Source: Parcubacteria group bacterium | Lineage (GTDB): Bacteria > Patescibacteriota > Minisyncoccia > 2-02-FULL-40-12 | DNA: 64,000 bases | NCBI GenBank assembly: GCA_016186395.1 | Contig: JACPLU010000003.1 | Location: 11,883 to 75,882, forward strand | Reading direction: 5' to 3' | In this document: in pieces, positions 1-64,000 of the stretch | Numbering within the stretch: position 1 is the first letter of the stretch | How the letters are laid out: each line of letters opens with the position of its first letter | Program-made: the position numbers and the translations under genes | The notes under the pieces: generated by a model | The model's database searches: none | The model's input: only the letters and a program-made list of their open reading frames with translations | Told to the model about the DNA's origin: nothing

Positions 1-71
1 GAAAAGGGCGGAGGCGTAGGGAAACCGAGTGCGAATAGTGCGTTTACCCGCCTACATTTTTAGATTTTAAC

Positions 72-114
72 AAAAAAAACAGCTGACTGAATTTATGTTT
101 CAATACAGCTGTTA
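72..114 (-). terminator. Rho-independent terminator for the insertion-encoded minus-strand ORF
   Basis: aacagctg(79-86)...cagctgtt(107-114) hairpin followed on the minus strand by an 8-T run (A-run 71-78 on plus). Confidence 0.6.
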
Positions 115-148
115 CCACTACCACCGAAATTAAATTCTGACGGATTTC

Positions 149-376
149 TTAGTCAACCAGTAGTTTAAGGACCTCCTCGTCTTCGTTGTAAAAACCGAGG
201 AGTTCACCGAGATGATTAATCACAGTGGACTTTTGAATCCAGTTTGGAACATCCGTTGCTCCAGCGAGCCTCACTTTCGTGTAGACAACGACTTCGCTTT
301 GTGTGCCTTCCAAAAGAGCCTCAACAGAACATTTCCGAATGAATTTATCACCTTTTTTTAAGTCTTTAAATTTCAT
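149..376 (-). CDS. 75-aa protein of unknown function encoded antisense inside the 23S insertion
   Basis: RBS aaggagga sits 5 nt upstream of ATG (374-376, minus strand). The 113-aa ORF in the track would start inside rRNA sequence beyond the inverted repeat, so the internal start is preferred. A hairpin plus T-run lies downstream at 72-114 on the minus strand. Confidence 0.5.
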   Translation of the reverse strand: MKFKDLKKGDKFIRKCSVEALLEGTQSEVVVYTKVRLAGATDVPNWIQKSTVINHLGELLGFYNEDEEVLKLLVD

Positions 377-1000
377 TGTCTCCTCCTTGAAGTAAAGAAC
401 GCGTTTGTTGAAATAGCAGTATATACTATGGTAGCATATACTTTTGTTTTTGTCAATTGAATCTAAAAATGTAGGCGGGATTTGTCTCATACTTAAGACC
501 CGAAGCCGGGTGAGCTACCCATGGCCAGGATGAAGTTCCGCGAAAGCGGAATGGAGGTCCGAACCCACGCATGGCGCAATATGCGGGGATGAGCTGTGGG
601 TCGGAGTGAAAAGCTTATCGAACCCGGTAATAGCTGGTTCTCTCCGAAATGCCTTTAGGGGCAGCGTCGGATTATGTTAAGTTGGGGGTAGAGCACTGAT
701 TGGATTTCCGTGCCCTTATGGGTAGGTTTTCCAGCCAAACTCCGAATACCAATTTAATTACTCCGGCAGTGAGACTACGGGGGCGAAGCTCCGTGGTCGC
801 GACGGGAACAGCCGTGATCTCAAGTTAAGGTCCCTAAATTAAGGTTAAGTGTGAAAGGTAGTGAAGACGCTCAAACAACCAGGAGGTTTGCTTAGAAGCA
901 GCCATCCTTTAAAGAGTGCGTAACAGCTCACTGGTCGAGCTTTTTTGCGCCTAAGATGTAACGGGGCTAAAACCTTATACCGAAACTGAGGGTTATCTGT

Positions 1001-1108
1001 GGCTCATCGATGCGTCTAAGGTCAAATGACTAAGGACTAAAGCTGAAAGGTTTAATTTTTGGCTTTAGACTTTAGACTCTAGACTTTAGTCGTGACGATG
1101 AGTCACGG
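1001..1108. repeat. 108-bp hairpin element, copy 1, inserted at the 23S helix-45 IVS hotspot
   Basis: Differs from 2087-2194 by a single nucleotide. Imperfect hairpin: gactaaggactaaagc ... gctttagactttagactctagactttagtc. Flanked by ggctcatcgatg / cgatgagtcacgg. Confidence 0.8.
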
Positions 1109-1666
1109 GTAGCGGTAGGAGAGCGCTTCATGTGCAGTGAAGCCTACGACGTGAGTCGGGGTGGAGCGCATGGAGGTGAGAATGTTGGCATGAGTAACCA
1201 CAATCCGCCTGAAAACGGCGGACGCCGAAAGCCTAAGGATTCCTCCGCGATGGCAATCATCGGAGGGTTAGGCGGCCCTAAGCATAAGTCAGGTTTTGGC
1301 CTGGCGAATGCGATGGACAGCCGGTTAATATTCCGGCCCTTCCTTATATTTTTAAGGAGCCCGGAGCTTAGTAGACTTGGCATATTATTGGATTTATGTT
1401 TGTGATATAAGAATGCGTCTTTGGAAAATCCGGGATGCTGTCTTTAATGACGAATTTAAATATTATGAAAACCCTGGTAACAGGGAATCAAGTTGAGCAA
1501 GCTTCCTAGAAAAACTTCTAAAATTATGTATAAGGAGTCCGTACCGCAATCCGACACAGGTAGGCAGCCAGGGAAACTGGTAAGGCGAACGGGTGAATGG
1601 TGGCTAAGGAACTCGGCAAAACAGCGGGCGTAAGTTCGCAATATGCCCTGCCAGCCGTAGATTTTA

Positions 1667-1953
1667 GTTTTTAATTTAGTTATAAAGTATCCATGTACTG
1701 TATTTATCTAATTCAGCATTCTGTAACAAAACAAATTTATATTGGTCTAACCAATGATTTGAAACGTCGGTTGTATGAACATAATGCTTCACAACAGAAA
1801 GCGACCAAAAGAAAAATTGGAGAATGGGTTTTAGTTTATGCAGAGGCATACAGAAATAAGACGGACGCTCAAATTAGAGAAAGAAAGTTGAAGCAACACG
1901 GAAGTAATAAACGTTGGTTAAAGGACAGAATTAAGTACAGTTTATTTGAAGAT
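1667..1953. other. Second helix-tip insertion in 23S (E. coli helix-63 region), bounded by a 16-bp perfect inverted repeat
   Basis: ccagccgtagatttta (1651-1666) pairs with taaaatctacggctgg (1954-1969). Conserved 23S sequence resumes at ggggactgtttatcaaaaacacag. Confidence 0.7.
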
Positions 1954-1956
1954 TAA
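1693..1956 (+). CDS. GIY-YIG domain protein (87 aa) encoded inside the 23S insertion
   Basis: The YIGLTNDLKRRLYEHN motif is a GIY-YIG core. The ORF is in the same sense as the rRNA. Confidence 0.7.
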   Translation: MYCIYLIQHSVTKQIYIGLTNDLKRRLYEHNASQQKATKRKIGEWVLVYAEAYRNKTDAQIRERKLKQHGSNKRWLKDRIKYSLFED

Positions 1957-2086
1957 AATCTACGGCTGGCCGCAGCGAATGACCTCTGGGGACTGTTTAT
2001 CAAAAACACAGCTCTCTGCTAACTCGAAAGAGGATGTATAGGGGGCGACGCTTGTCCAATGCTGGAACGTTAACGGTGATGGTCGT

Positions 2087-2194
2087 GGCTCATCGATGCG
2101 TCTAAGGTAAAATGACTAAGGACTAAAGCTGAAAGGTTTAATTTTTGGCTTTAGACTTTAGACTCTAGACTTTAGTCGTGACGATGAGTCACGG
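2087..2194. repeat. 108-bp hairpin element, copy 2, inserted in the 23S domain IV helix-68 region
   Basis: Nearly identical to 1001-1108. It interrupts the 23S between ggtgatggtcgtg and ctggagcccgaagcgccagtcaatgacggc. Confidence 0.8.
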
Positions 2195-2241
2195 CTGGAG
2201 CCCGAAGCGCCAGTCAATGACGGCAATAACCATAATTGTCC

Positions 2242-2466
2242 AAAGGTGAATCGCATTGCCTTTGTAAAATCCGACTATATCGGTGAACATCTCACTAAGA
2301 CGTGAGACAATACCGAGGCAATCCGTGAAAACGGAGAGTCCGTAGAGACTAAACGTCGGATCCTGAGCAAGCCGAAAGGCTAGTTGAAGGAAAGATATAG
2401 TCCGAACTGCATGGCGACATGCAGAAATGAGCAGAAATGTCTCGTTCCGCCGAGTCTGATTCGGCG
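2242..2466 (+). mobile_element. Small ORF-less group I intron in 23S, near E. coli position 1917
   Basis: Inserted after ccataattgtcc (E. coli ACGGUCC). Carries P7-like core strands gagactaaacgtcgg and aagatatagtccgaac, like the Tetrahymena CAGACTAAATGTCGG / AAGATATAGTCGGAC. Ends in G. Confidence 0.6.
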
Positions 2467-2529
2467 AAGTAACAATGTTGAGCGCAATTCCTTTCCGGGT
2501 AAGTTACGGAACTTGCCCCATGAAGAAGT

Positions 2530-3200
2530 GATTCTTTATGCAAAGTCGGCTTATAACGGTGGAGCCTGTTTCATGATAAAATGGAATAGAGAATACCGTG
2601 GGAAGTTGTCTTGACCTAACTCAAGATTAACCCCGTAACGACTGAGGCGAAAGCCACAATGGCGTTTTTTGAAACGTCATTATACGCCGACCCCTTAGGA
2701 TATTATGAGGAATATCGAAGAATATATTTCTGGATATGTTGATGGCGAAGGATGTTTTACTGTAACTTTTAACAAAAGGGATAAAGCAAAAATTGGTTGG
2801 GAATTAAGACCAAGTTTTTCAGTCAGTCAGAATGAAGAAAGACGACAGGTGCTAGATATTATACAGAAATATTTTGGATGTGGTTTTATTCGAAGAGATT
2901 ATTCAGACAGAACAGTAAAATTTGAAATTCGAGACCACATACAACTTAGAGATAGGGTTATTCCTCATTTTGAGAGATTTCCATTGCTCTCAAATAAACA
3001 AAAAGATTTTGAATTGTTTAGAGAAGTATGCAAAATTATTGATCATGGAGGTCATCTTACAAAAAGTGGATTTATTAAGATTGTAAATTTTGCTTATCGA
3101 ATGAATGGATCTGGTAAGCGTAAAAGAACTTCCCAAGAAATAATTCGAAATCTTAAATGATACTTAAGGTGATGATATAGTCTATAGTCTTAATTTAAAG
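2530..3200 (+). mobile_element. Group I intron in 23S domain IV, around E. coli 1931-1951, carrying a LAGLIDADG ORF; boundaries approximate
   Basis: Non-rRNA block between ccccatgaag and ggaaccactggaggactgtctcagcc. Shares taaccccgtaacgactga and ataccgtgggaagt with the intron at 4694-5437, and has P7-like ggtgatgatatagtc. Confidence 0.6.
2705..3160 (+). CDS. LAGLIDADG homing endonuclease (151 aa)
   Basis: YISGYVDGEGCF is a LAGLIDADG motif. Size is typical of a single-motif enzyme, and it sits inside a group I intron of the 23S. Confidence 0.8.
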   Translation: MRNIEEYISGYVDGEGCFTVTFNKRDKAKIGWELRPSFSVSQNEERRQVLDIIQKYFGCGFIRRDYSDRTVKFEIRDHIQLRDRVIPHFERFPLLSNKQKDFELFREVCKIIDHGGHLTKSGFIKIVNFAYRMNGSGKRKRTSQEIIRNLK

Positions 3201-3473
3201 ATTAAGAAGTTCCGGAGCGCATGAAAAGCGGAACCACTGGAGGACTGTCTCAGCCACTGGCCCGGTGAAAATGCAATGTCAGTAAAGATGCTGACTACCC
3301 GCACCAAGACGGAAAGACCCCGGAAGCTTTACTGTCTCTTGGTATTGGTCTATGAGTTTGGATGCGTAGTGTAGTGGGTAGGATTTGAAGTCCACCTTTT
3401 GGGGTGGATGGATCCAACAATGAAACACCCATCTTTCAGATTTATAGCTCTAACTGGTGACACCCTAGAAGGA

Positions 3474-3780
3474 AAATTTATAAGGAGGAGATTCTATAAT
3501 GCTATTTGAAGGTTCTCCTAGCCCAACATTTGAAGAAGAAGAAAAGTTTGGATTTAATCTATCAACAAAAATTTATGTTCATATTAATTCACCTCTTTTA
3601 GGTGAAAATGGTAATAAGATAGAAAAGAAATTTGGTGTATTAATCCATCTTTTAACTGGAAAACACGCGAGATTCAAATTAGCTGATCAATTTCGAGTAT
3701 ATGGAAGTGCGGCTAATGTGATAAAATTTTTGAGTAGTTATTTTCAATAAATTTCCTTTTGACAAGCTAGTCTTGTCTCT
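3474..3780. other. Third helix-tip insertion in 23S (domain V helix-78/79 region) carrying a sense-strand gene cassette
   Basis: Bounded by ccctagaa (3464-3471) and ttctaggg (3781-3788). Conserved sequence resumes at caggacagtgcctggtggacagtttgaatggggcg. Confidence 0.6.
3499..3750 (+). CDS. 83-aa protein of unknown function inside the 23S insertion
   Basis: RBS aaggaggag 9 nt upstream of ATG. Hairpin gacaagctagtcttgtc immediately after the stop. Confidence 0.45.
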   Translation: MLFEGSPSPTFEEEEKFGFNLSTKIYVHINSPLLGENGNKIEKKFGVLIHLLTGKHARFKLADQFRVYGSAANVIKFLSSYFQ

Positions 3781-4148
3781 TTCTAGGGTTTCATCAGGAC
3801 AGTGCCTGGTGGACAGTTTGAATGGGGCGTTTCCCTCCTAAAGAGTAACGGAGGGGTCCATAAGGTACCCTAGTCCCGGATGGAAATCGGGACGATAGTG
3901 TAAAAGCATAAGGGTGCTTGACTGCAAGGCAAACGTGCCGCGCAGGTGCGAAAGCAGGGTTTAGTGAACCGACCGTGGCTGGTAGGAGCGCGGAAGATTA
4001 TCGGATAAAAGCTACTCCGGGGATAACAGGCTAGTACCGCCCGAGCGTCCATAGCGACGGCGGTGTTCGGCACCTCGATGTCGGCTCGGCTTATCCTGGC
4101 GGTGAAGAAGCTGCCAAGGGTTGGGCTGTTCGCCCATTAAAAAGCTAC

Positions 4149-4621
4149 GCGAGCTGGGTTCAGACCGTTAAGAATCTGAATCATAAATCATGAAACTTGA
4201 AACATCTTGTTTCGGTTTGATTTGGTTTTTTAACAGTCTGAATCCGAGGATATTCAAAAGACATCATTTAACGGCGGCACTATATAGGAATATATAGTGT
4301 GAAGTTGACCATATCGGTGAAATCCCATTGGGATAACACCTAGGGAAGTTTGTAAACTTTATTGAAGTTCTTTTTTGGGAGGTGTAGCTCAAGAGTATTG
4401 TATGATGAAAGGCGAAAGTCGGGGACTCATACAGTAGCGAGAGCACTGGACTCTGGATCCAGAGGTTGCAGGTAAAAATCCTATCACCACCCACCAATTT
4501 TTGAGTAATCAATATTTGGCACTTCAATAAAGTTTACAAATCCCGTAGAGACTATACGTCAGCCACCCTAATTGAGCTTAGCTCAGCGGGTGAAGATATA
4601 GTCCAGTGCATACAGCAATGT
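4149..4621 (+). mobile_element. ORF-less group I intron in 23S at the I-CreI/I-CeuI-type site (around E. coli 2593)
   Basis: Exon gggttcagaccgt | intron | cgtgagacaggttggtcc matches E. coli GGGUUUAGAACGU|CGUGAGACAGUUCGGUCC. Core strands agactatacgtc and gaagatatagtcc are present and the intron ends in G. The only ORF in it (4264-4527, minus strand) looks spurious. Confidence 0.7.
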
Positions 4622-4693
4622 ATGAAACATGCGTGAGACAGGTTGGTCCTTATCTGGTGTGGGCGTTAAGACTTGAGGGGAGCTGCTCCTAGT

Positions 4694-5437
4694 AGAATTT
4701 GCTACTTTAAGGAGTAATCCTTAATGACAATCCGACTTATAACGGTGGAACCTTATTGCAACTTGATTTGTTGATAACCAGAATTATCCTAATCCAATAA
4801 TTCTGGTACAATTTACTTGAGGACAAGATAGTAATAAGACAATACCGTGGGAAGTCATTCTAAAAACGATTTAGCATATATTTCCGGTTTTCTTGATGGA
4901 GACGGAAGTTTAATGTTGCAGATCAAAAAGTATAAGTACAATAAGTCAGGAAAAAGATTCATGGTAACTATTTGTTTCTATCAGGATTCAAGACACGACA
5001 AACCTCTTTATTGGATCCGTAAGATATTCGGGATAGGGTATATATCTAAAAGAAATGACGGTATTACTGAATTAAGAATAAATGGATATTCTAGAGTAAG
5101 AATAATTTTAGAAAAACTATTGCCGTTTATTAAGTTTAAGAAGAAGCAAGCAAGAATTCTTTATAAAGCGAGTAAATTACTCGAAAAAGAAAAAAAACTT
5201 AAAAAGACTTCCATGATTCGACTCGTAGATTACATAGTAAGAATCCAAGAGGAAAATTATGTGACAAGAAAAAAGAGATCGAAAGATGATTTATTAAAAT
5301 TTTTAGGATTGACCCCGTAACGACTCATCTTTAAAATAGATGGATGGCTGTTTTTAAACAGTCATAATATGTCGGCTCCCATCTTTGTCGATGGGATGAA
5401 GATATAGTCTACTCTTCTGGTGACAGAAGAAAATGTG
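4694..5437 (+). mobile_element. Group I intron in 23S inserted within the sarcin-ricin loop, carrying a LAGLIDADG ORF
   Basis: Joining exons cctagt + acgagaggattgg recreates CUAGUACGAGAGGA. The 5' exon ends in U and the intron ends in G. Core strands taatatgtcgg and gaagatatagtct are present. Confidence 0.65.
4847..5320 (+). CDS. LAGLIDADG homing endonuclease (157 aa)
   Basis: LAYISGFLDGDGSL is a LAGLIDADG motif; the ORF is intron-encoded. Confidence 0.8.
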   Translation: MGSHSKNDLAYISGFLDGDGSLMLQIKKYKYNKSGKRFMVTICFYQDSRHDKPLYWIRKIFGIGYISKRNDGITELRINGYSRVRIILEKLLPFIKFKKKQARILYKASKLLEKEKKLKKTSMIRLVDYIVRIQEENYVTRKKRSKDDLLKFLGLTP

Positions 5438-5517
5438 ACGAGAGGATTGGAGTGGGGAAACCTCTGGCGTACCAGTAGTCCTGCCAAGGGCGTCGCTGGG
5501 TATCTATGTTTCCAAGT

Positions 5518-5548
<31 letters not shown>

Positions 5549-5703
5549 ATGCCCCAAGATTAGGTCTTTCTCTCCTGGAAGACTACCAGGTTGATAGGAT
5601 TCAGGTGTAAGCGCGGCAACGCGTTCAGCCGAGAATTACTAATAGAGAAACAATTTATTTTACCTTTTTTATAAATTCACCGAATACATAGTTTAAGAAT
5701 TGA

Positions 5704-5834
5704 AAAGACTAATTTGGCGATAATGCCGAGTGTGTCCCACCTCTGGTTTGTTTACAAGCCTTAATCCATTCCGAACAGAGAAGTGAAATCACTCAGGGCC
5801 GATGGTAGTTCGAGCTTAGCTCGAGCCAGAGTAG
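5704..5834 (+). rRNA. rrf: 5S rRNA, with a roughly 17-nt expansion in the helix III / loop B region
   Basis: Carries the 5S blocks gtcccacct, ccattccgaacagagaagtgaaa and ggccgatggtag, and ends in agagtaggtcgtcgccag. It lies about 55 bp after the 23S end. Confidence 0.7.
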
Positions 5835-6014
5835 GTCGTCGCCAGATTAGTCTTTTTAATTTGCTCTGTCACCAGGTCCAGCATAGCCACGCACCTTTTG
5901 TAAAACAAAAGGTGCGAGAGTACAAAAAATTAGTGCTGGGCTCCCTGTCCTGTCCGGCAGGCGGGGATGCGGGGCTTCTTGCAATAAAACAGATATTCGC
6001 GGTACGATTGAAGC

Positions 6015-6782
6015 ATGTCGCAGTTACGTTTAGTTAAGCAAATAGTTTATGCATTTATTTTAATATTGTTGATTCTTTTGATTGGTTTTGGTTTGTTCTC
6101 TCTTTTTAAACCAACAGAGCCAATTCAAACTTCCACTGCTTCACCTGTAAAACCACTTATTGTTGAAAATTCCTATCTAATTTCGCAAGGTATATTAGAT
6201 TACGACGTTTTAGTAACTGTCAGAAATCCAAATGTTGATTATGGTGCTTCAGAATTTGAATACGAGCTTAAATTTTCTGATATTCAAGGGAATCCAATAA
6301 AAACTGTTAAAGAAAAATCTTATATTTTACCGGGGCAGAGGAAGTATTTAATTTTTTCAGCGTTTAGACCACAAAGTGAAGTGTCTAACGTGCAGGTTGA
6401 AATTAATCAAGTTGTGTGGTCAAAATTGAAATCTTTTGTGGAGCCGTCGGCTTTATTTTTTGTGAAACAACAGAACTTAAGGAAAGAAGGGAGCTTGTTT
6501 ATTTTAGATGCTGTTATTTCCAATATTTCTAATTTTGATTTTGATACTGTTAATATTGTTGTTAGACTTGAGGGTTCCGGAGTAGACCCAGTAGCTGTGG
6601 GCGTAAGAAGAGAGGATACATTTATTTCTAAAACAGACAGGAGTGCTCGTCTTGTTTGGACTAAAGATTTTGGTCAGCCAATAACCGGGATAACAATAGA
6701 AACCTATACAAATGTGTTTAAAAATGATAATTTTTTACGTGATAAAGGAGGAGAGATTGAAAAATTTCAACAATTCTTTTGA
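6015..6782 (+). CDS. Hypothetical membrane-anchored protein (N-terminal TM helix, then an extracytoplasmic domain)
   Basis: 255-aa ORF with a hydrophobic N-terminal segment, ILILLILLIGFGLFSLF. Ends at a TGA stop. Confidence 0.55.
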   Translation: MSQLRLVKQIVYAFILILLILLIGFGLFSLFKPTEPIQTSTASPVKPLIVENSYLISQGILDYDVLVTVRNPNVDYGASEFEYELKFSDIQGNPIKTVKEKSYILPGQRKYLIFSAFRPQSEVSNVQVEINQVVWSKLKSFVEPSALFFVKQQNLRKEGSLFILDAVISNISNFDFDTVNIVVRLEGSGVDPVAVGVRREDTFISKTDRSARLVWTKDFGQPITGITIETYTNVFKNDNFLRDKGGEIEKFQQFF

Positions 6783-6791
6783 CCCTGAAGC

Positions 6792-7919
6792 ATGAAACAT
6801 GAGTCGTGCATCAAAAGGTTTAAAGATGTTTCATGTTTCATGTTTCATGATTTGAGAAAATTAGATTGGTGGCTTTTGACCCCTGTACTCGCTTTATTTT
6901 TAGCGAGTCTTTTAAACTTATACGGCATCGGAGGTTTTGATTCTTTCTTTATAAAACAACTTATTTTTGTATTAGTCGGTCTTGTTCTGTTATTATTTTT
7001 TGTTAGTATTGATTTTAGAATCTTTAGGGAATCAAGTATATTACCATCATTACTTTATGTTGCGTCTCTAATATTTTTATTCGGCACTCTATACTCTTCA
7101 GAAGTTCGCGGTATTAAAGCCTGGTTTTTTATAGGATCTTTTGGGTTTGAACCATCTGAAATTACAAAGTTAGCTTTAATATTATTTCTAGCTAAGTTTT
7201 TTTCGAGTAACGGCGGGCAAAGAACTAACCAACCCTTCTCATTGGGGATATCTTTGATATATACCCTAATTCCTATTGGCTTCATACTTTTACAACCAGA
7301 TTTTGGTTCGGCAGCAGTTTTAGGCGCTATATGGCTAAGTGCGTTAATGAATTTTAAAATCAAAAAGACACATATGCTATTTTCGACAGGTGTTTTGGTG
7401 TTGCTTGGTATTGTGATTTGGATTTTTATGCTCGCGCCGTATCAAAAAGCTAGATTTACTGCTTTTTTAGATCCGTTGGAAGATCCGCGCGGTTCCGGTT
7501 TTCAGAATCTTCAAGCTCAAATTTCAGTTGGTTCCGGAAACTGGTTGGGTTACGGTGTACAAAATGCTACTCAAGTTAAACTTGGTTATTTGTCAGAGCC
7601 AAGAAATGATTTTGCATTTGCGGCCTTTGCCCAACAGTTTGGTTTTTTAGGTACTTCTTTGGTCGTAATTTTGTATGGTTTATTTTTATATAGACTGTCC
7701 TCCATAGGGATATTTACAAAAGACCGATTTGTTCATATATTTGTTTTTGGATTTTTAATTTTTATTTCTACTCATTTAATTATTAATATTGGAATGAATA
7801 TCGGCGTTTTGCCTGTCACAGGAATTCCACTATCCTTTTTTAGTTATGGTGGGAGTCATCTATTAACTTTGATGTCTGGGCTTGGCATTGTTCAAAGTAT
7901 AAAGGTTCATACTTCTTAA
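6792..7919 (+). CDS. SEDS-family peptidoglycan glycosyltransferase (FtsW/RodA)
   Basis: Ten-TM SEDS architecture, with ...DFAFAAFAQQFGFLGTSLV... matching the FtsW/RodA conserved block. An alternative in-frame start at 6840 (MFHDLRKLDWW) lies inside a heptamer repeat array. Confidence 0.85.
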   Translation: MKHESCIKRFKDVSCFMFHDLRKLDWWLLTPVLALFLASLLNLYGIGGFDSFFIKQLIFVLVGLVLLLFFVSIDFRIFRESSILPSLLYVASLIFLFGTLYSSEVRGIKAWFFIGSFGFEPSEITKLALILFLAKFFSSNGGQRTNQPFSLGISLIYTLIPIGFILLQPDFGSAAVLGAIWLSALMNFKIKKTHMLFSTGVLVLLGIVIWIFMLAPYQKARFTAFLDPLEDPRGSGFQNLQAQISVGSGNWLGYGVQNATQVKLGYLSEPRNDFAFAAFAQQFGFLGTSLVVILYGLFLYRLSSIGIFTKDRFVHIFVFGFLIFISTHLIINIGMNIGVLPVTGIPLSFFSYGGSHLLTLMSGLGIVQSIKVHTS

Positions 7920-7929
7920 CTGGGGTTAT

Positions 7930-7976
7930 GTTCGGGCGATCATACGTCCAGGGCGTATGATCGCCCGAACATTTTG
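7930..7976 (+). terminator. Hairpin terminator after ftsW/rodA
   Basis: gttcgggcgatcatacg tccaggg cgtatgatcgcccgaac is a 17-bp perfect stem, followed by attttg. Confidence 0.6.
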
Positions 7977-8368
7977 TAAGACAAAATGTTTTAGGGGGTT
8001 GACCTCCACCTAACTTTTATGGAAACTTGATTAGTTTAACTATATAATTGTTTTAATTAATATCTAGTAATTCCATCTATTAAAATAAAAGTTAGATAGG
8101 GGTGGACAACGAGGGGCTTGACACCTTTTTTTCATAAGAGTAAGATAATAACGCTTTACTTGAACCCTTAATTTTTCCATATTTTACTGTATTTTTTGTT
8201 GGCTGCTAATTTTTAAAACATTTAAATCCCCAATAACCCTAACCCAGATGTCGGGCTAGTTTTTTCTTGTGCACCTGTAACTATGGGTGTCAATTCATCA
8301 ACTCAACGGCAAAAGATTTATTACGAAATATGAAATAGACGGTTTTCATATACTCGTTAATCTTTATT

Positions 8369-11300
8369 TTGAGTCGTTGCAACTTTTTGCAAAAGAAAAA
8401 TCTCTCAAAATTTTTACCGGAAGTTGCCGAAATACCAAATCTTATAGAGATTCAGTTAGAATCTTTTAATTGGTTGACAAAGGTTGGGCTTCGCGAGCTT
8501 TTTACCGAGGTTTCTCCTATTGAAGATTGGACAGGGGAAGAATATGAATTACATTTTGTTGATTATAGAATTGAAGAACCGAAGTTAGATCAACAAACTT
8601 CTAAAGAAAAAAATATGACTTTTGAGTCTCCGTTGAGGGTAAAGCTTAAATTAATAGACAAGAAAATAGGAGCATCAAAAGAACAGGAAATTTATCTGAG
8701 TGATTTTCCTTTAATGACTGAAAGGGGAACCTTTATTATTAACGGAATTGAACGTGTTGTAATTTCTCAATTAGTTAGGAGTCCAGGCGCATTCTTTGTT
8801 CTTACTAAGGAAAACCGTTTTAGAAAACTCTTTGGCGCAAAAATTATACCTTCACGTGGAGCTTGGTTGGAATTTGAAACCGATGACTCCGGTGTGATTA
8901 GCGTAAGAATTGACAGAAAGAGAAAGGTTGCCGCAACAGCATTGTTGCGGGCTTTTGGTTATGGCACCGACGCAAAGATTAAAGAATTATTTGGATCAGA
9001 TGAGAAAATAATGCAATATGTTGCGCCTACCTTAGTGCAGGATCCATCTTCTTCGGAAGAAGAAGGTTTGGTGGAGATTTACAAACGCATTAGACCGGGT
9101 GACAGAGCTACGGTCGATAACGCCAGACAGATGGTTCATAATATGTTCTTTAATTTCAGTCGATATGATTTATCAAACGTTGGAAGACATAGGATGAATC
9201 AAAGATTTAATGGAAGTTTTCCTCTTGATGAAAAAAATAGAGTTTTAAAGCCGGAAGATATAGTAGAGGTTATGAAAGAGATTATAAGATTGAACAATGA
9301 TCCTCAAGCCGAACAAGATAATATTGATCATTTATCAAACAGAAGAGTAAAAACTATTGGTGAACAACTTCAAGGTAAATTAAGGATCGCTCTTGCAAGA
9401 ATTGAACGTATTGTGAAAGACAGAATGAGTACATTTGAGGTTGAAACAATCGTGCCAGCCCAGCTGATTAATTCTCGTCCTTTTAATGCCGCACTGAAAG
9501 AATTTTATGCTTCTGGTCAGCTCTCACAATTTATGGATCAGACTAATCCCTTATCTGAACTTGAGCATAAACGCAGGCTGTCAGCCTTGGGTCCCGGGGG
9601 ATTGTCTAGAGAAAGAGCGGGATTTGATGTTCGTGATGTCCACCCGAGTCACTACGGACGTATTTGTCCGATTGAGACTCCGGAAGGGCCAAACATCGGG
9701 TTAGTCGGTCACTTAGCAAGCTTTGCAAAGATTTCTCCCCTCGGATTTATCACTACTCCTTATAGAAAAGTTGAAAAAGGAAAGGTTTTGGATGACATAA
9801 TTTATATGGATGCGGCTGAAGAAGAGAAATTTGTAATTGCACAGGCCGGTATTAATATTGATTCTAATGATAAAATTTTAGATAAAATGGTTGCCGCGAG
9901 GGTTAATGGGGAACCAAGTTTTGTTCATGTAAGCGAGGTGGAGTTTATTGACGTGTCTCCCAAGCAGCCATTTTCTGTTGCTACTTCTCTAATTCCATTT
10001 TTAGAGCATGATGACGCAAATCGCGCTTTGATGGGATCTAATATGCAACGTCAGGCGGTTCCACTTGTCCGAACTCAAGCGCCATTAGTTGGAACCGGAA
10101 TGGAAAACAGGGTAGCTAAAGATTCCGGCATGGTTGTTGTCGCAGAAGACAATGGAGTTGTTAATTCAGTTGACGGTTCAAAGGTGGTCATCAAAACTGA
10201 TGCCGGTAAAACTAAGACTTATAATTTGTTAAAGTTTGCAAAATCAAACGCTTATACATCTATTAACCAAAAGCCTTTAATTGAGCCTGGTGAAAGAGTT
10301 AAGAAGGGTCAAGTTATTGCAGATGGTCCATCTACGGATAATGGCGAGTTGGCTTTAGGCCAAAATCTTTTGGTGGCCTTTCTTTCTTTTGAGGGTGCCA
10401 ACTTTGAAGATGCCATAGTTATATCCGAACGTTTAGTAAAAGAAGATACATTTTCGTCTATTCATATAGAGGACTATACAATAGATGTAAGAGAGACAAA
10501 ATTAGGTCCGGAAGTAATAACTTGTGATATCCCAAATGTAAGCGAAGAGAGGTTAAAGGATTTGGACAGCCAAGGAATTGTTAGAGTTGGGGCGGAAGTG
10601 AGATCACAAGATATTTTAGTCGGAAAGATTTCTCCAAAAGGTGAAGGTGATTTAACCCCAGAAGAAAGATTACTTCGGGCTATTTTTGGTGAGAAATCAA
10701 GAGATGTGAAAGATACCTCTTTGCGTCTTCCTCATGGTAAACAAGGAAGGGTTGTGGGTGTTAAGATTTTTTCGCGCGATGAGGGGTATAAATTGCCAGC
10801 AGGTGTTATGCAGACAATACAAGTTTCAATAGCTCAACGTAGAAAAGTTCAAGTTGGTGATAAACTTGCTGGAAGACACGGTAATAAAGGGGTAATATCG
10901 ACCATTTTGCCAGAAGAGGATATGCCGTTTTTACCAGATGGGCGTCCTGTTGATATTGTTTTAAGTCCTTTGGGTATTATCTCTCGTATGAATATAGGTC
11001 AGATTCTTGAAACTCATTTGGGATGGGCAGCAGACAAATTAAATTATCGAGCGGTAGTTCCTTCAATGGGCGGACCGACAGAGGCCGCTATCAAAGAGGA
11101 ACTTAAGAAAGCGGGTTTACCAGAAAATGGAAAGATTCAGCTTTATAATGGGAAAACAGGTACGCCGTTTGATCAGGAGACTACTGTTGGCATAATTTAT
11201 TTTATGAAATTGGGACATTTAGTTGAAGATAAGATTCATATGCGAGCCATAGGGCCATACTCATTGATTACACAGCAGCCATTAGGAGGAAAGGCCCAAT

Positions 11301-11533
11301 TTGGCGGCCAAAGATTTGGAGAGATGGAAGTATGGGCTCTTGAAGGATATGGAGCGGCTTATACATTGCAAGAGATGTTAACCATAAAGTCAGATGATGT
11401 AGTCGGAAGAGCCAAAACATATGAAGCAATCGTGAACAACGAAGAAATAAAGGCTCCGCATATACCCGAATCTTTTAAGGTGTTATTGTCAGAAATTAAA
11501 GGTTTGGGATTAGATGTGGAATTACAAGAATAA
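8369..11533 (+). CDS. rpoB: DNA-directed RNA polymerase beta subunit
   Basis: Full-length RpoB homology ([23 protein letters not shown], the NMQRQ region). Uses a TTG start, at 8369 or 8387; there is no ATG after the in-frame TAG at 8336. Confidence 0.95.
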
Positions 11534-11605
11534 GTCGCTAGCCACTAGAAACTAGCCACTAGGAGTTTTTAATCTAGTCGTTAGTCATTAGTCGTTAGTC
11601 ATTAG
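11534..11605. repeat. CTAG/TAG-rich tandem repeats immediately 3' of rpoB
   Basis: gctagccactagaaactagccactagg, followed by tagtcgttagtcat x2. TAG occurs in all three forward frames. Related to the repeat at 23338-23415. Confidence 0.7.
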
Positions 11606-14600
11606 TTGGACTTTAGCTCAATTCGTGTAAAACTTGCTTCGCCAGAAGATATCTTAAACTGGTCACATGGAGAGGTAACAAAGCCGGAAACCATAAACTA
11701 TAGGACTCAAAGACCAGAGCCCGAGGGTTTGTTTTCGGAAAAGATTTTCGGTCCACAAAAAGACTGGGAATGTTATTGCGGTAAATATAGGAGAATAAGG
11801 TATAAGGGAATTATTTGTGATCGTTGCGGGGTAGAGGTTACTCGTTCTATAGTTCGACGTGAAAGAATGGGACATATTAGTTTGGCGGCTCCAGTCGCTC
11901 ATATTTGGTTTTTGCGCGGAGTACCAAGCAGAATGGCGATGTTGCTTGATTCATCTTTACCGGAATTGGAAAAAGTAATTTATTTTGCGGCCTATATAGT
12001 TACCAGAGTTAATGAAGAAGCTAAAACAGAAGCAATGAAAAAACTTGAGAGTGAGTTTCGTTCGGCAATGGCTATCTTAAAGAAGAAAGGGAATGACGAA
12101 AAGGAATTAGAAAAATTGAGAGCAATTAAAGAGCGTGAACGGCTTCTGCTTAGAAATATTCAAAAATATCAGATTCTTTCAGAAGTTGACTATCGAGAGC
12201 TTTCGTTGAAATATGCGGAAGTTTTTGAGGCCGGGATTGGTGCTGAAGCGGTGAAAAAATTGCTTTCAGAAATTGACTTGAATAGTTTGGCAATAGATGT
12301 CGAAAATAAACTTACTTCGGTTGATAACCCATTCTTGCAAAAGAAGATAGTAAGGAGATTAAAGTTGCTTAAAGGATTGGCGAAAGCCGGTATTAGGCCA
12401 GAATGGATGTTTCTTGATGTCATTCCGGTTATTCCACCTGATCTTAGACCAATGGTTCAGTTAGATGGTGGTCGTTTTGCCACATCGGACCTGAACGATC
12501 TTTATCGAAGAGTAATAAATCGGAATAACCGGTTAAAACACCTTATTGAATTAAGAGCGCCAGAAGTCATAACCAGAAACGAGAAAAGAATGTTGCAAGA
12601 AGCAGTAGACTCTTTAATAGATAATGCAATGAGAAGGGGACAGACAATTACCACTTCACAAGCTGGCCAGCGAAGAGCATTAAGGTCTTTGGCCGATATG
12701 TTAAAGGGAAAACAAGGAAGATTTAGACAGAACCTTTTAGGTAAAAGGGTTGATTATTCTGGACGTAGTGTAATCGTTATCGGACCAGAGTTGAATTTTG
12801 ACCAATGTGGTTTGCCAAAACACATGGCATTGGAACTTTTTAAACCTTTTGTAATTCAGAAATTAAAGGAAAGGGGAATAATTCATAACATTCCTGGAGC
12901 AAGACGACTTATTGAACAGGAAAGCCCCGAAGTTTGGGAAGCGTTAGAGGAGGCTATAAAAGATAAATTAGTTCTTCTTAATCGAGCTCCAACTTTACAT
13001 AGATTGGGAATTCAGGCTTTTCGTCCTATTCTTCACGAAGGTAAGGCGATCAGAATTCCGGCCATGCCAACTCATGCTTTTAACGCTGACTTTGACGGTG
13101 ACCAAATGGCTGTTCATTTGCCCTTAACCAAAGAGGCACAGGAGGAAGCCAAAAATTTGATGCTTTCTTCTAAGGGAATTCTAAAACCGGCCACTGGTCG
13201 TCCCATTGCTACGCCGACTAAAGATATTGCTTTTGGGATTTATTATTTAACTCTTGGAATTGACGGATTAATTGGTGAGGGGAAGGTTTTCGGTTCTCCG
13301 GGGGAAGCATTGATGGCATATGATAACAAATGTATTGAACTCCATTCTAAAATAAAAGTACGTTTTAATTCAAATTTAGAGACGGCAACTGACGAGAATA
13401 TAAAAAGTGAATTGGTTTTAACTACTGTTGGGAGGATTTTATTTAGTAAGATTTTACCAAGCGGAATGGCATATGTAAATCAAGCTTTAAACAAGTCTGA
13501 TCTTGAAAAAATAGAAGCAACAATTTTAGAGAAGTATGGAGAAACAATGGCAGCGGATTTTTTGAACAACGTTAAAGATCTTGGTTTCTTTTTCGCAACC
13601 GTTTCCGGTATATCGTGGTCTATGGATGATCTTCGTATTCCGGAGGAAAAACATCAAATTGTTGCTAAAGCTGATGAGTTGATTGAAAAAAATCACGAAC
13701 TTTATGAGCAAGGTCTTTTAACGGATCTTGAGCGAAAAATTAAAGCTATCGAAATATGGAATGACGTTAAGTCTGAAATTGGGAAATCAGTTAAAAAGGC
13801 TTTAAGATCTGATGATCCGGTTAAGATTATAGTAGATTCAAAGGCTCGAGGAAGTTGGGATACGGTTAACCAGCTTATGGGTATTAGAGGTTTATTTGCT
13901 AATCCAGCCGGAGAAATTATTGAACTGCCCGTGAAAAATTCTTTCAAAGAGGGCTTAAACGTTTTGGAATATTTTATTTCTACTCATGGTGCCCGAAAAG
14001 GATTAGCCGATACAGCCTTGCGTACGGCTACAGCAGGCTATCTTACTCGTAGATTAGTTGACGTAGCTCAAGATATCGTTGTTAGGGAGGAAGATTGTAA
14101 AGACAGCGAGGGCTATGATATTTATCGTGAAGATGGTAACTATACTGGAGAAACTTTGGGTGGCAGGGTTAGAGGAAGATTTGCCGCAGAAACAATAAAA
14201 TCAGATACAGGCGAAATTATAGCTAAGAAAGGAGAGTTAATAGATAAGGCTAAGGGTGACAAGATGGATTTAGCAAAGCTTAACCAAGTTCGGGTTCGTT
14301 CGGTTATAACTTGTAAGTCAAGAATTGGTTTGTGTCAGACTTGCTATGGTTATGATTTGGGTAGAAATAAAATTGTAGAACTCGGAGAATCGGTAGGAAT
14401 AGTAACGGCTCAAGCTATTGGAGAACCAGGCACCCAGCTTACTATGAGAACATTCCATACCGGTGGAGTTGCCGCATCTGGAGATATTACGTTGGGTTTG
14501 CCCCGTGTTGAGGAAATTTTTGAAGCCCGTATTCCCAGGTCACCAGGTGTAATTTCTGACGTTGACGGCAGGGTGGTCTCTATAGAAGAAAAGGGAAAGC

Positions 14601-15247
14601 AGAAGATTGTAAAAATTGAAATTACCAAAACTTCTAAAGAAGGTGGAGAAGTTGTTGCAAAACCTAGCGGTGAAATTAGAGAAATGATATTTCATCATCA
14701 CATTGCTTTAACTATGAAAGAGGGCGATGTTGTAATAAAAGGACAACCTCTTTCGGAAGGCCATCTTGATTTAAAAGAATTATTTATGATTACGGGCCGT
14801 AATAAAGCAGCCGTTGCTAGATACATAACCAGGGAAATTGAAAGCATTTACTTTACTTCTGGTGAGGGAATTCACGACAAACACGTTGAATTAATTATTC
14901 GTCAGATGTTTTCTCGCGTTAGAATTATAGATTCTGGAGATACGGACTTATTGGCTGGGGAAATAATGGAGGTCGGTCTAGTTTTAAATGAAAATGACAG
15001 AGTAATTGAAAAAGGGAAGAAGCCTGCTCAATTTGAACAATTATTGCTTGGTATTACCAAAGTATCTTTAACCACAGAAAGCTTTTTGTCAGCAGCTTCG
15101 TTCCAAGAGACGGCCAGAGTTTTAATTGATGCGTCAATTATGGGTAAAGAAGATCGGTTAAGGGGACTAAAGGAAAATGTAATTATCGGTCGTTTGATTC
15201 CTGCGGGGACGGGGTATCGGGTAAGAGAAGAAGGTGGTTTAGTGTAG
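11606..15247 (+). CDS. rpoC: DNA-directed RNA polymerase beta' subunit
   Basis: LASPEDILNWSHGEVTKPETINYRT and NADFDGDQMAVH are beta' hallmarks. Uses a TTG start. Confidence 0.95.
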   Translation: MDFSSIRVKLASPEDILNWSHGEVTKPETINYRTQRPEPEGLFSEKIFGPQKDWECYCGKYRRIRYKGIICDRCGVEVTRSIVRRERMGHISLAAPVAHIWFLRGVPSRMAMLLDSSLPELEKVIYFAAYIVTRVNEEAKTEAMKKLESEFRSAMAILKKKGNDEKELEKLRAIKERERLLLRNIQKYQILSEVDYRELSLKYAEVFEAGIGAEAVKKLLSEIDLNSLAIDVENKLTSVDNPFLQKKIVRRLKLLKGLAKAGIRPEWMFLDVIPVIPPDLRPMVQLDGGRFATSDLNDLYRRVINRNNRLKHLIELRAPEVITRNEKRMLQEAVDSLIDNAMRRGQTITTSQAGQRRALRSLADMLKGKQGRFRQNLLGKRVDYSGRSVIVIGPELNFDQCGLPKHMALELFKPFVIQKLKERGIIHNIPGARRLIEQESPEVWEALEEAIKDKLVLLNRAPTLHRLGIQAFRPILHEGKAIRIPAMPTHAFNADFDGDQMAVHLPLTKEAQEEAKNLMLSSKGILKPATGRPIATPTKDIAFGIYYLTLGIDGLIGEGKVFGSPGEALMAYDNKCIELHSKIKVRFNSNLETATDENIKSELVLTTVGRILFSKILPSGMAYVNQALNKSDLEKIEATILEKYGETMAADFLNNVKDLGFFFATVSGISWSMDDLRIPEEKHQIVAKADELIEKNHELYEQGLLTDLERKIKAIEIWNDVKSEIGKSVKKALRSDDPVKIIVDSKARGSWDTVNQLMGIRGLFANPAGEIIELPVKNSFKEGLNVLEYFISTHGARKGLADTALRTATAGYLTRRLVDVAQDIVVREEDCKDSEGYDIYREDGNYTGETLGGRVRGRFAAETIKSDTGEIIAKKGELIDKAKGDKMDLAKLNQVRVRSVITCKSRIGLCQTCYGYDLGRNKIVELGESVGIVTAQAIGEPGTQLTMRTFHTGGVAASGDITLGLPRVEEIFEARIPRSPGVISDVDGRVVSIEEKGKQKIVKIEITKTSKEGGEVVAKPSGEIREMIFHHHIALTMKEGDVVIKGQPLSEGHLDLKELFMITGRNKAAVARYITREIESIYFTSGEGIHDKHVELIIRQMFSRVRIIDSGDTDLLAGEIMEVGLVLNENDRVIEKGKKPAQFEQLLLGITKVSLTTESFLSAASFQETARVLIDASIMGKEDRLRGLKENVIIGRLIPAGTGYRVREEGGLV

Positions 15248-15480
15248 AAAACTCAATTATGAATTTCTTTTCGTATTCAACATCAACAAATAGTATTCGG
15301 TAAATCTTAATTTTCTGACAAAATTTTAGTATCCGTTTGCCATTACCAAAAACCAGGCATAAATGCCTGGTTTTTGGTAACATGTTTTCCGACTAAAATT
15401 TTGTTCTCATAAAATTAATGATTTGTCTCATCTATTTGTATTGATGTTTCATAAAGCAGAAATTTATAATTGAGTTTTCT
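15248..15480. repeat. Imperfect long inverted repeat of about 230 bp, centred on the rpoC terminator
   Basis: agaaaactcaattatgaatttct... (15243-15300) and its reverse complement agaaatttataattgagttttct (15455-15480). Inner arms aaattttgtcagaaaattaag and aaattttgttctcataaaattaat also pair. Confidence 0.6.
15343..15380. terminator. Bidirectional-type hairpin terminator after rpoC, at the centre of a large palindrome
   Basis: ttaccaaaaaccaggca..tgcctggtttttggtaa. The A/T runs form part of the stem. Confidence 0.65.
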
Positions 15481-15887
15481 ACCGAGAAATAAAAATAAAG
15501 TATGGTTATTTATATGTGACTCAAGTAAATTCAAAAATAATAACAAAACTTCTACGCTAAGCAAGCTTCTTGGGCACGCAAAATTCACCAGCGATGAAAA
15601 GGGGTTAGTATAGATGTAATTTATTCTGTTTCTTCAATTATTTTCGCCAATAAATAATTCTCATTATTTTTAAATTGGCGACACGCACCTCCTCGCTCCT
15701 GTTGTAGACGAGGAGGTGTCATTGTGTTAACGCCAATTTATCAAACAATTTCGGTTATTTATTTTTGGCTCAAATAGATTCAGAAACACAATAAATTATA
15801 TCTGCTACGAGCATAAAACTAACTATTAAATTCAGAAATAATAATAAAACTTCTACATGGATAAATTGATAAATTATTGGAAATAAA

Positions 15888-15932
15888 AAAAGAGGCCGCG
15901 GTTCCTTGTGCAGTGGAACCGCGGCCGGGGAA
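15888..15932 (-). terminator. GC-rich hairpin terminator on the minus strand, downstream of the small peptide gene
   Basis: ggccgcggttcc...ggaaccgcggcc, followed on the minus strand by 7 T (aaaaaaag on plus, 15880-15887). Confidence 0.6.
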
Positions 15933-15946
15933 AGGTGGGGGGATGG

Positions 15947-16021
15947 TTAGGAGCACTTCGCCAAGAAAAGAAATAAGGCGAAGGCCAGAAGAAACAAAAA
16001 TGGTGTAAAAACGTGCTTCAT
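15947..16021 (-). CDS. Unannotated 24-aa hydrophobic peptide, MKHVFTPFLFLLAFALFLFLAKCS
   Basis: RBS aaggagg 7 nt upstream of ATG (16019-16021, minus strand). Stop TAA at 15947-15949, with a terminator immediately downstream. Too short for the six-frame ORF track. Confidence 0.45.
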   Translation of the reverse strand: MKHVFTPFLFLLAFALFLFLAKCS

Positions 16022-16196
16022 TTTCTTTCCTCCTTTGGGTCTTTCTTGAAAGTAGGGCTGAATTGTCATACTTTCATTATCTTTATTATACTACTTTTTA
16101 TAGTAAAAAGTCAAGGCAAAAACTTAGTCAGTAAACCACAAGCCTTTTGTCTTTAAATACCATTGAAATCTAAATCTGGAATAGTATAATAGTTAG

Positions 16197-18404
16197 GTGG
16201 CTAAATCTAAAAAGGTTGTTAAATTGGTGCCGGAAAAAACGCAGTGGTTTGATCTGTCTCAAGAAACTAAAAATGGAATTTGGGTGGTATTAAGTTTTAC
16301 GGCCGCAGTTTTATCTGTTTTGGCCTTTTTGCATAAGGCCGGTACAGCAGGAGACATATTTTCAAGTTTTTCCAAAACTTTATTTGGCTGGGGTTTTTTT
16401 GTTATTCCGATTGCTTTTGCACTTTTGGGCTCGGCTTTTTTAAGGTCGTTTTCAAAAAAAGCATCTGTTGGGGCACTTTTTGGAACTGCTCTGATGGTTT
16501 TGGGTTTTTTAGGTGTTTTATTTGTTATTCGTGACGTTGATACTCAAGTTCGGTTAGTTCAGGGAGGGTATCTTGGAACAATTTTTGGGTTTCCACTCCT
16601 TAAACTCACAGGCTTTACCGCTTCATTGGTTGTTTTGTTAGCCGTAATTTTTGTATCATTTTTAGTTGCTTTAGATATTCCGTTTCATTCGTTAATTTTT
16701 AGAAAAAAGGAAGAAGGGGGAACAGATGAAGAGTCAAAGCTTAGCGGGGAATTAAATGAAAAATTAATTATTAAGCAGGGTTCTCAAGTGGTTGGTTCAA
16801 AGCCGATGTTTGAGGCCAAATCAATTCAACAAGATAAGAAGGTCGTTTCTGCATCGGTCCGGACGAAAGACGACGAAGAAAATGAATTTTCTATTCGAAC
16901 GGCGCTTAATAGAGAGTGGAAATTGCCTCCGCTAGAATTTTTGCACGCTGACAGCGACTCTCCAAAGGCGGGTGATATTGCCGCAAATGCCAGTATTATT
17001 AAAAGAACTTTGGCTAATTTCAGTATTGACGTTGAGATGGGTGAAGTTAACGTAGGACCAACCGTTACTCAATATACTTTGCGTCCGGCGGTAGGTGTAA
17101 AAATTGCAAAGATTACAACTTTGCAAAACGACCTTTCGTTAGCCTTAGCCGCTCATCCTTTACGTATTGAAGCTCCAATTCCTGGAAAGTCTCTAGTCGG
17201 TGTCGAGGTACCCAATAAAAAGTCAGCCCTGGTTGGTCTAAGAAATATTATTGAGTCCGAAGAATTTCAAAAAAGTCCCCACTTTTTGGCTTTGGGAGTT
17301 GGCCGTGATGTGGCTGGCTATCCTTTAGTTGCCGGATTAGAACGAATGCCCCATCTTTTAATAGCCGGAGCTACTGGGACAGGAAAATCAGTTTCTATTA
17401 ATACAGTACTTTTATCGCTTTTATACCGGCACTCTCCTGATATTTTAAAACTGATTATGATTGACCCGAAAAGAGTTGAACTTAGTTTGTATAACGGCAT
17501 ACCTCATTTAATAACTCCGGTAATTGTTGATTCTAAAAAGGCAATCAACGCTTTAAGGTGGGCAGTAAAAGAAATGGAGCGGCGTTATGAGCTTTTATCA
17601 GGTATCGGTTCACGCGATATATTTTCATATAATACAAAACAAGCCGCGGCTAAGAAGTCTTTGATCCCTTTTGTGGTCATCGTTATAGATGAATTGGCTG
17701 ATATTATGGCGGCTTATGGTCGTGATGTTGAAGGGGCAATTGTTCGTCTTGCTCAAATGGCGCGAGCAGTCGGGATTCATTTAATTGTTTCAACCCAACG
17801 GCCGTCGGTAGAGGTCATCACAGGTCTTATTAAAGCAAATATTACTTCGCGTATTGCTTTTCAGGTTGCTTCACAAGTTGACTCTCGAACAATTTTAGAT
17901 AATGCCGGCGCTGAAAAATTATTAGGCAACGGGGATATGCTTTATCAAGCAGGGGATGTAAGTAAACCAAAGCGTGTTCAGGGGGGTTATGTTTCAGAGA
18001 AAGAAGTAAAAGATGTGGTTAGATTTTTGAAAGACCAGGATTATGAAGCGACTCTGACAGCTGCGCCGGTTGGTGAAGATATAACTCAACCTCACTCTAA
18101 TATTAGTGACTTTACTGACTCTCACGACGACGATTATCAAGGCGGGGACGATCCATTATTTGAAGATGCCAAAGAAGTTGTTCTGCAAGCCAAGAAAGCA
18201 TCTTCTTCTTTGCTTCAGCGTAGACTACGCGTAGGTTATGCCCGCGCCGCACGTCTGATTGATATGCTTGAAGAAGCGGGTATAGTTGGCCCGGGCGAGG
18301 GCGCAAAACCAAGAGAAATTTTGGTTGGTACTCCAATTAGTATGGTCTCAACCGGCGAACCAATAGCCGTAGAGGAAGAAGAATCTCAAGATAATTTGAT
18401 ATAG
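16197..18404 (+). CDS. ftsK: DNA translocase FtsK/SpoIIIE
   Basis: N-terminal TM segments, a linker, then the ATPase domain with IAGATGTGKS (Walker A) and VVIVIDELAD (Walker B), and a C-terminal gamma-like domain. Confidence 0.9.
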   Translation: MAKSKKVVKLVPEKTQWFDLSQETKNGIWVVLSFTAAVLSVLAFLHKAGTAGDIFSSFSKTLFGWGFFVIPIAFALLGSAFLRSFSKKASVGALFGTALMVLGFLGVLFVIRDVDTQVRLVQGGYLGTIFGFPLLKLTGFTASLVVLLAVIFVSFLVALDIPFHSLIFRKKEEGGTDEESKLSGELNEKLIIKQGSQVVGSKPMFEAKSIQQDKKVVSASVRTKDDEENEFSIRTALNREWKLPPLEFLHADSDSPKAGDIAANASIIKRTLANFSIDVEMGEVNVGPTVTQYTLRPAVGVKIAKITTLQNDLSLALAAHPLRIEAPIPGKSLVGVEVPNKKSALVGLRNIIESEEFQKSPHFLALGVGRDVAGYPLVAGLERMPHLLIAGATGTGKSVSINTVLLSLLYRHSPDILKLIMIDPKRVELSLYNGIPHLITPVIVDSKKAINALRWAVKEMERRYELLSGIGSRDIFSYNTKQAAAKKSLIPFVVIVIDELADIMAAYGRDVEGAIVRLAQMARAVGIHLIVSTQRPSVEVITGLIKANITSRIAFQVASQVDSRTILDNAGAEKLLGNGDMLYQAGDVSKPKRVQGGYVSEKEVKDVVRFLKDQDYEATLTAAPVGEDITQPHSNISDFTDSHDDDYQGGDDPLFEDAKEVVLQAKKASSSLLQRRLRVGYARAARLIDMLEEAGIVGPGEGAKPREILVGTPISMVSTGEPIAVEEEESQDNLI

Positions 18405-18478
18405 TTCAATTTAAATATGACTTTGCATAGTTTTATTTTTTATAGAATATTGTAATATGATTATAATGAAGACCAGAA

Positions 18479-18502
18479 TCCATCCATCCATCCATCCATC
18501 CT
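18479..18502. repeat. (CCAT)n microsatellite
   Basis: ccatccatccatccatccatcc, between ftsK and the DGR RT. Confidence 0.9.
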
Positions 18503-18535
18503 AAGTTTTAGAAGAACTTTTATTTAGTTTATTTA

Positions 18536-18557
18536 GACCGCAATTAGCGGTTTTTTG
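18536..18557 (+). terminator. Weak hairpin plus T6 terminator after ftsK
   Basis: accgc aatta gcggt tttttt. Confidence 0.45.
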
Positions 18558-18568
18558 TTTCGTTTGTT

Positions 18569-19651
18569 TTATTCGTTAAGCCAGAACCAAAATTGATTTT
18601 TAAGTTTCTGAGACAATTTATATGAATCAGCGTGGCTCAAAACACCGAGATATGATTGCAAGGATTGTTCGAGGGTTTCATTTGTTATAACTCCCGATTT
18701 ATACTCCGCAATTTTTTTATTTAATTTTTTAAATATCCGTTGTCTTGTTTTAGCTCTAAGAATTCGATAATGAGGGAAAACTATATACCCGAGAAAATCT
18801 ATTCCCCGTTGAAATTTATTGATAGAAATCTTTTTTGGATGAATTTCCAGTTGTAGTCTTTGCCTTAGGAAAGAACTTATTTTTGGGATTAATCCTGATA
18901 GGTAATCACGACTGTCAGAAACTATGGTAAAGTCATCGGTATAACGGCAATAATATTTCACTTTTAAATCATGTTTAATAAACTGATCAGATTCGTTCAT
19001 ATAGATGTTTGCGAAAAGCTGTGAGGTTAAATTGCCTATTGGTAGACCCTTTCTGGCGAATAAATTTGAGCAAGAAGACAGAAAACTTCTGATAACCTTT
19101 TCAAGTAGCCAGATGGTATCTGTGTCTCGAATCCGTTTCTTCAGTATAGAAATCAAAATTTTATGATCTACCGCATCAAAAAACTTTTTAACATCACATT
19201 TAAGAATGAAGCAAGGTTTCGTTCCATTGCCGGATACTTTTCTGGTCATCTGTTCAAGGACGCGGATTCCTTTGTGGCTTCCGAATCCAACCCGACAAGA
19301 AAAAGAATTTTGAATGAATGTTTGTTCAAAAATCGGATTGGCTACCGAAAAGATGGCATGATGCAAAATTCTATCCCGAACCGTGGCTTTGTGGATATGC
19401 CTTTGTTTTGGGTCTCGGATGTAGAAACCAGTATATTGTCCGTGTTCATAAGTCTTATTCTGAAGTTCTCGACGAAGTTTAAAAATATTTTCTTCAAGAC
19501 AAAATTCAAATCTTTGAACATCAACTTTATTCCTCTTGTCGCTTTTGAAAGTATCCCACGCTGAAAATAGGTTTTCCAGCGAGATTATTTTATTAAACAA
19601 GTTTTTATAGGTTTTCATAATAAAATTAAATGAACGAATTCGATACCCCAA
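18569..19651 (-). CDS. Diversity-generating retroelement reverse transcriptase
   Basis: RT motifs are present: KCDVKKFFDAVDH (motif A), LPIGNLTSQLFANIYMN, where the [I/L]GxxxSQ form is typical of DGR RTs rather than the group II intron QGxxxSP, and YCRYTDDF (YxDD). The length of about 350 aa fits. The true start is probably MKTYKN at 19618. Confidence 0.85.
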   Translation of the reverse strand: MGYRIRSFNFIMKTYKNLFNKIISLENLFSAWDTFKSDKRNKVDVQRFEFCLEENIFKLRRELQNKTYEHGQYTGFYIRDPKQRHIHKATVRDRILHHAIFSVANPIFEQTFIQNSFSCRVGFGSHKGIRVLEQMTRKVSGNGTKPCFILKCDVKKFFDAVDHKILISILKKRIRDTDTIWLLEKVIRSFLSSCSNLFARKGLPIGNLTSQLFANIYMNESDQFIKHDLKVKYYCRYTDDFTIVSDSRDYLSGLIPKISSFLRQRLQLEIHPKKISINKFQRGIDFLGYIVFPHYRILRAKTRQRIFKKLNKKIAEYKSGVITNETLEQSLQSYLGVLSHADSYKLSQKLKNQFWFWLNE

Positions 19652-19977
19652 TATTTATAAAATCCTACGATTTATACAAGCTATTTTATAGTTTCCGTAC
19701 CCTGGTTCCCAAAAATGACCGCTACACAATCTGGCAAAGGTGCGAAAATTTAATGCTGGATATAATCGATGGAATTCTATATGCCAGCCAAATTTCAAAA
19801 ATTGAGAAACTCCCGATTCTTGAAAAAACAAGCATGAAGTTAAGTCTCCTGCGTGTTTTTGTTCGGCTTATGAAAGATACCAAAGCGATAGATAATAAGA
19901 AATACGTATCACTCGAAACCATTATCGACGAAATTGGCCGTCAGCTTGGAGGCTGGATAAAATCAACTAAAGGATAA
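19630..19977 (+). CDS. avd: DGR accessory variability determinant (Avd-like four-helix-bundle protein)
   Basis: 115 aa. The C-terminus IDEIGRQLGGWIKSTKG resembles Bordetella phage Avd IAEVGRILGSWIARVNRKG, and the N-terminal region VPKNDRYTIWQRCEN resembles IPRKHGVAREMFLKC. Transcribed divergently from the RT. Confidence 0.65.
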   Translation: MNEFDTPIFIKSYDLYKLFYSFRTLVPKNDRYTIWQRCENLMLDIIDGILYASQISKIEKLPILEKTSMKLSLLRVFVRLMKDTKAIDNKKYVSLETIIDEIGRQLGGWIKSTKG

Positions 19978-20023
19978 CAGAATACCCGCCAACTGGCGGG
20001 TATTCTTAATGAGGAGCGACTTC

Positions 20024-20148
20024 GAAAGGAACCCAGACGCGGAGCCATAGTTGTCGTTCGGGTTGCTTACGTCGTTCGTGTTGAACTTGACCTTGTCGTC
20101 GTTGAAGTTGAAGTACGGCGCGCTGCTGAACCTGCCATCAGCGTCTGG
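20024..20148 (-). repeat. DGR template repeat (TR)
   Basis: 125 bp homologous to 20620-20744. All 15 mismatches are T on plus (A on the coding/minus strand) in this copy. The translated frame is Asn-rich (NFNDDKVKFNTNDVSNPNDNY), typical of AAC-rich TRs. The 70-aa ORF 19963-20175 is therefore not a gene. Confidence 0.85.
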
Positions 20149-20613
20149 AAATTGCTTTTGCCCATCTATAGTCACCGGATATCGAGGCTTGCCACCTTAA
20201 CGGTCTATATCCTCTCAATCCTGAATTTTATTCGGGAGCATCTCGCAAAAGAATCTCCGCTGGGCGGAAGCAAGCAGTAGTCTCCTCAATTTGGCACTCT
20301 CGGAGAATCCGTGAACGCTCCGACTCTGGCCGTTTGATCTCTTTTTTGAAGAGAGAGTTCGGTGACGGCAATCCGAGAGCGATTCTAGTCGGGCTAAAGC
20401 GCCGACTAAGAAACTTCGCCCAGATAAACTGCCGTTCATTAACCTAAGCTCACAGGAAGTATACAAATAATCCAATTAAAAGTGAATATATAAAAAGAAA
20501 AAGAGGGCCACCCACGATGGAACTGTGGATAACCCTCTCAAAAATTTCGCCGAACTCAAGGATCAAGAAACAACGAATCAAAAGATCCAAGTGTTCGAGC
20601 GATCAAGGCCCTA

Positions 20614-21471
20614 CTACTGCGAAAGGAACCCAGACGCGGAGCCAAAGCTGTCGTCCGGGTCGCTCACGCCGTACGCGTTGAACTTGACCCTGACGTCGTC
20701 GAAGAGGAAGTACGGCGCGCTGCCGAACCTGCCATCAGCGCCTGGACTGTACTCATCGCCTGGGCAGTCGATGTGCAACTGTTCCCATTGAATGAGCCGT
20801 TCCGGATGAGACAGAAGCATGCAGTCGACGATGAACGAGCCGAGCCCGAACTCGTGAGGAGCATAGACCACGCGCATCCTTCGCACGGACCGACCCCGAT
20901 GGGTCAGGCCGAACTGGGCTGGGATCAGTAGAAAGTCGCCCTTCTGCTTTTCGCCGATCATCTGGAGCGCGACGGCTGTCCGTTCGGAGAGCCGCAGGTA
21001 TTTCGGGCCGAGCGCGCCTTTGCGGTAGTTGTGGAAGGTGCGGGTCTTTCCGATCAGGTCGAGAACCTTCTCGACAGCCTCGTTGTACGAGGACGCAACC
21101 TTCTCCCACCGCGGAACGGCGAACCAGCCTTCCGCGCCAGCGGGCAGAGCCGGAAGCTCCTTGGAGCAGGCCAGCACCGAACTGGTGTTGAGACCGTTGA
21201 AGTGCTTGGAGAGCTCCACGAGCTGTTCGCAGACCGGCTTCACGGCGTACCCTTGCGGATAGCCGTAGTTGGACTTCACCTCTTCGTTGGCGAAGAACGG
21301 ACTCGCCGTGACGAGAGGTGCCGAGGTCACTTCCTTCTCCTCGACGATGGACTGCAGGTTCCTGGCGACGAAACTCGGCTCGAGCGTCCCTTCCATGAGG
21401 CGGCGCTGGACTTCCCACATGCGGCGGGAAATCGTTCCGAGAGTGTCGTCTGCGACGATGTGAGTCGTCAT
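20614..21471 (-). CDS. DGR target (variable) protein, 285 aa, with a C-terminal VR-encoded ligand-binding region
   Basis: Good RBS aaggagg upstream of the start. The C-terminal 40 aa (...PGADGRFGSAPYFLFDDVRVKFNAYGVSDPDDSFGSASGFLSQ) is paralogous to the TR translation. About 58% GC, unlike the surrounding sequence. No signal peptide was detected. Confidence 0.8.
   Translation of the reverse strand: MTTHIVADDTLGTISRRMWEVQRRLMEGTLEPSFVARNLQSIVEEKEVTSAPLVTASPFFANEEVKSNYGYPQGYAVKPVCEQLVELSKHFNGLNTSSVLACSKELPALPAGAEGWFAVPRWEKVASSYNEAVEKVLDLIGKTRTFHNYRKGALGPKYLRLSERTAVALQMIGEKQKGDFLLIPAQFGLTHRGRSVRRMRVVYAPHEFGLGSFIVDCMLLSHPERLIQWEQLHIDCPGDEYSPGADGRFGSAPYFLFDDVRVKFNAYGVSDPDDSFGSASGFLSQ
20620..20744 (-). 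repeat. DGR variable repeat (VR) at the 3' end of the target gene
   Basis: Matches the TR except at template-adenine positions. It ends 4 nt from the target stop codon. The GC-rich 3' end ctccgcgtctgggttcctttc is conserved between TR and VR (IMH-like). Confidence 0.85.
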
Positions 21472-21707
21472 GATGACAACCTCCTTTTGATTTAACTTGC
21501 GAATTGTCTTGGCTCTCTTTGTCCCGCTGGGAGACTTTAGTGAGCCATATCCTGTTCCTCAGGATGCGGTCCCATCTCGGTTGAGACGAGCATGCTGGAA
21601 GTCTATGTTTTAGATGTCCAAAATGCTCATCTCAAGCCAAAACCTTATTGTAAGAACTGTATAATAATTATATACTATAAAAATATTAAAGTCAATGGTT
21701 AAATATT

Positions 21708-22778
21708 TTGGCTATTGTTATAGTAATTTCCATGGCAAAAAAACAGGATACTTCCCCAAAAACTTTAACGGAAAAGCAAAAAGATAAAGACGGAAAGAAT
21801 AAAAATATTGATCTTGCGGTAAAAGAAATAAAAGAAAAATATGGTGACGGGTCTATTATGCGTTTAGGAGAAGCGCGTAAAGTTAATGTAGATGTAATTC
21901 CGACCGGCTCTATTTCGCTTGATGCGGCTTTGGGTGTTTGGGGAATGCCAAGAGGAAGAATTATAGAAATTTATGGACCGGAATCAAGCGGGAAAACAAC
22001 TCTTTCTTTGCATGTTATTGCTGAAGCTCAAAAAATGGGCGGTTCAGCTGCATTTGTTGATGCAGAGCATGCTTTGGACCCTGAATATGCAAAAAAGGTG
22101 GGTGTAAAGATAGATGATCTTTTAATATCTCAACCGGATACAGGTGAGCAGGCTCTAGAAATAGTTGAAACTCTTGTACGTTCTGGCGCAGTGGACGTAA
22201 TAGTAATTGATTCTGTTGCCGCTTTGACTCCGAAGGCAGAAATTGAGGGAGAAATGGGGCAGCAGCATATGGGGCTTCAAGCAAGACTTATGTCTCAAGC
22301 GCTTCGTAAGCTTACAGCAATCGTAGGGAAGACAAATGTTGTGCTTATATTTTTAAACCAGATTCGGCAAAATATCGGAGTCTTTTACGGAAATCCAGAA
22401 ACAACAACCGGAGGAAAGGCTTTGAAGTTTTATTCGTCAGTTAGAATAGAAGTAAGGCGTGCCGCTCAAGTACAATCTGGTGAAAAAATTATCGGAAATC
22501 GTACAAAAGTGAAAATTGTTAAAAACAAAGTGGCTCCGCCGTTTAGAACTGCCGAGTTTGATATACTGTATGGTGAGGGAATTTCTAAATTGGCGGACTT
22601 AATTAACACAGGAGTAAAATATGATGTTCTTACTCGTTCGGGATCGTGGTATACTTATGGTGATATTAAACTTGGTCAGGGGCTGGAGGGCGCCCGATCG
22701 TTTTTAAAAGAAGATAAAAAACTGGAAAACGAGATCGCTAAGCAAGTAAAAATTAAAATGCAGACAGAAGAAATTTAA
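21708..22778 (+). CDS. recA: Recombinase RecA
   Basis: GPESSGKTT Walker A and a conserved RecA core. The likely true start is MAKKQ at 21732. Confidence 0.95.
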
Positions 22779-22845
22779 TTTTTGTCTAAGAACTAAGTTT
22801 ACGATAGTAAAGACTACCGTATCCGTACTCATAGACAAGTTTCGT

Positions 22846-23028
22846 ATGTCTAGAAAAGTTGCAGATTGTAGGTTAATGCCGAGTGAGAAAAACTGTTCAC
22901 TCACAATTGCTGGTACAGAGGAGGAAGTTACAAAAGTTGCCGTGCGTCATGCTATTGAGGACCATGGTCATCAAGATTCCCCAGAACTTCAGGAGCAGGT
23001 TAGATCCATGCTTAAAGACGAGGCATAG
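22846..23028 (+). CDS. DUF1059-family small protein
   Basis: 60 aa; C..PSEKNC...GTEEEVTKVAVRHAIEDHGH...ELQEQVRSM matches the DUF1059 pattern. Confidence 0.55.
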   Translation: MSRKVADCRLMPSEKNCSLTIAGTEEEVTKVAVRHAIEDHGHQDSPELQEQVRSMLKDEA

Positions 23029-23051
23029 ATTTTAATTTTTTGTTCAAAAAA

Positions 23052-23086
23052 CAAACCCGCTTTTAACGGGTTTGTTTTTTAATAGT
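23052..23086 (+). terminator. Rho-independent terminator
   Basis: caaacccg cttttaa cgggtttg followed by tttttt. Confidence 0.7.
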
Positions 23087-23337
23087 AAAAAGACTGAAAC
23101 TAGAACTCTGAAGGAAATCTTCCAAACTTTCTTTGGTGGGCTGACGTTGCTGGAAGTAATGCCATTTGTCTAGCTGTCTTAATTGCTCTAGCTAGTCTTT
23201 TTTGATGAGGAATACAAAGCCCAGTGTATTTGCGGGGCTTTATTTTTAAGTCAGGCATTAAAAATCTGCGCAGTAGGGGTGCGTTTTTATAGTCAAATTT
23301 TTTTCGATTGTCTTGGCAGAGTTGACAGACGATGTTA

Positions 23338-23415
23338 GCGACTAGTGCCTAGCGCGACTAGTGCCTAGTAATTAAAAATGTTCTTTACTAGTTTCTAGTG
23401 GCTAGTGGCCAGTTT
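23338..23415. repeat. CTAG-rich tandem repeats immediately 3' of ssb, in the gene's orientation
   Basis: gcgactagtgcctag x2, then ctagtttctagtggctagtggccagtttctag. The reverse complement contains ctagaaactggccactagccactagaaactag, which is related to the rpoB-distal repeat. Confidence 0.7.
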
Positions 23416-23913
23416 CTAGAATGGTATATCTTTTAAGTCCACACTTGTTTCTTCTACGTCTTCATCTGAATTTGTTGGCGGTTCGTCCTCATTAACTACT
23501 GGTATTTCTTCTGGTGCAACCGGTCTGGTTTGATTTCTTGCTGTTGGGTTTGAGTTTGCCGTTGTTATTGTTTTTGGTTCACCTTGAAATCTCGGACCTA
23601 ATTGTAGATTTTCAGCTACTATTTCTGTTTGGTATCTTTTAAGACCATCTTTTCCTTCATAAGATCTAGTTTGAATTCTTCCTTCTATCATGACTAGCCT
23701 TCCTTTGGTTAAATATTGATTAGCAAGTTGGGCGAGTCTACCCCATAAAACTACTCGATGGAATTCAACTGCTTCTTGTTTTTCGCCTGCCTGGTTGTTC
23801 CAAACTCTATTTGTGGCAATTCTAATCGTGGCTACTTCTTGGCCATTCATTGTTGTTCTAAATTCCGGGTCAGCAGCTAGATTTCCTAGAACGAAAGCTT
23901 TGTTGAGATTCAT
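23416..23913 (-). CDS. ssb: Single-stranded DNA-binding protein
   Basis: OB fold with N-terminal MNLNKAFVLGNLAADPEFR and an acidic C-terminal tail ending DIPF. Confidence 0.9.
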   Translation of the reverse strand: MNLNKAFVLGNLAADPEFRTTMNGQEVATIRIATNRVWNNQAGEKQEAVEFHRVVLWGRLAQLANQYLTKGRLVMIEGRIQTRSYEGKDGLKRYQTEIVAENLQLGPRFQGEPKTITTANSNPTARNQTRPVAPEEIPVVNEDEPPTNSDEDVEETSVDLKDIPF

Positions 23914-23920
23914 GGTTTCG

Positions 23921-23980
23921 ACTAAAGTCAAAAGACTAGGGACTAAAGTTTTGGTCTTTAGACGCTAGACATTAGACTTA
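23921..23980. repeat. Stop-rich hairpin element (gactaaag family) between ssb and rpsF
   Basis: gactaaagtcaaaagactagggactaaagttttggtctttagacgctagacattagac. Confidence 0.6.
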
Positions 23981-24421
23981 TTAAATATTTCCCAATATTT
24001 CTTCTAATCTTTTGTCTAATTCTTCTTGTTTTACTTCTACTTTTTCTTCTTGCAGTCGTGGTATTGGTTTAGGTTTGACAACAAATGTTTTCCTTGGCGC
24101 AGGCAGTTGTCCCTCCTTAATCTTTGTGGTTATTAGACTTCTTGTGATTACGCCTATCATTTTTAAGTCATTTGTAATTTCATTAATACTCGAGCTTGGA
24201 GCGGAAAAGTCGATCCAAAAAAAATCACTTATCCCTTGTTTTCTGATAGGATAAGATAATTTTGTTTTATTGTTTTCGGACACTCTAACCACAGTTCCCC
24301 CGTGGTTACTAATTTTTGCCTCAATTTCTCCTATATTCTTTTTAAACTCTTCTTCATTTAAGCCAGTTCTAAGATGCACAGCCAGTTCATAGTTTTTTGT
24401 ATTAATTAATGTTTCTTCCAT
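23981..24421 (-). CDS. rpsF: 30S ribosomal protein S6
   Basis: NYELAVHL...LSYPIRKQ...GISDFFWIDFSAP follows the S6 pattern (YEI..I....L.YPI.K...G.Y). C-terminal extension present. Confidence 0.8.
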   Translation of the reverse strand: MEETLINTKNYELAVHLRTGLNEEEFKKNIGEIEAKISNHGGTVVRVSENNKTKLSYPIRKQGISDFFWIDFSAPSSSINEITNDLKMIGVITRSLITTKIKEGQLPAPRKTFVVKPKPIPRLQEEKVEVKQEELDKRLEEILGNI

Positions 24422-24915
24422 AGTCCAGTATTAGAACCCAGTAGTAGAGTAAAACTCACTACCGGACTTTGCTTCGACAGTATAAGAAGCGAACGAAGTG
24501 AGCGTAGTCCAGCACTAAACAAAGTTTTAGTGCTGGATTTCAGCTGGGCATGTCGTCTCCAGATAATAGCAAATTAGATGTGGATTCGTCAACTTACTGT
24601 GTGCCTTTCCACATCTGCCTTTCCACATCGGGTGTGGAAAGGCGTTGGGATAGGGAGTAATCGTTAATGAGGTACTTGCGTCGAGATTTGATGTGATTTT
24701 CGACATCGCAAGTCGAAGAGGTTTTGTTTGCGGTGTCTTACGACATTCAATGTCGTAAGAGTAAGAAATTTATGAGTTTTGACGATTCAAGACTGTGAAT
24801 TGGATCTCTAGCGGGGGTTGATCCCTAACGGGATCAACCCCCGCCCTTAAGTTTAAGAGTGGGGTTGATAATAGATTTTGGAATTCTTGAGTTTTGGTAT
24901 ATTATCACAAATACT

Positions 24916-26766
24916 ATGTGTGGCATTTTTGGTTTTGTTAGTAAAAAGCCTGTTACTGGTATAGGTAATATGCTCCAAGCTTTAAAAAAGCTTGAATATA
25001 GGGGTTATGACTCTACTGGTATCGCTGTTGTAACCCAGAAGGGAATTTATAGTCAAAAAAAAGCCGGCCGAATAAGCAAGTTGGAACCATTTTTAGATAA
25101 AAAAGTTTTAGGCTCCGTTTTTATTGGCCACACTCGTTGGGCAACTCATGGAAAGCCTTCCGATAAAAATGCTCATCCACATTTTGGATGCGATAATAAA
25201 ATTCAAATAGTACACAATGGAATAATAGAAAACTATAAATCTTTGAAGCATGAATTAGAAGGTCGTGGTCATCGTTTTAAATCCGATACCGATAGTGAAG
25301 TTTTTGCTCATTTAGTAGAAGAGTTTCTGGGACGTAAAAACGGATCTGAAATAAGATATTTCGAAGAAGCAGTAAGATTATCTTTAAAAAGAATTAAGGG
25401 GGCCTATGCCTTTGCCGTTATTCATCAAAATTATCCTAAAGTTATAATTGTAGCAAAAAATTCAAGTCCATTATTAATTGGATTAAGCGATCAGGCTAAA
25501 TACATTGCTTCAGACCCCATAGCCTTACTTCGTCATACTCGTAAGGTCATTTATCTTAATGATCAAGAGTTGGCTATTGTTACCCCAGATCAATTAAAGA
25601 TTTCAACTCTCCAGAATAAAGAGATATTAAGAAAATATCAAGAAGTTAGTTGGTCTGAGGATGCAGTCAGGAAAACTGGATTTACTCATTTCATGGAAAA
25701 AGAAATTTTTGAGGAGCCGGAGGCTGTAGAAAATGCTATTAGAGGCCGGTTGATCGTTTCTCAGGGTTTGGCAAAGTTGGGAGGATTAGAATCTGTACGC
25801 CAAAAATTAGAAAGTGTTAAAAGGTTGATTATAACTGCTTGCGGTACAGCTTTTTTTTCTGGTTTAGTTGGAGAGTACATGTTGGAAGAGTTTGCGGGTC
25901 TGCCAGTAGAGGTTGAGAGCGGTTCGGAGTTGCGCTATAAAAGATCTCCGTTTGATGATAAAAGTGCTTTGTTGGCTGTAAGCCAATCAGGAGAGACTGC
26001 CGATACTCTCGGCTCTATTAAGGAAATAAAAAAAACAGGTCTTTTAACGCTGGGGTTGGTAAATACAGTGGGTTCTTCTATTGCTAGGGAGACAAATGCC
26101 GGAGTTTATAATCATGCAGGACCAGAAATTAGCGTTGCCTCTACCAAAGTTTTTATTTCTCAATTAGCAGTTTTTGCTTTACTGACTTTATTTTTAGGCC
26201 GTCAAAGATCTATGAGTAAAAATATGGGCAAACTTATAGCCTCTGAGCTGACTTTGATACCAAGAAAGTTGAGAACTATATTAGAAAGTTCTGTCTATAT
26301 TAAACGTGTGGCTCGAAAATACTTTAAATATAATAACTTTTTATTTTTAGGTAGAAAATTTAATTATCCTATTGCACTTGAGGGAGCCTTGAAATTAAAA
26401 GAGGTATCCTACATTCATGCTGAAGGATATGGAGCGGGGGATATGAAACATGGACCGTTGGCTTTGATAGATGAGAATTTTCCATCTATAGTAATTGCTC
26501 CAAAAGACAGTGTATACGATAAAGTAGTTAGTAACATGGAGGAACTAAAAGCTCGGAAGGGTAAAATAATCATCATAACTACTAGCGGAAATAAAGGACT
26601 TGATAAATTAGCGGATGAGGTTTTGTATATTCCTAAAACGATTGAAATGCTTACTCCGCTTTTGACAGTGATGCCGTTACATCTCTTGGCATATTACATG
26701 GGAGTTTTTAGAGGTCACGATGTAGATAAGCCACGTAATCTTGCTAAATCAGTAACGGTGGAATAA
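24916..26766 (+). CDS. glmS: Glutamine--fructose-6-phosphate aminotransferase
   Basis: MCGIFGF N-terminal nucleophile followed by two SIS domains. The start is set at the Cys-2 ATG (24916), not the upstream ORF start. Confidence 0.95.
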   Translation: MCGIFGFVSKKPVTGIGNMLQALKKLEYRGYDSTGIAVVTQKGIYSQKKAGRISKLEPFLDKKVLGSVFIGHTRWATHGKPSDKNAHPHFGCDNKIQIVHNGIIENYKSLKHELEGRGHRFKSDTDSEVFAHLVEEFLGRKNGSEIRYFEEAVRLSLKRIKGAYAFAVIHQNYPKVIIVAKNSSPLLIGLSDQAKYIASDPIALLRHTRKVIYLNDQELAIVTPDQLKISTLQNKEILRKYQEVSWSEDAVRKTGFTHFMEKEIFEEPEAVENAIRGRLIVSQGLAKLGGLESVRQKLESVKRLIITACGTAFFSGLVGEYMLEEFAGLPVEVESGSELRYKRSPFDDKSALLAVSQSGETADTLGSIKEIKKTGLLTLGLVNTVGSSIARETNAGVYNHAGPEISVASTKVFISQLAVFALLTLFLGRQRSMSKNMGKLIASELTLIPRKLRTILESSVYIKRVARKYFKYNNFLFLGRKFNYPIALEGALKLKEVSYIHAEGYGAGDMKHGPLALIDENFPSIVIAPKDSVYDKVVSNMEELKARKGKIIIITTSGNKGLDKLADEVLYIPKTIEMLTPLLTVMPLHLLAYYMGVFRGHDVDKPRNLAKSVTVE

Positions 26767-26802
26767 CTTTCGACATCGCAAGTCGAAAGATATGGGTAGT
26801 GA

Positions 26803-27918
26803 CTATATTTTTATTTCAACCACGTCGCCTTCTTGTACGACGTAATCTCGGCCTACGGTTTTGATTACGCCCTTGATTCGTGCTTGTGACCAAGCATCTG
26901 CTTCCCGCCCATTCGGGCGAGGCTCGCCTCCTTCGGAGGCGGCAATTAGTGTTTTCCAATTTATGATTTCAGCCCTAATAAAAAGTTTTTCAAAATCGGT
27001 ATGAATGGCTCTGGCGGCGATTGGTATGGGGTCGCCTTTTTTAGCGGTCCAGGCACGGGTCTCATCTTCACCAGTTGTTAAAAAGGTTATAAGTTCAAGA
27101 GTTTCATAGCCGATTTTTATTAGTCGATCCAGACCACTTTCTTTTAAGTTAAGTTCTGTTAAATACTCTTTTTTTAAATCTTCGGTTGATTCAGATAGTA
27201 ATAATTCAAGTTTATTCGACATCACTGCATAAGAGGCGTGATTCATCAAAAAAAGTAATTTTTGATCCGGCTGCCAATTTTCTGCAATCTGTTTTTCAGA
27301 GGCGTTAAACGAATATATAAACTTTTTAGAGGAAAGCAGATTTAGTTCTTTGGCTAACTGCTTCTCGCTTTCTGAAAGTTCAAGATTTGAAATAATATTA
27401 TCGCTTTCAAGCTGTTTTTTAAATTTTTCAAGAATAATAAGTTCTGTGGAAGCTTTTTTGTCTAGTTTCGCTTGTTTTCTGGTTTTTTCTATTCTGTTTT
27501 CAATGGTTTCAAGATCGGCTAGGATTAATTCAGTATTTATAACCTCAATATCATTTTTTGGATCAACCTTATTATTAATATGAGTAATATTTTCGTCGTT
27601 AAATACCCTTACTACTTGGCAAATTGCATCTACCTCTCTTATGTGTGCAAGAAATTTATTTCCAAGTCCCTCGCCTTGGGCGGCCCCCTTAACAAGCCCG
27701 GCAATATCAATAAAAGTTATAGTGGTCGGGATTGTTTTTTTTGAATTTGAAAGCAGGGTTAATGCTTCTAATCTTTTATCGGGTACGCTAACAACGCCCA
27801 CATTTGGCTCTATTGTGGTAAACGGATAGTTCTGAATATCTATTGGATTGTTAGTCAGGGCTTTAAAAAGGGTTGACTTGCCCACATTAGGTAGCCCCAC
27901 GATTCCTATGGAGAGCAT
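26803..27918 (-). CDS. ychF: Ribosome-binding ATPase YchF
   Basis: IGIVGLPNVGKSTLF plus a TGS-type C-terminus. The extra 69 aa at the 5' end of the ORF overlap the neighbouring gene and are treated as spurious. Confidence 0.85.
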   Translation of the reverse strand: MLSIGIVGLPNVGKSTLFKALTNNPIDIQNYPFTTIEPNVGVVSVPDKRLEALTLLSNSKKTIPTTITFIDIAGLVKGAAQGEGLGNKFLAHIREVDAICQVVRVFNDENITHINNKVDPKNDIEVINTELILADLETIENRIEKTRKQAKLDKKASTELIILEKFKKQLESDNIISNLELSESEKQLAKELNLLSSKKFIYSFNASEKQIAENWQPDQKLLFLMNHASYAVMSNKLELLLSESTEDLKKEYLTELNLKESGLDRLIKIGYETLELITFLTTGEDETRAWTAKKGDPIPIAARAIHTDFEKLFIRAEIINWKTLIAASEGGEPRPNGREADAWSQARIKGVIKTVGRDYVVQEGDVVEIKI

Positions 27919-28011
27919 ATTTAAAAGCAAAAGTTCAAACAAGACAAGTTTTATGTTTTGTTTTGGCTTGCTATACTTAAGACTTCTTACACAACAAGTC
28001 TTAAAACTACA

Positions 28012-29493
28012 ATGACAGAAAACAATATTTTGGACAAGATTTTTAAGGCCTATGATATAAGGGGAATTTATCCTGGAGAAATAAACGAAGGTATTGTTGC
28101 TAAAATTGCATATGCAATGGTTCAATTTTTAAAACCCAAAAAGATAGTTTTAGCTCAAGATGCCAGGGTTTCTTCTAAACCATTAGTTGAAAGTATTCAA
28201 AACTCTCTTGTTGGCCTTGGTGTAGATGTTATATTAATTGGTCAAACCACTACCCCTCTTTTTTATTTTGCCGTAAATGAGTTAAACGTTGACGGGGGAA
28301 TTATGGTTACAGCTTCCCATAACCCAAGGAAATTTAATGGTTTAAAGATGGTTAAAATGGGTGCGGTGGCTATTGGTGGAAATAACGGGTTAATGGAAAT
28401 AAAGCAGATTATAAAAGATGGGTTACCTGATATGTCTTATGAGCCGCCGGGGAAATTAGAAAAAAAAGATTTATCAGAAGAGTATATTGATTTTTTGATA
28501 ACTAATTCTTGGTTTAAATCTCTTAAAATTAACCAATATGGTGAGATAAGTTGGGAACCAAATCCATATACTTTTAAAGCCGTAGTTGATTCAGGTAATG
28601 GGATGGCTGGTTTTTTGTTGCCGCGACTTTTTGAAAAAATTAAATTTGAAATTACTCCACTTTTTTGGGAAATTGACGGTTCTTTTCCTAATCGTGATCC
28701 AGACCCGACTAAATTAGAAAATCTAAGTGCATTACAGAGTAAAGTTTTAAAAGAGGGGGCTGATTTAGGGGTAGCTTTTGACGGCGACGCTGATAGGATA
28801 ATGTTTTTGGATAGGTTTGGAAACTTTATAAGAACCGACTGTATTGGTTTACTCTTAGCCCAACAATTTAATTTACCGTTGGTTAAAGAAAGTAAATCAG
28901 CTAAAAGAATTGTTTATGATTTAACGATGTCTCATTCGATACCGGAGTTTTTAGATCAATGGGGGATTGCCTCTGTAAAATCAAGAGTCGGTCATCCGTT
29001 TTTAAAGCAAAAGATGCGTGAAACAGATGCAGATATGGCTGTAGAATTATCCGGACACTACTTTTGGAAGGAAATGAATTATGCTGAATCAACTCTTTTA
29101 ACTATGTTAAGAATTTTTTCAATCCTTGCTAAGACCCAAAAGCCGTTGGATCAATTAGTAAAACCGTTCCAGAAATATTACCATAGTGGAGAAATAAACT
29201 TTGAAATTGATAAATTAAATCAAGTCGAGATTTTTAATGAGTTAAAAATAAGATATAAAGACGCAAAGATAGATGATTTAGATGGTTTAACTTTTGATTA
29301 TTGGGACCTCTTGACCTCCTTCGATTTGACTCAGGACAGGCCGCTCGGGTCAAGTTGGTGGTTTAATGTTCGACCATCTAACACAGAACCAATACTGCGT
29401 TTAGTAGTAGAAGCAGGTACCGAAAGTTTAATGAAAGAAAAAATAGTTGAGATTCAAGAAATTATCAAAAAAACCCGTTTAAATGCGGGTTAA
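28012..29493 (+). CDS. alpha-D-phosphohexomutase (phosphoglucomutase/phosphomannomutase family)
   Basis: TASHNP active-site serine loop, FDGDADR metal-binding loop and GNGMAG. The start is set at MTENN. Confidence 0.85.
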   Translation: MTENNILDKIFKAYDIRGIYPGEINEGIVAKIAYAMVQFLKPKKIVLAQDARVSSKPLVESIQNSLVGLGVDVILIGQTTTPLFYFAVNELNVDGGIMVTASHNPRKFNGLKMVKMGAVAIGGNNGLMEIKQIIKDGLPDMSYEPPGKLEKKDLSEEYIDFLITNSWFKSLKINQYGEISWEPNPYTFKAVVDSGNGMAGFLLPRLFEKIKFEITPLFWEIDGSFPNRDPDPTKLENLSALQSKVLKEGADLGVAFDGDADRIMFLDRFGNFIRTDCIGLLLAQQFNLPLVKESKSAKRIVYDLTMSHSIPEFLDQWGIASVKSRVGHPFLKQKMRETDADMAVELSGHYFWKEMNYAESTLLTMLRIFSILAKTQKPLDQLVKPFQKYYHSGEINFEIDKLNQVEIFNELKIRYKDAKIDDLDGLTFDYWDLLTSFDLTQDRPLGSSWWFNVRPSNTEPILRLVVEAGTESLMKEKIVEIQEIIKKTRLNAG

Positions 29494-29496
29494 TTT

Positions 29497-29607
29497 CTAT
29501 TTTTTAATTTTCGGATAATTTTTGCTGATTCGCGAGAGCCAAACTCCGATTAATGGACCAACTATAGTTAAGATCAAAAACCAATAGCCGAGTATTTTAA
29601 AGATCAT
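29497..29607 (-). CDS. Unannotated 36-aa hydrophobic peptide, MIFKILGYWFLILTIVGPLIGVWLSRISKNYPKIKK
   Basis: RBS aaggagg 5 nt upstream of ATG (29605-29607, minus strand). One predicted TM helix with a basic C-terminus. Immediately downstream of trpS. Confidence 0.45.
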   Translation of the reverse strand: MIFKILGYWFLILTIVGPLIGVWLSRISKNYPKIKK

Positions 29608-29624
29608 TGGTTCCTCCTTTTGTG

Positions 29625-30602
29625 TTAAATTAGTCCCATTTTTTGTTTCACCTCTTTAAGAGTTTTGTTTGCAATAGCAGATGCTTTTTCTTCATGGTCG
29701 CGAAGTAGATCTTCAATTTTGTCCATATCTTTGGAAAGTTCATTGCGTTTTTGTTGAAATGGTTTGAGAAAATCTATTATAACTTCAGCTAAAATGTTTT
29801 TGAATTCTGCATAAGATTTACCATTGTATATATCCTTATCTTCGCCGTGTGATTTACCGTAGAGTAAGTGATAAATCATAATTAAATTTGAAATTGCCGG
29901 TTTATTTTCTGGGTGGTAGTATATCTCTTTTCCTGAGTCGGTAACGGCCTTTTTTATTTTAGCACGAACAGTATCTGGGTCATCAGAAAGAGCAATTCCT
30001 TCATCTCCAGTTTTGGACATTTTTTTAGCCGGGTCTTGAAGAGACATTATTCTAAGTCCTTCTTCAAGGTGGGGTTTTATCGCTGGAAATGTTTCGCCAA
30101 ACAAATGATTAAATTTTTTGGCAATTTCATTTGTTACATCTATGTGAGGAAGTTGATCTTCTCCAACTGGAACTAAATTGGATTTGTAAAGTAAAATATC
30201 GGATGCCATTAAAACAGGATAGTCAAGAAGACCAACATGATTATATTTTGGATTTTTTTCAAGTTGTTCTCTATAAGTTGGTAGTCTGTCAAGCCAGCTG
30301 ACTGATGTAATGGTATTAAAAATCCAAGCAAGTTCAGTATGGGCTGATACATGAGATTGCCGCATGAGGATTACTTTTTTTGGATCAAGTCCTGCGGCAA
30401 GATAATCCAAAACAGTATCCATTACTTGCTGATGATAGATTTTTGGATCAAATGGGGTAGTGATGCCATGATAATCCACCACGGCATAAACCGCTTGTTC
30501 TAAATCAGGGTGGTTTTGAAGTTCAATCCAATTTTTGATCGCCCCCAGATAGTTACCTAAATGTAATTTACCTGATGGGCGGATACCGCTAAAAATACGC
30601 AT
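29625..30602 (-). CDS. trpS: Tryptophan--tRNA ligase
   Basis: Class I aaRS with GKLHLGNYLGAI (HIGH-type) and KMSKT (KMSKS). Confidence 0.9.
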   Translation of the reverse strand: MRIFSGIRPSGKLHLGNYLGAIKNWIELQNHPDLEQAVYAVVDYHGITTPFDPKIYHQQVMDTVLDYLAAGLDPKKVILMRQSHVSAHTELAWIFNTITSVSWLDRLPTYREQLEKNPKYNHVGLLDYPVLMASDILLYKSNLVPVGEDQLPHIDVTNEIAKKFNHLFGETFPAIKPHLEEGLRIMSLQDPAKKMSKTGDEGIALSDDPDTVRAKIKKAVTDSGKEIYYHPENKPAISNLIMIYHLLYGKSHGEDKDIYNGKSYAEFKNILAEVIIDFLKPFQQKRNELSKDMDKIEDLLRDHEEKASAIANKTLKEVKQKMGLI

Positions 30603-30851
30603 AATTAAAAAGTTAAAAATTAAAACTCAAAATTACAAATGAAAAATCAAAAGTTATTTTTCTTATATTTATTATAGTATTTTCTGGGATAATTTACATT
30701 TGACAGAATTGTTTATTCTTTTTCGACAATGTGGAAGCGTGGCGGCTTGGTGTCGGGCTAAAAGCCTGACCGCCGCGCTGGAACGTTAGCGAGCATATCG
30801 CTGGAATATGCGAGCGTGTCGGAAAAGTATAAACGATTCTGGAAGTTAAAG

Positions 30852-32792
30852 TTATACCTCAATTATAACAGGAAGTACCATTGGTCTTCGTTGGGTTTTT
30901 TGGAAAAGGTGCTGACCAATTTTTTCTCTGATTTCTTCTTTGAGGTATGCCCAGTTAATCGGACCGCCGCGCATAGTTTTTTGTTCGATTATGGCACGAA
31001 CTTTTTTTCTAACCTCGTTTAACATGTCTACATTGTCTCTAAGATACACAAATCCACGAGAGATAATATCGGGGCTGGTTCTAATTTTTCCAGATCGGCC
31101 ATCAACCAAAGTTACAATAACAAACATGCCATCTTCAGAAAGCATTTGTCGATCGCGTAAGACGACTGACCCAACGTCACCAATTCCGAGGCCGTCCACC
31201 ATGATGTAGTTGGAGGGAGCAGTTTTTTTATCAATCCACCATTGATCAGGGGACAGATGAATAATTTGACCGTTGTCGGCAATGATAATGTTTTCTTCAG
31301 GAATACCTTGAGCTGTACCTAGTTGCCCTAAAGTGACCATCATTGAATATTGGCCATGGTGGGGCATGAGGAATTTTGGCCTTATTAATTTGATGATTTC
31401 AATTAAGTCATCTTGGTGTGCATGGCCACCAGCATGGATGTCCATCATTTGGTAGTGATAGACTCGAACACCACCTCGGTAGAGCATATCTTTCAGGTAT
31501 TGAACCGAGCGTTCGTTACCCGGAATGACTGAAGAGGAGAAGATAACTGTGTCGCCTTTTTGAACTTGAATACGGCGATGTTCACGGTTGACTATACGCA
31601 TCAGAGAAGCTTCTTCTTGGCCCATGGCGCCGGTTGCGATGACGGTTAAGCGATTGCGTGGGTAGTTGTTGATTTGGTCTTTGGATATCTCGGTGCCTTT
31701 GCCGATTTTAATATAGCCCATTTCTTTGGCAATTTCGATATTGGTTTTAACCGAGTAACCGTCAAACAGGACTTTGCGTTCGTATTTTTCGGAAAGCTGA
31801 ACTAACTGTTGCATACGATTAATCATTGAAGAGAATGTGCCAACAATGATAAGACCGGTGGCTTCTTTGAAAATAATTTCCATGTTTTCGTAGATGGTTT
31901 GTTCTGAAATGGAATGACCAGTTTTTTCCGCACTGGTTGAGTCACACATCAACATGTGGATGCCGCGGTCGCCAAAAGCACGGAGTTTGTCAAAGTCAAC
32001 CGGAACATCATTGAGTGGTGTCGGATCAAATTTGAAATCGGCCGTGTGTACAATGTTGCCTACGGGAGTTTCGATGAATACACCCAGGTCATCCGGGATA
32101 TTATGATTCATGTGGAAGAATTCCACTTTGAAATAGTCTCTCATTTGAACAATATCCCCATCTTTCACGACGTGGATTGGAAGTTTTGGGAGATGCGGAA
32201 ATTCGCTATGGCGTTTTAGAACGAAATTTTTAGTCAAAAGAGCAGTATAAATATCGGGATTGCCGAGTTTTTCTTGAAGATAGGGTATAGCTCCAATGTG
32301 GTCTAAGTGTCCGTGAGTTAGGATAAGACCACGGATATTTTTAATTCGGTCTTGCAAATAGCCGGTATTAGGAATAACAAAATCAATACCTGGCATATCT
32401 TCACCTGGGAACATGACCCCGGCATCAATAAGTATAATGTCGTCTTTATATTCGAGCATATACATGTTCTTGCCGATTTCCCCCAAGCCGCCAAGAGCAA
32501 TTACTTTGAGTGTGTTATCACTGTTGATCAGAGCTTGTCCGGAACTGGTCGAGGGGCCAAACTTGCCGGCTTGTATGCTAGTAGGAGGTAGGCGACGCTG
32601 GCTAGCAGGTTGTGATCGGTGTTGGTGGAATCGATTGCGCATTGTGCGCACGGTTTTCTTAGCCTGTGGAGCGGTGGTGGTTTCGGGTGTGCGAGAGCTT
32701 GGGTTGATAGGGGTGCGAGTGTCGCGACGTATGGGTCGCTGGCTGCGGGAACGGTTAAAGTTCGCCCGCGGAACTTTTGTAAATGGTGACAC
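30852..32792 (-). CDS. rnj: Ribonuclease J (beta-CASP metallo-beta-lactamase), with an Arg/Pro/Ser/Thr-rich N-terminal extension of about 100 aa
   Basis: HGHLDHIGA and beta-CASP motifs. The N-terminal extension is encoded by GC-rich DNA (about 32500-32792). Confidence 0.9.
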   Translation of the reverse strand: MSPFTKVPRANFNRSRSQRPIRRDTRTPINPSSRTPETTTAPQAKKTVRTMRNRFHQHRSQPASQRRLPPTSIQAGKFGPSTSSGQALINSDNTLKVIALGGLGEIGKNMYMLEYKDDIILIDAGVMFPGEDMPGIDFVIPNTGYLQDRIKNIRGLILTHGHLDHIGAIPYLQEKLGNPDIYTALLTKNFVLKRHSEFPHLPKLPIHVVKDGDIVQMRDYFKVEFFHMNHNIPDDLGVFIETPVGNIVHTADFKFDPTPLNDVPVDFDKLRAFGDRGIHMLMCDSTSAEKTGHSISEQTIYENMEIIFKEATGLIIVGTFSSMINRMQQLVQLSEKYERKVLFDGYSVKTNIEIAKEMGYIKIGKGTEISKDQINNYPRNRLTVIATGAMGQEEASLMRIVNREHRRIQVQKGDTVIFSSSVIPGNERSVQYLKDMLYRGGVRVYHYQMMDIHAGGHAHQDDLIEIIKLIRPKFLMPHHGQYSMMVTLGQLGTAQGIPEENIIIADNGQIIHLSPDQWWIDKKTAPSNYIMVDGLGIGDVGSVVLRDRQMLSEDGMFVIVTLVDGRSGKIRTSPDIISRGFVYLRDNVDMLNEVRKKVRAIIEQKTMRGGPINWAYLKEEIREKIGQHLFQKTQRRPMVLPVIIEV

Positions 32793-32880
32793 TTAATAAA
32801 AATCAAAAATCAAAAGGCAAAAGTCAAAAGTATGAATAAAGATCTTTTGATTTTTTGAAGTTTTTAGAGAAATTACTTAA

Positions 32881-32962
32881 TGCCGATGGTGGGATTTGAA
32901 CCCACAAGCCTTACGGCACATACTTCTGAAGTATGCATGTTTGCCAGTTTCATCACATCGGC
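32881..32962 (-). tRNA. tRNA-Leu (anticodon CAG)
   Basis: Cloverleaf: acceptor GCCGATG/CATCGGC, anticodon stem CATAC/GTATG with loop TTCAGAA, long variable arm GCCGTAAGGC, T-arm GTGGG TTCAAAT CCCAC. No encoded CCA. Confidence 0.8.
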
Positions 32963-32970
32963 CTCGGGCA

Positions 32971-33131
32971 CTGGCGGGCAGGTCTGTCAGCCTGCCCCGT
33001 ACCGAGCTTTGCTCTGGTGCGGGGTTCCGCCATCTGCCCGCCAGCGGAATGAGGATTAATCTGCCAACCTGCCCCGCACCGAACTTTGCTCTGGTGTGGG
33101 GTTCCGCCATGGGGGCAGGAGCTTTTTGGGT
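32971..33131. repeat. Tandem duplicated GC-rich structured element (2 units of about 45-75 bp) next to tRNA-Leu
   Basis: cctgccccgtaccgagctttgctctggtgcggggttccgccat and cctgccccgcaccgaactttgctctggtgtggggttccgccat. Unit 1 is closed by an 11-bp perfect stem, ctggcgggcag/ctgcccgccag. Unit 2 ends in a hairpin followed by agcttttt. Confidence 0.6.
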
Positions 33132-33179
33132 TAAAGCTCTTCCGAGAAAATGTTAAATGTGAGCCAAGTTTTTAGTAGG

Positions 33180-34184
33180 CTAAGCTGTTAATTTTTCTAA
33201 ATCTTTAAATCTATCCAAAAGTTCGTTATTACTCGGATCTTGTTTAGAGTTGATTGCCATAAAGTAACTGGTCCATATCGCAAGAGTATAATTAGTAAAA
33301 ATTTTCTGAATCACATTATCTCCTTCTAGGGTAATAACTTGATGGTTTATACTAAGATCGCTAAGTATTTTAACGGCGACATCTAATTTTTTTATTTGTT
33401 TTGGGTTCTCTTGGGGATCAGATAATAATATCGAATAAAAGTTTTTACTAGATTCAAATCCAACAATTTCGTTATGAGCAATACTTGGAAAGTGGTTCCA
33501 AAAAGAATGAGCCTTCGCGTTTTCATTGAAATTTATCTTCCATAATAGAGGCAGTGCCCGCCATTTATAAGAAGAATAAATGATTGGGGTAAGATTATTA
33601 ATTTGATTGGCTATATTTTTACCGGTTATCTCTAACTCTTCGGGTTTCAGTGTATTTTTAAGATCCAAGAGTTGCTTTAAAATGTTATTTTCTGGAAATT
33701 TAAGTATAGCAGAATCATTCAAGAAGGTCAATAGGGCAGAAAACATATAAGCGGTTCCAATCCGTGGCGGTATATTTTCCTGGGGTAGCAGTATAAAACC
33801 GAGAGAATTTTGAGCCAATTCTCTTAACTTTCCTCCTTTTGTTATAACAACTGTTTGAATGCCTTTTTCTATGGCAGATTTGTATGAGGAAATAGTTTCA
33901 TCGGTATTGCCGGACCAAGAAACACATATTACAAGATCATTTTTTGAGACCCAACTTGGCAGTTCGTAGTCGCGATGAATATAAAAATTATAATTCGGGG
34001 TTTGAGTAACTTCACAAAGAGTCATTAGGATTTCTGCGGGCATCATTGATCCACCCATTCCGCAAAGAACGATTTTATCAAATTTTTTTTGATCGAACTT
34101 AACACTTTTGGCAGATTCACTTCCTGTTTGAAATTGTTCCGGGATATTTAAAATTGTTTGGCGGAAGTCCGAATCGTGAATCAT
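33180..34184 (-). CDS. Bifunctional phosphoglucose/phosphomannose isomerase (SIS domain, archaeal-type PGI/PMI)
   Basis: CGMGGSMMPAEI SIS motif and about 330 aa size. Confidence 0.7.
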   Translation of the reverse strand: MIHDSDFRQTILNIPEQFQTGSESAKSVKFDQKKFDKIVLCGMGGSMMPAEILMTLCEVTQTPNYNFYIHRDYELPSWVSKNDLVICVSWSGNTDETISSYKSAIEKGIQTVVITKGGKLRELAQNSLGFILLPQENIPPRIGTAYMFSALLTFLNDSAILKFPENNILKQLLDLKNTLKPEELEITGKNIANQINNLTPIIYSSYKWRALPLLWKINFNENAKAHSFWNHFPSIAHNEIVGFESSKNFYSILLSDPQENPKQIKKLDVAVKILSDLSINHQVITLEGDNVIQKIFTNYTLAIWTSYFMAINSKQDPSNNELLDRFKDLEKLTA

Positions 34185-34262
34185 GAATCATGAAACATGA
34201 AACCTAAATCATGAAACATGAAACATCGTAATGTTCCATATTTCATGTTCAATGTTCCATGG
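34185..34262. repeat. (C)ATGAAAC heptamer tandem array abutting the PGI start codon
   Basis: gaatcatgaatcatgaaacatgaaacctaaatcatgaaacatgaaacatcg, plus inverted copies ttccatatttcatgttcaatgttccatgg. Confidence 0.7.
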
Positions 34263-34263
34263 C

Positions 34264-36060
34264 TTACCTTCTTACTCTTTTAGTTTCAATATACCATTTG
34301 TTTATGTTAGAAAATCTATCTGAAGGAATCCCAATAAGTTGGATGTCTAGACCCTGGACCTTTTTTGTTACTGGATACAGATAGGTTGGGCTGTATAGAA
34401 AGATTGCCGGTATATCTTCAGCGACTATTTTTTGGAAATTATCGTATTTTTGTTTACGAGCGTCTGGATCAAGAGTTTGTCGGGCTTCCTCTAAAAGTTT
34501 ATCAGCATCTTTGTTGTCATACAATGCCAGATTTAAACCAGGATCTTTTTTTTGAGAAGAATGCCAAAAACTGAATGGGTCAGGATCTATTGTTAAAACC
34601 TCCCCAAATAACATTATTTGATAGTCCCTATTTTTGATGTAGGTTTGTTGAAGTTCGTTTACCATCGCGCTTTGAATGTTCAATTTAACGCCGATGTTGG
34701 CCCATTGATTTTTTACTAGGTTAGCAACTTCTAACAGCTCGGACCAATTTGAAGTAATAAGATTTAATTCTAATTTTTCAGTTTTGGTTACATTACCTTT
34801 TTTGTCTTTTTCCTGTTTTTCACGTACTCCATCGTTGCCGATTTGCCATCCTGCATTGTCTAGAATCTGTTTTGCAAATTCTGGATTAAAGTCGTATTTT
34901 TTTATATCGCTATTGATTTTTAAAATTTCTGGAAGCATTGGAGAGTCAGCTGTTATAGCTTCACCGTCAAGAATATCATTTATAATTGCTTTTTTTTCTG
35001 TGCCGTAGCTTAAAGCAATACGGATGTTTTTGTCTGATAAGAGTTTGCTTTGGTTCGGGTTTAAAAATAATGCAAAATATCTCGGTAAATTAATTTGGTG
35101 CAATGTAAATCGTGACTGAAATTGCAGTTTTTTTAATCCTCGGTTTGAGACAAAACTTATTCCGTCAATTTCACCGTGTTTGTAAGCATCCAGTATTTCT
35201 TCCTCGGAAGCGTATGATTTGGTGACGAACTTTTGAATGTATGCTTTGCCACCGTGGTATTCTTTGTAAGCTTCCAGGTCGTATTCTATAATTTTGCCTG
35301 ATGAATCTTTTTTTAATTTAACAAATTTATATGGCCCGGTCCCTATGGGTCTTAAGTTGCTTTCAGTTCTGGCAAAGTTCATCGGTTTAATATCTGCCCA
35401 AACATGTTGAGGCAAAATGCCAATTTGAGTGTTAACAATAAATTGAGCGTATTTATTTTTTAAACTGAATCTGACAATATAATCATCAACTTTTTCTGCT
35501 TCTACTCCTTGCCAATTAATTCTTTGAGCGCTGTTAAAATCGGCATTCTGTATGGTGAAGATTGTAAATATTACATCGTCGGCGGTGAATGGTTTGCCAT
35601 CATGCCATTTAACATTTTTTTTCAAAAAGAATGTGTAGCTTAGGCCGTCGTTGGATAATTCATAGTGGCTGGCTAGATCGGGTATCAAGTTGCCCTTGCC
35701 GTCGTTTTTCATCAAGCCTGAATATAAAAGGGCGGTAAGATCTCTATCTGCATCCGAAGCCTCCAATACAGGATTAATGAATCTCGGTTCACCTAAAATT
35801 CCTTCTTTGTATGTACCTCCAAAATCGGGCGCCGCTTTTGTATAATGATAATAACTTGAAATAGGGATAGCTATTATTCCAGCAGCTGTTAAAAGAATAA
35901 ATAAAAATATTAAATAGCGTTCTTTTTTTGTTAGAACGTGAGGAAGGTTCTTTGTAAAAATATCAATACCAAAACGATTTTTCAGTCGTTTTAGAAGAGA
36001 ATCTTTATTAGTCTTTTCTTTTTTTGGGTTTGAGTTGTAAAAAAAATCTAGTTCGTCCAC
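34264..36060 (-). CDS. ABC transporter substrate-binding protein (family 5, peptide/nickel type), membrane-anchored
   Basis: 598 aa with an N-terminal TM anchor and an SBP_bac_5-like body. Confidence 0.75.
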   Translation of the reverse strand: MDELDFFYNSNPKKEKTNKDSLLKRLKNRFGIDIFTKNLPHVLTKKERYLIFLFILLTAAGIIAIPISSYYHYTKAAPDFGGTYKEGILGEPRFINPVLEASDADRDLTALLYSGLMKNDGKGNLIPDLASHYELSNDGLSYTFFLKKNVKWHDGKPFTADDVIFTIFTIQNADFNSAQRINWQGVEAEKVDDYIVRFSLKNKYAQFIVNTQIGILPQHVWADIKPMNFARTESNLRPIGTGPYKFVKLKKDSSGKIIEYDLEAYKEYHGGKAYIQKFVTKSYASEEEILDAYKHGEIDGISFVSNRGLKKLQFQSRFTLHQINLPRYFALFLNPNQSKLLSDKNIRIALSYGTEKKAIINDILDGEAITADSPMLPEILKINSDIKKYDFNPEFAKQILDNAGWQIGNDGVREKQEKDKKGNVTKTEKLELNLITSNWSELLEVANLVKNQWANIGVKLNIQSAMVNELQQTYIKNRDYQIMLFGEVLTIDPDPFSFWHSSQKKDPGLNLALYDNKDADKLLEEARQTLDPDARKQKYDNFQKIVAEDIPAIFLYSPTYLYPVTKKVQGLDIQLIGIPSDRFSNINKWYIETKRVRR

Positions 36061-36150
36061 TAATTTTAAACATGATCCGTCAGAGACTCGTTTCGCTCTC
36101 GTTAAAGAGAAAGGAAACGAGAATCGTATACGGTTATAACACGTATAAAT

Positions 36151-36366
36151 TTATAATAAGAGTCTGGCTATCGATACCCCAATAAAAAGTACCGTCAATA
36201 CGATACTTGAGATGAATATTGTTTTTTCAATTCCTCGGCGTGTACTGTAAAGACTACTTTCTCCGCCGAAAACCCCTGAAAGACCCCCGCCTCTTTGTTG
36301 AAGAAGAATAGCGGCTATTAAAAGAATTGAAATTATAATTTGGGCGATATTTAATGTTGTTGTCAT
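36151..36366 (-). CDS. secG: Preprotein translocase subunit SecG
   Basis: 71 aa, two TM helices, LLQQRGGGLSGVFGG glycine-rich motif. Confidence 0.75.
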   Translation of the reverse strand: MTTTLNIAQIIISILLIAAILLQQRGGGLSGVFGGESSLYSTRRGIEKTIFISSIVLTVLFIGVSIARLLL

Positions 36367-36371
36367 GTTTT

Positions 36372-36728
36372 CTATGCGACTATTTTATTTGTAATTCCTC
36401 CTAACACATTTGAGATTCCAATAATGATAGTGCTCCAAAATAATGCTTCAATTGTCTCAATAGTAAAGAAGTTAAATATATAGTCTGTGGTTAAAAGCAG
36501 GACAGCGTTTATGACAATTGAGAACAAACCAAGGGTTATGATTATCAGTGGGGCAGTAATTAATTTAATAATGGGTTTTACGACCAGATTTAAGATAGCC
36601 AAAACAACTCCAATAATCAAGTATTCTTTGATTCCTCCGTTTACTAAAAAACCGCTTACAAAGTAACTAGCAAGCCATAAGCCTGCTAAATTAGCTAGAA
36701 TTGAAACTATAAACCTAGTCATTTTCAA
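36372..36728 (-). CDS. Phage_holin_4_2-family 4-TM membrane protein
   Basis: 118 aa; LVKPIIKLITAPLIIITLGLFSIVINAVLLL matches the family core. Confidence 0.55.
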   Translation of the reverse strand: MKMTRFIVSILANLAGLWLASYFVSGFLVNGGIKEYLIIGVVLAILNLVVKPIIKLITAPLIIITLGLFSIVINAVLLLTTDYIFNFFTIETIEALFWSTIIIGISNVLGGITNKIVA

Positions 36729-36776
36729 GCCTATCTATATTAGCATGTCCTAACGGATGTGGGCTCTTGACAATAT

Positions 36777-38066
36777 CTAGTTTATCAGTCTTATTCTGTG
36801 TAATTTTCTGTAATAAGAAATCGCAAATCGGTGAGCTTCGGAGTCAATATTTAGTATGAGATTTTTAGTTTCTTTTGGCAGGTCGCCTAATTTGATAGGC
36901 GATTTTTTTGTAGAAGTGAAAATATGATCGCCACGATGTTTGGCATCTTTAGTTAAAGCGATTATTGGGATTTTAAATTTGAATAATTTTAGTATTTTTA
37001 TTGCTAAATTCAGTTGCCCCTTTCCGCCGTCTAGTATTATTAAGTCTGGCATTGGCCATTCTTGATGATTAAATCTTCTTTCTAAAACTTCCTTTAACAT
37101 AGCGATATCATCTGGAGTCGTTTTGCTTCTAATTTTAAATTTTTTGTATTCTTTTTTTTCTGGTTGACCGTTTGTAAAAACAACCATTGAGCCAGTTGCA
37201 AATTTACCTTGAATGTTAGCTATATCGTATCCTTCGATTCTTTTGGGAATGTGAGATAGTCTTAGATAACTTTTTAGTTCTTTTAGGGCATTACTATTTG
37301 TTGTATTCGTATGAGTTTGTCTTTCGATAAACTCAGGATTGGCATCGCGCAGAATTTTTGCATTTTCAAACACCCTTTCCATCTTTTGAATTTTTTGCCG
37401 TAGCTCAATTGCTTCCTCAAATTTTTCATTTTGGGCTAAATTATCCATTTCTTTTGTTAGTTTTTTGACTAAGGCCGTCTTTTTACCACTTAATATGTTT
37501 TTAATGGCATTTATATTTTTTCTATATGTCTTTTTTTCTAAATCTGATACTTTTTTCTTTAAACAGCAAAATCCAAGACAGTTGCCAATATGATAATTGA
37601 GACATAATACATTATGAGTTTGTTTGCAGGTGCAATAGGGGAATATTTTGCGTAAAAGCCTTAGCGTCGTTTTTAAAGCAGTTCCATCTGTGAATGGACC
37701 AATAAATTTTTTGCCAAGTTCAACGACTTGATGGGTAATATATATTTTAGGGAAGTTCTCTTTAGTAATTGCAGCATAAAAATATCGTTTTTCGTCACGA
37801 AGTTTAATATTAAATAAGGGTTTGAGTTTTTTAATAAGCTGGGATTCTAAAATTAAAGCTTCGATTTCAGAGTTAACCATCTGATAATCTAAGCGAGTCG
37901 CTTCATGTACAAGAAGTTTTATACGCGAATCCTGGGTGCTAGTAAAATATGACTTTACTCGGTTACGCAAATTTAGCGCCTTGCCAACATAAAGAAGTTT
38001 TCTGTTTTTGAAAAATTTGTATACCCCCGGTGATTGAGGAATTTGTTTAAAGTCTGGTCTTTGCAC
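36777..38066 (-). CDS. uvrC: Excinuclease ABC subunit C, short form lacking the C-terminal (HhH)2
   Basis: N-terminal GIY-YIG (GVYKFF...LLYVGKA...R), UvrBC-interacting region and RNase H-like endonuclease domain. Only 429 aa. Confidence 0.8.
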   Translation of the reverse strand: MQRPDFKQIPQSPGVYKFFKNRKLLYVGKALNLRNRVKSYFTSTQDSRIKLLVHEATRLDYQMVNSEIEALILESQLIKKLKPLFNIKLRDEKRYFYAAITKENFPKIYITHQVVELGKKFIGPFTDGTALKTTLRLLRKIFPYCTCKQTHNVLCLNYHIGNCLGFCCLKKKVSDLEKKTYRKNINAIKNILSGKKTALVKKLTKEMDNLAQNEKFEEAIELRQKIQKMERVFENAKILRDANPEFIERQTHTNTTNSNALKELKSYLRLSHIPKRIEGYDIANIQGKFATGSMVVFTNGQPEKKEYKKFKIRSKTTPDDIAMLKEVLERRFNHQEWPMPDLIILDGGKGQLNLAIKILKLFKFKIPIIALTKDAKHRGDHIFTSTKKSPIKLGDLPKETKNLILNIDSEAHRFAISYYRKLHRIRLIN

Positions 38067-38151
38067 AGCAGTATTATTAGAACATTAATGATATATCTAG
38101 TCAATGAATGAGAGTTAGTTCAGAAAATATTATTTGTGATATAGTGCAATC

Positions 38152-39102
38152 GTGTTAAGCGAAAGAGCAAAATTATTGCTTTCTAATATTGTGTATCGGA
38201 GTTTGTTTGGCGTTTTTTTTACATACGAACAAATAGAGTCAGTGGGACTTAAGGATGCGCTGACGGAACTTTTTGAAAAAAAAATAATCAGAGAATGCAT
38301 GTTTCATGAAAAAAGATTTATAGTACTTGTTGAACATGAGAAAGAATTGGAAAATTTCTTGGCCATGCGGAAAGTTGCGGAACAGAAAAAGGGGACCCTG
38401 ATAAAATATTTAAAATTTTTTCGTATTTCTCCCTTTATCAGAGCGGTCTTTATAAGTGGGTCATTAACTTTAGGCAGAGTAGAGGACGATAGTGACCTTG
38501 ATGTTTTTGTTTTGACTGCACCCGACCGAATTTGGACAGCCAGATTTTTACTTTCAGCTATTCTCTCATTATTTGGAATTCGTAGAACGAAATTTGAATC
38601 TATTGCTCCCAATAAAATTTGTTTGAGTCATTATATGACTACAAATGCATTGTTTGATTATGAAAGTATTTTTACCGCTCAAGTTCTGGGAAATTTAGAG
38701 CTTTTGTGGGAAGCAAAACCAGAAATTGGCAAGACTTTTGTCAGAAAACATAAATGGCTTCGAAAGTATCTATTAATAAGCCCTAATGAGTTATTGGAAA
38801 AACAAGTTAATAAAATAGGTCAAAGTTTGGTTCAAAAAATAGGGGAATGGTTTTTAAACGGGTGGTTTGGGTCAATCATTGAATGGTTTTTAAGAATTAT
38901 TCAGTTAAGGAGGATAAAAAATGATCCCAAAACTCTACGTCCCAATGGCAGAATAGTAGCAACAGATCAAATGCTCGAATTTCATCCTGATTCAAAAGAG
39001 GGGGAAGTAATCAGGGACTACAATTTGGCTATGAAAAAACTCGGATTTCCCGAGTTTGCGAATGAGAGGAGTTCTAAGATGGAAGTAGTGATTAGTAACT
39101 AA
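38152..39102 (+). CDS. Hypothetical nucleotidyltransferase-fold protein
   Basis: ISGSLTLGRVEDDSDLDVFV resembles the pol-beta-superfamily NTase GS...D.D motif. Confidence 0.45.
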   Translation: MLSERAKLLLSNIVYRSLFGVFFTYEQIESVGLKDALTELFEKKIIRECMFHEKRFIVLVEHEKELENFLAMRKVAEQKKGTLIKYLKFFRISPFIRAVFISGSLTLGRVEDDSDLDVFVLTAPDRIWTARFLLSAILSLFGIRRTKFESIAPNKICLSHYMTTNALFDYESIFTAQVLGNLELLWEAKPEIGKTFVRKHKWLRKYLLISPNELLEKQVNKIGQSLVQKIGEWFLNGWFGSIIEWFLRIIQLRRIKNDPKTLRPNGRIVATDQMLEFHPDSKEGEVIRDYNLAMKKLGFPEFANERSSKMEVVISN

Positions 39103-41287
39103 GAATCAATAGGCCCGTTTTTGTACCTACAAAAAGGCGTTCATTTTCTGTGGTCATACTTAATGGCGCACTGGTAAGATTGAAAAGGTAAAAAAATCTG
39201 AATATAATTGAATTTGTTGAGTCGAAGAATATCAATCCGTTTTCTCCTCTAACTATGGAACTTAGCTCACTAACTCGATGGCTAAATATGCCAACTCGGT
39301 TATCGACTATTGTATTTGTGCCGCAAGATCCGGAGATACCCTTAATCAGTGAGGGATTTCTCGGGTCACTAACATTAAATACTTCTAAACCGGTTTCATC
39401 CAGAGAAGTAAAACAGGTACTGCTGTAAAGAAGGTCTCTGTTTACGGAAAGGTTATTAATATAACCATTTCCAAAGAACGTTTTTATCGTTTTAATGCTT
39501 CTTGGGTTGGATATATCAGCTATTCCAATTCCTGTTTGGCCTGATACAAAGAAAAGCAGGTTTCCAGAAATATGCGGATGATCCACTCCATATGACCCCG
39601 GTCCATAATAGGTATAAACTCTTTTAAGGTTGTAGGGGTCTGAGATATCAATTACTTCAATAGATGCTGATACAGCCACGAAAATCAGATTATCTTTTCT
39701 GGCGAATGCTTTAGCTCCTCCCCAATAAGATGAACGGATACTTCCTGTCAATCTTGGATTATATGGATCCCTGACATCGTAGGCGCTAAACCCTTCTTCC
39801 GGTCCTATTGCATACAGATATCCATTATGAAATAACAGCCCGTTAATTCTACTGTAATCTTTGGCTCCAATTCTACTGATTATAAATGTTTGATTTGGGT
39901 CGGAAGTATCTAGGGTCAATATTCCATAGGCCTTATAGGGATAATTAGTATATCCGACAAAAGCATAGTTTCCATTAACGGCAATGGCAGATACGGATAA
40001 ACCCGTCCATTCCCCAAGAAACTTTGGAGTATTTGGTGAGGTCTCACCAATCAGATCTTTTTTGATAGAATCAAAAATGCTTAATCCGTTTTCACAAATT
40101 TTACTCATGTTTTCATGAAGATCTATGTGGTCACAGTTGGGGCAAGCTACTGTTTTTGAGACTAGGTGTCCGGCGAATGATGCGCTTGCGACAGGTACCA
40201 TGCCGTCATTTCGTTCATAGTGGTTTCTGTTTTTGTATAGGCCATAATTTAAAGCTATACTGCCACAAACTAACTTTTTGTGGTCGTCTTCGGCTTTTAA
40301 AATTTGTCCGATAAGAACCTTAGGTCCGGCCAGCGGGCTTAACGAATAGATTTTATCAACTATGGTTCTATATTCATCACTACGGGTATCTATAACTCCG
40401 TAATAAGCGGTTATTTTGGAATCATAAAGAGTGCCCGAATTTAATTCTTTAAGCCACAAGTTCATGTCAGGGTTATTTTCATCCATGACATGGTCAAAGT
40501 TGTCCCACAGAAGGTCTTTTCTATTTGGTTCGGTGTATTCGATTCTTTCCCAGTCATGAGTCCAGAAAAATAACGATCCTGCTTTAATTACACTAACCCA
40601 ATTATTAAATAAATTTTCTGCTGTCCAGTAACGTTGGTAATCAGAATCTCGTGTATCGGCATTTTTAGCTAAGTCGTTTCTCGAATCACGATTTGTACCC
40701 GGTGAACCATGGTGTGGTGTGCCAAGAGTAATAAGTTTTGTTCTTTCTCCACCGCGCTGATTTTTATAATTTCCATATAGATGAGAATGCTGTTGCATGT
40801 AAGATCGCGCAACAAGTCCTCCCATACTGTGAGCAATGATTACAAATTCGTTGTCGTTTATAAATCTTTTAGCTATTGCGTTGTCAAGTTTATTTCTTAA
40901 ACTTCGGGCGATTTCCCAAACATTTTGTTGATCGCTTAGATAAACAAAGCGATAAGGTTTATATTTTTCTTTGAGATCCTGATCGTTTTCAAAGTTATAA
41001 ATAAAATTATCCCATCCGGATAACTGTTCGCCTGCTTCTTGTTCATCCAGTAAGCCATCTTTATTAAACTCTTTAGTCGCATGGATACCATGAATTAAAA
41101 TAAGAGGGATTTTTTGATCATTTACAACTTCGTTTTTATTGTACGGATAGTTTACTAATTGGGTTATGCCGTCAGCCGGACTCGGATCAAAGCTGCTAAA
41201 ACTATCGGTAAAACCATGGGTTTGGAGTCCAGATCCAAGAAAAGATCCTATCAAAATAATTGATAGAACAAATTTAGGTATTCCCAT
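39092..41287 (-). CDS. Secreted two-domain protein: N-terminal alpha/beta-hydrolase (PGAP1/DUF676-like lipase-esterase) and C-terminal LVIVD-repeat beta-propeller
   Basis: Signal peptide MGIPKFVLSIILIGSFLGSG. IIAHSMGGLV (GxSxG) and GTPHHGSPG. Repeated ...D(I/V)SDP.NP... propeller blades. Confidence 0.55.
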   Translation of the reverse strand: MGIPKFVLSIILIGSFLGSGLQTHGFTDSFSSFDPSPADGITQLVNYPYNKNEVVNDQKIPLILIHGIHATKEFNKDGLLDEQEAGEQLSGWDNFIYNFENDQDLKEKYKPYRFVYLSDQQNVWEIARSLRNKLDNAIAKRFINDNEFVIIAHSMGGLVARSYMQQHSHLYGNYKNQRGGERTKLITLGTPHHGSPGTNRDSRNDLAKNADTRDSDYQRYWTAENLFNNWVSVIKAGSLFFWTHDWERIEYTEPNRKDLLWDNFDHVMDENNPDMNLWLKELNSGTLYDSKITAYYGVIDTRSDEYRTIVDKIYSLSPLAGPKVLIGQILKAEDDHKKLVCGSIALNYGLYKNRNHYERNDGMVPVASASFAGHLVSKTVACPNCDHIDLHENMSKICENGLSIFDSIKKDLIGETSPNTPKFLGEWTGLSVSAIAVNGNYAFVGYTNYPYKAYGILTLDTSDPNQTFIISRIGAKDYSRINGLLFHNGYLYAIGPEEGFSAYDVRDPYNPRLTGSIRSSYWGGAKAFARKDNLIFVAVSASIEVIDISDPYNLKRVYTYYGPGSYGVDHPHISGNLLFFVSGQTGIGIADISNPRSIKTIKTFFGNGYINNLSVNRDLLYSSTCFTSLDETGLEVFNVSDPRNPSLIKGISGSCGTNTIVDNRVGIFSHRVSELSSIVRGENGLIFFDSTNSIIFRFFYLFNLTSAPLSMTTENERLFVGTKTGLLILSY

Positions 41288-41368
41288 CTTAAGCTCCTAT
41301 TTTAAAGATCAAAAAACTACCCTATGGTAGCAAAAAGCAATTAATTATACAAGTTTTTGTGGATTTAG

Positions 41369-41517
41369 TGTATAAATACTCTTTCTCTTTCTTCGCAAAC
41401 CCCAGCGTGGTTTGCTCAGGGGTTGAGCCCTTCGCTCTTACCCCCATCTGATTTAATATCAGGTGGGGATAAACCATGCCCGCTATGGGCTCAAAACCCG
41501 TTCAAGAGTATTTATAC
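41369..41517. mobile_element. MITE-like element, copy 1 (149 bp), with 15-bp terminal inverted repeats
   Basis: TIRs tgtataaatactctt / aagagtatttataca. Internal conserved blocks are shared with 54558-54741: ctttcttcgc, ctcaggggttgagccctt, catgcccgctatgggctcaaaacccgttcaagagtat. Confidence 0.65.
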
Positions 41518-41536
41518 ATGACACTAGAACAAGGAT

Positions 41537-41794
41537 TTATTTCTTATTAATCAGTTTCATCAACCGCGATTTTTTTCTTGCGGCAGCTTTTTTGTGTAGA
41601 TATGTTTTAGAGCTTTTGTCTATTGCTTTATAGGCTTTGGGAACTAAAGCTTTAGCTTCTTCTTTTTTGCCCGCTAAAACTAGTTTTTTGATTTCTTTTA
41701 CAACGTCTTTAACCGCCTCTTTTCTTTTGAGGTTTATTCTATTTTTTCTTTTTGATTGTCTAAGCGCTTTTATAGCTGATCGAGTGTTTGGCAT
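41537..41794 (-). CDS. rpsT: 30S ribosomal protein S20
   Basis: MPNTRSAIKALRQSKRKNRINLKRK is a typical S20 N-terminus. Confidence 0.85.
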   Translation of the reverse strand: MPNTRSAIKALRQSKRKNRINLKRKEAVKDVVKEIKKLVLAGKKEEAKALVPKAYKAIDKSSKTYLHKKAAARKKSRLMKLINKK

Positions 41795-41896
41795 TTGAAA
41801 ATTATTCTAGCATACTAACTTATGTTTGGCAAAATTGTAAAATTTAATCGTTGTATCAATATAGATATTAAGAACTTAGTTGTAAGGAGACTAACT

Positions 41897-42265
41897 ATGC
41901 CAAAAGTACCCGCGGCACTTTTAAAAGAAGCAAAAGAGTATTTTGATCAATTAGAGCAATGCGCGCGTCAGCTATTTCCAGTAAATGAAAATTATGATCA
42001 TCAGGTAGTGTTAAAGATGAACGATAATGGTTCAGTTGAGAACGTTAAAACCGTAATTATTCTTGGAGGAATAGCAAAAAAGACAACTGGAGATGTGGTA
42101 TTTGAACCAGGAATCTATATATTTTTTGATCAAGCCGGGAAGATGAAATGCCGTAGGTTAGACCACTCTATATTTGAATATGAGCCTTGGAAAGACAACC
42201 CAAAGCTTTTGCAAGAATTTATAGAAAAGGCTAAAGACGTTTTAAGCTCGCAAAAGAAATCATGA
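41897..42265 (+). CDS. Hypothetical protein (122 aa)
   Basis: RBS aaggaga 7 nt upstream of ATG at 41897. The earlier ORF start at 41822 lacks an RBS. Confidence 0.45.
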   Translation: MPKVPAALLKEAKEYFDQLEQCARQLFPVNENYDHQVVLKMNDNGSVENVKTVIILGGIAKKTTGDVVFEPGIYIFFDQAGKMKCRRLDHSIFEYEPWKDNPKLLQEFIEKAKDVLSSQKKS

Positions 42266-42281
42266 ACCCCGTTAGGGGTTT

Positions 42282-44288
42282 TTAACTGGCAAAGTTTTCT
42301 TTTTTCAATCTTTGGATCTGCTCACGGATAATCAATGCTGTTTCAAAATCAAGTTGTTTTATTGATTTTTCCATTGCCCGTTTTAGTCGATCAATCATTT
42401 GTTCAAAATTTCCATTTTCTGATTCCGTTAATATGACTCGGTAGTCTTCTGACAACTGTTTGACCTTTCTTTTGATCGGTAAGTCAAAATCAACGATTGC
42501 TTTTTTAATTGTTTGTGGCGTTATGCCGTGTTTTTTGTTGAAGATTTCTTGAATTTTTCTTCTTCTGTTTGTCTCGTCAATCGCGGCTTGCATAGATTTG
42601 GTTATTTTATCTGCATACATTAAAACATGACCTTTATCGTGTCTGGCTGCTCGTCCCATTGTTTGGATTAAAGTAGTTGCATTTCTTAAGAATCCTTCTT
42701 TATCAGCATCTAAAATTGCAACTAGCGAGACTTCCGGTAAGTCAAGCCCTTCTCTTAAAAGATTAACCCCGACTATTACGTCGTATGTTCCAAGTCTTAA
42801 GTCTCTTATAATTTCAAGGCGGTCAAGGGTTTTAATTTCTGAATGAATGTAGTTGACTTTAATTTCGGCATCTGCAAGGTACTCGGTTAAATCTTCGGCC
42901 ATTCGTTTGGTGAGTGTAGTTATTAGAACCCTATGATTCTGGCTAATCCTCTTTTTGATTTCTTGAATTAAGTGTACAACTTGATTTTTGCTTTCCACTA
43001 TTTCTATTTTTGGATCTAAAAGTCCGGTTGGCCTTACCAACTGTTCCACCAGTCCTTTTTTAGTGGATTTTTTGAGTTCGTATTTTGCCGGAGTGGCTGA
43101 AACATACATTGTTTGTTGTATTCTTTTTTCAAATTCCTCAAATACTAACGGTCGGTTATCTAATGCGGAAGGTAACCGAAAGCCGTATTCTACAAGTGTT
43201 TCTTTTCTTCGTCTGTCGCCTCGATACATACCTCTTAATTGCGGAACTGTGATGTGGGACTCATCAATAATAGTTAAAAATTCTTTTTTAGTTTTAAAAA
43301 AGTCTAGTAATGAAAATGGTGGATCGCCGGCATTTCTAAAATCTAAATGACGGGAATAATTTTCAATTCCATGGCAGTAGCCGGTTTGTTTAATCATTTG
43401 AATGTCACGTAATGTCCGTTCAGTTAATCGGCCAGCCTCAATTCCTTTGCCCTGCCGTTTTAACTTTTCAGTATGCTGCTGCATCTCTGTTTGTATGTTT
43501 TGTAATGCAATATCAACTTTATTTTCCGGCGTTATCCAATATTTTGCAGGGAAGACTTTTACTTGAAGTAAACTTTGAAAACTCGGTCGTTTATATTCAA
43601 GTTCATCCTGGTTTATATTTTCAGCTACACCGATTCTTACAATTTTTCCTTTTACAATCTTAAATTTATAAATAACATTTCCTGTGGCAGAGAAAATTTC
43701 AACTTCGTCTTTTGTGTTTCTAAATGTTCCGCGCTTTAATTCGTAATCCCTAATGTACTGAAGTTTTTGAACATTCTTGATAAAATCAACAAGTGAAATT
43801 CTTTGTCCTTCAAAAGCTTCCATACACATTTTTTCATAATCTTCCGGAGAACCAAGGTTATAAATGCAGGAAACTGATGCAATAATAATTACATCGTCTC
43901 TGCTTAAAATGGCTTGAGTGGCGGCGTGTCTTAAGCGATCAATTTCTTCGTTAATGCGAGAATCTTTTTCAATATAAGTATCAGAGTGGGGGAGGTAGGC
44001 TTCTGGTTGATAGTAATCATAATAACTGACAAAATAATGTACTGAATTTTCTGGGAAATATTGTTTAAATTCTTGATAAAGCTGAGCGGCTAAAGTTTTA
44101 TTGTGAGAAATCACTAGGGTAGGCTTTTTAAGATTTGATATTACATGAGCCATGGTAAATGTTTTACCACTACCGGTTACTCCTAATAGGGTTTGATTTT
44201 TTTTGCCATTACTAAAACCTGCTGTAAGTTTACCTATAGCTTGTGGTTGGTCGCCGGTAGGAAGATAGGGTTCGTGTAATTGGAACAT
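42282..44288 (-). CDS. uvrB: Excinuclease ABC subunit B
   Basis: GVTGSGKTFTMA Walker A, helicase motifs, and a C-terminal UVR domain. Confidence 0.95.
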   Translation of the reverse strand: MFQLHEPYLPTGDQPQAIGKLTAGFSNGKKNQTLLGVTGSGKTFTMAHVISNLKKPTLVISHNKTLAAQLYQEFKQYFPENSVHYFVSYYDYYQPEAYLPHSDTYIEKDSRINEEIDRLRHAATQAILSRDDVIIIASVSCIYNLGSPEDYEKMCMEAFEGQRISLVDFIKNVQKLQYIRDYELKRGTFRNTKDEVEIFSATGNVIYKFKIVKGKIVRIGVAENINQDELEYKRPSFQSLLQVKVFPAKYWITPENKVDIALQNIQTEMQQHTEKLKRQGKGIEAGRLTERTLRDIQMIKQTGYCHGIENYSRHLDFRNAGDPPFSLLDFFKTKKEFLTIIDESHITVPQLRGMYRGDRRRKETLVEYGFRLPSALDNRPLVFEEFEKRIQQTMYVSATPAKYELKKSTKKGLVEQLVRPTGLLDPKIEIVESKNQVVHLIQEIKKRISQNHRVLITTLTKRMAEDLTEYLADAEIKVNYIHSEIKTLDRLEIIRDLRLGTYDVIVGVNLLREGLDLPEVSLVAILDADKEGFLRNATTLIQTMGRAARHDKGHVLMYADKITKSMQAAIDETNRRRKIQEIFNKKHGITPQTIKKAIVDFDLPIKRKVKQLSEDYRVILTESENGNFEQMIDRLKRAMEKSIKQLDFETALIIREQIQRLKKENFAS

Positions 44289-44335
44289 AAACTATGAAAC
44301 TTGAAACATGAAACTTGAAACATTTTGCGCTTCAC
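44289..44335. repeat. ATGAAAC-type heptamer repeats abutting the uvrB start codon
   Basis: aaactatgaaacttgaaacatgaaacttgaaacatt, directly 5' of the uvrB ATG on the minus strand. Confidence 0.7.
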
Positions 44336-44365
44336 GTTTTAGGTTTCGCATGTTAGTCTTAAATC

Positions 44366-44953
44366 ATGATTGCTTATCTAAAAGGAAAAATTTTAGCAAC
44401 TTATGATAAATACGTAATTTTAGATGTAAACGGTGTGGGTTATCGCGTCACTTTATCTGATAAAATGATAAACAGTATACCAGGAATTGGTTCAGATTGC
44501 AAATTTTATATCCATACGGATTTTAATATGCATGAGGGGAGATTTGAGCTTTATGGGTTTTACACTCAAGATGAGTTATCGTTTTTTGAATTATTGCTTT
44601 CTGTTTCTGGAATCGGGCCCAAAAACGCACAGGCTATTATTAGTTCGGGCGAGATTGATAAAATAAAAACGGCCATTGCCCAAAATAATGAGAAATACCT
44701 TTGTCAGTTTGGCGGAATAGGTCCAAAAACTGCGAAACGAATGGTGCTTGAGTTAAAAGATAAAATTGAGAAAACCCTTACCAGAACCCAAAAAGGTACT
44801 GATCTTTCAAGTGAAATGGACGCAGTGGAGGCTCTTATTTCTTTGGGTTATAGTCGAAATGAAGCACAACAGGCTTTAAAGGACATTGGAATTAAAACCA
44901 GAACTCTTGAAGAAAAGGTGAAAGAGGCGTTGAAGAGTTTAGGGAAAAAGTAA
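44366..44953 (+). CDS. ruvA: Holliday junction branch migration complex subunit RuvA
   Basis: MIAYLKGKI...VILDVNGVGYRV N-terminus, HhH motifs (GIGPK x2), and C-terminal domain III. Confidence 0.9.
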   Translation: MIAYLKGKILATYDKYVILDVNGVGYRVTLSDKMINSIPGIGSDCKFYIHTDFNMHEGRFELYGFYTQDELSFFELLLSVSGIGPKNAQAIISSGEIDKIKTAIAQNNEKYLCQFGGIGPKTAKRMVLELKDKIEKTLTRTQKGTDLSSEMDAVEALISLGYSRNEAQQALKDIGIKTRTLEEKVKEALKSLGKK

Positions 44954-45004
44954 TCGGTTTTTAAAAGTTTCTTCACACTATTCATCCCGAACAAATACTA
45001 CTCT

Positions 45005-45130
45005 TTGATAATAAGATTTTATGATAAAGATTTAGTAACGGTTTGCCTCTATAAATACTTCGCATTACATGCTTTTATTATAACGAGTTTTCCAACTAAA
45101 TCTTTATTTCTCATAAAATCTTATTACCAA
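45005..45130. repeat. Inverted repeat of about 30 bp with a 60-bp spacer, downstream of ruvA
   Basis: taataagattttatgataaagatttag versus ctaaatctttatttctcataaaatcttatta. Confidence 0.55.
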
Positions 45131-45280
45131 CTCATGTATTTGTAGTCAGGATTCATAAATTCAGAAAATTTTAAAAACTTTCTTATCAACAAAAACGCAT
45201 TAAAAAGTTAGAAAATATTTGTCATAAGTCCCAAGGGGGCTCTTTTGTTTTTTAAAGGAATATACTAGGTTAAAGATACA

Positions 45281-45706
45281 ATGAGAGTAGTTGGAATAAT
45301 TATAAAAGACAGTAAGGTTTTATTAATGCATCGGAAAAGACATGGTGACGATTTTTATGTTTTTCCCGGTGGCCGTCTAGAGGACGATGAAACCGTTGAA
45401 CAGGCTTTAGTAAGAGAAATGAAAGAAGAGGTGAGCTTGGATATAATAAATTTTAAAAAACTATTCCAACTAAAAAATCAGTTAAAAGATGAATACGGAG
45501 GTTATTATCCCGGGTATTCTGAAGAAGAGTATTTTTTAATCGAAAGTTTTTTGGGTGATCCAGTATTAGGCGGTCCAGAAAAAGAAAAGATGAATGATCA
45601 AAATCAATATTATTTGGAGTGGACTGATTTATCAAAAATTAATCAAATCGAAAGTTTATATCCTAAAGAAGCGATTAACAAATTGTTGGAATATTTACAA
45701 CGGTAA
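45281..45706 (+). CDS. NUDIX hydrolase
   Basis: GGRLEDDETVEQALVREMKEEVSL matches the Nudix box (GX5EX7REUXEEXGU). Confidence 0.8.
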   Translation: MRVVGIIIKDSKVLLMHRKRHGDDFYVFPGGRLEDDETVEQALVREMKEEVSLDIINFKKLFQLKNQLKDEYGGYYPGYSEEEYFLIESFLGDPVLGGPEKEKMNDQNQYYLEWTDLSKINQIESLYPKEAINKLLEYLQR

Positions 45707-45742
45707 ACAAAAACCGCCTATGATATTTTAGGCGGTTATAAG

Positions 45743-45964
45743 TTATATAAGTTTTGTTTTCTTTGCGATTAGCCAACAAAGAAAGATCATTGGTGCCGAG
45801 ACCGCTAAAAATAAGGAAATAACTATTGCTGGAAGTTCCTCGGGTTGTAATTTAATCGAGTTGAAATATTGGTCAATAATTGGTCCAATCCAATGAATTA
45901 AGAAAAGATAGTGCAGAATACAAATAATTGTAATTCCTAAGTAACCAAGTAATTGTAGTTTCAT
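45743..45964 (-). CDS. Small hypothetical membrane protein (2 TM helices)
   Basis: 73-aa hydrophobic ORF; no recognisable motif. Confidence 0.35.
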   Translation of the reverse strand: MKLQLLGYLGITIICILHYLFLIHWIGPIIDQYFNSIKLQPEELPAIVISLFLAVSAPMIFLCWLIAKKTKLI

Positions 45965-46012
45965 TAAATTTCTCCTATCAAATCAAAGAACTTTTGGGGT
46001 TATACTAACAAA

Positions 46013-46927
46013 ATGAAATCATTTTTGCAATCACAAGATTGGGTGGAGTTTCAAAAACAAGTTGGACGGAAAGTCTGGCAGTTTAATGATGAAAAAATTC
46101 AAGCAAATATAATTCGGCATAATTTATCTTTTGGTAAGAATTATCTTTATGTTCCTCATGGACCGGAAATTTTATTTGATCAAATAACCGGAGGTATTAA
46201 AAATGAGGTTCGGACGTTTGTACAATATTTAAAACAGCTCGCCAAAGAAAATAAGTCTATTTTTATTAAAGTCGAACCATTAACTGATACAGTAGCTGAA
46301 GTTTTATGTCAGGAAGGTCTTAAAAAGTCAAAAAAAACTATCCAGCCACAAAAAACAGTTGTTATTGATTTAACTAAAACCGAAGACGAACTTTTTAAAG
46401 CTTTAAGCCATGGAGCTCAATATAGTTTATCTGTTGCCCAAAAAAGTAACTTAGAAATTATTCAATTTGAACCAGAAGATTTCAATAAGATTTGGAAATT
46501 ATTTAAAGATACCGAAAAGAGAGACAAGTTCTTTTTACATGAAAAGTCTTACTATGAGAAACTTCTTAATTTTAAAAGTGAAGAATTTTCTACTAAACTT
46601 TTTGTTGTTAAGCGTGAAAACAAAAATATCGCTGCAGCGATATTCGGATATTATAAAGATACAGTTTATTATTTTCATGCCGCGGCTGACATCAAGTATC
46701 GTGAATTTCAGGGACCGCGGACGCTTTTGTGGCATATAATAAAAAATGCCAAACAAGATGGCTACAAATATTTTGATTTATGGGGAATTGATGCTTATCG
46801 TATGCCTGGGGTCACAAAATTTAAATTAAGTTTTGGCGGCCGTGTGGTTGAGTATCCGGGCAGTTTTGATTTGCCAATATCGCGTTTTTGGTATTTAATG
46901 TATAGAATTGCACAAAAGATTCTTTAA
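46013..46927 (+). CDS. FemAB-family peptidoglycan bridge-forming aminoacyltransferase-like protein
   Basis: N-terminus MKSFLQSQDWVEFQ resembles the FemAB-family 'LQS.EWA.FK' start. The size and alpha/beta pattern fit a GNAT-like fold. Confidence 0.6.
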   Translation: MKSFLQSQDWVEFQKQVGRKVWQFNDEKIQANIIRHNLSFGKNYLYVPHGPEILFDQITGGIKNEVRTFVQYLKQLAKENKSIFIKVEPLTDTVAEVLCQEGLKKSKKTIQPQKTVVIDLTKTEDELFKALSHGAQYSLSVAQKSNLEIIQFEPEDFNKIWKLFKDTEKRDKFFLHEKSYYEKLLNFKSEEFSTKLFVVKRENKNIAAAIFGYYKDTVYYFHAAADIKYREFQGPRTLLWHIIKNAKQDGYKYFDLWGIDAYRMPGVTKFKLSFGGRVVEYPGSFDLPISRFWYLMYRIAQKIL

Positions 46928-46936
46928 CAAAAGGAG

Positions 46937-47500
46937 GTGGTAGCTTTGGGAAAGATATTTTTAGTTAGGCACGGTCAGTGTACGGATAATGCCGCGGGTA
47001 TTTTAAATGGGCTTAGAGATTCGGAGCTTACCAGGCGGGGCAAGAAGCAGGCTTATTTGGTAGCCCAAAATCTAAAAGATAAAAATATTCGGTTTATTTT
47101 CAGCTCGTGGTTGAAAAGGCATACACAAACAGCTGGAATTATTGGCAAGGTGCTTGGCATAGATCGAATTGATATTTCTAATCTTTTAGTTGAAAGAGAC
47201 ATGGGAATACTTACCGGTCAGCTCTATAAAGTGATTCCTGTATTAGCAACAGAATTAGTATATTGGGACAGAATTAACTATTTTATTAAAGCACCAGACG
47301 CTGAAGAGTTCCCAGATGTTTTAGAAAGAGCAAGAAAAGTTCTTAGGGAAATTAAGATCCAATTTAGCTCGTTTAATTTAGTAATTGTCACTTCTGGAGA
47401 TATGATGAAAATGCTTAGAGCAGAACATTTTGGTTGGGACTGGGAAAGAGGACTAAAAACTCCATTTATTGATAATTGTGGTGTTATTGAGTTGTCGTAG
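46937..47500 (+). CDS. Histidine phosphatase family protein (phosphoglycerate mutase-like)
   Basis: FLVRHGQCTDN is the RHG catalytic motif. Confidence 0.75.
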   Translation: MVALGKIFLVRHGQCTDNAAGILNGLRDSELTRRGKKQAYLVAQNLKDKNIRFIFSSWLKRHTQTAGIIGKVLGIDRIDISNLLVERDMGILTGQLYKVIPVLATELVYWDRINYFIKAPDAEEFPDVLERARKVLREIKIQFSSFNLVIVTSGDMMKMLRAEHFGWDWERGLKTPFIDNCGVIELS

Positions 47501-47502
47501 GA

Positions 47503-47880
47503 ATGAAGTTTCTTACTTCAACTTTTCCTTTTATCTTTCTGGCGGTCATGTACTTATTTGGGTTTTTTTCAATTCTGGGTGTCGTTTTTAATAAGTATCC
47601 TTTGCGGAATAGGCCTAAAGAAAAAGTCGAGTTGGTACTAACCAGAGAAGAAAAAGGGTTCATACTAAAATATTTTTCGATTTCTTTTATCGCCTTTCTA
47701 ATTTATACTTCCATTGGTTGGATCAAGGACTATGATAGTAACAAAATGCAAGATTGGTTGAGATTTTTGGTTGTTCTTTCTATGGTTGTAGGAGCGGGTT
47801 GTTTTTTGAAGGTTATATTCTATCTTAGGACAATAATTTATCTATTTCTACGAAATAGATACCCACCGGACGAATTTTAA
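47503..47880 (+). CDS. Hypothetical membrane protein
   Basis: 125-aa ORF with about 4 hydrophobic segments. Confidence 0.35.
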   Translation: MKFLTSTFPFIFLAVMYLFGFFSILGVVFNKYPLRNRPKEKVELVLTREEKGFILKYFSISFIAFLIYTSIGWIKDYDSNKMQDWLRFLVVLSMVVGAGCFLKVIFYLRTIIYLFLRNRYPPDEF

Positions 47881-47941
47881 CTTTTAACATGCCAGATTAT
47901 TATCTGGTTTTTCTTTTTAATTTTTGTGTTAAAATCAACTC

Positions 47942-49243
47942 ATGTTTAAAGAGATTAGAATAGTTGAGAATATGTTAAGGTTTATTAGAGGTTTAATTCC
48001 GCGACGGGTATTTAGGTTTTTTCAACCTTGGTATCACGGCACTCTTTCTTTACTAGGATCATACTTTTATGGCCAGCCATCAAAAAAAATAAAGGTTATT
48101 GGGGTTACTGGCACTAAAGGAAAATCAACCACTGTTTTTTTAATATCTAAACTTTTAGGTGAAGCTGGTAAATCCGTAGCAGCCATCGGTTCCTTGGGTT
48201 ATAGAATTAAAGATAGGCAATGGCCTAATGAATTAAAAATGACTATGCCAGGGAGATGGAAACTACAAAAGTTTTTATATGAGGCGGTAAAAGAAAAGTG
48301 TGAATATGTGGTACTTGAAGTTACTTCTGAAGGATTGGCTCAAAATAGACATTGGGGCGTTAAATTTGACTGTGCGGTATTTACGAATTTATCCAAGGAA
48401 CATCTTGAAAGCCATGGCTCATTTAGCAAATATTATCAAGCTAAACAAAGATTATTTGAAAAAACGAAAAATATACACGTTCTAAATGCAGACGATTCAC
48501 ATATTGAGCTTTTCTCAAAATTTGAATCCAGTAAAAAGATCTTTTATGGCATAAATCATGGGGATATGAAAGCTGTAGATACCAATGTTTTATCAGATAG
48601 AGTTGAATTTGAAATATATGGTACGAAGTTCAATATCAATTTGGGGGGTGAATTTAATATTTATAATTGTTTAGCCGCTCTATCCTGTGTAGCAATGTAT
48701 GGGATGGATTTACCACAGAGTAAAGCAATTCTCGAAAAAGTAACAAACATTTCAGGCCGCATGGAATTTGTGCACAAAAATCCAGACGTGATTGTTGATT
48801 ATGCCCATACTCCGGATTCGTTGGAGAAAGTTTATAAAACCTTTCGGGAGGATACAAGATTCAAGATTCAAGGTTCAAGACTAATTTGTGTACTCGGTGC
48901 GGCTGGCGGGGGACGCGATAAATGGAAAAGGCCGGAATTCGGGAAAATTGCTGAAAAATATTGTGACGAAATTATCCTTACTAACGAAGACCCTTTTGAT
49001 GAAGATCCTTATCAGATTTTATCTGAAATAAAATCCGGAATTTTAACTCCCAGAATTCAAAGTTCAAATTTTTACGAAATCCTTGACCGTAAAGAGGCAA
49101 TTAAACAGGCCTTGACCTTAGCTGGAGAAAATGATACTGTTATTATTACAGGTAAAGGATCAGAGACTTCTATTGCTGTTTCAAATGGCAAGAAAGTCCC
49201 CTGGTCTGACAAGAAGATTATTTTAGAACTTTTAAAAAAATAG
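47942..49243 (+). CDS. murE: Mur ligase family protein, MurE-like
   Basis: VIGVTGTKGKSTT P-loop and the DYAHTPDSLEKV motif, which is characteristic of MurE. Confidence 0.7.
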   Translation: MFKEIRIVENMLRFIRGLIPRRVFRFFQPWYHGTLSLLGSYFYGQPSKKIKVIGVTGTKGKSTTVFLISKLLGEAGKSVAAIGSLGYRIKDRQWPNELKMTMPGRWKLQKFLYEAVKEKCEYVVLEVTSEGLAQNRHWGVKFDCAVFTNLSKEHLESHGSFSKYYQAKQRLFEKTKNIHVLNADDSHIELFSKFESSKKIFYGINHGDMKAVDTNVLSDRVEFEIYGTKFNINLGGEFNIYNCLAALSCVAMYGMDLPQSKAILEKVTNISGRMEFVHKNPDVIVDYAHTPDSLEKVYKTFREDTRFKIQGSRLICVLGAAGGGRDKWKRPEFGKIAEKYCDEIILTNEDPFDEDPYQILSEIKSGILTPRIQSSNFYEILDRKEAIKQALTLAGENDTVIITGKGSETSIAVSNGKKVPWSDKKIILELLKK

Positions 49244-49253
49244 GGAGGTAAAA

Positions 49254-49955
49254 ATGCTAAAGAATGTAAGTACTTTTTTAGATTCTGATTCTAGGGCAAA
49301 AGTTGTGACTGACGAAACAGTGGATACTGACTTTGATCAGTATATCGACGAGTTAGCAACTAAAAATCAAGCCAGATTAACTAAACCAGAGTTGTTAGAA
49401 CAAAAATTAGCATTATTATGTTATTCGTCGTTATCTGAAAAAACAAAAAAGAGAATTGAAGAAATTAGATTTAGAGCTAAGAATATTTTTTTCCATTTTT
49501 GTAAAAAGCAAGAAAAACTGGATATAGAATATGTATTGAAATTAAGTGATCAAGAAAAAAATATGCTTGCTAATAACTTTTTTGTTAAGGCAGGATTAGT
49601 ATCTAAACAGCTAGCCAATATTCTGGTGGGTTCGTTAGTAGTTTTGTTACTCGTCTCTCCTTTTATTGGTCAGTGGTTTTTGTACATATGGTATCAAAAT
49701 CAATTAAACCATCTTACTTTTGGGAGTATCGATTACTTGTCCAGAAAGCCTGATTTCGTAATCTTTTTTGCACGAAGCTCATTTTTTTTATTTTTAGGCA
49801 TGGGGCTTTCTGTGTGGATCATCTTTATTCAAGTATTCGTCCGGTGCCGTATCTTTAGTCTCCTTTGGTATCGTAAATATATGAAAAAACTGCATAGTTA
49901 TGGGATTGAACTTTTTGGAGAAACAGGAGAAATTAAGTCAACCGGAATTCAGTGA
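49254..49955 (+). CDS. Hypothetical membrane protein
   Basis: 233-aa ORF with RBS gggaggtaaaa upstream; hydrophobic C-terminal half. Confidence 0.4.
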   Translation: MLKNVSTFLDSDSRAKVVTDETVDTDFDQYIDELATKNQARLTKPELLEQKLALLCYSSLSEKTKKRIEEIRFRAKNIFFHFCKKQEKLDIEYVLKLSDQEKNMLANNFFVKAGLVSKQLANILVGSLVVLLLVSPFIGQWFLYIWYQNQLNHLTFGSIDYLSRKPDFVIFFARSSFFLFLGMGLSVWIIFIQVFVRCRIFSLLWYRKYMKKLHSYGIELFGETGEIKSTGIQ

Positions 49956-50014
49956 TTCTTTTTTGAATCACCAGAGGTCTTGAAGGCCTCTTTTTAAATT
50001 GCTAAAGTAAAAAT

Positions 50015-50497
50015 ATGTCTCTTAATCCTGTAAAACTTATTAAGAAGGAGCCGGTAAAGAAATTTGAGATAATTGAAGAATCTCCTAATTTAAAGATTAA
50101 GGTTTTTGGCAGATCGCCAAGAGAAATTTTTCACAACGCTCTTTACACTATGGCTTACATCCAAAGTCCTTCTCTTATTGAACCATCTACAGTCGATAAA
50201 CTCATAAGCGCGTTTAGAGGCAAGAAATTAGCTGAAGAAATAGTCATTGACGGTATGGATTATCAGACTCTACTTATTGATTTTCTTGAGCAAGCCTTGG
50301 AGCTTTCCGACGAAAAAAACTTTTTATTTTTTGAGCCGAAATTTAATGAGTTCTCTGAACAAAAATTAGTAGGCAGACTAATTGGGGTAAAATTTGAGAA
50401 TCTTGAAAGGCCAATTAAAGATATCAATTATGAAAATATAGACGTAAAAGAAGTAGAGCCAGGGAAATGGGAAGCGATAATTGTTTTTGAACTTTAA
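50015..50497 (+). CDS. Hypothetical protein, possibly archease-like
   Basis: FEIIEESPNLKIKVFGRSPREIFHNALYTMAY loosely resembles the archease N-terminus (YE.LDHTADVGI...G.SLEE.F.NAA.AM). Confidence 0.3.
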   Translation: MSLNPVKLIKKEPVKKFEIIEESPNLKIKVFGRSPREIFHNALYTMAYIQSPSLIEPSTVDKLISAFRGKKLAEEIVIDGMDYQTLLIDFLEQALELSDEKNFLFFEPKFNEFSEQKLVGRLIGVKFENLERPIKDINYENIDVKEVEPGKWEAIIVFEL

Positions 50498-50499
50498 TT

Positions 50500-50922
50500 A
50501 TGGTCGAAATTCATCGGGGTCATCAGCATTATTTGTGGTTTTTAATTGCAATTCTTCTTCTGGTTTTTGCAGGAGCAATCTTTTTGTTCCAAAACGGAGA
50601 ATCTATTGGAGTAAGTGACCCATTTCCGACGTCAACTATTAAATTAGGAAGAACGTATACTGTATATTATAATAATGGAGTCTTTAGCCCGACTATTTTA
50701 CAAGTTAAGGTAAATGACACTATCCGATTTAAAAACGAGAGCGATAAATTAATTTATATAATTTCGGATTCTCATCCGGATCATAATCTTTTCGCAGAGT
50801 TAGACAGTAAAGGATCAATTAAAAAAGGTGATAGTTGGGTGTTTGTTTTCAATAAAAAGGGTATCTGGGGTTATCATAATGAAAAAAGTCCTGAAGAGGG
50901 TGGAACAATAATAGTAAAATAA
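50500..50922 (+). CDS. Hypothetical membrane-anchored protein
   Basis: 140-aa ORF with one N-terminal TM helix. Confidence 0.4.
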   Translation: MVEIHRGHQHYLWFLIAILLLVFAGAIFLFQNGESIGVSDPFPTSTIKLGRTYTVYYNNGVFSPTILQVKVNDTIRFKNESDKLIYIISDSHPDHNLFAELDSKGSIKKGDSWVFVFNKKGIWGYHNEKSPEEGGTIIVK

Positions 50923-50959
50923 GTTTTTGTCTACTATTCGTCCAGGGCGGAGAGTAGAT

Positions 50960-51095
50960 CACAAAATCTTACCTAGCTCTTTCACGCGTGAGCTTCTCAT
51001 TGTAAATGGGAGCTAAAAACGAAGTGGCCACTAGCATTAGAGGTACTTCAATCTAAGTGAAGTTCACGGGAGAAAGAGCTGGGTGCTGAATTCTG
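50960..51095 (+). ncRNA. Candidate structured ncRNA (long imperfect hairpin) in a 380-bp gene-free gap
   Basis: agctctttcacgcgtgagcttc ... gaagttcacgggagaaagagct forms a closing helix of about 110 nt with internal helices. Local GC is higher than the surroundings. No match to RNase P, tmRNA or SRP cores could be confirmed. Confidence 0.2.
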
Positions 51096-51305
51096 TAGCT
51101 ACGCGCTACGCTTGTAGACATAATTCGCATGCGTAATCCGCTAACGATAAAAATTGAGTCTTGGTTTGGGGTTTTTTTATTAATTTCCGCGATGATTTTT
51201 GTTTTGATTACTACATTTTCAGCAGTGGCTAATTTTGAAGATGAAATAAGTGGTTTATCTGCTCAGCAGTTAGAAAGGAGTCAATAATCTCTTTATCTAT
51301 AAACT

Positions 51306-52127
51306 ATGCATTGGAAAAACTTTTTTAAAGAGTTAATTCTTTTTTTGGCAGTTCAACTGCTTGGGATTTGGGTGTCGTATAGTTTCGTATCTTATCTTCC
51401 TTCTGAAAATCTTTCTAAGGTTGAATTTAATTTTGGTTTTGGTGACCTAATTGTATTTGTTATTATTATCGGAGCTTTTGTTTTGATAGGTCGCCATTCT
51501 CCTTTAAGAAGAGCTATTTTATATAAAACCTTTTTTGCGATTATTTTATTTGTAGGTGTTCAGACGGTTTTAGCTCTGTGGTTGAATGTTTCTTTATCAA
51601 CTATCCTGTCAATTTTATTAATCTACGCACTTTTTAAAACCAAGAAAGTCTGGATACATAATCTGGCTGTTGTTTTAGCGCTTGCCGGAATCGGTGGAAC
51701 ATTTGGAGCATCTTTAACGCCTCTAAATGCCGTGTTTATTTTAGTAATTTTATCCTTTTATGACATAGTCGCAGTTTATAAAACTAAGCACATGGTACAG
51801 ATGGCTGAAGATATGATTAGGTCCAGAGCTATTTTTGGCGTTGTTTTGCCATCTGGGCGTGGGTGGTTTGAATCCTTGGAAAATGTTAAACCTGGTGGTC
51901 AATTCATGATTTTGGGTTCTGGAGACATTGCTCTGCCTTTAATTTTAATAGCTTCAATCGTAAGAACTAATATTTTTCATTCATTTTTAGTTCTAGCTTT
52001 TTCAATGGCCGGGCTTTTAATTACACACATACTTTTTGTTAGACAAAAAGAAAGAAAACCTATGGCTGCATTACCTCCAATCGCAACCATGTCGATTGTC
52101 GGCTATCTTGTTTCAACTTTAATTTAG
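51306..52127 (+). CDS. Presenilin/signal-peptide-peptidase-like intramembrane aspartyl protease (A22 family homolog)
   Basis: Multi-TM protein with LSFYDIVAV (YD motif) and LGSGDIALP (GxGD motif) in adjacent TM helices. Confidence 0.6.
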   Translation: MHWKNFFKELILFLAVQLLGIWVSYSFVSYLPSENLSKVEFNFGFGDLIVFVIIIGAFVLIGRHSPLRRAILYKTFFAIILFVGVQTVLALWLNVSLSTILSILLIYALFKTKKVWIHNLAVVLALAGIGGTFGASLTPLNAVFILVILSFYDIVAVYKTKHMVQMAEDMIRSRAIFGVVLPSGRGWFESLENVKPGGQFMILGSGDIALPLILIASIVRTNIFHSFLVLAFSMAGLLITHILFVRQKERKPMAALPPIATMSIVGYLVSTLI

Positions 52128-52139
52128 AAATAATATTTA

Positions 52140-52206
52140 ACGTCTAATGTCTTAAGACTAAGGTCTATAATCATAAAGAAGCTTTAGACATTAGCCTTTG
52201 GTCTTT
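52140..52206. repeat. Stop-rich hairpin element (variant of the gactaaag family)
   Basis: cgtctaatgtcttaagactaaggtct...ctttagacattagcctttggtctttagtc. Confidence 0.55.
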
Positions 52207-53574
52207 AGTCAAAGAATGCGAATTACCTTTTACGGTGGAGCAAAGCTTGTTACAGGAGCAAATTATTTGTTGGAAGACAAAGATTTTCTTGCTCTTGTTG
52301 ACTGTGGTTTATTCCAAGGTTCTCGTTTTTGTGAGGACTTAAATTACGAACCATTTCCTTATGAGCCCAAAAATATTAAATATGTTTTTATAACTCATAG
52401 TCATATTGATCATACCGGAAGGTTGCCAAAACTTTATAAAGAAGGTTTTAGGGGTAAAGTTTTTTCTACTAGACCCATCCGGGATATTTTAGAACACGCT
52501 TTGCCTGACAGCCTTAATCATCTTAAAAGAGAAGCAGAGGAACAAAATCGGGAACCTATTTATAGTTTTGAAGATGTTGGTTCTGTTATAAAATTGTTTG
52601 AAACTTTTGATTATGATCAAAAAACTGATTTGGGCAATGGAAAATATTTTATACTGCATGACGCCGGACATATATTGGGTTCTAGTATTATTGAATTTGG
52701 CTGGTCTGGCGGACGGATTTTATTTTCTGGTGATTTAGGTAATCCACCGACACCATTACTTAGGCCGACTGAATACATTGAGGGGGTGGATTACGTTGTA
52801 GTTGAATCTGCCTATGGCAATAGAATTCATGAAAATAGAGACGAGAGAAAGGAGATACTAAAAACAACTATCGAAGAAACTATAAAAAGAGGTGGTGTAT
52901 TAATGATTCCTTCTTTTGCAATGGAACGTACTCAAGAGCTTTTGTTTGAACTAAATGAGATGGTGGAGAATAAAAGAATTCCTTTTATCCCAATTTTTAT
53001 AGACAGTCCATTAGCTATCAAATTAACTGAAGTTTATAAAAAACACGAAGCATATTTTAACAAAGAAGCATCCTATTTGATAGATAGTGGTGATGATATA
53101 TTCAAATTTCCGGGACTCTATTTTACATCTTCGGTTGAAGAATCAAAGTCAATAAATGAGGTAAATTCTCCAAAGATTATTATTGCCGGTTCTGGTATGA
53201 GTCAGGGTGGAAGAATTTTACATCATGAAAGGCGATATTTGTCGGATCCTAACAGTACAATTTTATTTGTTGGCTATCAGGCTAAAGGAAGCTTGGGAAG
53301 AAAAATCTTGGATGGGGAAAAAGAAGTTAAAATATTTGGAGAGAGCATACTAATTAAGTGTAAAATAAAGGCTATTGGCGGCTATTCTGCTCATGCCGAT
53401 CAACCGGGTCTTGTACGTTGGGTTAAAAAGGCTTCTATTGGTGAAAAGCTAAAAAAAGTTTTTATTGTACAAGGAGAAGAAATAGCTATGGAAGCGTTGA
53501 GCGAAAAATTGAAGGATGAAATTAGCGGTCTAGAAACTGTTATACCTAGCATTGGGGACGATTTTGATTTATAG
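52198..53574 (+). CDS. beta-CASP family metallo-beta-lactamase ribonuclease (CPSF/RNase J-like), second copy in window
   Basis: HSHIDHTGRLP MBL motif and beta-CASP region, about 450 aa. Confidence 0.8.
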   Translation: MVFSQRMRITFYGGAKLVTGANYLLEDKDFLALVDCGLFQGSRFCEDLNYEPFPYEPKNIKYVFITHSHIDHTGRLPKLYKEGFRGKVFSTRPIRDILEHALPDSLNHLKREAEEQNREPIYSFEDVGSVIKLFETFDYDQKTDLGNGKYFILHDAGHILGSSIIEFGWSGGRILFSGDLGNPPTPLLRPTEYIEGVDYVVVESAYGNRIHENRDERKEILKTTIEETIKRGGVLMIPSFAMERTQELLFELNEMVENKRIPFIPIFIDSPLAIKLTEVYKKHEAYFNKEASYLIDSGDDIFKFPGLYFTSSVEESKSINEVNSPKIIIAGSGMSQGGRILHHERRYLSDPNSTILFVGYQAKGSLGRKILDGEKEVKIFGESILIKCKIKAIGGYSAHADQPGLVRWVKKASIGEKLKKVFIVQGEEIAMEALSEKLKDEISGLETVIPSIGDDFDL

Positions 53575-53613
53575 TATATAGAAATGGGCATGAACTTCGT
53601 TAAAAGACTCGGG

Positions 53614-53700
53614 TCTAGCGTCTAAGGACTAAAGTCTAAAGACTAACGGCTAACGCCAATACCTTTCAGCTTTAGTCCTTAGACATTAAGCTACACATGA
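53614..53700. repeat. Stop-rich hairpin element (CGTCTAAGGACTAAAG family)
   Basis: gcgtctaaggactaaagtctaaagactaacggctaacg...ctttagtccttagacattaagctacacatga. TAA occurs in all three frames. Confidence 0.75.
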
Positions 53701-53836
53701 CCCCGTAGTGAAAATTCGAATGGATTTATCCATGCTATATTTACTAGGGGTTAGAGAGAATTTTAATATAGACTTTCGAATAATTCTTTAAAGAGACGCG
53801 AAAATCATAAAGCATTATTCGAATTTCTACTACGGG

Positions 53837-54541
53837 GTGAAAAAACTTCAAAACGTAAACCTGCCAGCAGCAAAACTTCCAGTTTATAAGGAGACAGAAG
53901 ATTTTAGGTCTTCAATGCACTGGAGGGTTTTTAGAATATTGGCAGAATTCATTGAAGGTTTCGGGTTTATTGCTGACTTTAAAAAGTCGGTCACAATTTT
54001 TGGATCAACTAGAACTTCGGAAGATAATCATTGGTACAAAGAAGCGGAGAAGTTGGGGAAGTCTTTGGCTGAAGAAGGTTTTGCTGTAGTAACCGGAGGA
54101 GGGCCGGGAATTATGGAAGCCGTTAATAAGGGAGCAGCTGAAGGAGATGGAAATTCAGTAGGACTAAATATTCAACTACCCCACGAACAACGTACAAATC
54201 CCTATGTAAATAAACCTAAGGGGTTCCACTATTTTTTTACCCGTAAATTAATGCTTACATATTCTGCTCAAGCTTATGTTTATTTTCCTGGTGGATTTGG
54301 CACTCTTGATGAGTTTTTTGAAATTACAACTCTGATTCAAGAGAAAAAGATTTTTAGTCATATCCCGGTGATTCTGGTGGGTAAAGAGTATTGGTCCCGG
54401 TTAACCGAGTGGATAGACCAGGAACTTTACCAAAAACACAGGACTATAGATAAAGAAGATATGGGAATTTATACTATAGTTGATACGGCTGAAGAAGCTC
54501 TGGCAATAATTAAACAGTCGAAACCCAGGGATGAATTTTAA
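53837..54541 (+). CDS. LOG family protein (cytokinin riboside 5'-monophosphate phosphoribohydrolase-like)
   Basis: VTGGGPGIMEA and PGGFGTLDE motifs. Confidence 0.85.
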   Translation: MKKLQNVNLPAAKLPVYKETEDFRSSMHWRVFRILAEFIEGFGFIADFKKSVTIFGSTRTSEDNHWYKEAEKLGKSLAEEGFAVVTGGGPGIMEAVNKGAAEGDGNSVGLNIQLPHEQRTNPYVNKPKGFHYFFTRKLMLTYSAQAYVYFPGGFGTLDEFFEITTLIQEKKIFSHIPVILVGKEYWSRLTEWIDQELYQKHRTIDKEDMGIYTIVDTAEEALAIIKQSKPRDEF

Positions 54542-54557
54542 TTTTTTAGAATTTTTG

Positions 54558-54741
54558 GTGAATAATACTCTTTTTCTTTCTTCGCCCCCACCTATACAGA
54601 TGGGGGCTCAGGGGTTGAGCCCTTGCGCCACCGCTAAAGCTAAGGCGGCACGCGGTCGCTCTTTCCCAGCTCTTTCTAAAGAAAGAGCTGGGAAAACCAT
54701 GCCCACTACGGGCTCAAAACCCGTTCAAGAGTATTATTCAC
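54558..54741. mobile_element. MITE-like element, copy 2 (184 bp), with perfect 15-bp TIRs
   Basis: gtgaataatactctt / aagagtattattcac. Shares internal blocks with 41369-41517. Contains the extra hairpin cccagctctttctaaagaaagagctggg. ORF 54531-54818 lies within it and is spurious. Confidence 0.65.
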
Positions 54742-54831
54742 CCAGTTTATTTACAGAACCTCCTTTCCATCTTGACTCAGATATTTATCAATTATATAAT
54801 ATATACAAAATTTTGTAATTAAATTTTAAAT

Positions 54832-57246
54832 ATGTCTAATAAACCTCAAAATACTCAAAATCAAATTCCTTCGGAGTTGCCTATAATTGCTTTGAAAAAC
54901 GTAGTTTTGTTTCCGCGTATTATAATTCCACTTGTTGTTCAAAGACCAAAATCAACAGCGGCACTAATCGAAGCTCAAAGCAGAAATGACAATCTGGCAG
55001 TTTTCGTTACTCAAAAGGAAATCGGAAACGAAGATGAAGTAAGTGTTGATCAGTTATATAAAGTTGCAACAGTGGGCAAGATTCTTAGTGTTATAAATAT
55101 GCGGGATGGCTCTAAAAGAATAGACGTAGAGGGCGTAAGCAGAGTAAGGATTAAAGAGCTTTTTGAATCCGAACCATATTTAAAAGCTCAAATAGAACCT
55201 ATTTCGGTAAAGATTCCGGAGTTCACGGTTGAACTAGAGGGTTTAATGAGAAGTATAATTGACCTTTTTAAACATGTTATGGCAGAAATGGGCCGACTGT
55301 TACCGGCTGATTTATATATGTTATTGCGTCAAGTTAAGGATCCAGATCAACTAATTGATCTTATTATAGTTAATCTCGGAATTGATATTCCAGAACAGCA
55401 GGAGTTGCTTGAGACAACTGACATACAAGAGGTTTTAAAAAGGGTTCATAATATTTTGTTGAGAGAACGCGAAATTATAGATGCGGAAAAGAAAGTTGCT
55501 TCAGAAACAAGAAAGCGCCTTGGCAAGATGCAGAGGGAGGCATTTTTAAGAGAGCAGATGAAAACTATTGAACAGGAACTTGGTATTGAGGGGGAAAAAG
55601 GAGAAATGGAGCTTTACCGTAAAAAGATAGAACAGGCAAAGATGCCAGAGGAGATTAGGACTAAGGCTTTAAAAGAATTAAGTCGTTTAGAAAAGATGCC
55701 AAGTTTTGCGCCGGAGGTTTCCTATATTCGTACTTATCTGGATTGGTTAGTGGAGTTGCCTTGGTCAAAAAAAACAGAAAGTTCAATTGATATAAAGAAA
55801 GCCGAGAAAATTTTAGAAGAAGACCATTATGGTTTAGAAAAAGTGAAAGAAAGGATTTTAGAGTATCTTGCCGTGCAAAAACAAGTTGGTAAAATGAAAG
55901 GACCAATTTTATGTTTCGTTGGTCCTCCGGGAGTTGGTAAAACTTCTATTGGTAAATCTATTGCAAGGGCTTTGGGTAGGAAGTTCCACCGTATTTCATT
56001 GGGAGGGATAAGAGACGAGGCCGAAATTAGGGGGCATCGCAGAACCTATGTTGGAGCATTACCAGGGAGAATTATTCAAGGTATACATGTAGCCGGGACC
56101 AAGAATCCAGTTTTCATGTTAGATGAAATTGATAAAATAGGAGTTGACTTTAGAGGTGATCCGTCCGCCGCTTTGCTTGAGGCTTTAGATCCGGAACAAA
56201 ATTTTGCTTTTTCTGATCATTACCTTGAAGTTCCGTTTGATTTGTCAGACGTAATATTTATTACAACAGCTAATGTTTTAGATACGATTCCATATGCTTT
56301 GAGGGATAGGTTAGAAATTATAGAATTTCGTGGATACACCGAAGAAGAAAAAGTTCAGATTGTAAATAAGTTTTTAGTGCCGAAACTTAAACAAGAACAT
56401 GGAATCAAACAATCTTTATTGTTTGAAGACAAGGCTCTAAGAGATATTGTAAGGAAATATACAACAGAGGCAGGTGTACGTGATGTTGAGCGTCAGTTGG
56501 CAAAAATATTAAGAAAAATTGTAAGAGAATTAATTGAAAGTGGAAAAAGTAATAGAAAGATTAAAGTGGCACTTAAGGATTTAAAAAAATATTTAGGTCC
56601 GGAAAAGTATTTACAACAATTAAATGAGAAACAGGATCAAATAGGGGTTGCAACCGGTCTTGCTTGGACACCAGTAGGCGGACAATTAATGTCTATTGAA
56701 GCAATGAAAATGCCAGGTAGGGGAAGACTAACTTTGACCGGCCGTTTGGGTAAAACGATGCAAGAATCGGCAATGGCTGCTTTAAGTTACGCACGCGCTA
56801 AAGCAACAAGGTTTGGACTAAAAGAGGACTTTTATAAACAAGATATACATTTGCATGTACCTTCTGGTGGAATTCCTAAGGATGGTCCTTCGGCGGGTAT
56901 TGCTATGGCTACCGCCTTGATTTCTTTACTTTTGGGAGTCAAAATACATAAGGAGGTTGGAATGACTGGGGAGGTAACCTTAAGAGGTAAGGTTTTGGAG
57001 ATAGGTGGATTAAAAGAAAAGATTCTTGCTGCTCACCGAGCGGGATTGAAGAAGGTTATTATCCCGAGAGATAACGAACGAGATTTAGAAGAGCTACCAA
57101 AAGAAGTTAGAGATAATCTTGAATTTAAAATGGTAGAAAGTATGGACGAAGTTTTAGAAGTCGCATTAAAATGGCCAACTTCAAAGTCTTCAGTGATCAG
57201 TCCAAGTAGGTTGGCTGGTGTTGGGGGACAGGCGCCTACGGCGTAG
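54832..57246 (+). CDS. lon: ATP-dependent protease Lon
   Basis: N-terminal LON domain, GPPGVGKTS AAA+ P-loop, and catalytic PKDGPSAGIAMATAL (Ser-Lys dyad). Confidence 0.95.
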   Translation: MSNKPQNTQNQIPSELPIIALKNVVLFPRIIIPLVVQRPKSTAALIEAQSRNDNLAVFVTQKEIGNEDEVSVDQLYKVATVGKILSVINMRDGSKRIDVEGVSRVRIKELFESEPYLKAQIEPISVKIPEFTVELEGLMRSIIDLFKHVMAEMGRLLPADLYMLLRQVKDPDQLIDLIIVNLGIDIPEQQELLETTDIQEVLKRVHNILLREREIIDAEKKVASETRKRLGKMQREAFLREQMKTIEQELGIEGEKGEMELYRKKIEQAKMPEEIRTKALKELSRLEKMPSFAPEVSYIRTYLDWLVELPWSKKTESSIDIKKAEKILEEDHYGLEKVKERILEYLAVQKQVGKMKGPILCFVGPPGVGKTSIGKSIARALGRKFHRISLGGIRDEAEIRGHRRTYVGALPGRIIQGIHVAGTKNPVFMLDEIDKIGVDFRGDPSAALLEALDPEQNFAFSDHYLEVPFDLSDVIFITTANVLDTIPYALRDRLEIIEFRGYTEEEKVQIVNKFLVPKLKQEHGIKQSLLFEDKALRDIVRKYTTEAGVRDVERQLAKILRKIVRELIESGKSNRKIKVALKDLKKYLGPEKYLQQLNEKQDQIGVATGLAWTPVGGQLMSIEAMKMPGRGRLTLTGRLGKTMQESAMAALSYARAKATRFGLKEDFYKQDIHLHVPSGGIPKDGPSAGIAMATALISLLLGVKIHKEVGMTGEVTLRGKVLEIGGLKEKILAAHRAGLKKVIIPRDNERDLEELPKEVRDNLEFKMVESMDEVLEVALKWPTSKSSVISPSRLAGVGGQAPTA

Positions 57247-57316
57247 GATATAAAAATAACTATAATTTTAAGGTCGTTTCTTTATTGAAAAGTTATTCGG
57301 GGTTCTAAGTTAAAAA

Positions 57317-57781
57317 ATGCCCGAGTTGTCTTTAATCTTTCGTTTGATTCTTGCTACGGGGCTTGGTGCTTTAGTTGGTTTTGAGCGCGAGCGTTCGCAT
57401 AAAGTAGCGGGACTTCGAACTCATGCTTTAGTTGCTTTAGGATCTGCTCTTTTTGCAATTATTTCAATTTCAGGAGGGCTTTTTCAGATAAGCTCGAATA
57501 TCGATCCGTTAAGAGTTGTGTCAAATATTGTGGTTGGTATTGGTTTTATTGGTGCAGGCTCAATTTTAAGAAGGGGAAATAGGGTTGAAGGAACGACTAC
57601 TGCTGCGAGTCTGTGGACAGTTGCTGCTATTGGAGCAGCTGCTGGCTTGGGTCTTTATTTTGCATCCGTGTTTACAGCTATTGTTGTTTATATTGTTTTG
57701 ACTTTTCTTTGGCGTCTTGAGAAAAGCATGGTAGATAAGGTAAGATACGAAGATGATGGCGATAACGAGGAGGATCAATAA
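57317..57781 (+). CDS. mgtC: MgtC/SapB family membrane protein
   Basis: LGALVGFERE...GLRTHALVALGSALF is the MgtC signature. Confidence 0.8.
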   Translation: MPELSLIFRLILATGLGALVGFERERSHKVAGLRTHALVALGSALFAIISISGGLFQISSNIDPLRVVSNIVVGIGFIGAGSILRRGNRVEGTTTAASLWTVAAIGAAAGLGLYFASVFTAIVVYIVLTFLWRLEKSMVDKVRYEDDGDNEEDQ

Positions 57782-59006
57782 AAGGTTAATCTATGCCGTT
57801 AGTATTTTAGTGGGTACTATAATCGGGGTTGGGGTTTTTGGTATTCCGTTTGTTTTTGCTAAAGCCGGTTTTTTAACCGGATTATTTTTTTTAATTGGGG
57901 TATGGTTATTAGTTACAGTTCTCTATCTTGCTTATGGTGAAGTAGTTTTAAGAACTAGCACCCATCATCAGTTAGTAGGTTACGCTAACAAGTATATTGG
58001 AAATCGTGGGAAGAATTTTGCTCTTTTGGCAACTTTTTTTGGAATGTATGGTGCAATGCTGGCTTATTTAATCATAATAGGAAGTTTTTTGGTAAATGTT
58101 TTGGGCTCTTGGGTATTTTTTACTCCTTTTACGTTTTCCATTTTATTTTTTATCTTTTGCTCCATAGCAATTCTGTTGGGGTTAAGGGCAGTTGCTTGGT
58201 TTGAACTTTCTTTAACCGCGTTTTTTTTGGCTATTCTATGCTTGATATTTTATTTTGGTTTTCCAAAAGTTTCGTTTCAGAACTTTTTCCCACTTTTTCA
58301 AAAGGATTTTTGGTTCCTTCCTTATGGAGTAATTCTGTTTGCTTTTGGTGGTTTGTCAGCGATTCCTATTCAGCATGAAATTTTAGATCCTAAAATTAGG
58401 GAACGCATTCAAACGTTTAAAGATGGACAACGGATTAAGCAAACTATTTCAGATTCGGAAAAAAGTGATGGTTTAGTTGAAGAAGAAATTTCTCCGGTCA
58501 ATAAATTTAGATCTGCTGTTAGACTCGGCACATTTATACCATTCATTTTCTATTTGTTATTTGCTATTTTAATTGTTGGCGTGTCGGGTGATGCGACAAC
58601 TCCGGAAACCGTATCTGGTATTTTTGAAGTTTTAGGATCAAAAGCTGTTTTTTTGCTTTCGCTTTTCGGTATTTTGGCAATTACCACCACATTTCTTTTG
58701 ATAGGTGCTTCTATGTATGAAGTTTTTAAATTTGATTTTGGTTTAAATCGTTTTTATTCTTGGTCGCTAACCATATGGATTCCTTTTTTACTTTTTCTTC
58801 TCGGTTTAAATAACTTTATTAATGTTATTAGTGTTGTTGGTGCGGTGGGGGGTGGGATAGAAGGAATAATCGTTATGATGGTTTGGAAAAGAGTGAGGTC
58901 TAAAAGTGAACGTAAACCTGAATATTCAATAAATTTACCAAAGTGGGGTTATTATTTAATTATTACTCTTCTTTCTGTGGGTATTGGTTATGCACTCTTT
59001 AGTTAG
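57753..59006 (+). CDS. Putative amino-acid permease (APC-superfamily-like, 11-12 TM helices)
   Basis: 417-aa polytopic membrane protein with a GxG-containing TM1 and overall transporter topology. Confidence 0.5.
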   Translation: MMAITRRINKRLIYAVSILVGTIIGVGVFGIPFVFAKAGFLTGLFFLIGVWLLVTVLYLAYGEVVLRTSTHHQLVGYANKYIGNRGKNFALLATFFGMYGAMLAYLIIIGSFLVNVLGSWVFFTPFTFSILFFIFCSIAILLGLRAVAWFELSLTAFFLAILCLIFYFGFPKVSFQNFFPLFQKDFWFLPYGVILFAFGGLSAIPIQHEILDPKIRERIQTFKDGQRIKQTISDSEKSDGLVEEEISPVNKFRSAVRLGTFIPFIFYLLFAILIVGVSGDATTPETVSGIFEVLGSKAVFLLSLFGILAITTTFLLIGASMYEVFKFDFGLNRFYSWSLTIWIPFLLFLLGLNNFINVISVVGAVGGGIEGIIVMMVWKRVRSKSERKPEYSINLPKWGYYLIITLLSVGIGYALFS

Positions 59007-59018
59007 CGATTAATATTC

Positions 59019-60398
59019 ATGTATTCTCTATTAAAAAACTTTCTGGTTAGAAACTTAGTTTTCTTTTTAAATTTAGAGAAATTTCTGTTTTATTTACTTG
59101 TTTTTGCTATTCCATTTCAAACTCGTACCATAATTCGTTCATGGGGAGTCGGATTCAATGAATGGAATTCCTCATTTCTTTATGCTACCGATCTTATTTT
59201 TCTAGCCGTAATATTAATTTGGCTTTTAAGGCTGGTTTTTAAGTTGAACGCTTTGCGTGTAGGTTTTTCCTTTGCCGATTTTAGTTTTTTAGGTCTTATA
59301 GTTATTTCAGCGTTTTCGATTCTTAACGCCTCTAATTACCAGTTAAGTTTTTATAAATTAGTTAAACTTTTTGAGATGTTTTTACTTTATTATTACGTTA
59401 AGAATAACTACGGTCATCTTTTGAGCTTGAAGACTTCTATGTTTGTATTTGTTAGTTCGGGAATAATGCAATCTGTAATTGGTATAATTCAGTTGATTTC
59501 TAAAAAAAGCTTAGGTCTAAAAATTTTTGGGGAAAGTCCGTTGAATTTAGGAATTCCGGGGGTCGCAAAATTTTATTTGGCAAACGGCGAAGATGTTTTG
59601 AGAGCTTACGGAACAATGCCTCATCCAAACGTTTTGGCTGCCTTTTTGTTTTTAGCTCTTTTCTGTTGTTATTTTTTATATTTTGATTCAACTGGAAATT
59701 TAAAATTTTTATTTCTTTTTGCTCAAGTCCCAATTCTTACGGGACTTGTAATGACTTTCGGTCGTTTAATTATCATTTTGTGGGTGGCTGGCCTTTTGGT
59801 CAGACTTTTCATTCGTCTTTTCAAGGAAAAGGTTAAATATCACTTTCGCCGTTCATACACAATCCGTATTTGGTATATGACTACAATTACGATTACCGTA
59901 GTCTCGTTCTTGCTTATTTTTCTTTGGCCGACTTTTGTGGGGAGATTTCATATAGGAGTAGGTGATGAAGCTATAATATTGCGGTCTTTTTATCTTAATA
60001 TTGCCTTCGCATTAGATAAACCGTTTTTGGGTGTAGGTATTGGAAACTTTGTTCCATGGTTGATGCAAACCGTACCAGATTTGGCATATAATCTTTATCA
60101 ACCGGTTCATAATATATTTGGCCTTTTATGGGCTGAGACTGGGTTTTTAGGTTTGTTTTTCTTTTCTTTATTTTTAGTGTTTCTGTCTAAAGATTATATT
60201 AAGTCACAAAATTTTGATGAAATATTTCATTACTCATTTTTTATAGTTTTTGTGTCATTTTTGATAATTGGATTTTTTGATCATTTTCTTTTAACTCTAC
60301 AGCCGGGTTATTTGATGTTTGCCTTAGTTTTGGGTTTGATCGGTGGGATGTCAAAATTGGGATCAGTGGGTGCCATATCCAAACACTATGATGTTTAA
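59019..60398 (+). CDS. O-antigen ligase / Wzy-like polymerase family membrane protein
   Basis: 459 aa, more than 10 TM helices with a large periplasmic loop. Wzy_C-like region (FGRLIIILWVAGL...). Confidence 0.45.
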   Translation: MYSLLKNFLVRNLVFFLNLEKFLFYLLVFAIPFQTRTIIRSWGVGFNEWNSSFLYATDLIFLAVILIWLLRLVFKLNALRVGFSFADFSFLGLIVISAFSILNASNYQLSFYKLVKLFEMFLLYYYVKNNYGHLLSLKTSMFVFVSSGIMQSVIGIIQLISKKSLGLKIFGESPLNLGIPGVAKFYLANGEDVLRAYGTMPHPNVLAAFLFLALFCCYFLYFDSTGNLKFLFLFAQVPILTGLVMTFGRLIIILWVAGLLVRLFIRLFKEKVKYHFRRSYTIRIWYMTTITITVVSFLLIFLWPTFVGRFHIGVGDEAIILRSFYLNIAFALDKPFLGVGIGNFVPWLMQTVPDLAYNLYQPVHNIFGLLWAETGFLGLFFFSLFLVFLSKDYIKSQNFDEIFHYSFFIVFVSFLIIGFFDHFLLTLQPGYLMFALVLGLIGGMSKLGSVGAISKHYDV

Positions 60399-60401
60399 AC
60401 T

Positions 60402-60962
60402 ATGATTCCTCAAAAAATATTTTTTACTAAGGGAGTTGGTGTACACAAAGATCAGTTAGCTTCTTTTGAGCTTGCGCTTCGTGATGCCGGAGTTGCGCAT
60501 TGTAATCTAGTTTTGGTAAGTAGCATTTTTCCGCCTGGCTGTAAGCGGGTCACAAAAGAGGAAGGGGTAAAATTATTATCTCCTGGAGAAATTGTATTTG
60601 TCGTGTATGATCGTAATGCCACAAATGAGCCAAATCGTTTAATCGCCGCGTCTGTTGGAGTTGCTATTCCGGCAGATGCAACTCAACATGGTTATCTTTC
60701 CGAACATCATTCATTTGGTGAAAGTGATGAAAAAGCAGGGGATTATGCAGAAGATCTCGCCGCATCAATGCTTGCTACAACTTTGGGAATTGAGTTTGAC
60801 CCAAATCAAGCTTGGGATGAACGCGAACAGATATATAAAATGAGTGGGAAGATTGTTCGATCTAGCCATATTACTCAATCGGCAATTGGAAATAAGGACG
60901 GTCTTTGGACAACGGTTTTCGCCGCCGCAGTTTTTATCCCCACACCAGACAAAGATATATGA
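60402..60962 (+). CDS. pdaD: Pyruvoyl-dependent arginine decarboxylase
   Basis: [11 protein letters not shown]...[24 protein letters not shown] matches the PdaD family, including the SS self-cleavage site. Confidence 0.7.
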
Positions 60963-61078
60963 TTCATTATTTCTCATGCTCCCTGGAGTACCATGGGTGC
61001 TTGCCTTGCGTAGCCTCGGCGAAGCAAGGTAAATCCGTGGACTTCTACTTTTGATTCTATTTTGTTACGATACTCGGT

Positions 61079-62455
61079 ATGAGATCTATTTGGATTAAGG
61101 ATATAAGCAACAAGGTTGATGAGGAAATTGAACTTTTTGGTTGGGTGCACGGACGGCGCGATCATGGGAAGATTATTTTTATAGACCTTCGAGACCGAAC
61201 CGGCTTATTGCAGGTAGTTTTTACGCCTCAAATAAAAGATGCTCAAGAGTTGCGACTTGAATATGTTATTAAAGTTTCCGGACTTGTTAAAAAACGGCCA
61301 GACAATATGGTAAATGATAAGTTGGCGGGCGGGTATTTAGAAGTCGAAGCTAAGAGTTTGGAAATTTTGAGTCGTGCTGATGCTTTACCAATTCCGGTTG
61401 ACTCAAATGGTTACGAAGTAGATGAGGAAGTTAGGATGAAATATCGCTATTTGGATTTGAGAAGAGAGCGAATGAAAAATAATTTGCTCTTGCGCCATAA
61501 GGTTACAAATTTAGTCAGGCAATATCTGAACGAGCGTAATTTTGTGGAAATAGAGACACCAATGTTAACAAAAACATCGCCTGAAGGTGCGCGAGACTTT
61601 TTAGTGCCCTCGCGCTTACAGCCAGGAAAATTTTATGCTTTACCTCAAGCACCTCAACAATACAAACAGTTATTAATGATTGGTGGCTTAGAGCGTTACT
61701 ACCAATTAGCACGGGCTATGCGTGATGAAGATCTGCGAAAGGATAGGCAGTTTGAGCATACGCAAATAGATCTTGAAATGTCATTTGTTGAACAAAGAGA
61801 TGTTCTAGATTTGGTTGAGGGATTGATGATCCATGTTGCAGAAGCTTGCGGTAAAAAAATTCAAGATAAATCCTTTCCAGTTTTTACTCATGAAGAAGCA
61901 ATAAAAAGATTTGGAGCTGATAAATTTGATTTGCGAGAAGATAAAAACGACACAAATACTCTTGCGTTTGCTTGGGTAACCGATTTTCCCCTTTTTGAAT
62001 TTGATGAAAAGACCAAACACTACACCTTTGCGCATAACCCATTTTCGTCTCCTAAGCCAGAACATGTTGAGAAACTTTTAAAAGGGAAGGATTTGAGTAG
62101 CCTTCGGGCATTGCAGTATGATCTTGTTTGTAATGGTTACGAATTAGCATCTGGTGGGGTTCGAATATCAAGTCCAAAAGTGCAAAGAAAGATTTTTGAG
62201 ATCATTGGTCTTAGTGAAGATCAAATCGAATCTCGTTTTGGTCATCTGATTAAAGCATATGAATATGGGGCACCGCCGCATGCCGGCATAGCGCCGGGTC
62301 TGGACCGTTTGGTCATGCTTTTAGCCGGCGAGTCTGATATTAGAGAGGTAATTGCATTTCCTGTTTCTTCTTCAGGAAGGACTGCCGTAATGGATGCACC
62401 GAGTGAGGTCGAAAAAGAACAGCTTGACGAACTCGGTCTTAAGTTAAAAGATTAG
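61079..62455 (+). CDS. aspS: Aspartate--tRNA ligase, short form without the GAD insertion domain
   Basis: Anticodon-binding OB fold (LFGWVHGRRDHGKIIFIDLRDRTG). Class II motifs with bacterial-type MRDEDLRKDRQFEHTQIDLEMSF. 458 aa. Confidence 0.9.
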   Translation: MRSIWIKDISNKVDEEIELFGWVHGRRDHGKIIFIDLRDRTGLLQVVFTPQIKDAQELRLEYVIKVSGLVKKRPDNMVNDKLAGGYLEVEAKSLEILSRADALPIPVDSNGYEVDEEVRMKYRYLDLRRERMKNNLLLRHKVTNLVRQYLNERNFVEIETPMLTKTSPEGARDFLVPSRLQPGKFYALPQAPQQYKQLLMIGGLERYYQLARAMRDEDLRKDRQFEHTQIDLEMSFVEQRDVLDLVEGLMIHVAEACGKKIQDKSFPVFTHEEAIKRFGADKFDLREDKNDTNTLAFAWVTDFPLFEFDEKTKHYTFAHNPFSSPKPEHVEKLLKGKDLSSLRALQYDLVCNGYELASGGVRISSPKVQRKIFEIIGLSEDQIESRFGHLIKAYEYGAPPHAGIAPGLDRLVMLLAGESDIREVIAFPVSSSGRTAVMDAPSEVEKEQLDELGLKLKD

Positions 62456-62667
62456 GTGATCAATTTTATAATTCCTGTCAGAAAACCCCGAGCGTCAGCT
62501 CGGGGATGAATGACAGCCCCGAAGCGAGCGCAAGCGAGCGTAGGGAAATTATATAAGTCAGGATTGATTTTGAAAAGCATCAATATCTTTTCAAAATCAA
62601 TCCCGTACTCTCTGGAGTACCACGGGCGTAAGCCCGTAGACTTCTATAAACCCTCGCAAGAAGACTA

Positions 62668-62743
62668 TGGTCTAACGTCTAAGGACTAAAGCCGAAAAGT
62701 ACTGGCGCTAGTTGTTAGTCCTTAGACGTTAAGCTACACATGA
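62668..62743. repeat. Stop-rich hairpin element (CGTCTAAGGACTAAAG family)
   Basis: acgtctaaggactaaagccgaaaagtactggcgctagttgttagtccttagacgttaagctacacatga. Confidence 0.75.
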
Positions 62744-62865
62744 ATCCCGTTAGAGATACCCAAAATTCAGTCAATAAATCTAACGGGGGTTATAAAATAC
62801 TGTATGAATAAACACATAAAATTAACTTGGCTCGATCATCTAAAGATGATCTGTCTCTTAACGGG

Positions 62866-63843
62866 ATGAATACGCGGCCTAAAACTGTTTCAATTTTAGC
62901 TTTAATTATATTAGGTATGGGAGGCTTTTTTTTATTTGAGAAAAAGTTTAACTTTATAGAAACAAATAAGAAAAAGCCGGATATCGATCAGACCAATTTA
63001 ACTATCAAGGCTGAAAGTCTTACCCCAGTGCCACCGTACCTTTTGCCGGTGACCGAATCCAACTATCTACCATTGAGAGATTGGAATATTCCAGACCTTG
63101 ATCTTGAAGCTAAAGCTGCAGTTGCTTACGATATTAAGTCCGGGAAATATCTTTTTGTCAGAGGACTTGAAGAAAAATTGCCGATTGCTTCATTAACTAA
63201 GTTAATGACCGCCGTCGTTATTTGGGAAAATCTTAAATTAGATATGGTCGTTAAAGTAACGAAAGAAAGTTTAAACAAAACACATTCCTTGGAAGGAAAT
63301 AGTGATTTAAGCGTAGGGGAAAGTTTGTCTGTTTTAGATTTGCTTCGTTTAATGTTGATTAAATCAAGTAATGACGCGGCATATGTTTTAGAGCATGAGT
63401 CAAGGGGTGAGGAAATAGATGTTTTGGACAAAATGAATAAACTTGCTACCAGTTTAGGTATGAATAATACTAACTTTTTAGACGTAGCTGGTTTAAATGA
63501 TAACGGTTTTTCAAGTGTTGGGGATCTTGTGTTATTAATAAAATACTCTTTGAATTACGAAGGCATTTATGAAATTTTAAGAACTGAAAACGATATCATT
63601 CCTTCTTTAGACGGCAGGATTTCTCATCAAATATCCAATACTAATAAATTATTAAGTTTTCTAAAAAATGTTATTGGCGGAAAAACCGGCTATACAGATG
63701 TTGCTTTGGGTAATATGTTGCTTGTGGTTAAGGCTCCGGATGGCAACGACGATATTATTACTATTATTCTTGGTTCAAAAGATCGTTTTACAGAAATGAG
63801 GAAATTGGTAGAATGGTCTCAGAAGGCGTATAGGTGGGAATAA
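62866..63843 (+). CDS. D-alanyl-D-alanine carboxypeptidase (PBP5/6-type serine peptidase)
   Basis: ASLTKLMTA (SxxK), KSSNDAA (SxN) and GGKTGYT (KTG). The start is set at ATG 62866, after an N-terminal TM anchor. Confidence 0.8.
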   Translation: MNTRPKTVSILALIILGMGGFFLFEKKFNFIETNKKKPDIDQTNLTIKAESLTPVPPYLLPVTESNYLPLRDWNIPDLDLEAKAAVAYDIKSGKYLFVRGLEEKLPIASLTKLMTAVVIWENLKLDMVVKVTKESLNKTHSLEGNSDLSVGESLSVLDLLRLMLIKSSNDAAYVLEHESRGEEIDVLDKMNKLATSLGMNNTNFLDVAGLNDNGFSSVGDLVLLIKYSLNYEGIYEILRTENDIIPSLDGRISHQISNTNKLLSFLKNVIGGKTGYTDVALGNMLLVVKAPDGNDDIITIILGSKDRFTEMRKLVEWSQKAYRWE

Positions 63844-64000
63844 AATTCAAAAGTTAGAAATCAAAAATCAAAATTATAATTTAAAATTTAGAATTTTAAA
63901 TTAAACTTCTGACTTTTGCCTTTTGAGTTCTGATTTTATTGCATGTTGGATCAAACTTTTACTATTTTTAACGTTGTAAGAATTTTTACAGTTGCGACCC

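Follow-up and report, generated by a model that had tools for sequence, protein, structure and literature searches.

A probable mobile IA-type group I intron within the sarcin-ricin loop of a Parcubacteria 23S rRNA gene

The stretch of DNA analysed here, referred to as the window, is 64,000 nucleotides long and comes from a Parcubacteria group bacterium; its DNA sample has the accession SRR12113430. It opens within a 23S rRNA gene at approximately E. coli position 620. Window positions 1-46 read as 23S exon, and for this reason a 5'-truncated or split gene was rejected. The gene was delimited by its match to the Rfam LSU_rRNA_bacteria model and by global alignment with E. coli 23S, and four group I introns, along with several other insertions, lie within it. 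The insertion that is the subject of this report lies in the sarcin-ricin loop (SRL), and the features of the rRNA genes around it are as follows.

1..5666, forward strand: host 23S rRNA gene
2248-2480: group I intron at L1931, preceded by U and ending in G
2501-3206: group I intron at L1951, with a LAGLIDADG ORF (2705-3160, I-OnuI/I-PanMI-like) in P8, preceded by U and ending in G
4169-4631: group I intron at L2593, without an ORF, preceded by U and ending in G
4632..4693, forward strand: 5' exon piece of 62 nt (E. coli 2594-2656), ending in the SRL 5' strand ...CUCCUAGU, 84-86% identical to E. coli
4694..5437, forward strand: group I intron at L2656, 744 nt, placed by exon mapping, junctions shared by at least 76 loci, covariation and Rfam Intron_gpI
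4847..5320, forward strand: ORF of 157 aa for a single-motif LAGLIDADG homing endonuclease (Pfam LAGLIDADG_1), filling the P6a loop
5438..5666, forward strand: 3' exon, comprising the SRL 3' part ACGAGAGGAUUGGAG and the remainder of domain VI, by E. coli alignment
5713-5847: 5S gene, after the 23S gene

The exon between the L2593 and L2656 introns (4632-4693) is only 62 nt long, and with so short a piece between two introns one may ask what prevents exon skipping. The 5S rRNA gene is bracketed by a 23-nt inverted repeat (91%; 5698-5720 and 5839-5861) that is presumably a processing stem.

The 744-nt insertion at window 4694-5437 separates U2656 from A2657 of the SRL (E. coli numbering). Direct reading gives ...gagctgctcctagT as the end of the 5' exon, with its last base at 4693, and Acgagaggattgg as the opening of the 3' exon, from 5438 onwards. 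At the 5' boundary of the intron ...gagctgctcctagT (4693) is followed by Agaatttgctac, and at the 3' boundary ...aaaatgtG (5437) is followed by Acgagaggattggagtgg. Both blastn and a long-gap global alignment against the E. coli 23S gene placed window 4632-4693 and 5438-5571 on contiguous E. coli positions flanking the SRL. The E. coli copy used is 2907 nt long and is offset by +2 from standard numbering at the SRL; the numbering was calibrated on AGUACGAGAGGACC, taking its first A as A2654. The Rfam LSU match that covers the 3' exon (5425-5649, 142 bits) resumes in the exon exactly at ACGAGAGGA, and in a relative that lacks the ORF the Rfam LSU model puts a 325-nt insert inside CUAGUA[..]. The first base of the L2656 intron and the first base of the 3' exon are both A, which leaves an ambiguity of one nucleotide on alignment alone. 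This was settled by the rules for group I introns, in which the U before the 5' splice site is paired to G and the last intron base is G. A preliminary description of this DNA had placed the insertion inside the SRL between U and A. Exon mapping puts that placement at U2656/A2657 with base-exact coordinates, and the model-based and the comparative limits of the intron both fall inside the SRL.

On the SRL 3' strand, window 5447-5448, the host reads GGAUUGG, whereas E. coli and nearly all relatives read GGACCGG (C2666U, C2667U). Among approximately 85 SRL-type matches listed, a few carry a single change (ACU or AUC) and none carries both. The joined exons thus read AGUACGAGAGGAUU and not ...GGACC. 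The preliminary description had also stated that exon joining restores the universal SRL sequence; the loop is indeed restored, but in the form that this host carries, without GGACC.

The insertion itself contains the elements of a group I ribozyme, as had been proposed from a first look at the sequence: the U/G splice-site rules, the R and S elements and the covarying helices agree on this. Its parts are listed below.

4690..4704, forward strand: P1 hairpin, exon UAGU and intron AG (4690-4695) with the guide UUGCUA (4699-4704)
4707..4724, forward strand: P2 hairpin with a GUAA loop, compensatory changes in 6/7 pairs
4732..4736, forward strand: P3 5' strand CCGAC, partner 5371-5375, 4/5 pairs covarying and 100% of cells paired
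4742..4848, forward strand: P4 enclosing the P5 extension, ACGGUG (4742-4747) with UACCGU (4843-4848), from the domain fold
4849..4856, forward strand: 5' strands of P6 (GGG) and P6a (GUC), partners 5311-5316 (GAC CCC), invariant and paired in all aligned sequences
5314..5325, forward strand: R element CCCGUAACGACU, canonical (..ACGACU..) and family-invariant, with the P7 5' strand GACU at 5322-5325
5326..5365, forward strand: P7.1 hairpin (5326-5342) and P7.2 hairpin (5344-5365), between P7 and P3', from fold prediction
5371..5375, forward strand: P3 3' strand GUCGG, compensatory with 4732-4736
5377..5396, forward strand: P8 hairpin UCCCAUC/GAUGGGA, a perfect 7-bp stem in the window
5399..5409, forward strand: S element AAGAUAUAGUC, J8/7 and the P7 3' strand AGUC (5406-5409), family-invariant and aligned to the Rfam consensus
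5414..5429, forward strand: P9 hairpin with a GUGA loop, compensatory changes in 5/6 pairs
5437, forward strand: omega-G, the terminal intron base, a G directly before ACGAGAGGA in every SRL-type locus listed

The Rfam Intron_gpI model (RF00028) matched 5316-5430 with 28.1 bits (E 3.6e-4 in a 6.2-kb scan, 6.4e-5 in a 1.1-kb scan). Since the 474-nt ORF splits the core, the match stays under the gathering score of 50. A relative that lacks the ORF gave a full-length match to RF00028 with 37.4 bits (E 6e-8) against the same gathering score of 50; both matches are statistically significant. Just one of the other three introns of this 23S gene exceeded 50 bits with this model.

We used a comparative set consisting of the window core, with its P6 loop collapsed, and ten ORF-less relatives, in which helices were specified by hand and pairs were counted. 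In these 11 sequences the core helices had 92.5% of their cells paired, as against 33-46% when the partners were slid by 1-3 columns. Twenty-three pairs had changed on both sides, and the observed covariation score was reached by 0/500 shuffles. The P1, P4, P6 and P7 helices are invariant or nearly so and are paired in all 11 sequences; since P6 and P7 are always paired without variation, they are uninformative for covariation. In P1, 6/6 pairs form in 11/11 sequences, five of them constant and the sixth A-U in nine sequences and G-U in two. The U4693-G4701 wobble at the 5' splice site is U-G in all 11. The window itself has a compensated P3, with CCGAC/GUCGG in place of the UCGGC/GCCGA of most relatives. 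For P4, which is near-invariant with all cells paired, we observed compensatory change in 1/6 pairs, and the proximal pairs of P5 covary. The alignment of P8 across the family is poor, with 57% of cells paired. RNAalifold applied to 73 collapsed cores recovered P1-P6, P8 and P9 and added a spurious terminal helix. This program cannot represent the P3/P7 pseudoknot, which is why the hand-specified structure was used. Just four nucleotides of the exon take part in P1, and we could identify no convincing P10 between the intron and the 3' exon.

A pair of hairpins, P7.1 and P7.2, following P7 is the mark of subgroup IA. Folding predicted these two hairpins in the window and in 42/43 members of the family, and on these predicted hairpins the L2656 intron is IA-type (putatively IA3-like). 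The td intron of phage T4, a member of subgroup IA2, lies in a protein-coding gene and combines an IA architecture having P7.1 and P7.2 with an ORF for a GIY-YIG endonuclease looped from the P6 region. The L2656 intron resembles it in IA architecture and in its P6-region ORF, but the td endonuclease is GIY-YIG, not LAGLIDADG, and there is no sequence relationship between the two.

The distribution of this intron was examined with the pattern GATATAGTC-N15-45-ACGAGAGGA, which has 18 specified bases, in one genome per species (species representatives; 596 Gb). The scan returned at least 119 loci, with approximately 540 chance matches expected in 596 Gb by our own calculation. Among the 119 loci listed, about 33 were unrelated DNA and were removed by requiring the SRL 3' exon; about 85 run on into a genuine SRL 3' exon. 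The 5' junction, found by complementarity to the SRL stem, was located in 76 of these. It is always ...TAGT followed by A(A/G)...TTGCTAC, and the intron always ends ...G directly before ACGAGAGGA. The insertion is thus not a chance arrangement, because the same junctions occur in at least 76 independent loci.

Record names of the 76 listed loci are almost all from Patescibacteria. Loci labelled Elusimicrobiota, Gammaproteobacteria and WS2 were considered as hosts outside this group and rejected, their flanking exons being closest to CPR loci; loci from Methylomirabilota (L056) and Mycoplasmatales (L118) were left out of this comparison because their flanking exon is too short. Many intron-bearing loci (L006-L120) are labelled 'uncultured Candidatus Saccharibacteria bacterium'. 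In the survey of Tsurumaki et al. (PMC11270868), the 23S genes of Saccharibacteria are reported to be essentially without group I introns. The labels may serve as generic placeholders for Patescibacteria; otherwise, the intron is more widely distributed than that survey showed.

The gene within the intron had likewise been recognised in the preliminary description as LAGLIDADG, and its product matches Pfam LAGLIDADG_1 with 39.4 bits (cut-off 23.1) over a single stretch, residues 12-100 of 157. Among solved structures, the closest are those of the homodimeric I-CreI, I-MsoI and I-CvuI (E 1e-11 to 1e-14), which are natural single-domain enzymes. The catalytic-acid motif GFLDGDGS aligns to GFVDGDGS of I-CreI, conserving GFxDGDGS, and PFIKFKKKQA aligns to PFLKLKQKQA, conserving a PFxKxKxKQA segment. 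An identical (100%) protein in NCBI is named from a Parcubacteria group MAG, and the host label used in the analysis was taken from it. After it, the closest database homologues, proteins of 155-159 aa, share 60-72% identity with the 157-aa protein; the named ones are all from Patescibacteria. The endonucleases of other L2656 introns are 43-68% identical to the 157-aa protein, and the second LAGLIDADG protein of the same 23S gene (2705-3160) is approximately 25% identical to it.

The ribozyme core contains both ends of the ORF. Its GUG start (4847-4849) lies across the P4/P6 junction: the first two bases close the P4 3' strand and the third is the first G of P6. The UAA stop (5318-5320) is in J6/7, inside the R element. 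In the folded ribozyme the GUG is base-paired, and no Shine-Dalgarno sequence is visible upstream of it. An uninterrupted frame between this GUG and this UAA is present in 44 of the 76 listed members, the window included, and gives proteins of 155-164 aa. Twelve of the 76 lack the ORF, their P6 loop being just 22-32 nt long, and in the other listed members it is broken, truncated or frameshifted. This mix of intact, decayed and absent ORFs fits a homing cycle of gain, decay and loss.

The same 23S gene carries further insertions. An element of 110 nt occurs twice (window 999-1108 and 2085-2194, 99% identity), at approximately E. coli 1170, the classical helix-45 intervening-sequence site, and at approximately E. 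coli 1870. Inverted repeats, GTGGCTCATCG...CGATGAGTCACGG, form its ends and TTAGACT is repeated inside it; it resembles a miniature intervening sequence that is mobile or has been duplicated. The insertion at 47-480 (approximately E. coli 655) is bounded by a 35-nt inverted repeat (83%) and contains a minus-strand ORF of 75 aa (149-376) with a strong Shine-Dalgarno sequence (aaggagg); this ORF had no match in Pfam or NCBIfam and no exact copy on record. A 25-nt inverted repeat forms the boundary of the insertion at 1650-1970, which encodes an 87-aa GIY-YIG protein (1693-1956; Pfam 64 bits) and around whose ORF no group I core was detected. The 317-nt insertion at 3455-3771 (approximately E. 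coli 2200) has short flanking inverted repeats, ccctagaa/ttctaggg, and an 83-aa ORF (3499-3750) behind aaggagg that had no match in Pfam or NCBIfam. Elsewhere in the window, ARAGORN called a tRNA-Phe with the anticodon AAA at 24951-25025, and the Rfam tRNA model gave no report there at E<=0.01. This call may be false, or the tRNA may be unusual.

Comparison of the four group I introns showed that one R element, CCGTAGAGACTA.ACGTC, is common to the L1931 and L2593 introns and that another is common to the L1951 and L2656 introns. Because the R elements are shared pairwise, the gene holds two lineages of ribozyme, with two insertion sites apiece. A common scaffold underlies the L1951 and L2656 introns, with a 59-nt P1-P4 stretch that is 75% identical and Q/P6 and R elements that are 95% identical. 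They differ in the guide, which is CUUGCCC reading GGGU/AAG at L1951 and UUGCUA reading UAGU/AG at L2656. They also differ in the ORF, which at L1951 is in P8 and of the I-OnuI/I-PanMI-like lineage and at L2656 is in P6 and of the I-CreI-type lineage. Bacterial L1951 introns include Cbu.L1951 of Coxiella burnetii. A shared scaffold with different guides suggests ectopic retargeting followed by separate capture of different endonuclease genes. On this basis we put forward, as a speculative proposal that we think unlikely in its full form, that the SRL intron family is a retargeted L1951-type ribozyme (guide CUUGCCC to UUGCUA) with an independently captured I-CreI-type gene, the start and stop of which became fused into the P4/P6 junction and J6/7. 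If this were true, an RNA could either fold as a ribozyme or be translated into the endonuclease, but not both at once. The intron would also be a late checkpoint, with a pre-50S particle unable to activate the elongation-factor GTPases and an SRL existing only after splicing.

Three other readings of the locus bear on whether and how the insertion is removed. The 23S gene could be a decaying, non-functional copy and the intron a relic that needs no splicing. The unusual load of insertions and the presence of U2666 and U2667 in the SRL would suit such a history. On the other hand, across the functional centres the exons retain 70-87% identity with E. coli, every intron helix and the 157-aa ORF are intact, and the 64-kb window showed no second LSU gene. 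A heavy intron load is, moreover, normal in CPR 23S genes, 82% of which have insertions in the survey (PMC11270868). We regard decay as very improbable. Marginally less probable still is that the insertion is an intervening sequence excised without religation, leaving the 23S rRNA fragmented within the SRL. The insertions at 47-480 and 1650-1970 of this gene, with their long inverted repeats, do resemble classical RNase III-type intervening sequences. The L2656 insertion, however, lacks a long flanking stem and has a full covarying group I core, and the bulged-G motif of the established SRL structure would be lost if the strand were broken between U2656 and A2657.

It is more conceivable, although still unlikely in our estimate, that the intron is not autocatalytic and needs either its own LAGLIDADG protein as a maturase or a host factor for folding and splicing. 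The short P1 and the lack of a visible P10 point in this direction, and a maturase role of LAGLIDADG proteins is an established phenomenon that is mentioned in PMC11270868. Against such dependence, 12 members have a P6 loop of 22-32 nt and many others have broken ORFs, all with an intact core. The ORF-less members with an intact core therefore make a general requirement for a cis-encoded maturase unlikely; a host factor may still take part.

With its position, its covarying RNA architecture, its intact ORF and its relatives with and without the ORF all directly observed, we read window 4694-5437 as a mobile IA-type group I intron at U2656/A2657 of the 23S SRL of a member of Parcubacteria, belonging to class 23IS14 (position 2657), and give this reading a probability of roughly 0.9. 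From these features we infer self-splicing, an active endonuclease with its target, and the homodimeric state of the enzyme. In the pre-rRNA, P1 would form when the guide UUGCUA pairs with exon nucleotides 2653-2656 (UAGU) and the two bases that open the intron; in this helix the U2656-G wobble would mark the 5' splice site. Exogenous guanosine bound in P7 would attack after U2656. The terminal G5437 would then occupy the P7 pocket, and exon ligation would restore UAGUACGAGAGGA, the ligated junction reading CCUAGU-ACGAGAGGAUU. Because ligation recreates the loop, an SRL that is functional for the elongation-factor GTPases would be present only after splicing, and it is a reasonable inference that this splicing must be efficient. 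The 157-aa protein probably acts as a homodimer, by analogy with I-CreI, and would cut intron-less SRL DNA around the palindromic GT/AC junction. Repair from an intron-bearing copy would then transfer the intron (homing).

Insertions at this site have been catalogued before. Tsurumaki et al. (2024, J Bacteriol; PMC11270868) surveyed 348 CPR 23S genes, 82% of which have insertions, and named the frequent sites 23IS1-14. In their account, LAGLIDADG_1 proteins are mostly encoded at 1917, 1931, 1952, 2593, 2604 and 2657 (23IS6-8, 12-14), and group I introns at 23IS9-11, 13 and 14 were previously unreported in bacteria. The window insertion agrees with the definition of 23IS14 given there: it is at least 100 bp long, lies at approximately 2657 in a CPR host, is group-I-like and encodes LAGLIDADG_1. 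Host clade, gene, site and protein family are thus common to both, and four of the positions that they list match the introns of the window 23S gene (1931, 1951/1952, 2593, 2656/2657). The additional nucleotide in their site numbers 1952 and 2657 can be explained by the ambiguity of an A/A junction. In the survey, 2657 is given as a number; its main text has neither the word 'sarcin' nor a secondary structure for the 2657 intron, and does not describe the window instance individually. The enzyme assayed in that work is I-ShaI, from site 23IS7, and not the site-2657 enzyme. The preliminary description had called the SRL an unusual homing site. This holds against the classical organelle and bacterial catalogues but not for CPR/Patescibacteria, in which the site is frequent and catalogued as 23IS14 (PMC11270868). 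Among the rows listed from Table 1 of a catalogue of archaeal group I introns, the LSU positions are 1923, 1931, 2500 and 2593 and none is at the SRL site, and our text searches of the literature found no other report of a group I intron in the SRL (helix 95), L2654-L2657.

The closest parallels for the enzyme are the chloroplast LSU introns at L2593 that encode I-CreI, I-MsoI and I-CvuI. These group I introns likewise interrupt a universally conserved part of the 23S gene and encode single-motif LAGLIDADG proteins of approximately 150-170 aa, but the target of these enzymes is 2593 rather than 2656 and their similarity in sequence to the 157-aa protein is distant. The L2593 intron of the window (4169-4631) is without an ORF, and its R element matches that of the L1931 intron and not that of the L2656 intron.

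The L2656 intron is a well-preserved further member of a class already catalogued in CPR, and its site is not a new phenomenon. The site number was known; what is added here is a covariation-supported structure, an IA-type class, an ORF whose start and stop lie in the ribozyme core, and kinship with the L1951 intron. Current understanding is not overturned by an intron in the SRL. The locus confirms at the nucleotide level that a mobile intron can occupy this universally conserved loop, which the elongation-factor GTPases require, and it raises the question of why the SRL intron is apparently confined to Patescibacteria. The DNA coding for the SRL varies very little across cellular life and is presumably the target of this endonuclease family; an SRL-directed enzyme of this kind could serve as a useful natural meganuclease.

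Follow-up and report, generated by a model that had tools for sequence, protein, structure and literature searches.

[quoted passage not shown] STRR1-3, with the units CCCCAGT, TTGGTCA and CAACAGT, have heterocyst-forming cyanobacteria as their hosts. Intervening sequences (IVS) of 23S rRNA sit in helices 25 and 45 and are excised by RNase III. The cyanobacterial 7-bp STRR form hairpins between co-transcribed genes, as at hupS-hupL and in the hoxW region, and their function is described as unknown, with transcript stability or translational coupling having been suggested (PMC2670836). TAACTGA heptamers are found in marine Beggiatoaceae, some Cyanobacteria and Bacteroidetes, and a post-transcriptional role has been proposed for them (MacGregor 2015, PMC4679880); in the summary of Mrazek et al. 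2007 given in the same paper, heptanucleotides are, in most genomes, the unit found most often among long simple repeats. REPs are transcribed as stem-loops that affect mRNA stability (PMC3116915, PMC3733652). A literature search found no paper tying heptamer repeats to Patescibacteria or Parcubacteria. Here, a Parcubacteria MAG with a minimal genome shows the architecture of the STRR, and so do many SSB-related metagenome loci, with a lower density of arrays.

The window, which is the whole 64-kb (64,000-nucleotide) stretch of DNA analysed, contains two CTAG-rich tandem repeats directly 3' of the stop codons of rpoB and ssb, present with the sequences that an earlier sequence-only reading of this DNA had described. 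Each fills the complete intercistronic spacer of a conserved operon (rpoB-rpoC and rpsF-ssb-rpsR, respectively). The first locus is organised as follows:

8369 to 11533, plus strand: rpoB, the cistron 5' of copy 1 (Pfam RNA_pol_Rpb2 domains; 100% identity to an NCBI 'Parcubacteria group bacterium' MAG protein)
11534 to 11605, plus strand: CTAG-family heptamer hairpin copy 1, the entire 72-nt rpoB-rpoC intercistronic spacer (from sequence and fold)
11538 to 11562, plus strand: left arm of copy 1, CTAGCCA CTAGAAA CTAGCCA CTAG
11563 to 11573, plus strand: loop of copy 1, GAGTTTTTAAT, with TTTTTAAT in common with copy 2
11574 to 11605, plus strand: right arm of copy 1, CTAGTCG TTAGTCA TTAGTCG TTAGTCA TTAG (TRF: 14-nt unit, 2.3 copies, 100% match)
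11606 to 15247, plus strand: rpoC, the cistron 3' of copy 1, with a TTG start that aligns with the ATG of relatives (M-D-F-S)
15343 to 15380, plus strand: canonical terminator-like hairpin 3' of rpoC at the end of the operon, given for contrast and not a heptamer element

The rpoB stop codon TAA (11531-11533) is followed by GTCG and then by the left arm, and the register of the right arm continues into the TTG start codon of rpoC at 11606. Copy 1 is predicted to fold into a long imperfect hairpin in which the left arm pairs with the right arm (-23.4 kcal/mol, z -3.1), and its outermost helix, which brings the rpoB stop and the rpoC start together, has only 5 bp. The second locus lies on the minus strand:

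23416 to 23913, minus strand: ssb (Pfam SSB), with its true start at ATG 23913 and a product of 165 aa that is on record exactly
23334 to 23418, minus strand: CTAG-family heptamer hairpin copy 2, the ssb stop codon plus the 82-nt ssb-rpsR spacer (23334-23415)
23385 to 23418, minus strand: left arm of copy 2, (C)TAGAAA CTGGCCA CTAGCCA CTAGAAA CTAGTAA, opening with the ssb stop TAG
23372 to 23384, minus strand: loop of copy 2, AGAACATTTTTAA
23336 to 23371, minus strand: right arm of copy 2, TTA CTAGGCA CTAGTCGCG CTAGGCA CTAGTCGC TA (TRF: 16-nt unit, 1.9 copies, 100% match)
23100 to 23333, minus strand: rpsR (S18), the cistron 3' of copy 2, which lacks a canonical start and whose ATC at 23333-23331 aligns with the ATG of the related locus L083
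23046 to 23073, minus strand: canonical terminator 3' of rpsR, AAACCCG ttaaaag CGGGTTT GTTTTTT, given for contrast and not a heptamer element

Read on the minus strand, copy 2 runs CTAGAAA CTGGCCA CTAGCCA CTAGAAA CTAG, then taaagaacatttttaatta, then CTAGGCA CTAGTCGCG CTAGGCA CTAGTCGC, and the ssb stop codon TAG (23418-23416) doubles as its first repeat unit. Its predicted fold is again a long imperfect hairpin between left and right arms (-26.9 kcal/mol, z -2.9). S18 is annotated at the matching position in loci L164 and L165. In both copies two period-7 arrays flank a short A/T-rich loop, the units of the right array pairing with those of the left, and the hairpin has its 5' base at the stop codon and its 3' base at the next start codon. 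The pairing blocks of the CTAG family are 5-6 bp long (ACUAG with CUAGU or UUAGU) and are broken by 1-2 mismatches, because CTAG is self-complementary.

The sharing of a core between the two copies, as claimed by the sequence-only reading, is real, but the 14 nt given for it were too few, the exact 18-mer CTAGCCACTAGAAACTAG being common to both; likewise, the second tandem unit of the ssb copy, given as 15 nt, is the 16-nt unit listed above. In the 64-kb window the exact 14-mer core occurs at these two places only. CTAG is rare in the window overall (102 observed, 138-216 expected), and dense CTAG clusters are found at these two loci only. The two loops share TTTTTAAT and the two right arms share CTAGTCG. 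Alignment of copy 1 with copy 2 gave a score of 60, compared with 19.9 +/- 5.6 (maximum 40.5) for shuffled sequences, and the CTAG copies scored 9-42 against the other heptamer hairpins of the window. Judged by these alignments and shared motifs, copies 1 and 2 form one sequence family within a larger heptamer-hairpin class, and they are the two members of the family visible in the 64-kb window. Logan assemblies made independently from several sequencing runs contain the same element sequences, and the CTAG elements are therefore not an assembly artefact. All Logan contigs are identical as far as their break point, and the contigs of three independent short-read assemblies end within the right arm of copy 1. 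The 18-mer CTAGCCACTAGAAACTAG was absent from the viral contigs searched. A (GTTAGTC)n array was seen in a spacer of one viral contig and was treated as incidental.

Period 7 is the sole over-represented short period in the window. A lag-7 scan of the 64 kb returned 12 segments, whereas the other lags from 3 to 15 returned 0-1, save lag 14 (a multiple of 7) with 4, and TRF lists many period-7 arrays. CRISPR and TIGR arrays were dismissed on the period (7 nt) and size. All but one of the 12 lag-7 arrays (11/12) lie outside protein-coding sequence, and heptamer arrays occupy 8 of the 29 co-directional spacers and one divergent spacer. Approximately 14 heptamer hairpins, belonging to at least four unit families, are located in intergenic spacers and at two 23S rRNA helix tips. 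Besides the two CTAG copies, they include:

999 to 1108, plus strand: 110-nt heptamer hairpin in place of an LSU rRNA helix loop (Rfam model positions ~1204-1226)
2085 to 2194, plus strand: second copy of the 110-nt hairpin, 99% identical, in a different LSU helix loop (model positions ~1888-1900)
4160 to 4241, plus strand: TGAAACA-family hairpin at the 3' end of the 23S rRNA gene
6786 to 6852, plus strand: TGAAACA/ATGTTTC hairpin in the spacer 5' of ftsW
23925 to 23979, minus strand: hairpin of the rpsF-ssb spacer, of the separate family GTCTAAN / CTTTAGN
32797 to 32866, minus strand: AAAATCA/TGATTTT hairpin between tRNA-Leu and the RNase J gene
34165 to 34261, minus strand: GGAACAT/ATGTTTC heptamer hairpin between a solute-binding protein gene and pgi
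44281 to 44350, plus strand: TGAAACW array/hairpin in the divergent uvrB-ruvA spacer
52140 to 52210, plus strand: GWCTAAR-family hairpin
53590 to 53705, plus strand: GWCTAAR-family element of ~115 nt, including the non-periodic tail TTAAGCTACACATGA
62646 to 62760, plus strand: second copy of the ~115-nt GWCTAAR element, 82-85% identical
63840 to 63940, plus strand: AAAATCA-family hairpin 3' of a D-Ala-D-Ala carboxypeptidase gene

The two ~115-nt GWCTAAR copies have their non-periodic tail in common, and the 23S inserts extend helix tips with the helices preserved. A scan of the window at the Rfam gathering thresholds returned 23S rRNA, 5S rRNA and one tRNA only, and nothing at the CTAG elements. 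The niche of the heptamer hairpins is any tolerated non-coding space, whether co-directional spacers, a divergent spacer or 23S loop tips, and extends beyond the 3' ends of highly expressed genes. The distance from array end to start codon is 0 nt for the rpoC TTG, 2 nt for the rpsR ATC and 11 nt for the ssb ATG, and Shine-Dalgarno-like motifs are found 5' of only ~6 of 39 ORFs. For the ORFs of ssb and ftsW, the start codon met first in frame falls within an array. Per 100 kb, the window has 18.8 arrays and SSB-related loci have 7.4, and, among the matches listed, cyanobacterial loci have 15.6 and other bacteria 0.2; the background set and the comparison with Desmonostoc were drawn from an RpoB scan of genome contigs, in which the matches listed have at most 62% identity.

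The same spacers are differently occupied in relatives. In L083, whose SSB is 89% identical, the ssb-rpsR spacer carries a hairpin of unrelated heptamers (AACTATT.../TTAACAG...) and no CTAG array, and many further SSB-related metagenome loci, which look like Patescibacteria, carry unrelated heptamer arrays in their rpsF-ssb or ssb-rpsR spacers. In relatives with 73% identity in RpoB, the rpoB-rpoC spacer is 3 or 4 nt long, or holds a 56-nt palindrome without heptamers or a 154-nt AATTCCT heptamer hairpin; by this sequence comparison the 72-nt rpoB-rpoC element is lineage-specific. The relative L165 has a classical REP-like palindrome in both its rpoB-rpoC and its ssb-rpsR spacer. The suggestion that the repeats are a small insertion element can be upheld in part: the CTAG copies belong to one sequence family, this lineage alone has the 72-nt spacer and other hairpins are dispersed at 82-99% identity. 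The CTAG copies may have been inserted as units or have grown in situ. No filled/empty-site pair from a very close relative, and no target-site duplication, was found for the CTAG copies. When aligned without bias, the window hairpins showed G.U and A.C oppositions in a ratio of 33:12, mostly from the rRNA inserts, whereas relatives showed 5:13 (p = 0.10), the opposite direction. Because there is no consistent sense-strand RNA signal, the complementarity of the arms may reflect the origin of the elements rather than selection for RNA structure.

Taken together, the CTAG elements are likely to be two copies in a genome-wide class of heptamer-periodic hairpin repeats, and probably near-neutral intercistronic stem-loops. 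The class is best read as fast-evolving, dispersed, slippage-prone hairpins that resemble the STRR of cyanobacteria in kind and are found here in Patescibacteria. Either a copy of an element or a heptamer acting as seed would enter a tolerated non-coding site and subsequently grow by slipped-strand duplication, with the duplication in each arm presumably made independently of the opposite arm. The arms of the CTAG elements are all perfect tandem duplications of 14 or 16 nt, which fits slippage. The elements would be transcribed within the polycistronic mRNA and fold as a stem-loop, and the fold would loop the insert out and keep the stop codon near the next start codon, such that translational coupling could survive; a secondary influence on mRNA stability or processing is possible. 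The CTAG elements are, on this account, probably close to neutral passengers and not designed signals.

This explanation overlaps with one in which the arrays are neutral debris of replication slippage in 7-nt steps, without an effect on RNA and with hairpins that are incidental (e.g. due to the palindromic CTAG core), and which differs only in denying the dispersal of units and a consequence at the RNA level. The perfect tandem duplication of every arm, the fast change of unit sequences among relatives and the missing bias for G.U over A.C in relatives would all be accounted for by slippage debris, and polymerase slippage was proposed by Mrazek et al. 2007, as summarised in PMC4679880. However, slippage alone cannot make the inverted pairs with true reverse-complement arms (GACTAAG/CTTAGTC, TGAAACA/TGTTTCA) that constitute most arrays; the dispersed copies are 82-99% identical, non-periodic parts included, and insertion at the rRNA helix tips leaves the helices intact, and we consider this account unlikely. 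It is quite unlikely that the hairpins are miniature elements in active propagation, or that a process dedicated to 7-nt steps produces them, arisen in or spread to both Nostocales and Patescibacteria, with helix-preserving insertion and with operon copies co-opted for translational coupling that permits the weak TTG start of rpoC and ATC start of rpsR. Regulation of rpoC and rpsR by a factor of the HutP or TRAP type, or another protein, bound to UAG-N4 arrays is very improbable. Both arms of both elements do contain 4-5 UAG (UUAG/CUAG) triplets at an exact spacing of 4 nt, which matches the HutP recognition pattern of two sets of at least three UAG triplets with 4-nt spacers, the likeness to a HutP-type site being one of pattern alone. 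Binding of a regulator has also been proposed for TAACTGA repeats just 5' of start codons (MacGregor 2015, PMC4679880). Against such a site, the motif is absent from the orthologous leaders (the L083 spacer and those of the 73% RpoB relatives), at least four unrelated heptamer families take the corresponding places elsewhere in this genome, the 64-kb window yielded no candidate for a binding protein, and, in ~2 Mb of DNA from related loci, (YTAG-N3) arrays of at least three units were found in this organism and at only two other loci (L087 and L105), always in intergenic sequence.

The sequence-only reading had offered, as one of two possibilities, a deliberate three-frame stop trap, in which the arrays halt readthrough or frameshifted ribosomes at the ends of highly expressed genes. 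A TAG every 7 nt does close all three frames within at most 21 nt of the rpoB and ssb stops, and the units do put TAG in every frame, yet this is due to the 7-nt period and is automatic for any TAG-containing 7-nt unit. Stop triplets are at the level expected from base composition, with 34 of 54 period-7 array units containing a stop on a given strand compared with 33.0 +/- 2.8 when the bases of the units were permuted. There is a mild excess of units that carry stops on both strands (26 vs 19.0, p about 0.02), which can be attributed to the palindromic YTAR cores. Furthermore, the right arms, 40-70 nt past the stop codon, are just as TAG-rich where a trap needs none, sister arrays at equivalent positions are free of stops (ATGTTTC, AAAATCA), the equivalent spacers of relatives are 3-4 nt long or hold non-CTAG hairpins, and the same hairpin class occurs within 23S rRNA and in a divergent promoter spacer. 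There is no indication of a purpose-built stop-codon trap, which is hardly credible at these loci; the TAG in every frame is a by-product of the 7-nt period. Termination or attenuation of transcription in the rpoB-rpoC spacer and 3' of ssb, as a long stem-loop directly 3' of a stop codon could suggest, is extremely improbable as well. Both elements lack a G+C-rich stem with a T-run directly behind it (the tails being TTGGACTT and AACATCGT), and a sense-strand scan called nothing. The rpoC and rpsR genes start 0-2 nt past the elements, which leaves no room for promoters of their own, and canonical terminators are located farther downstream, after rpoC and rpsR.

With the heptamer hairpins of this MAG, the reason for the 7-nt period and the effect of such hairpins on polycistronic mRNAs can be studied in another system besides the cyanobacteria, one that is phylogenetically remote and much simpler. 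In practical terms, the arrays break short-read assemblies and mislead the calling of start codons, and they invite over-interpretation as designed signals, of which the idea of a stop trap is an example.

Comparison with the described systems shows likeness of differing extent. The two 110-nt 23S hairpins resemble IVS in extending helix tips, one of them at a helix-45-like position, a likeness that applies to the rRNA copies only and not to the CTAG elements. REP, BIME and REPIN sequences are, like the heptamer hairpins, short imperfect extragenic palindromes in multiple copies, often between co-transcribed genes (PMC3116915, PMC3733652), but REPs are not internally periodic. The terminal GTAG/CGTC tag of REPs (PMC3733652) is absent by inspection from the CTAG elements, the ends of which are GTCGCTAG.../...CATTAG and TCTAGAAA.../...GTCGCTA, and no Y1 transposase (RAYT) was found among the 30 window ORFs scanned against Pfam. 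The TAACTGA repeats are closer in that they form intergenic heptamer arrays of 2-6 units, end a few nt from the start codon in the place of a Shine-Dalgarno sequence, as do arrays here, and occur in ribosomal-protein and RNA-polymerase gene contexts; they differ in having a single dominant unit, with 169 direct sets and one indirect (PMC4679880), whereas many families, usually as inverted pairs, are present here, the CTAG units being CTAGCCA/CTAGAAA and TTAGTCR. Long simple repeats, as far as they are covered by the summary of Mrazek et al. 2007, share the predominance of period 7 and slippage as a proposed origin, but they are direct arrays, and inverted pairing and dispersed near-identical copies are unaccounted for in that summary. 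The STRR share 7-nt units, many dispersed non-coding arrays, inverted neighbours that form intergenic hairpins, a comparable density (15.6 in cyanobacterial loci, among the matches listed, vs 18.8 arrays per 100 kb here) and the invasion of a structured RNA gene, which is RNase P RNA in the STRR and 23S rRNA here. In the Desmonostoc locus L060, (GGAGTTA)n ... (ACTCCTA)n lies between the rpoB stop codon and rpoC1, and TTAGTCA/TGGTCAT arrays are also present; TTAGTCA, a unit of copy 1, is one base removed from TTGGTCA. The host here is a Parcubacteria/Paceibacterota MAG and not a heterocystous cyanobacterium, and the units are A/T-rich and of other sequence (CTAGCCA, GACTAAG, TGAAACA, AAAATCA). 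Common descent with the cyanobacterial STRR is not likely, and the resemblance is one of kind.

The sequence-only reading had placed CTAG-rich repeats directly after the stop codons of rpoB and ssb, and the sequences are present as it described them. The features of the two loci are as follows.

11531-11533, + strand: rpoB stop codon TAA (Pfam RNA_pol_Rpb2 domains)
11606, + strand: rpoC start codon TTG, directly after the 72-nt element
15343-15380: classical terminator (G+C stem and T-run) after rpoC
23046-23073: classical terminator (G+C stem and T-run) after rpsR
23418-23416, - strand: ssb stop codon TAG (Pfam SSB), the first unit of the ssb element
23925-23979: heptamer hairpin of the GWCTAAR family in the rpsF-ssb spacer

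The 72 nt located 3′ of rpoB read GTCG, CTAGCCA CTAGAAA CTAGCCA CTAG, GAGTTTTTAAT and CTAGTCG TTAGTCA TTAGTCG TTAGTCA TTAG, and the ssb element reads CTAGAAA CTGGCCA CTAGCCA CTAGAAA CTAG, taaagaacatttttaatta and CTAGGCA CTAGTCGCG CTAGGCA CTAGTCGC. Both right arms are perfect tandem duplications (TRF, 100% match; 14 nt x2.3 at rpoB-rpoC and 16 nt x1.9 at ssb), making the second tandem unit a 16-mer and not the 15-mer first reported. The two loci have an exact 18-mer in common (CTAGCCACTAGAAACTAG), with TTTTTAAT present in both loops and CTAGTCG in both right arms. The CTAG tetramer is rarer than expected in the window (102 observed vs 138-216 expected) and forms dense clusters only at these two loci, the 14-mer core has no further occurrence in the 64 kb, the alignment score between the elements is 60 (shuffles 19.9 +/- 5.6; 9-42 against other window repeats), and identical element sequences are present in independent Logan assemblies, all of which indicates a likeness beyond chance. 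Three independent Logan short-read assemblies (L168, L169 and L170) all break off within the tandem repeat of the right arm, 71 nt past the rpoB stop codon; heptamer arrays evidently break de Bruijn-graph assemblies.

In computed folds the left and right arrays of each locus pair with each other (-23.4 kcal/mol, z -3.1 at rpoB-rpoC; -26.9 kcal/mol, z -2.9 at ssb), and blocks of 5-6 bp (ACUAG with CUAGU or UUAGU) are separated by 1-2 mismatches, which gives the CTAG-family stem a 7-nt period of its own. The same hairpin-capable heptamer architecture was found by folding and unbiased inverted-repeat alignment in ~14 hairpins of the window, belonging to at least four unit families (CTAG, 2 copies; GWCTAAR/YTTAGWC, 6; TGAAACA/TGTTTCA, 4; AAAATCA/TGATTTT, 3). 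A self-similarity scan gave 12 period-7 segments in 64 kb and 0-1 at the other lags from 3 to 15, except for 4 at lag 14, a multiple of 7; TRF likewise lists many period-7 arrays. Hairpins occupy 8 of 29 co-directional spacers, one of six divergent spacers (uvrB-ruvA) and none of the four convergent ones. The sole lag-7 segment within a protein-coding gene is a weak one (48845-48886, GATTCAA ~x4), read in frame as RFKIQGS in the region coding for a Mur ligase C-terminal domain.

Two 110-nt heptamer copies that are 99% identical to each other stand in place of the loop tips in separate 23S rRNA helices, at Rfam LSU model positions ~1204-1226 (a helix-45-like site) and ~1888-1900. The 23S rRNA gene (region 393-5847) measures 3842 nt, compared with 2925 nt for the model; a LAGLIDADG endonuclease ORF inside it (2705-3160) is presumably intron-borne, and the interval from the 23S to the 5S gene holds another, weaker LAGLIDADG ORF (4847-5320). 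A second dispersed pair of heptamer elements, 53590-53705 and 62646-62760, is 82-85% identical, including the non-periodic tail TTAAGCTACACATGA.

Other repeats in the window are of different kinds. Dispersed direct repeats at 41374-41512 and 54563-54735 (28 nt at 79% and 42 nt at 95%) may mark a repeated element of ~150 nt, one copy of which adjoins rpsT (41537-41794) and the other of which lies in or beside an unannotated 95-aa ORF. A G+C-rich 51-nt unit is present twice (32983-33033 and 33060-33110; 77-nt spacing, 90% identity) beside tRNA-Leu(CAG) and is not covered by any Rfam or ARAGORN match. ARAGORN also calls a tRNA-Phe(AAA) at 24951-25025, inside a glmS-like ORF (24859-26766), which is probably a false positive as Rfam makes no call there. 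A complete diversity-generating retroelement (DGR; 18569-21471, - strand) has two 131-nt repeats that are 88% identical, with 16 of 16 mismatches at adenines of the template copy:

18569-19651, - strand: reverse transcriptase ORF (Pfam RVT_1, 4.6e-23)
20019-20149, - strand: template repeat
20616-20746, - strand: variable repeat, at the C-terminal end of ORF 20614-21471

Both CTAG elements are intercistronic within conserved operons, running from stop codon to start codon. The rpoC TTG aligns to the ATG-GAC-TTT (M-D-F) of relatives. Directly 3′ of the ssb element, the rpsR (S18) frame contains none of the codons ATG, GTG and TTG from the in-frame TAG upstream to the conserved C-Q-L-C motif; its first plausible start, ATC (23333-23331, - strand), aligns to the ATG of L083, a relative's locus with an 89% identical SSB, which suggests a non-canonical ATC start. 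A weak start thus follows each element. Shine-Dalgarno-like motifs precede only ~6 of the 39 window ORFs, so their absence before rpoC or rpsR is not unusual. For both ssb and ftsW, the earliest in-frame start codon of the ORF falls inside a heptamer array (23914-23931 and 6792-6851, respectively), which misleads naive start-codon calling. The actual start of ssb is ATG 23913, and the resulting 165-aa product is on record exactly, and exact lookup of the 171-aa product starting inside the array returned no record; the real ftsW start is probably later than 6792, as Pfam matches that ORF only from residue 30 onwards.

A terminator reading of the elements was rejected, since neither element contains a T-run and, in these two contexts, classical terminators lie only after rpoC and rpsR; we infer that the elements must be transcribed for rpoC and rpsR to be expressed. 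The sequence-only reading had proposed a three-frame stop trap, and this specific idea is deflated. A TAG in a 7-nt unit necessarily appears in all three frames, and a unit with a stop triplet on the given strand was counted in 34 of 54 arrays, matching base permutation per unit (33.0 +/- 2.8). Slightly more units than expected have stops on both strands (26 vs 19.0), owing to YTAR palindromic cores and independently of orientation. Stop-free units are found in equivalent places, and the orthologous sites show no conservation of the CTAG motif. The other proposal of the sequence-only reading, a small insertion element, fares better in part: the near-identical rRNA and 82-85% pairs are dispersed copies and the rpoB-rpoC element is lineage-specific, but neither a target-site duplication nor a pair of empty and filled sites was observed. 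Each arm carries its own, independent perfect duplication, which indicates local slippage as well.

The window comes from an NCBI MAG labelled 'Parcubacteria group bacterium', whose protein P0002 is 100% identical to the window RpoB; the next closest RpoB proteins (Paceibacterota/Yanofskybacteria) reach only 73% identity. The rpoB-rpoC spacer differs among these 73% relatives, making the 72-nt element of the window lineage-specific:

L163: 4 nt
L164: 3 nt
L165: 56-nt non-heptamer palindrome, TTTAGGTGTCCGACACCTCAG...
L166/L167: 154-nt hairpin of AATTCCT/AGAAATT heptamers

The palindrome of L165 (a Paceibacterota relative) belongs to a REP-like family, ACTTAGGTGTCCGACACCTCAG-nnn-CTGAGGTGTCGGACACCTAAGT, present in at least seven intergenic spacers in 23 kb (663-20860), including rpoB-rpoC and ssb-rpsR, so that another genome has the same two niches filled by hairpins of a different family. 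In L083, the one close relative for ssb, the ssb-rpsR spacer holds a hairpin of unrelated heptamers (AACTATT AACAATT AACCTAT AACTATT / TTAACAG TTAGCAG TTAAATA). The L083 rpsR frame (~520-610) is broken after D-Y-K-N by ~90 nt absent from the window and resumes at F-L-M-P-D-L-K; the extra stretch might represent an insertion, a small intron-like element or an assembly fault. Another ten SSB-related metagenome loci, which resemble Patescibacteria by gene context, have arrays of yet other units in the rpsF-ssb or ssb-rpsR spacers, with the right arm usually ending 0-11 nt before the next start codon. Unit sequence turns over fast with the architecture kept, and copies are dispersed.

Density of period-7 arrays per 100 kb
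Window: 18.8
SSB-related loci: 7.4 (arrays in 21 of 79 loci)
73% relatives: 3.8
Cyanobacterial loci: 15.6
Other bacteria: 0.2 (periods 6, 9 and 12 dominant)

A hairpin module may have entered or duplicated and then grown by slipped-strand steps of 7 nt, persisting wherever a stem-loop is tolerated. Within operons the fold would loop the insert out and leave the upstream stop adjacent to the downstream start; in the computed fold AAGUC at the rpoB stop forms the outermost helix, of 5 bp, with GACUU in rpoC codons 2-3. Such looping out would keep the tight coupling that relatives get from 3-4-nt spacers. The elements might also act in mRNA stability or RNase III processing; for the hairpins of cyanobacterial short tandemly repeated repetitive (STRR) heptanucleotides, a part in transcript stability or translational coupling has been proposed (PMC2670836). 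A test of asymmetry between G.U and A.C oppositions gave no consistent evidence of selection on sense-strand RNA in the hairpins, so the functional part of the explanation is weak and near-neutrality is likely.

A literature search of limited reach found no paper linking heptamer repeats to Patescibacteria. TTAGTC/GACTAA-containing units recur in the window, locus L088, the Desmonostoc (Nostocales) locus L060 and viral contig L171 (IMGVR_UViG_3300008268_000427), the last with a (GTTAGTC/ATTAGTC)n array in a short spacer between ORFs (5600-5660). REP/REPIN palindromes occupy a similar niche but lack internal periodicity, and REPs carry a GTAG/CGTC tag (PMC3733652) that is absent from the window elements. 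The TAACTGA repeats of MacGregor (PMC4679880) abut start codons as the window elements do, but consist of a single, direct unit, whereas the window elements are inverted. The architecture of the window elements recurs in a cyanobacterium: in L060 the order after the rpoB stop is (GGAGTTA/GGAGTGA)n, a spacer, (ACTCATA/ACTCCTA)n and rpoC1, and the locus additionally carries CCCCAGT- and TGGTCAT/TAGTCAT-type arrays. STRR and window elements alike are built of 7-nt units, lie dispersed in intergenic arrays, can form hairpins between co-transcribed genes and also occur within a structural RNA gene, but differ in host lineage and unit sequence. The window elements are therefore the same kind of element and not STRR proper, and the wider pattern is one of STRR-like heptamer hairpins in a CPR lineage.

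Follow-up and report, generated by a model that had tools for sequence, protein, structure and literature searches.

Foldback repeats and a predicted minus-strand mini-gene in the enlarged rpoC-ftsK spacer of a Patescibacteria genome

Introduction

Foldback, or MITE-type, intergenic repeats are represented in bacteria by the Correia elements of Neisseria, the ERIC (IRU) sequences of enterobacteria and the RUP elements of pneumococcus, while the REP/BIME clusters of enterobacteria can stabilise the upstream mRNA. The elements described here, which occupy a 950-bp spacer between rpoC and ftsK in a genome of the Patescibacteria (CPR), resemble the Correia, ERIC and RUP repeats in being 100-300 bp long, non-coding and imperfectly palindromic over their whole length, with better conserved termini and a position just after genes, as well as in carrying terminator-like hairpins and outward promoters and in occurring in either orientation, nested in or flanking other DNA. 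They differ from them in that copies have been seen at the single rpoC-ftsK junction and are not dispersed, in that no target-site duplication, partner transposase or copy-number evidence accompanies them, and in that the family defined here, termed E, has been conserved at this very site in genomes that are deeply diverged. Similarity to REP/BIME is found in the local clustering with alternating orientation between convergent or co-directional genes, often near terminators; however, the repeated unit of the spacer (U) measures ~75 nt instead of ~35 nt, is not itself palindromic and is present in four copies at one locus, as compared with hundreds genome-wide. The 6S RNA (RF00013 and relatives) likewise folds into an imperfect, rod-like hairpin of ~200 nt whose sequence is poorly conserved from one phylum to another, but the spacer foldback P2 lacks the large central bubble, the only comparable feature of E is a one-sided 37-nt bulge, and neither a match to Rfam at E-value <= 10 nor a promoter or terminator of their own was found.

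The type I toxins are peptides of less than 60 aa, hydrophobic and with a predicted transmembrane helix (PMC8309996), and one paper states that the occurrence of type I systems is to date limited to Proteobacteria, Firmicutes and Tenericutes (PMC12390103). The minus-strand open reading frame of 24 codons in the same spacer (sORF24) is like such toxins as Ibs, ShoB, TisB, Fst/Ldr and AapA1 (PMC8309996) in its size, single hydrophobic helix, own promoter and terminator, intergenic position and predicted sequestration of the Shine-Dalgarno (SD) sequence, and unlike them in lacking an antisense RNA gene, a family match, paralogues and conservation, and in a C-terminus with a single Lys in place of a cationic tail.

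The rpoC-ftsK Junction and Its Spacer

The window, i.e., the whole 64-kb stretch of DNA analysed, has the gene order ftsW-rpoB-rpoC-[950 bp]-ftsK-[DGR]-recA, where DGR denotes a diversity-generating retroelement. The order rpoB-rpoC-ftsK-recA is common to the window and to the related loci L093, L094, L095, L096, L097 and L122, and ftsW upstream of rpoB was found also in L093, the one locus reaching that far; all of the relatives' loci were retrieved via ftsK, so that their sampling is biased. Four Logan samples (SRR12113420, -22, -24 and -30) carry the same strain, with an identical spacer and one SNP located in ftsK, two independent contigs break off around 16119, and the nearest FtsK outside this strain is only 67% identical. 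In the relatives without an inserted gene, the rpoC-ftsK spacer spans 94-213 bp (94 bp in L096, 213 bp in L095) against 950 bp here and, therefore, ~750-850 bp of the window spacer are extra. Genes come and go at this junction as at a hotspot: L090 has a peptidase S9 gene there, other genes are present in L094, L097 and L122, and DGRs adjoin ftsK upstream in L098 and downstream, on the ftsK-recA side, in the window.

At its left border, the rpoC stop codon TAG lies at 15245-15247 (plus strand), with RpoC ending in GGLV, comparable with GKLV in the syntenic L090 and likewise in L095. At the right border lies the ftsK promoter TTGAAA-16-TATAAT (11/12 consensus positions; 16163-16196, plus strand). 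Between the end of its -10 box and the GTG at 16197 there are 6 nt, which is apparently a leaderless-type arrangement; the same layout, TTGGCT-17-TACACT-7-ATG, precedes ftsK in L096. The search for known RNA families in Rfam at E-value <= 10 over 14800-16700 returned terminator-shaped noise only, at gathering thresholds 23S, 5S and one tRNA were the sole matches across the entire window, and the whole spacer had no match among plasmid and phage records. A replication origin or terminus at the locus was rejected, as the GC skew has no switch anywhere in the window, and so was a pseudogene remnant, as tblastn with the open reading frames occupying the junction in other lineages gave no match and the spacer frames look non-coding. 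We regard the spacer as a lineage-specific mosaic of foldback repeats and an autonomous minus-strand mini-gene, a view that, taken with the roles suggested below for both, we hold with evenly balanced confidence.

Foldback Elements of the Spacer

The imperfect foldback P1 (15244-15482, 239 bp) consists of the arms 15244-15361 and 15362-15482, in which 97 of the 112 ungapped positions match, and ends in 25-bp terminal inverted repeats, complementary at 96%. Thus, the original prediction that the rpoC terminator sits at the centre of a long imperfect palindrome was confirmed, at 239 bp instead of the 230 bp given earlier. The first bases of P1, GTAG, include the rpoC stop. The predicted RNA fold of P1 reaches -94.1 kcal/mol (z = -14.6 in 200 dinucleotide shuffles), and in the GC-corrected folding scan of 240-nt segments P1 was the strongest structural outlier of the 64 kb (-6.9 SD). 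Its tip (15343-15380) is a perfect 18-bp stem with the core CCAGGCAT/ATGCCTGG and flanks of A5 and T5; it has the GC-rich stem-loop and the unit-ending T-run of a Rho-independent terminator after rpoC and is read as a bidirectional intrinsic terminator of the rpoBC operon, comparable A/T-flanked terminator hairpins of 17-24 bp being found after rpoC in the relatives. The perfect GC-cored stem between an A-tract and a T-tract is shared with the known bidirectional terminators, as well as with the relatives' rpoC terminators; in contrast to them, the P1 stem extends over ~100 further imperfectly paired bases per side, outwards from the rpoC stop. The right arm of P1 contains an outward-facing promoter-like site, TTGATG-18-TATAAT (10/12; 15441-15470, plus strand), whose transcript, if the site is active, would cross P2 and run antisense to the mini-gene; no plus-strand terminator was found between this site and ftsK.

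The second foldback, P2 (15604-15812, minus strand; ~209 bp), has a predicted fold of -75.8 kcal/mol (z = -9.5) and is built of the arms U2 (15603-15670, inverted) and U3 (15739-15813, plus strand), both copies of the U unit. The unit recurs as U1 (15489-15563, plus strand), which repeats the outer 75 nt of the right P2 arm singly and in direct orientation (nhmmer E-value = 1e-14), and as U4 (15817-15856, plus strand), a partial solo copy of the same arm, so that four copies were counted, all within this spacer of the 64-kb window. The direct repeats described previously are borne out (15526-15555 versus 15827-15856, with 28 of 30 positions identical), the second 30-nt copy lying in U4, and they proved to be part of the longer U unit of ~75 nt. 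Similarly, the nested hairpin proposed at 15668-15737 is real, but it is merely the core of P2. The tip of P2 (15686-15719) is a GC-rich hairpin CACCTCCTCG...CGAGGAGGTG, in which an anti-SD-like sequence pairs with an SD-like sequence; only the window copy has this tip, those of the E copies being different. The patterns of the repeat, the terminator and the P2 core had no match in viral contigs; that of the P1 terminal repeats had none there and four in the JGI metagenomes, none of them homologous, and other copies of P1, P2 or U were absent from the 64-kb window.

The E family was defined from the copies in L095 and L090/L093 and, together with P2, comprises four sequences from three genomes. 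E is a long-hairpin element of ~200 nt with inverted-repeat termini of ~27 bp, and the relatives that have it at their rpoC-ftsK junction share only 65-66% FtsK identity with the window. A single copy in plus orientation fills the spacer of L095, two inverted copies lie on either side of the inserted peptidase S9 gene in L090/L093, and in L090 the element is nested and duplicated; relative to rpoC and ftsK, the orientation is thus plus in L095, both in L090 and minus in the window. L122, L094 and L097 have no E copy and L096 has a miniaturised one, even though the FtsK proteins of L122 and L096 are 88% identical to that of L090. With this patchy occurrence and changing orientation, E looks dispensable or mobile. 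No copies were found outside the junction in the window (64 kb), L093 (22 kb) or L095 (12 kb), the L095 copy had no match in Rfam, and all 23 viral matches of the conserved E/P2 motif were rejected by the covariance model.

The covariance model R1, built from the relatives' copies only, with P2 left out, matched P2 at 15612-15802 with 51 bits (E-value 1.6e-13 locally), and over 979 kb P2 was the sole non-training match (50.9 bits, E-value 1.2e-10); the score was 51 bits on the minus strand versus 5 bits on the plus strand. The sequence identity between P2 and E is 54-59%. In their joint alignment 95% of the cells are paired and 25 of the 74 pairs are changed on both sides, as compared with 6.9 +/- 2.3 in shuffles (none of 500 reached 25) and 1-5 in slid controls, figures to be read with the alignment having been fitted to the model, with four sequences and with arm-to-arm copying in the palindrome as a process that could mimic the signal. 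By the model score and the pairing pattern, P2 is a member of the E family. The later model R2 was built from a model-based alignment, since the trimmed MAFFT alignment misaligned the 3' arm of P2 and was dropped. P1 scored 27 bits with R2, unrelated long hairpins in the window reached 20-28 bits and, therefore, the membership of P1 in the E family is not established; Smith-Waterman local alignment of P1 with P2 stayed at noise level, as for unrelated sequences, and the short blocks UUUCUG, AUACAAAUA/UAUUUGU and AAGAAA are common to P1 and E/P2. The G-U pairs of P1 and P2 (9 to 1 for the plus strand) are an uncertain guide to the strand, the strong GC skew being a confounding factor and the orientation of E disagreeing with them.

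The Minus-Strand Mini-Gene

The original prediction of a minus-strand mini-gene with an SD sequence, an ATG, 24 codons, a TAA and a GC-rich terminator was upheld as an exceptionally well-signalled unit. A promoter, TTGACT-18-TATAAT (11/12; 16114-16085, minus strand), which had been overlooked earlier, is among just five sites that match at 11/12 or better across 128 kb of strand. The SD sequence GGAGG (16033-16029, minus strand) is separated by a 7-nt spacer from the ATG at 16021, and sORF24 (16021-15947, minus strand), with 23 further codons and the TAA at 15949-15947, encodes MKHVFTPFLFLLAFALFLFLAKCS, a signal-peptide-like sequence with a predicted single hydrophobic helix and an 18-residue hydrophobic run from V4 to A21. 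The intrinsic terminator (15926-15886, minus strand) has a 12-bp perfect stem with 10 G-C pairs and a 9-nt loop (15926-15894), followed by CTCTTTTTTT with T7, works by its sequence in one direction only and, under strict criteria, ranks first among the canonical terminators of the 64-kb window. Judging from these signals, sORF24 is in a real promoter-to-terminator unit with a predicted RNA of ~190 nt (~16078 to ~15886), which would be transcribed and may be translated; in the minimum-energy fold of this RNA, the SD sequence and the AUG pair with codons 7-12.

The SD sequence is atypical for the genome, a 5-mer SD having been found in only 9 of 41 long open reading frames, even with every in-frame start that might be used within the initial 40% of the frame taken into account. 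SD-preceded small open reading frames occur at ~10 per 10 kb of intergenic DNA, and the joint scan for an SD sequence, a hydrophobic frame of 15-45 aa and a terminator gave one match in 916 kb of Patescibacteria sequence, namely sORF24. Another small membrane-type frame with GGAGG was observed in this genome at 29607-29497. The richness of the peptide in F and L is explained by the pyrimidine-rich strand, and the same composition keeps all frames open.

The original prediction had proposed a search for the peptide in related genomes, with the lack of conservation counting against it, and nothing related was found. No relatives were detected in 5.8 billion predicted proteins with a 40-aa upstream-extended frame as the query, as 24 aa is below the minimum length for this search and the underlying gene caller rarely reports frames below ~30 aa. 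None were found in the IMG/VR and JGI metagenome contigs, upstream of ftsK in 80 relatives or in the syntenic loci L090-L098 and L122; tblastn with the peptide gave low-complexity noise only, and there are no paralogues in the window. Among the type I toxin families in Pfam or NCBIfam there was no match, and the Pfam family Lysis_col (PF02402) weakly matched the signal-peptide part only (E-value 0.038, 14.3 bits versus the cut-off of 27). By these searches sORF24 is an orphan, with the test of conservation being of low power, since beyond the strain no FtsK comes closer than 67% identity.

Proposed Model and Alternative Explanations

In the model proposed, P2 is a diverged E copy in inverted orientation, U1 and U4 are solo copies of a P2 arm, probably arisen by local duplication and deletion, and P1 is a second foldback of the same size class whose tip would serve as the bidirectional rpoBC terminator. 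E, P2 and P1 may be site-restricted, dispensable foldback elements, loosely MITE-like, that persist and multiply locally at the rpoBC end, and their hairpins would supply or reinforce the termination and insulation between the heavily transcribed rpoBC and the separately promoted ftsK, with the hairpin complementarity maintained by selection or by hairpin-templated repair. The role as terminators or insulators and the spread of the foldbacks are inferred. On the minus strand, the sigma-70-type promoter would drive the ~190-nt RNA with its strong SD sequence and 24-codon frame, ending at the best terminator of the window, to give a single-pass hydrophobic peptide, and the mini-gene may have been acquired as a small foreign cassette, which is suggested by the SD sequence and the GC-rich terminator being atypical for the genome.

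As to the foldbacks, the short non-coding form with terminal inverted repeats (25 bp at 96% in P1, ~27 bp in E, and no credible open reading frame inside) agrees with MITEs. However, a target-site duplication is lacking, since no direct repeat is common to the sequences flanking P1 (..TTTAGT / CGAGAAA..) or to those flanking P2, no transposase or autonomous partner with matching ends was seen in passing within the window, and dispersed copies were absent from the stretches of 64, 22 and 12 kb, so that classical MITE behaviour is not shown. A link of the hairpins to retrons or to the DGR was rejected, as the DGR, which has a separate TR/VR pair, is located beyond ftsK. The conservation above neutral, the conserved internal-loop bases and the strand asymmetry are explained by a functional RNA or single-stranded DNA hairpin no less well than by selfish DNA. 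The alternative is that E/P2 and, by analogy, P1 are not selfish repeats but a functional structured RNA or a strand-specific ssDNA hairpin, vertically inherited and often lost, for example, a new ncRNA or 3'-UTR element at the rpoBC end for termination, RNA processing or a recombination/capture site, which is doubtful, though by no means negligible. It draws on the same syntenic site across genomes with 65-78% FtsK identity, on E being 80-85% identical between two genomes with 78% FtsK identity versus 60% at the four-fold degenerate sites of rpoC, and on the 25 compensatory pairs together with such conserved unpaired blocks as UUUCUGA, AAAUAACCGAAA, UGAG and GCGA. All five one-sided changes among the E copies are to G-U in the element's own orientation, its own strand folds 9-11 kcal/mol better in three of three E copies, a side hairpin of E is swapped for a different stem with the loop unchanged, and the lack of an Rfam match would make the family new. 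On the other hand, the orientation varies by genome, no promoter or terminator accompanies E, the element is absent or reduced in the close relatives L122 and L096, the E/P2 tip is not conserved, arm-to-arm copying in palindromic DNA can give compensatory changes without selection on the RNA, the wobble pairs of P2 favour the opposite strand (4 to 1), and the family rests on just four sequences from three genomes. A still bolder and rather improbable extension is that E/P2 would be an undescribed strand-specific RNA or ssDNA hairpin, conserved at the rpoBC end in a clade of Patescibacteria and acting as a terminator/insulator or as a recombination site for cassette capture, and sORF24 a captured gene of a membrane-active peptide, possibly the first type I-like toxin in the CPR. 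Candidates for such captured cassettes at the junction are the sORF24 unit of the window, the L090 peptidase gene and the other genes found there in L094, L097 and L122.

As to sORF24, its likeness to type I toxins and membrane peptides, raised in the original prediction, holds for the size and hydrophobic character (PMC8309996) but not for conservation or an antisense RNA gene, and the type I toxin reading is unsupported. The plus-strand structured region, i.e., P2, had been offered as the antisense partner; the P2-type family occurs at the same junction in relatives without the peptide gene and, therefore, P2 is not a dedicated partner of sORF24. It is quite improbable that sORF24 is a membrane-damaging type I toxin silenced by a plus-strand antisense RNA, perhaps by read-through from the site at 15441-15470, in spite of the general features of membrane-associated type I toxins (PMC8309996) seen in its 24 aa, predicted single hydrophobic helix and Lys close to the C-terminus, the sequestered SD sequence and AUG, the strong own promoter and terminator in a foreign-looking intergenic island, and the upstream promoter-like site (10/12) with no terminator before the frame. 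The overlapping or convergent sRNA promoter looked for was not found, there being no plus-strand promoter within or beside the frame, the terminator is not bidirectional, no discrete antisense RNA gene was seen, and the pairing of the sORF24 mRNA with neighbouring transcripts is weak (z = -3.6 with a crude null model), to which the missing homologues, paralogues and toxin-family matches are added; moreover, a literature search gave no paper linking type I systems to Patescibacteria. C-rich sRNAs of Firmicutes pair with G-rich ribosome-binding sites, and the ~190-nt unit might similarly be a non-coding or dual-function sRNA with an incidental frame and the C-rich tract CCAUCCCCCCACCUUUCCCC 5' of the terminator as a putative seed, which we consider unlikely. 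The tract is single-stranded in the predicted fold, the frame lies within a pyrimidine-rich stretch with all frames open, most genes here are without an SD sequence, so that GGAGG need not signal translation, and SD-preceded small frames are not rare in intergenic DNA; against this, GGAGG, the ideal 7-nt spacing, ATG, 24 codons and terminator occur jointly only once in 916 kb, the membrane-type frame at 29607-29497 suggests SD-led small proteins in this genome, and neither an Rfam match nor a target was identified. Finally, a remnant 5' end of a deleted gene for a secreted protein or lipoprotein, with the promoter, ribosome-binding site and signal peptide fused to a terminator, would account for the signal-peptide-like n-region MKH, hydrophobic core and Cys near the end, for the sole family match being to the signal-peptide part of small lysis lipoproteins and for the position in a hotspot of gene gain and loss, but it is very hard to credit with a non-canonical lipobox (LAKC with Lys at -1 versus L-[AS]-[GA]-C), a Pfam score far below the cut-off, no protein-like continuation of the frame past the stop, no relative with a divergent secreted-protein gene upstream of ftsK and no tblastn match of other lineages' junction genes. 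The preferred reading is that of an autonomous mini-gene for a small hydrophobic peptide.

Conclusions

Since Patescibacteria genomes are tiny and tightly packed, a 950-bp gene-free spacer beside two essential genes stands out. Part of it belongs to a family of long hairpins not described in any RNA database, which turns up at a single chromosomal junction in uncultured lineages that are deeply diverged, with the pairing kept through many double substitutions. Among the small proteins of these organisms, the 24-residue peptide is a clean candidate; its gene is missed by current gene callers and is uncalled on the public contig. If the family is selfish DNA, it would be a rare site-restricted foldback repeat in reduced genomes, marking a hotspot of gene turnover that includes diversity-generating retroelements; if it is functional, it would represent a new structured element linked to the rpoBC end.

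Setting of the rpoC-ftsK spacer

The window (37.6% GC) derives from an uncultured Patescibacteria (CPR) bacterium and carries ftsW (6792-7919), rpoB (8369-11533), rpoC (11606-15247), ftsK (16197-18404), a reverse transcriptase gene (18569-19651, minus strand) and recA (21708-22778). The order rpoB-rpoC-ftsK-recA is common to the clade, and ftsW precedes rpoB in the related locus L093. Syntenic relatives were obtained via their FtsK proteins, the closest of which in GTDB species genomes, labelled Minisyncoccia, Parcubacteria or Patescibacteria, are 62-63% identical, and among 5.8 billion proteins searched nothing beyond the same strain exceeded 67%. The same strain recurs in four Logan samples, its spacer unchanged and its sole SNP falling within ftsK. 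All spacer comparisons rest on distant relatives, and the spacer affords no fine-scale comparative test because there are no close relatives besides the same strain. Since the rpoC-ftsK spacer measures 94 bp in the locus L096 and 213 bp in L095, that of the window holds about 750-850 bp of extra DNA. The original prediction had listed here a palindrome at the rpoC terminator, direct repeats, a nested hairpin and a tiny minus-strand gene, and the observation is confirmed for all four.

A long-hairpin family at the junction

The nested hairpin (15668-15737) is the core of a larger foldback, P2 (15604-15812), which folds at -75.8 kcal/mol (z = -9.5). The 30-nt direct repeats are the best-matching stretch of a unit U of about 75 nt, two copies of which (U2, U3) form both arms of P2, while the other two (U1, U4) stand alone; a profile of the four copies detected no further U in the 64 kb. 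The direct repeats are thus solo arms of P2.

A covariance model, R1, was built from the three copies of E only, E being a foldback family defined from the relatives L095 and L090/L093 (the latter two representing the same locus region), with P2 left out. P2 scored 51 bits on the minus strand versus 5 bits on the plus strand and was the only non-training match over 979 kb of window and loci (E-value about 1e-10), the blocks common to both including UUUCUGA, AAAUAACCGAAA, AAAUUGGCG/CGCCAAUUU, UGAGAAUUAUUU and GAAGAAA. Aligned with the three E copies, P2 shows 54-59% identity to E; of the alignment cells 95% are paired, and both sides have changed in 25 of the 74 pairs, compared with 6.9 +/- 2.3 in shuffles (0/500 reaching the observed value) and with 1-5 such pairs, at 35-45% pairing, in slid-partner controls. 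Judged by this model score and the compensatory pairs, P2 is a genuine member of the E family; only the window copy has its GC-rich tip, in which an anti-Shine-Dalgarno (anti-SD) sequence pairs with an SD. Together with its solo arms, P2 belongs to a hitherto undescribed family of long hairpins that is tied to the rpoC-ftsK junction of Patescibacteria.

In L095 the entire spacer is one E foldback of about 210 nt, and in L090/L093 two oppositely oriented copies bracket a peptidase S9 gene inserted there; the first starts at the stop codon of rpoC, and the second stops 46 nt short of ftsK. In this E-flanked segment (L090 1234-3955, equal to L093 7234-9955) the rpoC-proximal copy is nested in an additional pair of E-type termini, a layout reminiscent of a composite or invertible cassette. 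At the same junction L097 (1739-3001) has another long inverted-repeat pair, unrelated to E in sequence, around a 156-aa gene of unknown function.

The foldback at the rpoC terminator

The palindrome, P1 (15244-15482), has its left end within the GTAG that includes the rpoC stop codon. Its fold is a hairpin of about 120 bp (-94.1 kcal/mol, z = -14.6), ranking top in the window at -6.9 SD, above rRNA segments, in a GC-corrected 240-nt folding scan. Its tip, a fully matched 18-bp stem with A5 on one side and T5 on the other, is the sole terminator-like plus-strand site reported here by the terminator scan, and simple A/T-flanked terminators of the same type follow rpoC in relatives; in L044 a 190-bp inverted-repeat structure begins 6 nt past the rpoC stop. 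Local alignment found no relation between P1 and P2. P1 belongs to the same size class as E, begins at the rpoC stop codon like the first E copy of L090 and reaches 27 bits with R2, a covariance model that includes P2, with a few shared blocks aligned; however, its homology to E is unproven because unrelated long hairpins in other window spacers score alike (20-28 bits, filters off).

Seven such intergenic regions (7924-7975, 24421-24850, 30681-30864, 41363-41523, 44952-45182, 54551-54747 and 62401-62800), folding better than expected from composition by 3 to 4.7 SD (-3 to -4.7), gave these 20-28 bits as generic long hairpins and had no Rfam match; like P1, the hairpin at 44952 begins at the stop codon of the preceding gene. 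Within a strongly structured spacer ARAGORN called a tRNA-Phe with anticodon AAA (24951-25025), for which the Rfam tRNA model stays below its gathering score. The 23S rRNA match (393-4234) spans 3842 nt against a model of 2925 nt and therefore carries insertions or introns; inside it are a 151-aa ORF (2705-3160) and an inverted repeat (1650-1674/1946-1970), and the 5S rRNA (5713-5847) is flanked by a 23-bp inverted repeat. A JGI metagenome contig matched by chance (L087, 830-1072) holds a dense TTGTAGAAAACT array in both orientations that looks iteron-like and bears no relation to P1.

The minus-strand mini-gene

The tiny gene (sORF24) opens with a promoter, TTGACT-18-TATAAT (16114..16085), and a leader of some 57 nt; GGAGG (16033..16029) stands 7 nt before the ATG at 16021, the 24 codons are followed by TAA, and 20 nt further there is a 12-bp stem without mismatches, 10 of its pairs being G-C, and then T7. 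Across both window strands a promoter match of 11/12 or better turned up only five times. Four of these matches are intergenic and closely precede a gene start or unit in the same orientation (the mini-gene, ftsK, the gene at 54832 and, some 196 bp downstream, the target gene of a diversity-generating retroelement, DGR). The terminator is the strongest canonical one in the window under strict criteria, and a joint scan for an SD, a hydrophobic ORF of 15-45 aa and a terminator matched the mini-gene alone in 916 kb of Patescibacteria sequence. Because of this promoter rarity, terminator rank and scanner result a chance assembly is rejected, and the mini-gene is very likely a transcription unit. 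Less confidence attaches to its translation: the ORF falls within pyrimidine-rich sequence, whose composition yields Phe/Leu codons with all frames open, and intergenic DNA holds about ten small SD-preceded ORFs every 10 kb. Fold prediction has the SD and AUG paired with codons 7-12 and leaves a C-rich tract ahead of the terminator single-stranded. Breaks of independent Logan contigs recur across samples at the same positions: 16119, where two contigs start inside the promoter region, and 13081/18501. They might reflect junction population variants or just assembly behaviour.

A 5-mer SD precedes at least one candidate in-frame start, taken within the first 40% of each ORF, in 9 of 41 long ORFs. 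As most genes of the genome lack an SD, the GGAGG and GC-rich terminator of the mini-gene look foreign; the strong GGAGG exceptions include the DGR target gene and small ORFs. Directly after the gene at 29625-30602 comes an unannotated 36-aa ORF with GGAGG (29497-29607, minus strand; MIFKILGYWFLILTIVGPLIGVWLSRISKNYPKIKK), whose product has a single hydrophobic helix with a basic tail. ftsK itself appears leaderless, with TATAAT ending 6 nt before its GTG (16197); L096 has TTGGCT-17-TACACT-7-ATG, and its -35 box falls within E's outer stem.

The interpretation in the original prediction is partly supported, its toxin-antitoxin reading lacking the second half. The peptide fits the generic description of such toxins (<60 aa, hydrophobic, one helix; PMC8309996), but the antisense half was not found: no plus-strand promoter was detected in or beside the ORF, the mini-gene terminator is one-directional, a promoter-like site (10/12) within the P1 right arm, 420 nt upstream, is the one candidate, and duplex predictions with neighbouring transcripts were unconvincing. 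The structured plus-strand region suggested as the partner is P2, which belongs to the E family instead. The peptide matched no toxin family, its sole family match being a sub-threshold one to the signal-peptide part of small lysis lipoproteins, with a non-canonical lipobox. No homologue was found in IMG/VR, in JGI metagenomes, in the 5.8 billion proteins (queried with the 40-aa extended ORF, 24 aa being below the tool minimum and ORFs so short being rarely called), or beside ftsK in 80 relatives and the later syntenic ones. This refutes the idea by the conservation measure proposed with it, though the test is weak because close relatives are lacking. The literature searched held no paper linking type I systems to Patescibacteria. 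The tiny gene itself is a strong candidate gene.

A complete DGR occupies 18569-21471, between ftsK and recA, with the reverse transcriptase (RVT_1, 360 aa; 18569-19651, minus), the template repeat (20019-20149) and the variable repeat (20616-20746) at the 3' end of a 285-aa gene without Pfam match (20614-21471, minus); all 16 repeat mismatches are A-to-N, and GC rises to 50.7%. Since relatives have ftsK and recA side by side or almost so, it is an insertion. In L098 (341-1719) a DGR accessory gene (bAvd) and a reverse transcriptase lie directly upstream of ftsK (FtsK P0033), and ftsK flanks therefore seem to attract DGRs repeatedly.

Selfish repeat or functional RNA

Substantial weight remains on the alternative reading of E as a functional RNA element. 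The same site recurs in deeply diverged genomes, and between L095 and L090/L093 E is 80-85% identical, above the neutral level, with FtsK at 78% and rpoC four-fold degenerate sites at 60%, so that E is either constrained or recently spread. The bases of the internal loops are conserved, the consensus fold of the three copies has 74 pairs with all five one-sided changes giving G-U, a side hairpin has been exchanged for a different stem with its loop unchanged, and in 3/3 copies the element's own strand is more stably folded than the complementary one, by 9-11 kcal/mol. Pointing to dispensable, mobile-like DNA, E is missing from L122, L094 and L097 and reduced to a mini-hairpin in L096, even though FtsK of L122 and L096 is in each case 88% identical to that of L090; it also occurs in either orientation and is duplicated and nested around the inserted gene in L090. 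Against a classical MITE, no target duplication was found at P1 or P2, no dispersed copy in the 64 kb of the window, 22 kb of L093 or 12 kb of L095, and no transposase was seen in the window.

The preferred reading is foldback DNA restricted to this site, with hairpins that would also serve as terminators or insulators between rpoBC and the separately promoted ftsK.

What the first reader, a model, noticed from the sequence alone, without database searches (positions are those of the whole stretch)
18569..21471. Complete diversity-generating retroelement: RT, divergent Avd, TR and C-terminal VR with adenine-only substitutions
A 125-bp repeat at 20024-20148 (TR) matches the last 125 bp of the 285-aa gene 20614-21471 (VR, 20620-20744). 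They differ at 15 positions, and in every case the TR base is T on plus, which is A on the coding strand, while the VR has C, A or G. This is the A-to-N mutagenesis signature of DGRs. An RT with the DGR-type LPIGNLTSQ and YCRYTDDF motifs lies 0.4 kb away. Between them is a 115-aa protein whose C-terminus resembles Bordetella phage Avd. The TR translation is Asn-rich. The target has a good RBS but no signal peptide, so it may be an intracellular or non-classically displayed binding protein.
Basis: partly seen in the sequence, partly recalled or inferred. Interest (0 to 1): 0.85.

Follow-up and report, generated by a model that had tools for sequence, protein, structure and literature searches.

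The report
Complete diversity-generating retroelement in Parcubacteria
This is a complete and probably recently active diversity-generating retroelement of the type already known to be common in tiny "candidate phyla radiation" bacteria; its template sits in its own small RNA gene behind a conserved folded RNA domain that I could not find described.

Summary
TR (20019-20149) and VR (20616-20746, the last 131 nt of the gene at 20614-21471) align without gaps. All 96 non-adenine template positions are identical and all 16 differences fall on template adenines (chance about 3e-11).

The RT's best solved relative is a 328-aa RT that I take to be Bordetella phage bRT. The 115-aa protein is Avd. The target models as a C-type-lectin fold.

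The kind is known. It has the TR-(avd)-RT "B3" architecture typical of candidate phyla radiation (CPR) DGRs and fits the Patescibacteria-restricted clade whose targets have no annotated domains.

New here:
- The TR is the 3' part of a roughly 475-nt RNA gene with its own promoter, a conserved 8-helix 5' domain with no Rfam match, and a 3' hairpin. Covariation support is strong.
- An 8-nt-periodic TTGR array and inverted repeat follows the VR.
- The target family keeps about 60% GC whatever the host GC.

Verdict: new member of a known kind, moderate interest.

The parts
20614..21471 (-). Target (variable protein) gene, 285 aa. It has a C-type-lectin-like fold, no signal peptide and 61% GC (GC3 0.80).
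20616..20746 (-). Variable repeat (VR), the last 131 nt of the target ORF.
   Evidence: It differs from the TR only at TR adenines.
20620..20643 (-). A-free, GC-rich 24-nt block at the 3' end of the VR, identical in the TR (20023-20046). This is an IMH-like homing boundary. The adjacent fixed C(VR)/A(TR) difference at 20619/20022 acts as an IMH/IMH*-like marker.
   Evidence: The function is inferred by analogy with BPP-1.
20551..20607 (-). Element just downstream of the VR: about 7 degenerate 8-nt units (CTTGRnnn) that also form an imperfect inverted repeat (arms 20597-20584 and 20564-20551).
   Evidence: It is conserved after the stop codon in DGR-linked and orphan family members. TTGR occurs 4.2 times per 80 nt versus 0.9 in controls, with spacing peaked at 8 nt. 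Pairing is 80.7% versus 73% shuffled and at most 53% slid. A role in target recognition is inferred.
20492..20539 (-). Intrinsic-terminator-like hairpin plus T-run ending the target mRNA.
   Evidence: Equivalent hairpins are present in relatives.
21667..21695 (-). Promoter-like site for the target gene (TTGACT-17-TATAAT), giving a 5' UTR of about 190 nt. The RBS AGGAGG lies at 21480-21485.
   Evidence: This is a consensus match only.
20458..20486 (-). Promoter of the TR-containing RNA gene (TTCACT-17-TATACT). The -10 box (TGnTATAAT consensus) is conserved at the same distance in relatives.
   Evidence: alignment columns 72-78.
20150..20452 (-). Conserved structured 5' domain of the DGR RNA, with 8 helices. 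It includes a lineage-specific 49-nt extra hairpin (20376-20424) inserted in the loop of helix 2, and the most invariant block GAGGAGA(C)UACUGCUUG (20271-20287).
   Evidence: nhmmer E 7e-50. On 37 sequences, 58 pairs are 96.2% paired versus 81.5% shuffled and at most 52% slid, and 44 pairs show compensatory changes. Mutual information on 122 sequences recovers the same helices. Helix coordinates. No Rfam match.
20019..20149 (-). Template repeat (TR). It has 35 adenines, 33 of them at codon positions 1-2, 7 AAC codons and 23 variable codons, allowing about 1e19 variants.
19979..20018 (-). Conserved linker (GUCGCUCCUC...) followed by a perfect 12-bp hairpin with a tetraloop (19979-20006). The hairpin is a candidate Avd-binding stem-loop and/or a bidirectional terminator between the TR RNA and the convergent avd.
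   Evidence: An equivalent 10-15-bp hairpin with a different sequence is present in 33/34 relatives. The Avd-binding idea comes from bioRxiv 10.1101/2023.10.23.563531.
19630..19977 (+). avd accessory gene, 115 aa, on the strand opposite to the TR and RT.
   Evidence: Pfam PF22296 bAvd 56 bits (gathering score 40). NCBIfam NF033474 72.3 bits (cutoff 80). PHROG 3206 'Avd protein of DGR', E 4e-19.
18569..19618 (-). DGR reverse transcriptase, 349 aa from ATG 19618, with IGNLTSQ and YTDD motifs.
   Evidence: RVT_1. Best PDB hit 8ub7_A, E 3e-44 over the full length. PHROG 1423, E 4e-116. 36-39% identity to phage and archaeal-virus RTs, including those of ANMV-1 and Bordetella phages.

Best explanation
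This is a chromosomal diversity-generating retroelement (DGR) of a Parcubacteria (Patescibacteria/CPR) bacterium, inserted between ftsK and recA. It has the CPR-typical order: target, TR, (avd reversed), RT.

Proposed mechanism:
1. A dedicated promoter drives a roughly 475-nt non-coding RNA. The RNA consists of a conserved 8-helix 5' domain, the 131-nt TR, a conserved linker and a strong 3' hairpin.
2. The RT and Avd bind this RNA and reverse-transcribe the TR, misincorporating opposite its 35 adenines.
3. The cDNA replaces the VR at the 3' end of the target gene.
4. The boundary of replacement lies in a 24-nt A-free block shared by TR and VR, next to a fixed A/C marker. A conserved repeat and inverted-repeat element just downstream of the VR probably helps.
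5. The result is up to about 1e19 variants of the ligand-binding face of a cytoplasmic or non-classically exported C-type-lectin-fold protein of unknown ligand.

Shown here: the parts, their family membership, the adenine-only pattern, and the conservation and covariation of the RNA.

Inferred: transcription start and end, RNA-protein binding, the priming site, the role of the downstream element, and current activity.
For: - Adenine-only TR/VR differences: 16/16 at A, 0/96 elsewhere, p about 3e-11.
- The RT is closest to the solved 328-aa RT 8ub7_A, which I take to be BPP-1 bRT, and to phage and archaeal-virus RTs including those of ANMV-1 and Bordetella phages. It carries IGNLTSQ.
- Avd is confirmed by three profile libraries.
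- The target has a CLec-like fold.
- The same module recurs in 35 of 79 genome loci and in 120 of 120 metagenome loci found with an RNA pattern. In all of these avd is opposite and RT is co-oriented with the TR, and A-biased VRs lie in homologous targets.
- The RNA domain has a conserved -10 box, 58 pairs with 44 showing compensatory change, and an insertion located in a loop.
- A 3' hairpin is present in 33/34 relatives.
- Zero non-A differences in this copy argues for a recent homing event.
- All ORFs are intact.
Against: - There is no direct evidence of activity. No reads or strain variants were available, and the 90% cluster of the target has a single member.
- Many relatives are decayed or orphan: RNA without TR, a truncated avd, or no RT within 6 kb. 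Intactness therefore does not guarantee function.
- NCBIfam's Avd model scores just below its cutoff (72.3 vs 80).
- Promoter and terminator calls are consensus matches in a phylum whose signals are poorly known.
- The role of the 5' RNA domain rests on linkage and conservation only.
- The identity of 8ub7_A as bRT rests on my own knowledge; the tool names it only 'Reverse transcriptase'.
Confidence: 0.93

Rival explanations
1. The cassette is a relic. It is a structurally complete DGR that no longer diversifies, and the 15 differences are fossils of past homing.
For: About half of the homologous target loci lack an RT, avd or TR within 6 kb. Several show truncated RNA or avd remnants (L001, L080), so decay is frequent in this lineage. 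No population data were available.
Against: The RT, avd and target ORFs are intact, and the promoter, RNA helices and hairpin are all conserved. There are 0 of 96 non-A differences between TR and VR, whereas drift after inactivation would add non-A differences. Relatives often show a few, although part of those counts comes from bases beyond the homology boundary.
Confidence: 0.25
2. The RT belongs to a group II intron or a retron, and the repeat is an unrelated duplication of the gene's 3' end.
For: The top NCBIfam hit is group_II_RT_mat (149.8 bits), and retron and Drt models also hit weakly. A phage relative is annotated 'retron-type'.
Against: All those NCBIfam scores are far below their cutoffs (300, 235 and others). 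ranks the 328-aa RT 8ub7_A at 155 bits, group II intron RTs at 78 or less and retron RTs at 23-76. No group II intron or retron RNA family was found in the window. An adjacent Avd is present, the mismatches are adenine-only, and the motif is IGxxxSQ.
Confidence: 0.01
3. The 300-nt conserved region upstream of the TR is not part of the DGR machinery. It could be a small protein gene (ORF 20215-20475), the target's 3' UTR, or an independent sRNA.
For: An 86-aa ORF overlaps it. In the window layout it lies downstream of the target gene.
Against: The ORF has no family hit. The variation pattern is compensatory in stems, and indels sit in loops. The region stays fused to the 5' side of the TR, in TR orientation, in both layouts, including the one where the target is on the other strand. 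It has its own conserved -10 box and sits after the target's terminator.
Confidence: 0.08
4. The hairpin after the TR is only a shared transcription terminator for avd and the TR RNA, not an Avd-binding element.
For: The stem is GC-rich, often flanked by an A-tract and a T-tract. It lies exactly between the convergent TR RNA and avd.
Against: Handa et al. report putative Avd-binding stem-loops just downstream of the TR in 207/278 DGRs, including CPR ones. The two roles do not exclude each other. One relative (L039) lacks the hairpin.
Confidence: 0.4

Closest known systems
CPR/Patescibacteria DGRs: architecture B3 'TR-(avd)-RT' (Wu et al. 2018, PMC5758913) and DGR clade 2 (Roux et al. 2021, PMC8144416); first surveyed by Paul et al. 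2017, which is not held in the library
   Same: [quoted passage not shown] The element is chromosomal. There is a single C-terminal VR in a protein with no annotated domain, TM segment or signal peptide. The mutagenesis is adenine-specific.
   Different: Nothing essential differs; this is a member. In the papers I could read I found no description of the conserved 5' RNA domain, the stand-alone RNA gene, the 8-nt TTGR array after the VR, or the constant roughly 60% GC of this target family.
Bordetella phage BPP-1 DGR (mtd-avd-TR-brt)
   Same: Both have RT, Avd and TR/VR with A-to-N changes. Both have a CLec-fold target with a C-terminal VR, a GC-rich A-free 3' boundary with an IMH/IMH*-like difference, an inverted repeat downstream of the VR, and a stem-loop downstream of the TR.
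   Different: BPP-1 is phage-borne, with all genes on one strand. Its RNA scaffold consists of 20 nt of avd upstream of the TR plus a 140-nt Sp region downstream that carries the priming A56. Here there is no Sp between TR and RT. A roughly 260-300-nt structured domain lies upstream of the TR, and only about 45 nt (linker plus hairpin) lie downstream. The target here is not a tail fibre.
RT-10 RNA motif and other RT-n motifs (Weinberg et al. 2017, PMC5737381; Rfam)
   Same: These are structured RNAs next to RT genes. RT-10 is the BPP-1 TR-RT spacer, and the authors speculated that other RT motifs serve other DGRs.
   Different: No RT-n or other Rfam model matches the domain, even at E up to 10, in the window or in an insertion-free relative. 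The position is upstream of the TR, not between TR and RT.
FGE-type/DUF1566-type C-type-lectin variable proteins (TvpA 2y3c, Lcl C-terminal domain 8q4e, Mtd 1yu0, TaqVP 5vf4)

Membership tests
Diversity-generating retroelement (DGR) | A TR/VR repeat pair whose differences are confined to template adenines | tested here: met
   16/16 differences fall at TR adenines and 96/96 non-A positions are identical, p about 3e-11.
Diversity-generating retroelement (DGR) | An RT of the DGR clade with the [I/L/V]GxxxSQ motif | tested here: met
   IGNLTSQ is present. The best solved relative is 8ub7_A (155 bits, full length), which I take to be bRT, versus at most 78 bits for group II intron RTs. PHROG 1423, E 4e-116. 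No formal phylogeny was made.
Diversity-generating retroelement (DGR) | The VR lies at the 3' end of a protein-coding target, and the TR adenines sit at codon positions 1-2 (AAC-rich) | tested here: met
   The VR ends 2 nt before the stop codon. 33/35 adenines are at codon positions 1-2 and there are 7 AAC codons.
Diversity-generating retroelement (DGR) | An accessory protein Avd | tested here: met
   PF22296 56 bits, above the gathering score of 40. PHROG 'Avd protein of DGR', E 4e-19. NF033474 72.3 bits, below the cutoff of 80.
Diversity-generating retroelement (DGR) | The variable domain has a C-type-lectin (or Ig) fold | tested here: met
Diversity-generating retroelement (DGR) | IMH/IMH* boundary and an inverted repeat downstream of the VR | tested here: inconclusive
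   There is a 24-nt A-free shared block plus a fixed A/C difference, and a conserved imperfect inverted repeat and 8-nt array after the VR. The sequences are unlike BPP-1 and the function is untested.
Diversity-generating retroelement (DGR) | Ongoing VR diversification in the population | not testable with these tools
   No reads are available, and the 90% cluster of the target has one member.
CPR-type DGR, architecture B3 / clade 2 | Order TR-(avd)-RT with avd on the opposite strand, a Patescibacteria host, and a target without known domains | tested here: met
   Coordinates. The target is an exact match to a Parcubacteria MAG protein. Definitions are taken from PMC5758913 and PMC8144416. The RT tree placement in clade 2 was not computed.
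Group II intron | A ribozyme RNA (domains I-VI) flanking an RT/maturase ORF | tested here: not met
   There is no group II intron Rfam hit in the window. TIGR04416 scores 149.8, far below its cutoff of 300.
Retron | A retron RT with an adjacent msr/msd ncRNA | tested here: not met
   The retron RT model scores 54.5, below its cutoff of 235. PDB chains named as retron RTs score 23-76 bits, well below 8ub7_A at 155. There is no retron RNA hit.
Rfam RNA families (including RT-1 to RT-19) | A covariance-model match of the region upstream of the TR | tested here: not met
   No relevant hit at E up to 10 in window 19900-20700 or in L082 6870-7500.

The most novel reading that the evidence does not exclude
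The conserved 8-helix RNA domain fused to the 5' side of the TR is an undescribed, essential DGR RNA scaffold. It would be a permuted functional equivalent of the BPP-1 Sp region. Its invariant GAGGAGA-UAC block would pair with the last TR bases and the conserved linker (GU-C-UCUCC) to position a priming nucleotide that lies upstream, not downstream, of the template. Because the TR then sits in a stand-alone RNA gene, CPR DGRs could work on remote or orphan targets.
Probability: 0.3. Interest if true: 0.65.

Novelty: new member of a known kind. Interest (0 to 1): 0.4.

Why it matters
As a DGR, this adds one more intact example to a clade already known to be abundant in CPR bacteria. That alone is not news.

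The possible value lies in three family-wide features found while checking it:
- A strongly covarying, roughly 260-nt RNA domain with its own promoter sits upstream of the TR. This gives a concrete, compact RNA + RT + Avd set for reconstituting a CPR DGR. It also allows a test of whether the RNA scaffold and priming logic solved for the Bordetella phage element can be permuted.
- A conserved 8-nt-periodic element follows the VR and is a candidate target-recognition signal.
- The target gene family holds about 60% GC (GC3 0.8) in AT-rich genomes while its RT and avd follow the host. No known DGR mechanism explains this.

The target family has more than 650 members and no annotation. It remains a widespread CPR protein of unknown ligand.

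Tried and rejected
- A 14-base RNA pattern scanned over viral contigs returned 120 loci, but none matched the RNA profile, so these were chance hits.
- RNAalifold on the region downstream of the VR gave no consensus because the 3' arm was badly aligned. A hand-drawn helix gave only moderate support.
- Tandem Repeats Finder does not call the 8-nt array. Only motif-spacing statistics show it.
- The target's roughly 190-nt 5' UTR is not clearly conserved; nhmmer hits are marginal.
- Mutual information over 122 full-length RNAs recovered the helices but found no long-range pair between the 5' domain and the linker. Both are nearly invariant, so the proposed priming duplex cannot be tested by covariation. 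Runs of at least 6 complementary bases are expected by chance.
- A profile of the target family against PDB sequences found nothing.
- VRs of the closest homologues (L080, L001, L002) derive from their own TRs, so they could not serve as a population test of this TR.
- I tested whether A-specific mutagenesis spilling over the whole gene could explain the high GC. It does not: A (0.20) and T (0.19) are equally low outside the VR.
- A chimeric assembly as the cause of the GC island is rejected, because the same island recurs in 79 independent loci.
- Paul et al. 2017, the primary CPR DGR survey, is not in the held library. I could not check whether it mentions the RNA domain.
Full report
**Observation.** A blind repeat search of 17500-22500 returned one long direct repeat, 20019-20149 versus 20616-20746: 131 nt, 88% identity, no gaps. 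Read on the minus (coding) strand, all 16 mismatches have A in the first copy. All 96 non-A positions are identical, and 16 of the 35 A positions differ. If 16 changes fell at random, the chance that all hit the A sites is 2.9e-11. The second copy is the last 131 nt of the 285-aa ORF 20614-21471. No further copy exists in the 64-kb window. In the TR, 33 of 35 adenines lie at codon positions 1-2. There are 7 AAC codons and 23 codons can vary, about 1e19 combinations. Its coordinates are 5-6 nt short at the 3' end.

**A fixed boundary marker.** The extra mismatch I found, TR ...CCGAAGT versus VR ...CCGCAGT, is not a product of mutagenesis. The TR has A in 33/34 relatives, and the VR has C in 61/80 and A in only 1. 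It sits next to a 24-nt A-free GC-rich block shared by TR (20023-20046) and VR (20620-20643). This behaves like the IMH/IMH* distinction of the Bordetella phage element, as described in PMC5758913.

**The proteins.**
- *RT (18569-19618).* The likely start is ATG 19618, since homologues and the best solved RT align from there. It is RVT_1. Its best solved relative is the 328-aa chain 8ub7_A (E 3e-44, 155 bits, end to end, sharing ...PIGxLTSQLFAN...). I take this chain to be BPP-1 bRT from my own knowledge; the tool names it only 'Reverse transcriptase'. Group II intron RTs score at most 78 bits and retron RTs 23-76 bits. NCBIfam's intron, retron and Drt models all fall far below their cutoffs. 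PHROG 1423 matches at E 4e-116. Phage relatives at 36-39% identity include ANMV-1 and Bordetella phages.
- *Avd (19630-19977, + strand).* It is confirmed by Pfam bAvd (56 bits, gathering score 40), PHROG 3206 'Avd protein of DGR' (E 4e-19) and NCBIfam DivGenRetAVD (72.3 bits, just under the cutoff of 80).

**Host and context.** The target is an exact match to an NCBI 'hypothetical protein HYW77_01070 [Parcubacteria group bacterium]' on a 239-kb contig. The cassette lies between ftsK (16197-18404) and recA (21708-22778).

**Is the kind known?** Yes. Wu et al. define architecture B3 as TR-(avd)-RT and state that it accounts for 90% of CPR DGRs. Roux et al. describe a cellular DGR clade 2 restricted to Patescibacteria whose targets typically lack transmembrane or other conserved domains. 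The reversed avd and the target without a signal peptide are thus typical, not exceptional.

**The family.**
- The target has more than 650 homologues, all unannotated and from Patescibacteria MAGs, and 238 species-representative genomes encode one.
- In the 79 loci fetched, 35 carry both RT and avd. The two genes always form a head-to-head pair a few nt apart, in two layouts: target>..TR> <avd RT>, or the same module inverted upstream of the target.
- 34 loci, including the window, have a recognisable TR with A-biased differences.
- The rest, including the closest homologues (83-91% identity), are orphan or decayed. L080 keeps the RNA, TR, hairpin and a truncated avd. L001 keeps only a truncated RNA.

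**A stand-alone DGR RNA gene.** The 465 nt between VR and TR is not a simple spacer.
- After the target's terminator (20539-20492) comes a promoter-like site (20486-20458). Its -10 box is conserved as TGnTATAAT in relatives.
- A roughly 260-nt region follows (303 nt in the window) that stays fused to the 5' side of the TR in both layouts.
- On 37 sequences, RNAalifold predicts 8 helices with 58 pairs. The pairs are 96.2% paired, against 81.5% when partners are shuffled and at most 52% when slid. 44 pairs carry compensatory changes, and the covariation score is 0.587 against 0.286 shuffled and at most 0.17 slid.
- Mutual information on 122 non-identical sequences recovers the same helices, plus a hairpin inside the loop of helix 8 and the 3' hairpin.
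- The window's copy has a 49-nt extra hairpin (20424-20376) inserted exactly in the loop of helix 2.
- No Rfam family, including RT-1 to RT-19, matches at E up to 10.
- Downstream of the TR, a conserved linker (GAAGUCnCUCC...) is followed in 33/34 loci by a perfect 10-15-bp hairpin whose sequence differs between loci. In the window this is 19979-20006, just after the avd stop. It has the shape of a bidirectional terminator. It also fits the 'Avd-binding stem-loop just downstream of TR' that Handa et al. report for 207/278 DGRs, including CPR ones. That study examined only 40 nt upstream of the TR.
All of them match the RNA profile. In all of them avd is opposite and RT co-oriented, and they show hits to the same target family and A-biased VRs. 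The RNA is therefore a fixed part of this DGR lineage.

**Mechanistic inference.** B3 elements have no Sp region between TR and RT. In BPP-1, that region envelops bRT, lies over Avd and carries the priming A56. I therefore infer that the upstream domain supplies the scaffold here. The most invariant block, GAGGAGA(N)UAC (20287-20271), is complementary to the last two TR bases plus the linker (GU-C-UCUCC). The proposed pairs are 73-98% Watson-Crick or GU across 122 sequences. It is equally complementary to an internal CUCUC (helix 3, the least supported helix), and both partners barely vary. This remains a hypothesis.

**Other family-wide features.**
- The 80 nt after the stop codon hold 4.2 TTGR motifs on average, against 0.9 +/- 1.0 in control windows. 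Their spacing peaks at 8 nt. In the window this is about seven CTTGRnnn units (20607-20552). They overlap an imperfect inverted repeat with some compensatory change: 80.7% paired against 73% shuffled and at most 53% slid. Orphan targets have it too, so it belongs to the target side. By position it is a candidate for the target-recognition structure known from BPP-1.
- The target gene is 61% GC (GC3 0.80) in a 38% GC genome, while RT and avd have GC3 of 0.32 and 0.40. Over 79 loci the target is 0.60 +/- 0.03 GC against flanks of 0.44 +/- 0.06 (r = 0.27), and RT and avd follow the host. A and T are equally low outside the VR, so spill-over adenine mutagenesis does not explain it. Recurrence in independent assemblies excludes chimerism. 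I have no explanation.
- RT and avd start 11 nt apart, head to head. Their promoters must therefore lie inside each other's coding sequence.

**Activity.** The copy has intact ORFs and zero non-A differences between TR and VR. That argues for recent homing, but I could not test population heterogeneity.

**Verdict.** The element is a new member of a known kind. The RNA gene architecture, the element adjacent to the VR and the GC island raise its interest from low to moderate.

Noticed in passing
window 393-4234 and 4847-5320: The 23S rRNA match spans 3842 nt against a 2925-nt model, so it carries about 900 nt of insertions. One insertion encodes a LAGLIDADG endonuclease (2705-3160, Pfam E 6e-27). 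A second LAGLIDADG ORF (4847-5320) lies in the unusually long 1.5-kb gap between the 23S and 5S genes. By my own knowledge, rRNA insertions of this kind are typical of CPR bacteria.
   Followed up: partly
window 20614-21471 and 79 related loci: The target gene family keeps about 60% GC (GC3 0.80 here) whatever the host GC (32-57%), while RT and avd track the host. A and T are equally depleted. This is unexplained.
   Followed up: partly
window 20552-20607 (- strand); same position in L001-L079: An array of about 7 degenerate 8-nt units (CTTGRnnn) follows the target stop codon immediately. TTGR is 4.5-fold enriched with 8-nt spacing. It is present in DGR-linked and orphan targets.
   Followed up: partly
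L001 5558-5784; L080 2050-2685; L007, L071, L072, L078: These loci hold decayed DGR remnants next to intact target homologues: a truncated RNA domain without a TR (L001), or RNA + TR + hairpin + a truncated avd without an RT (L080). Loss of the RT module while the target is kept seems frequent.
   Followed up: partly
window 19618-19630: The RT and avd start codons are head to head, only 11 nt apart (1-20 nt in relatives). The two promoters must therefore be embedded in each other's coding sequence. Promoter-like sites occur at 19712-19683 (-) and 19594-19621 (+).
   Followed up: no
protein P0104: One database homologue ends with an Asn-rich, TR-like C-terminus that reads through into '...GFLPKFLLIKKT...', which is the translation of the TR plus linker. 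This is probably a TR miscalled as a gene end or a VR/TR mis-assembly.
   Followed up: no
window 24951-25025: ARAGORN calls a tRNA-Phe with anticodon AAA that Rfam's tRNA model does not report at its gathering score. It may be an odd or false tRNA call.
   Followed up: no
window 18500-18530 (- strand): A short GGAT tandem run (ggatggatggatggatggatgg) lies in the ftsK-RT intergenic region.
   Followed up: no
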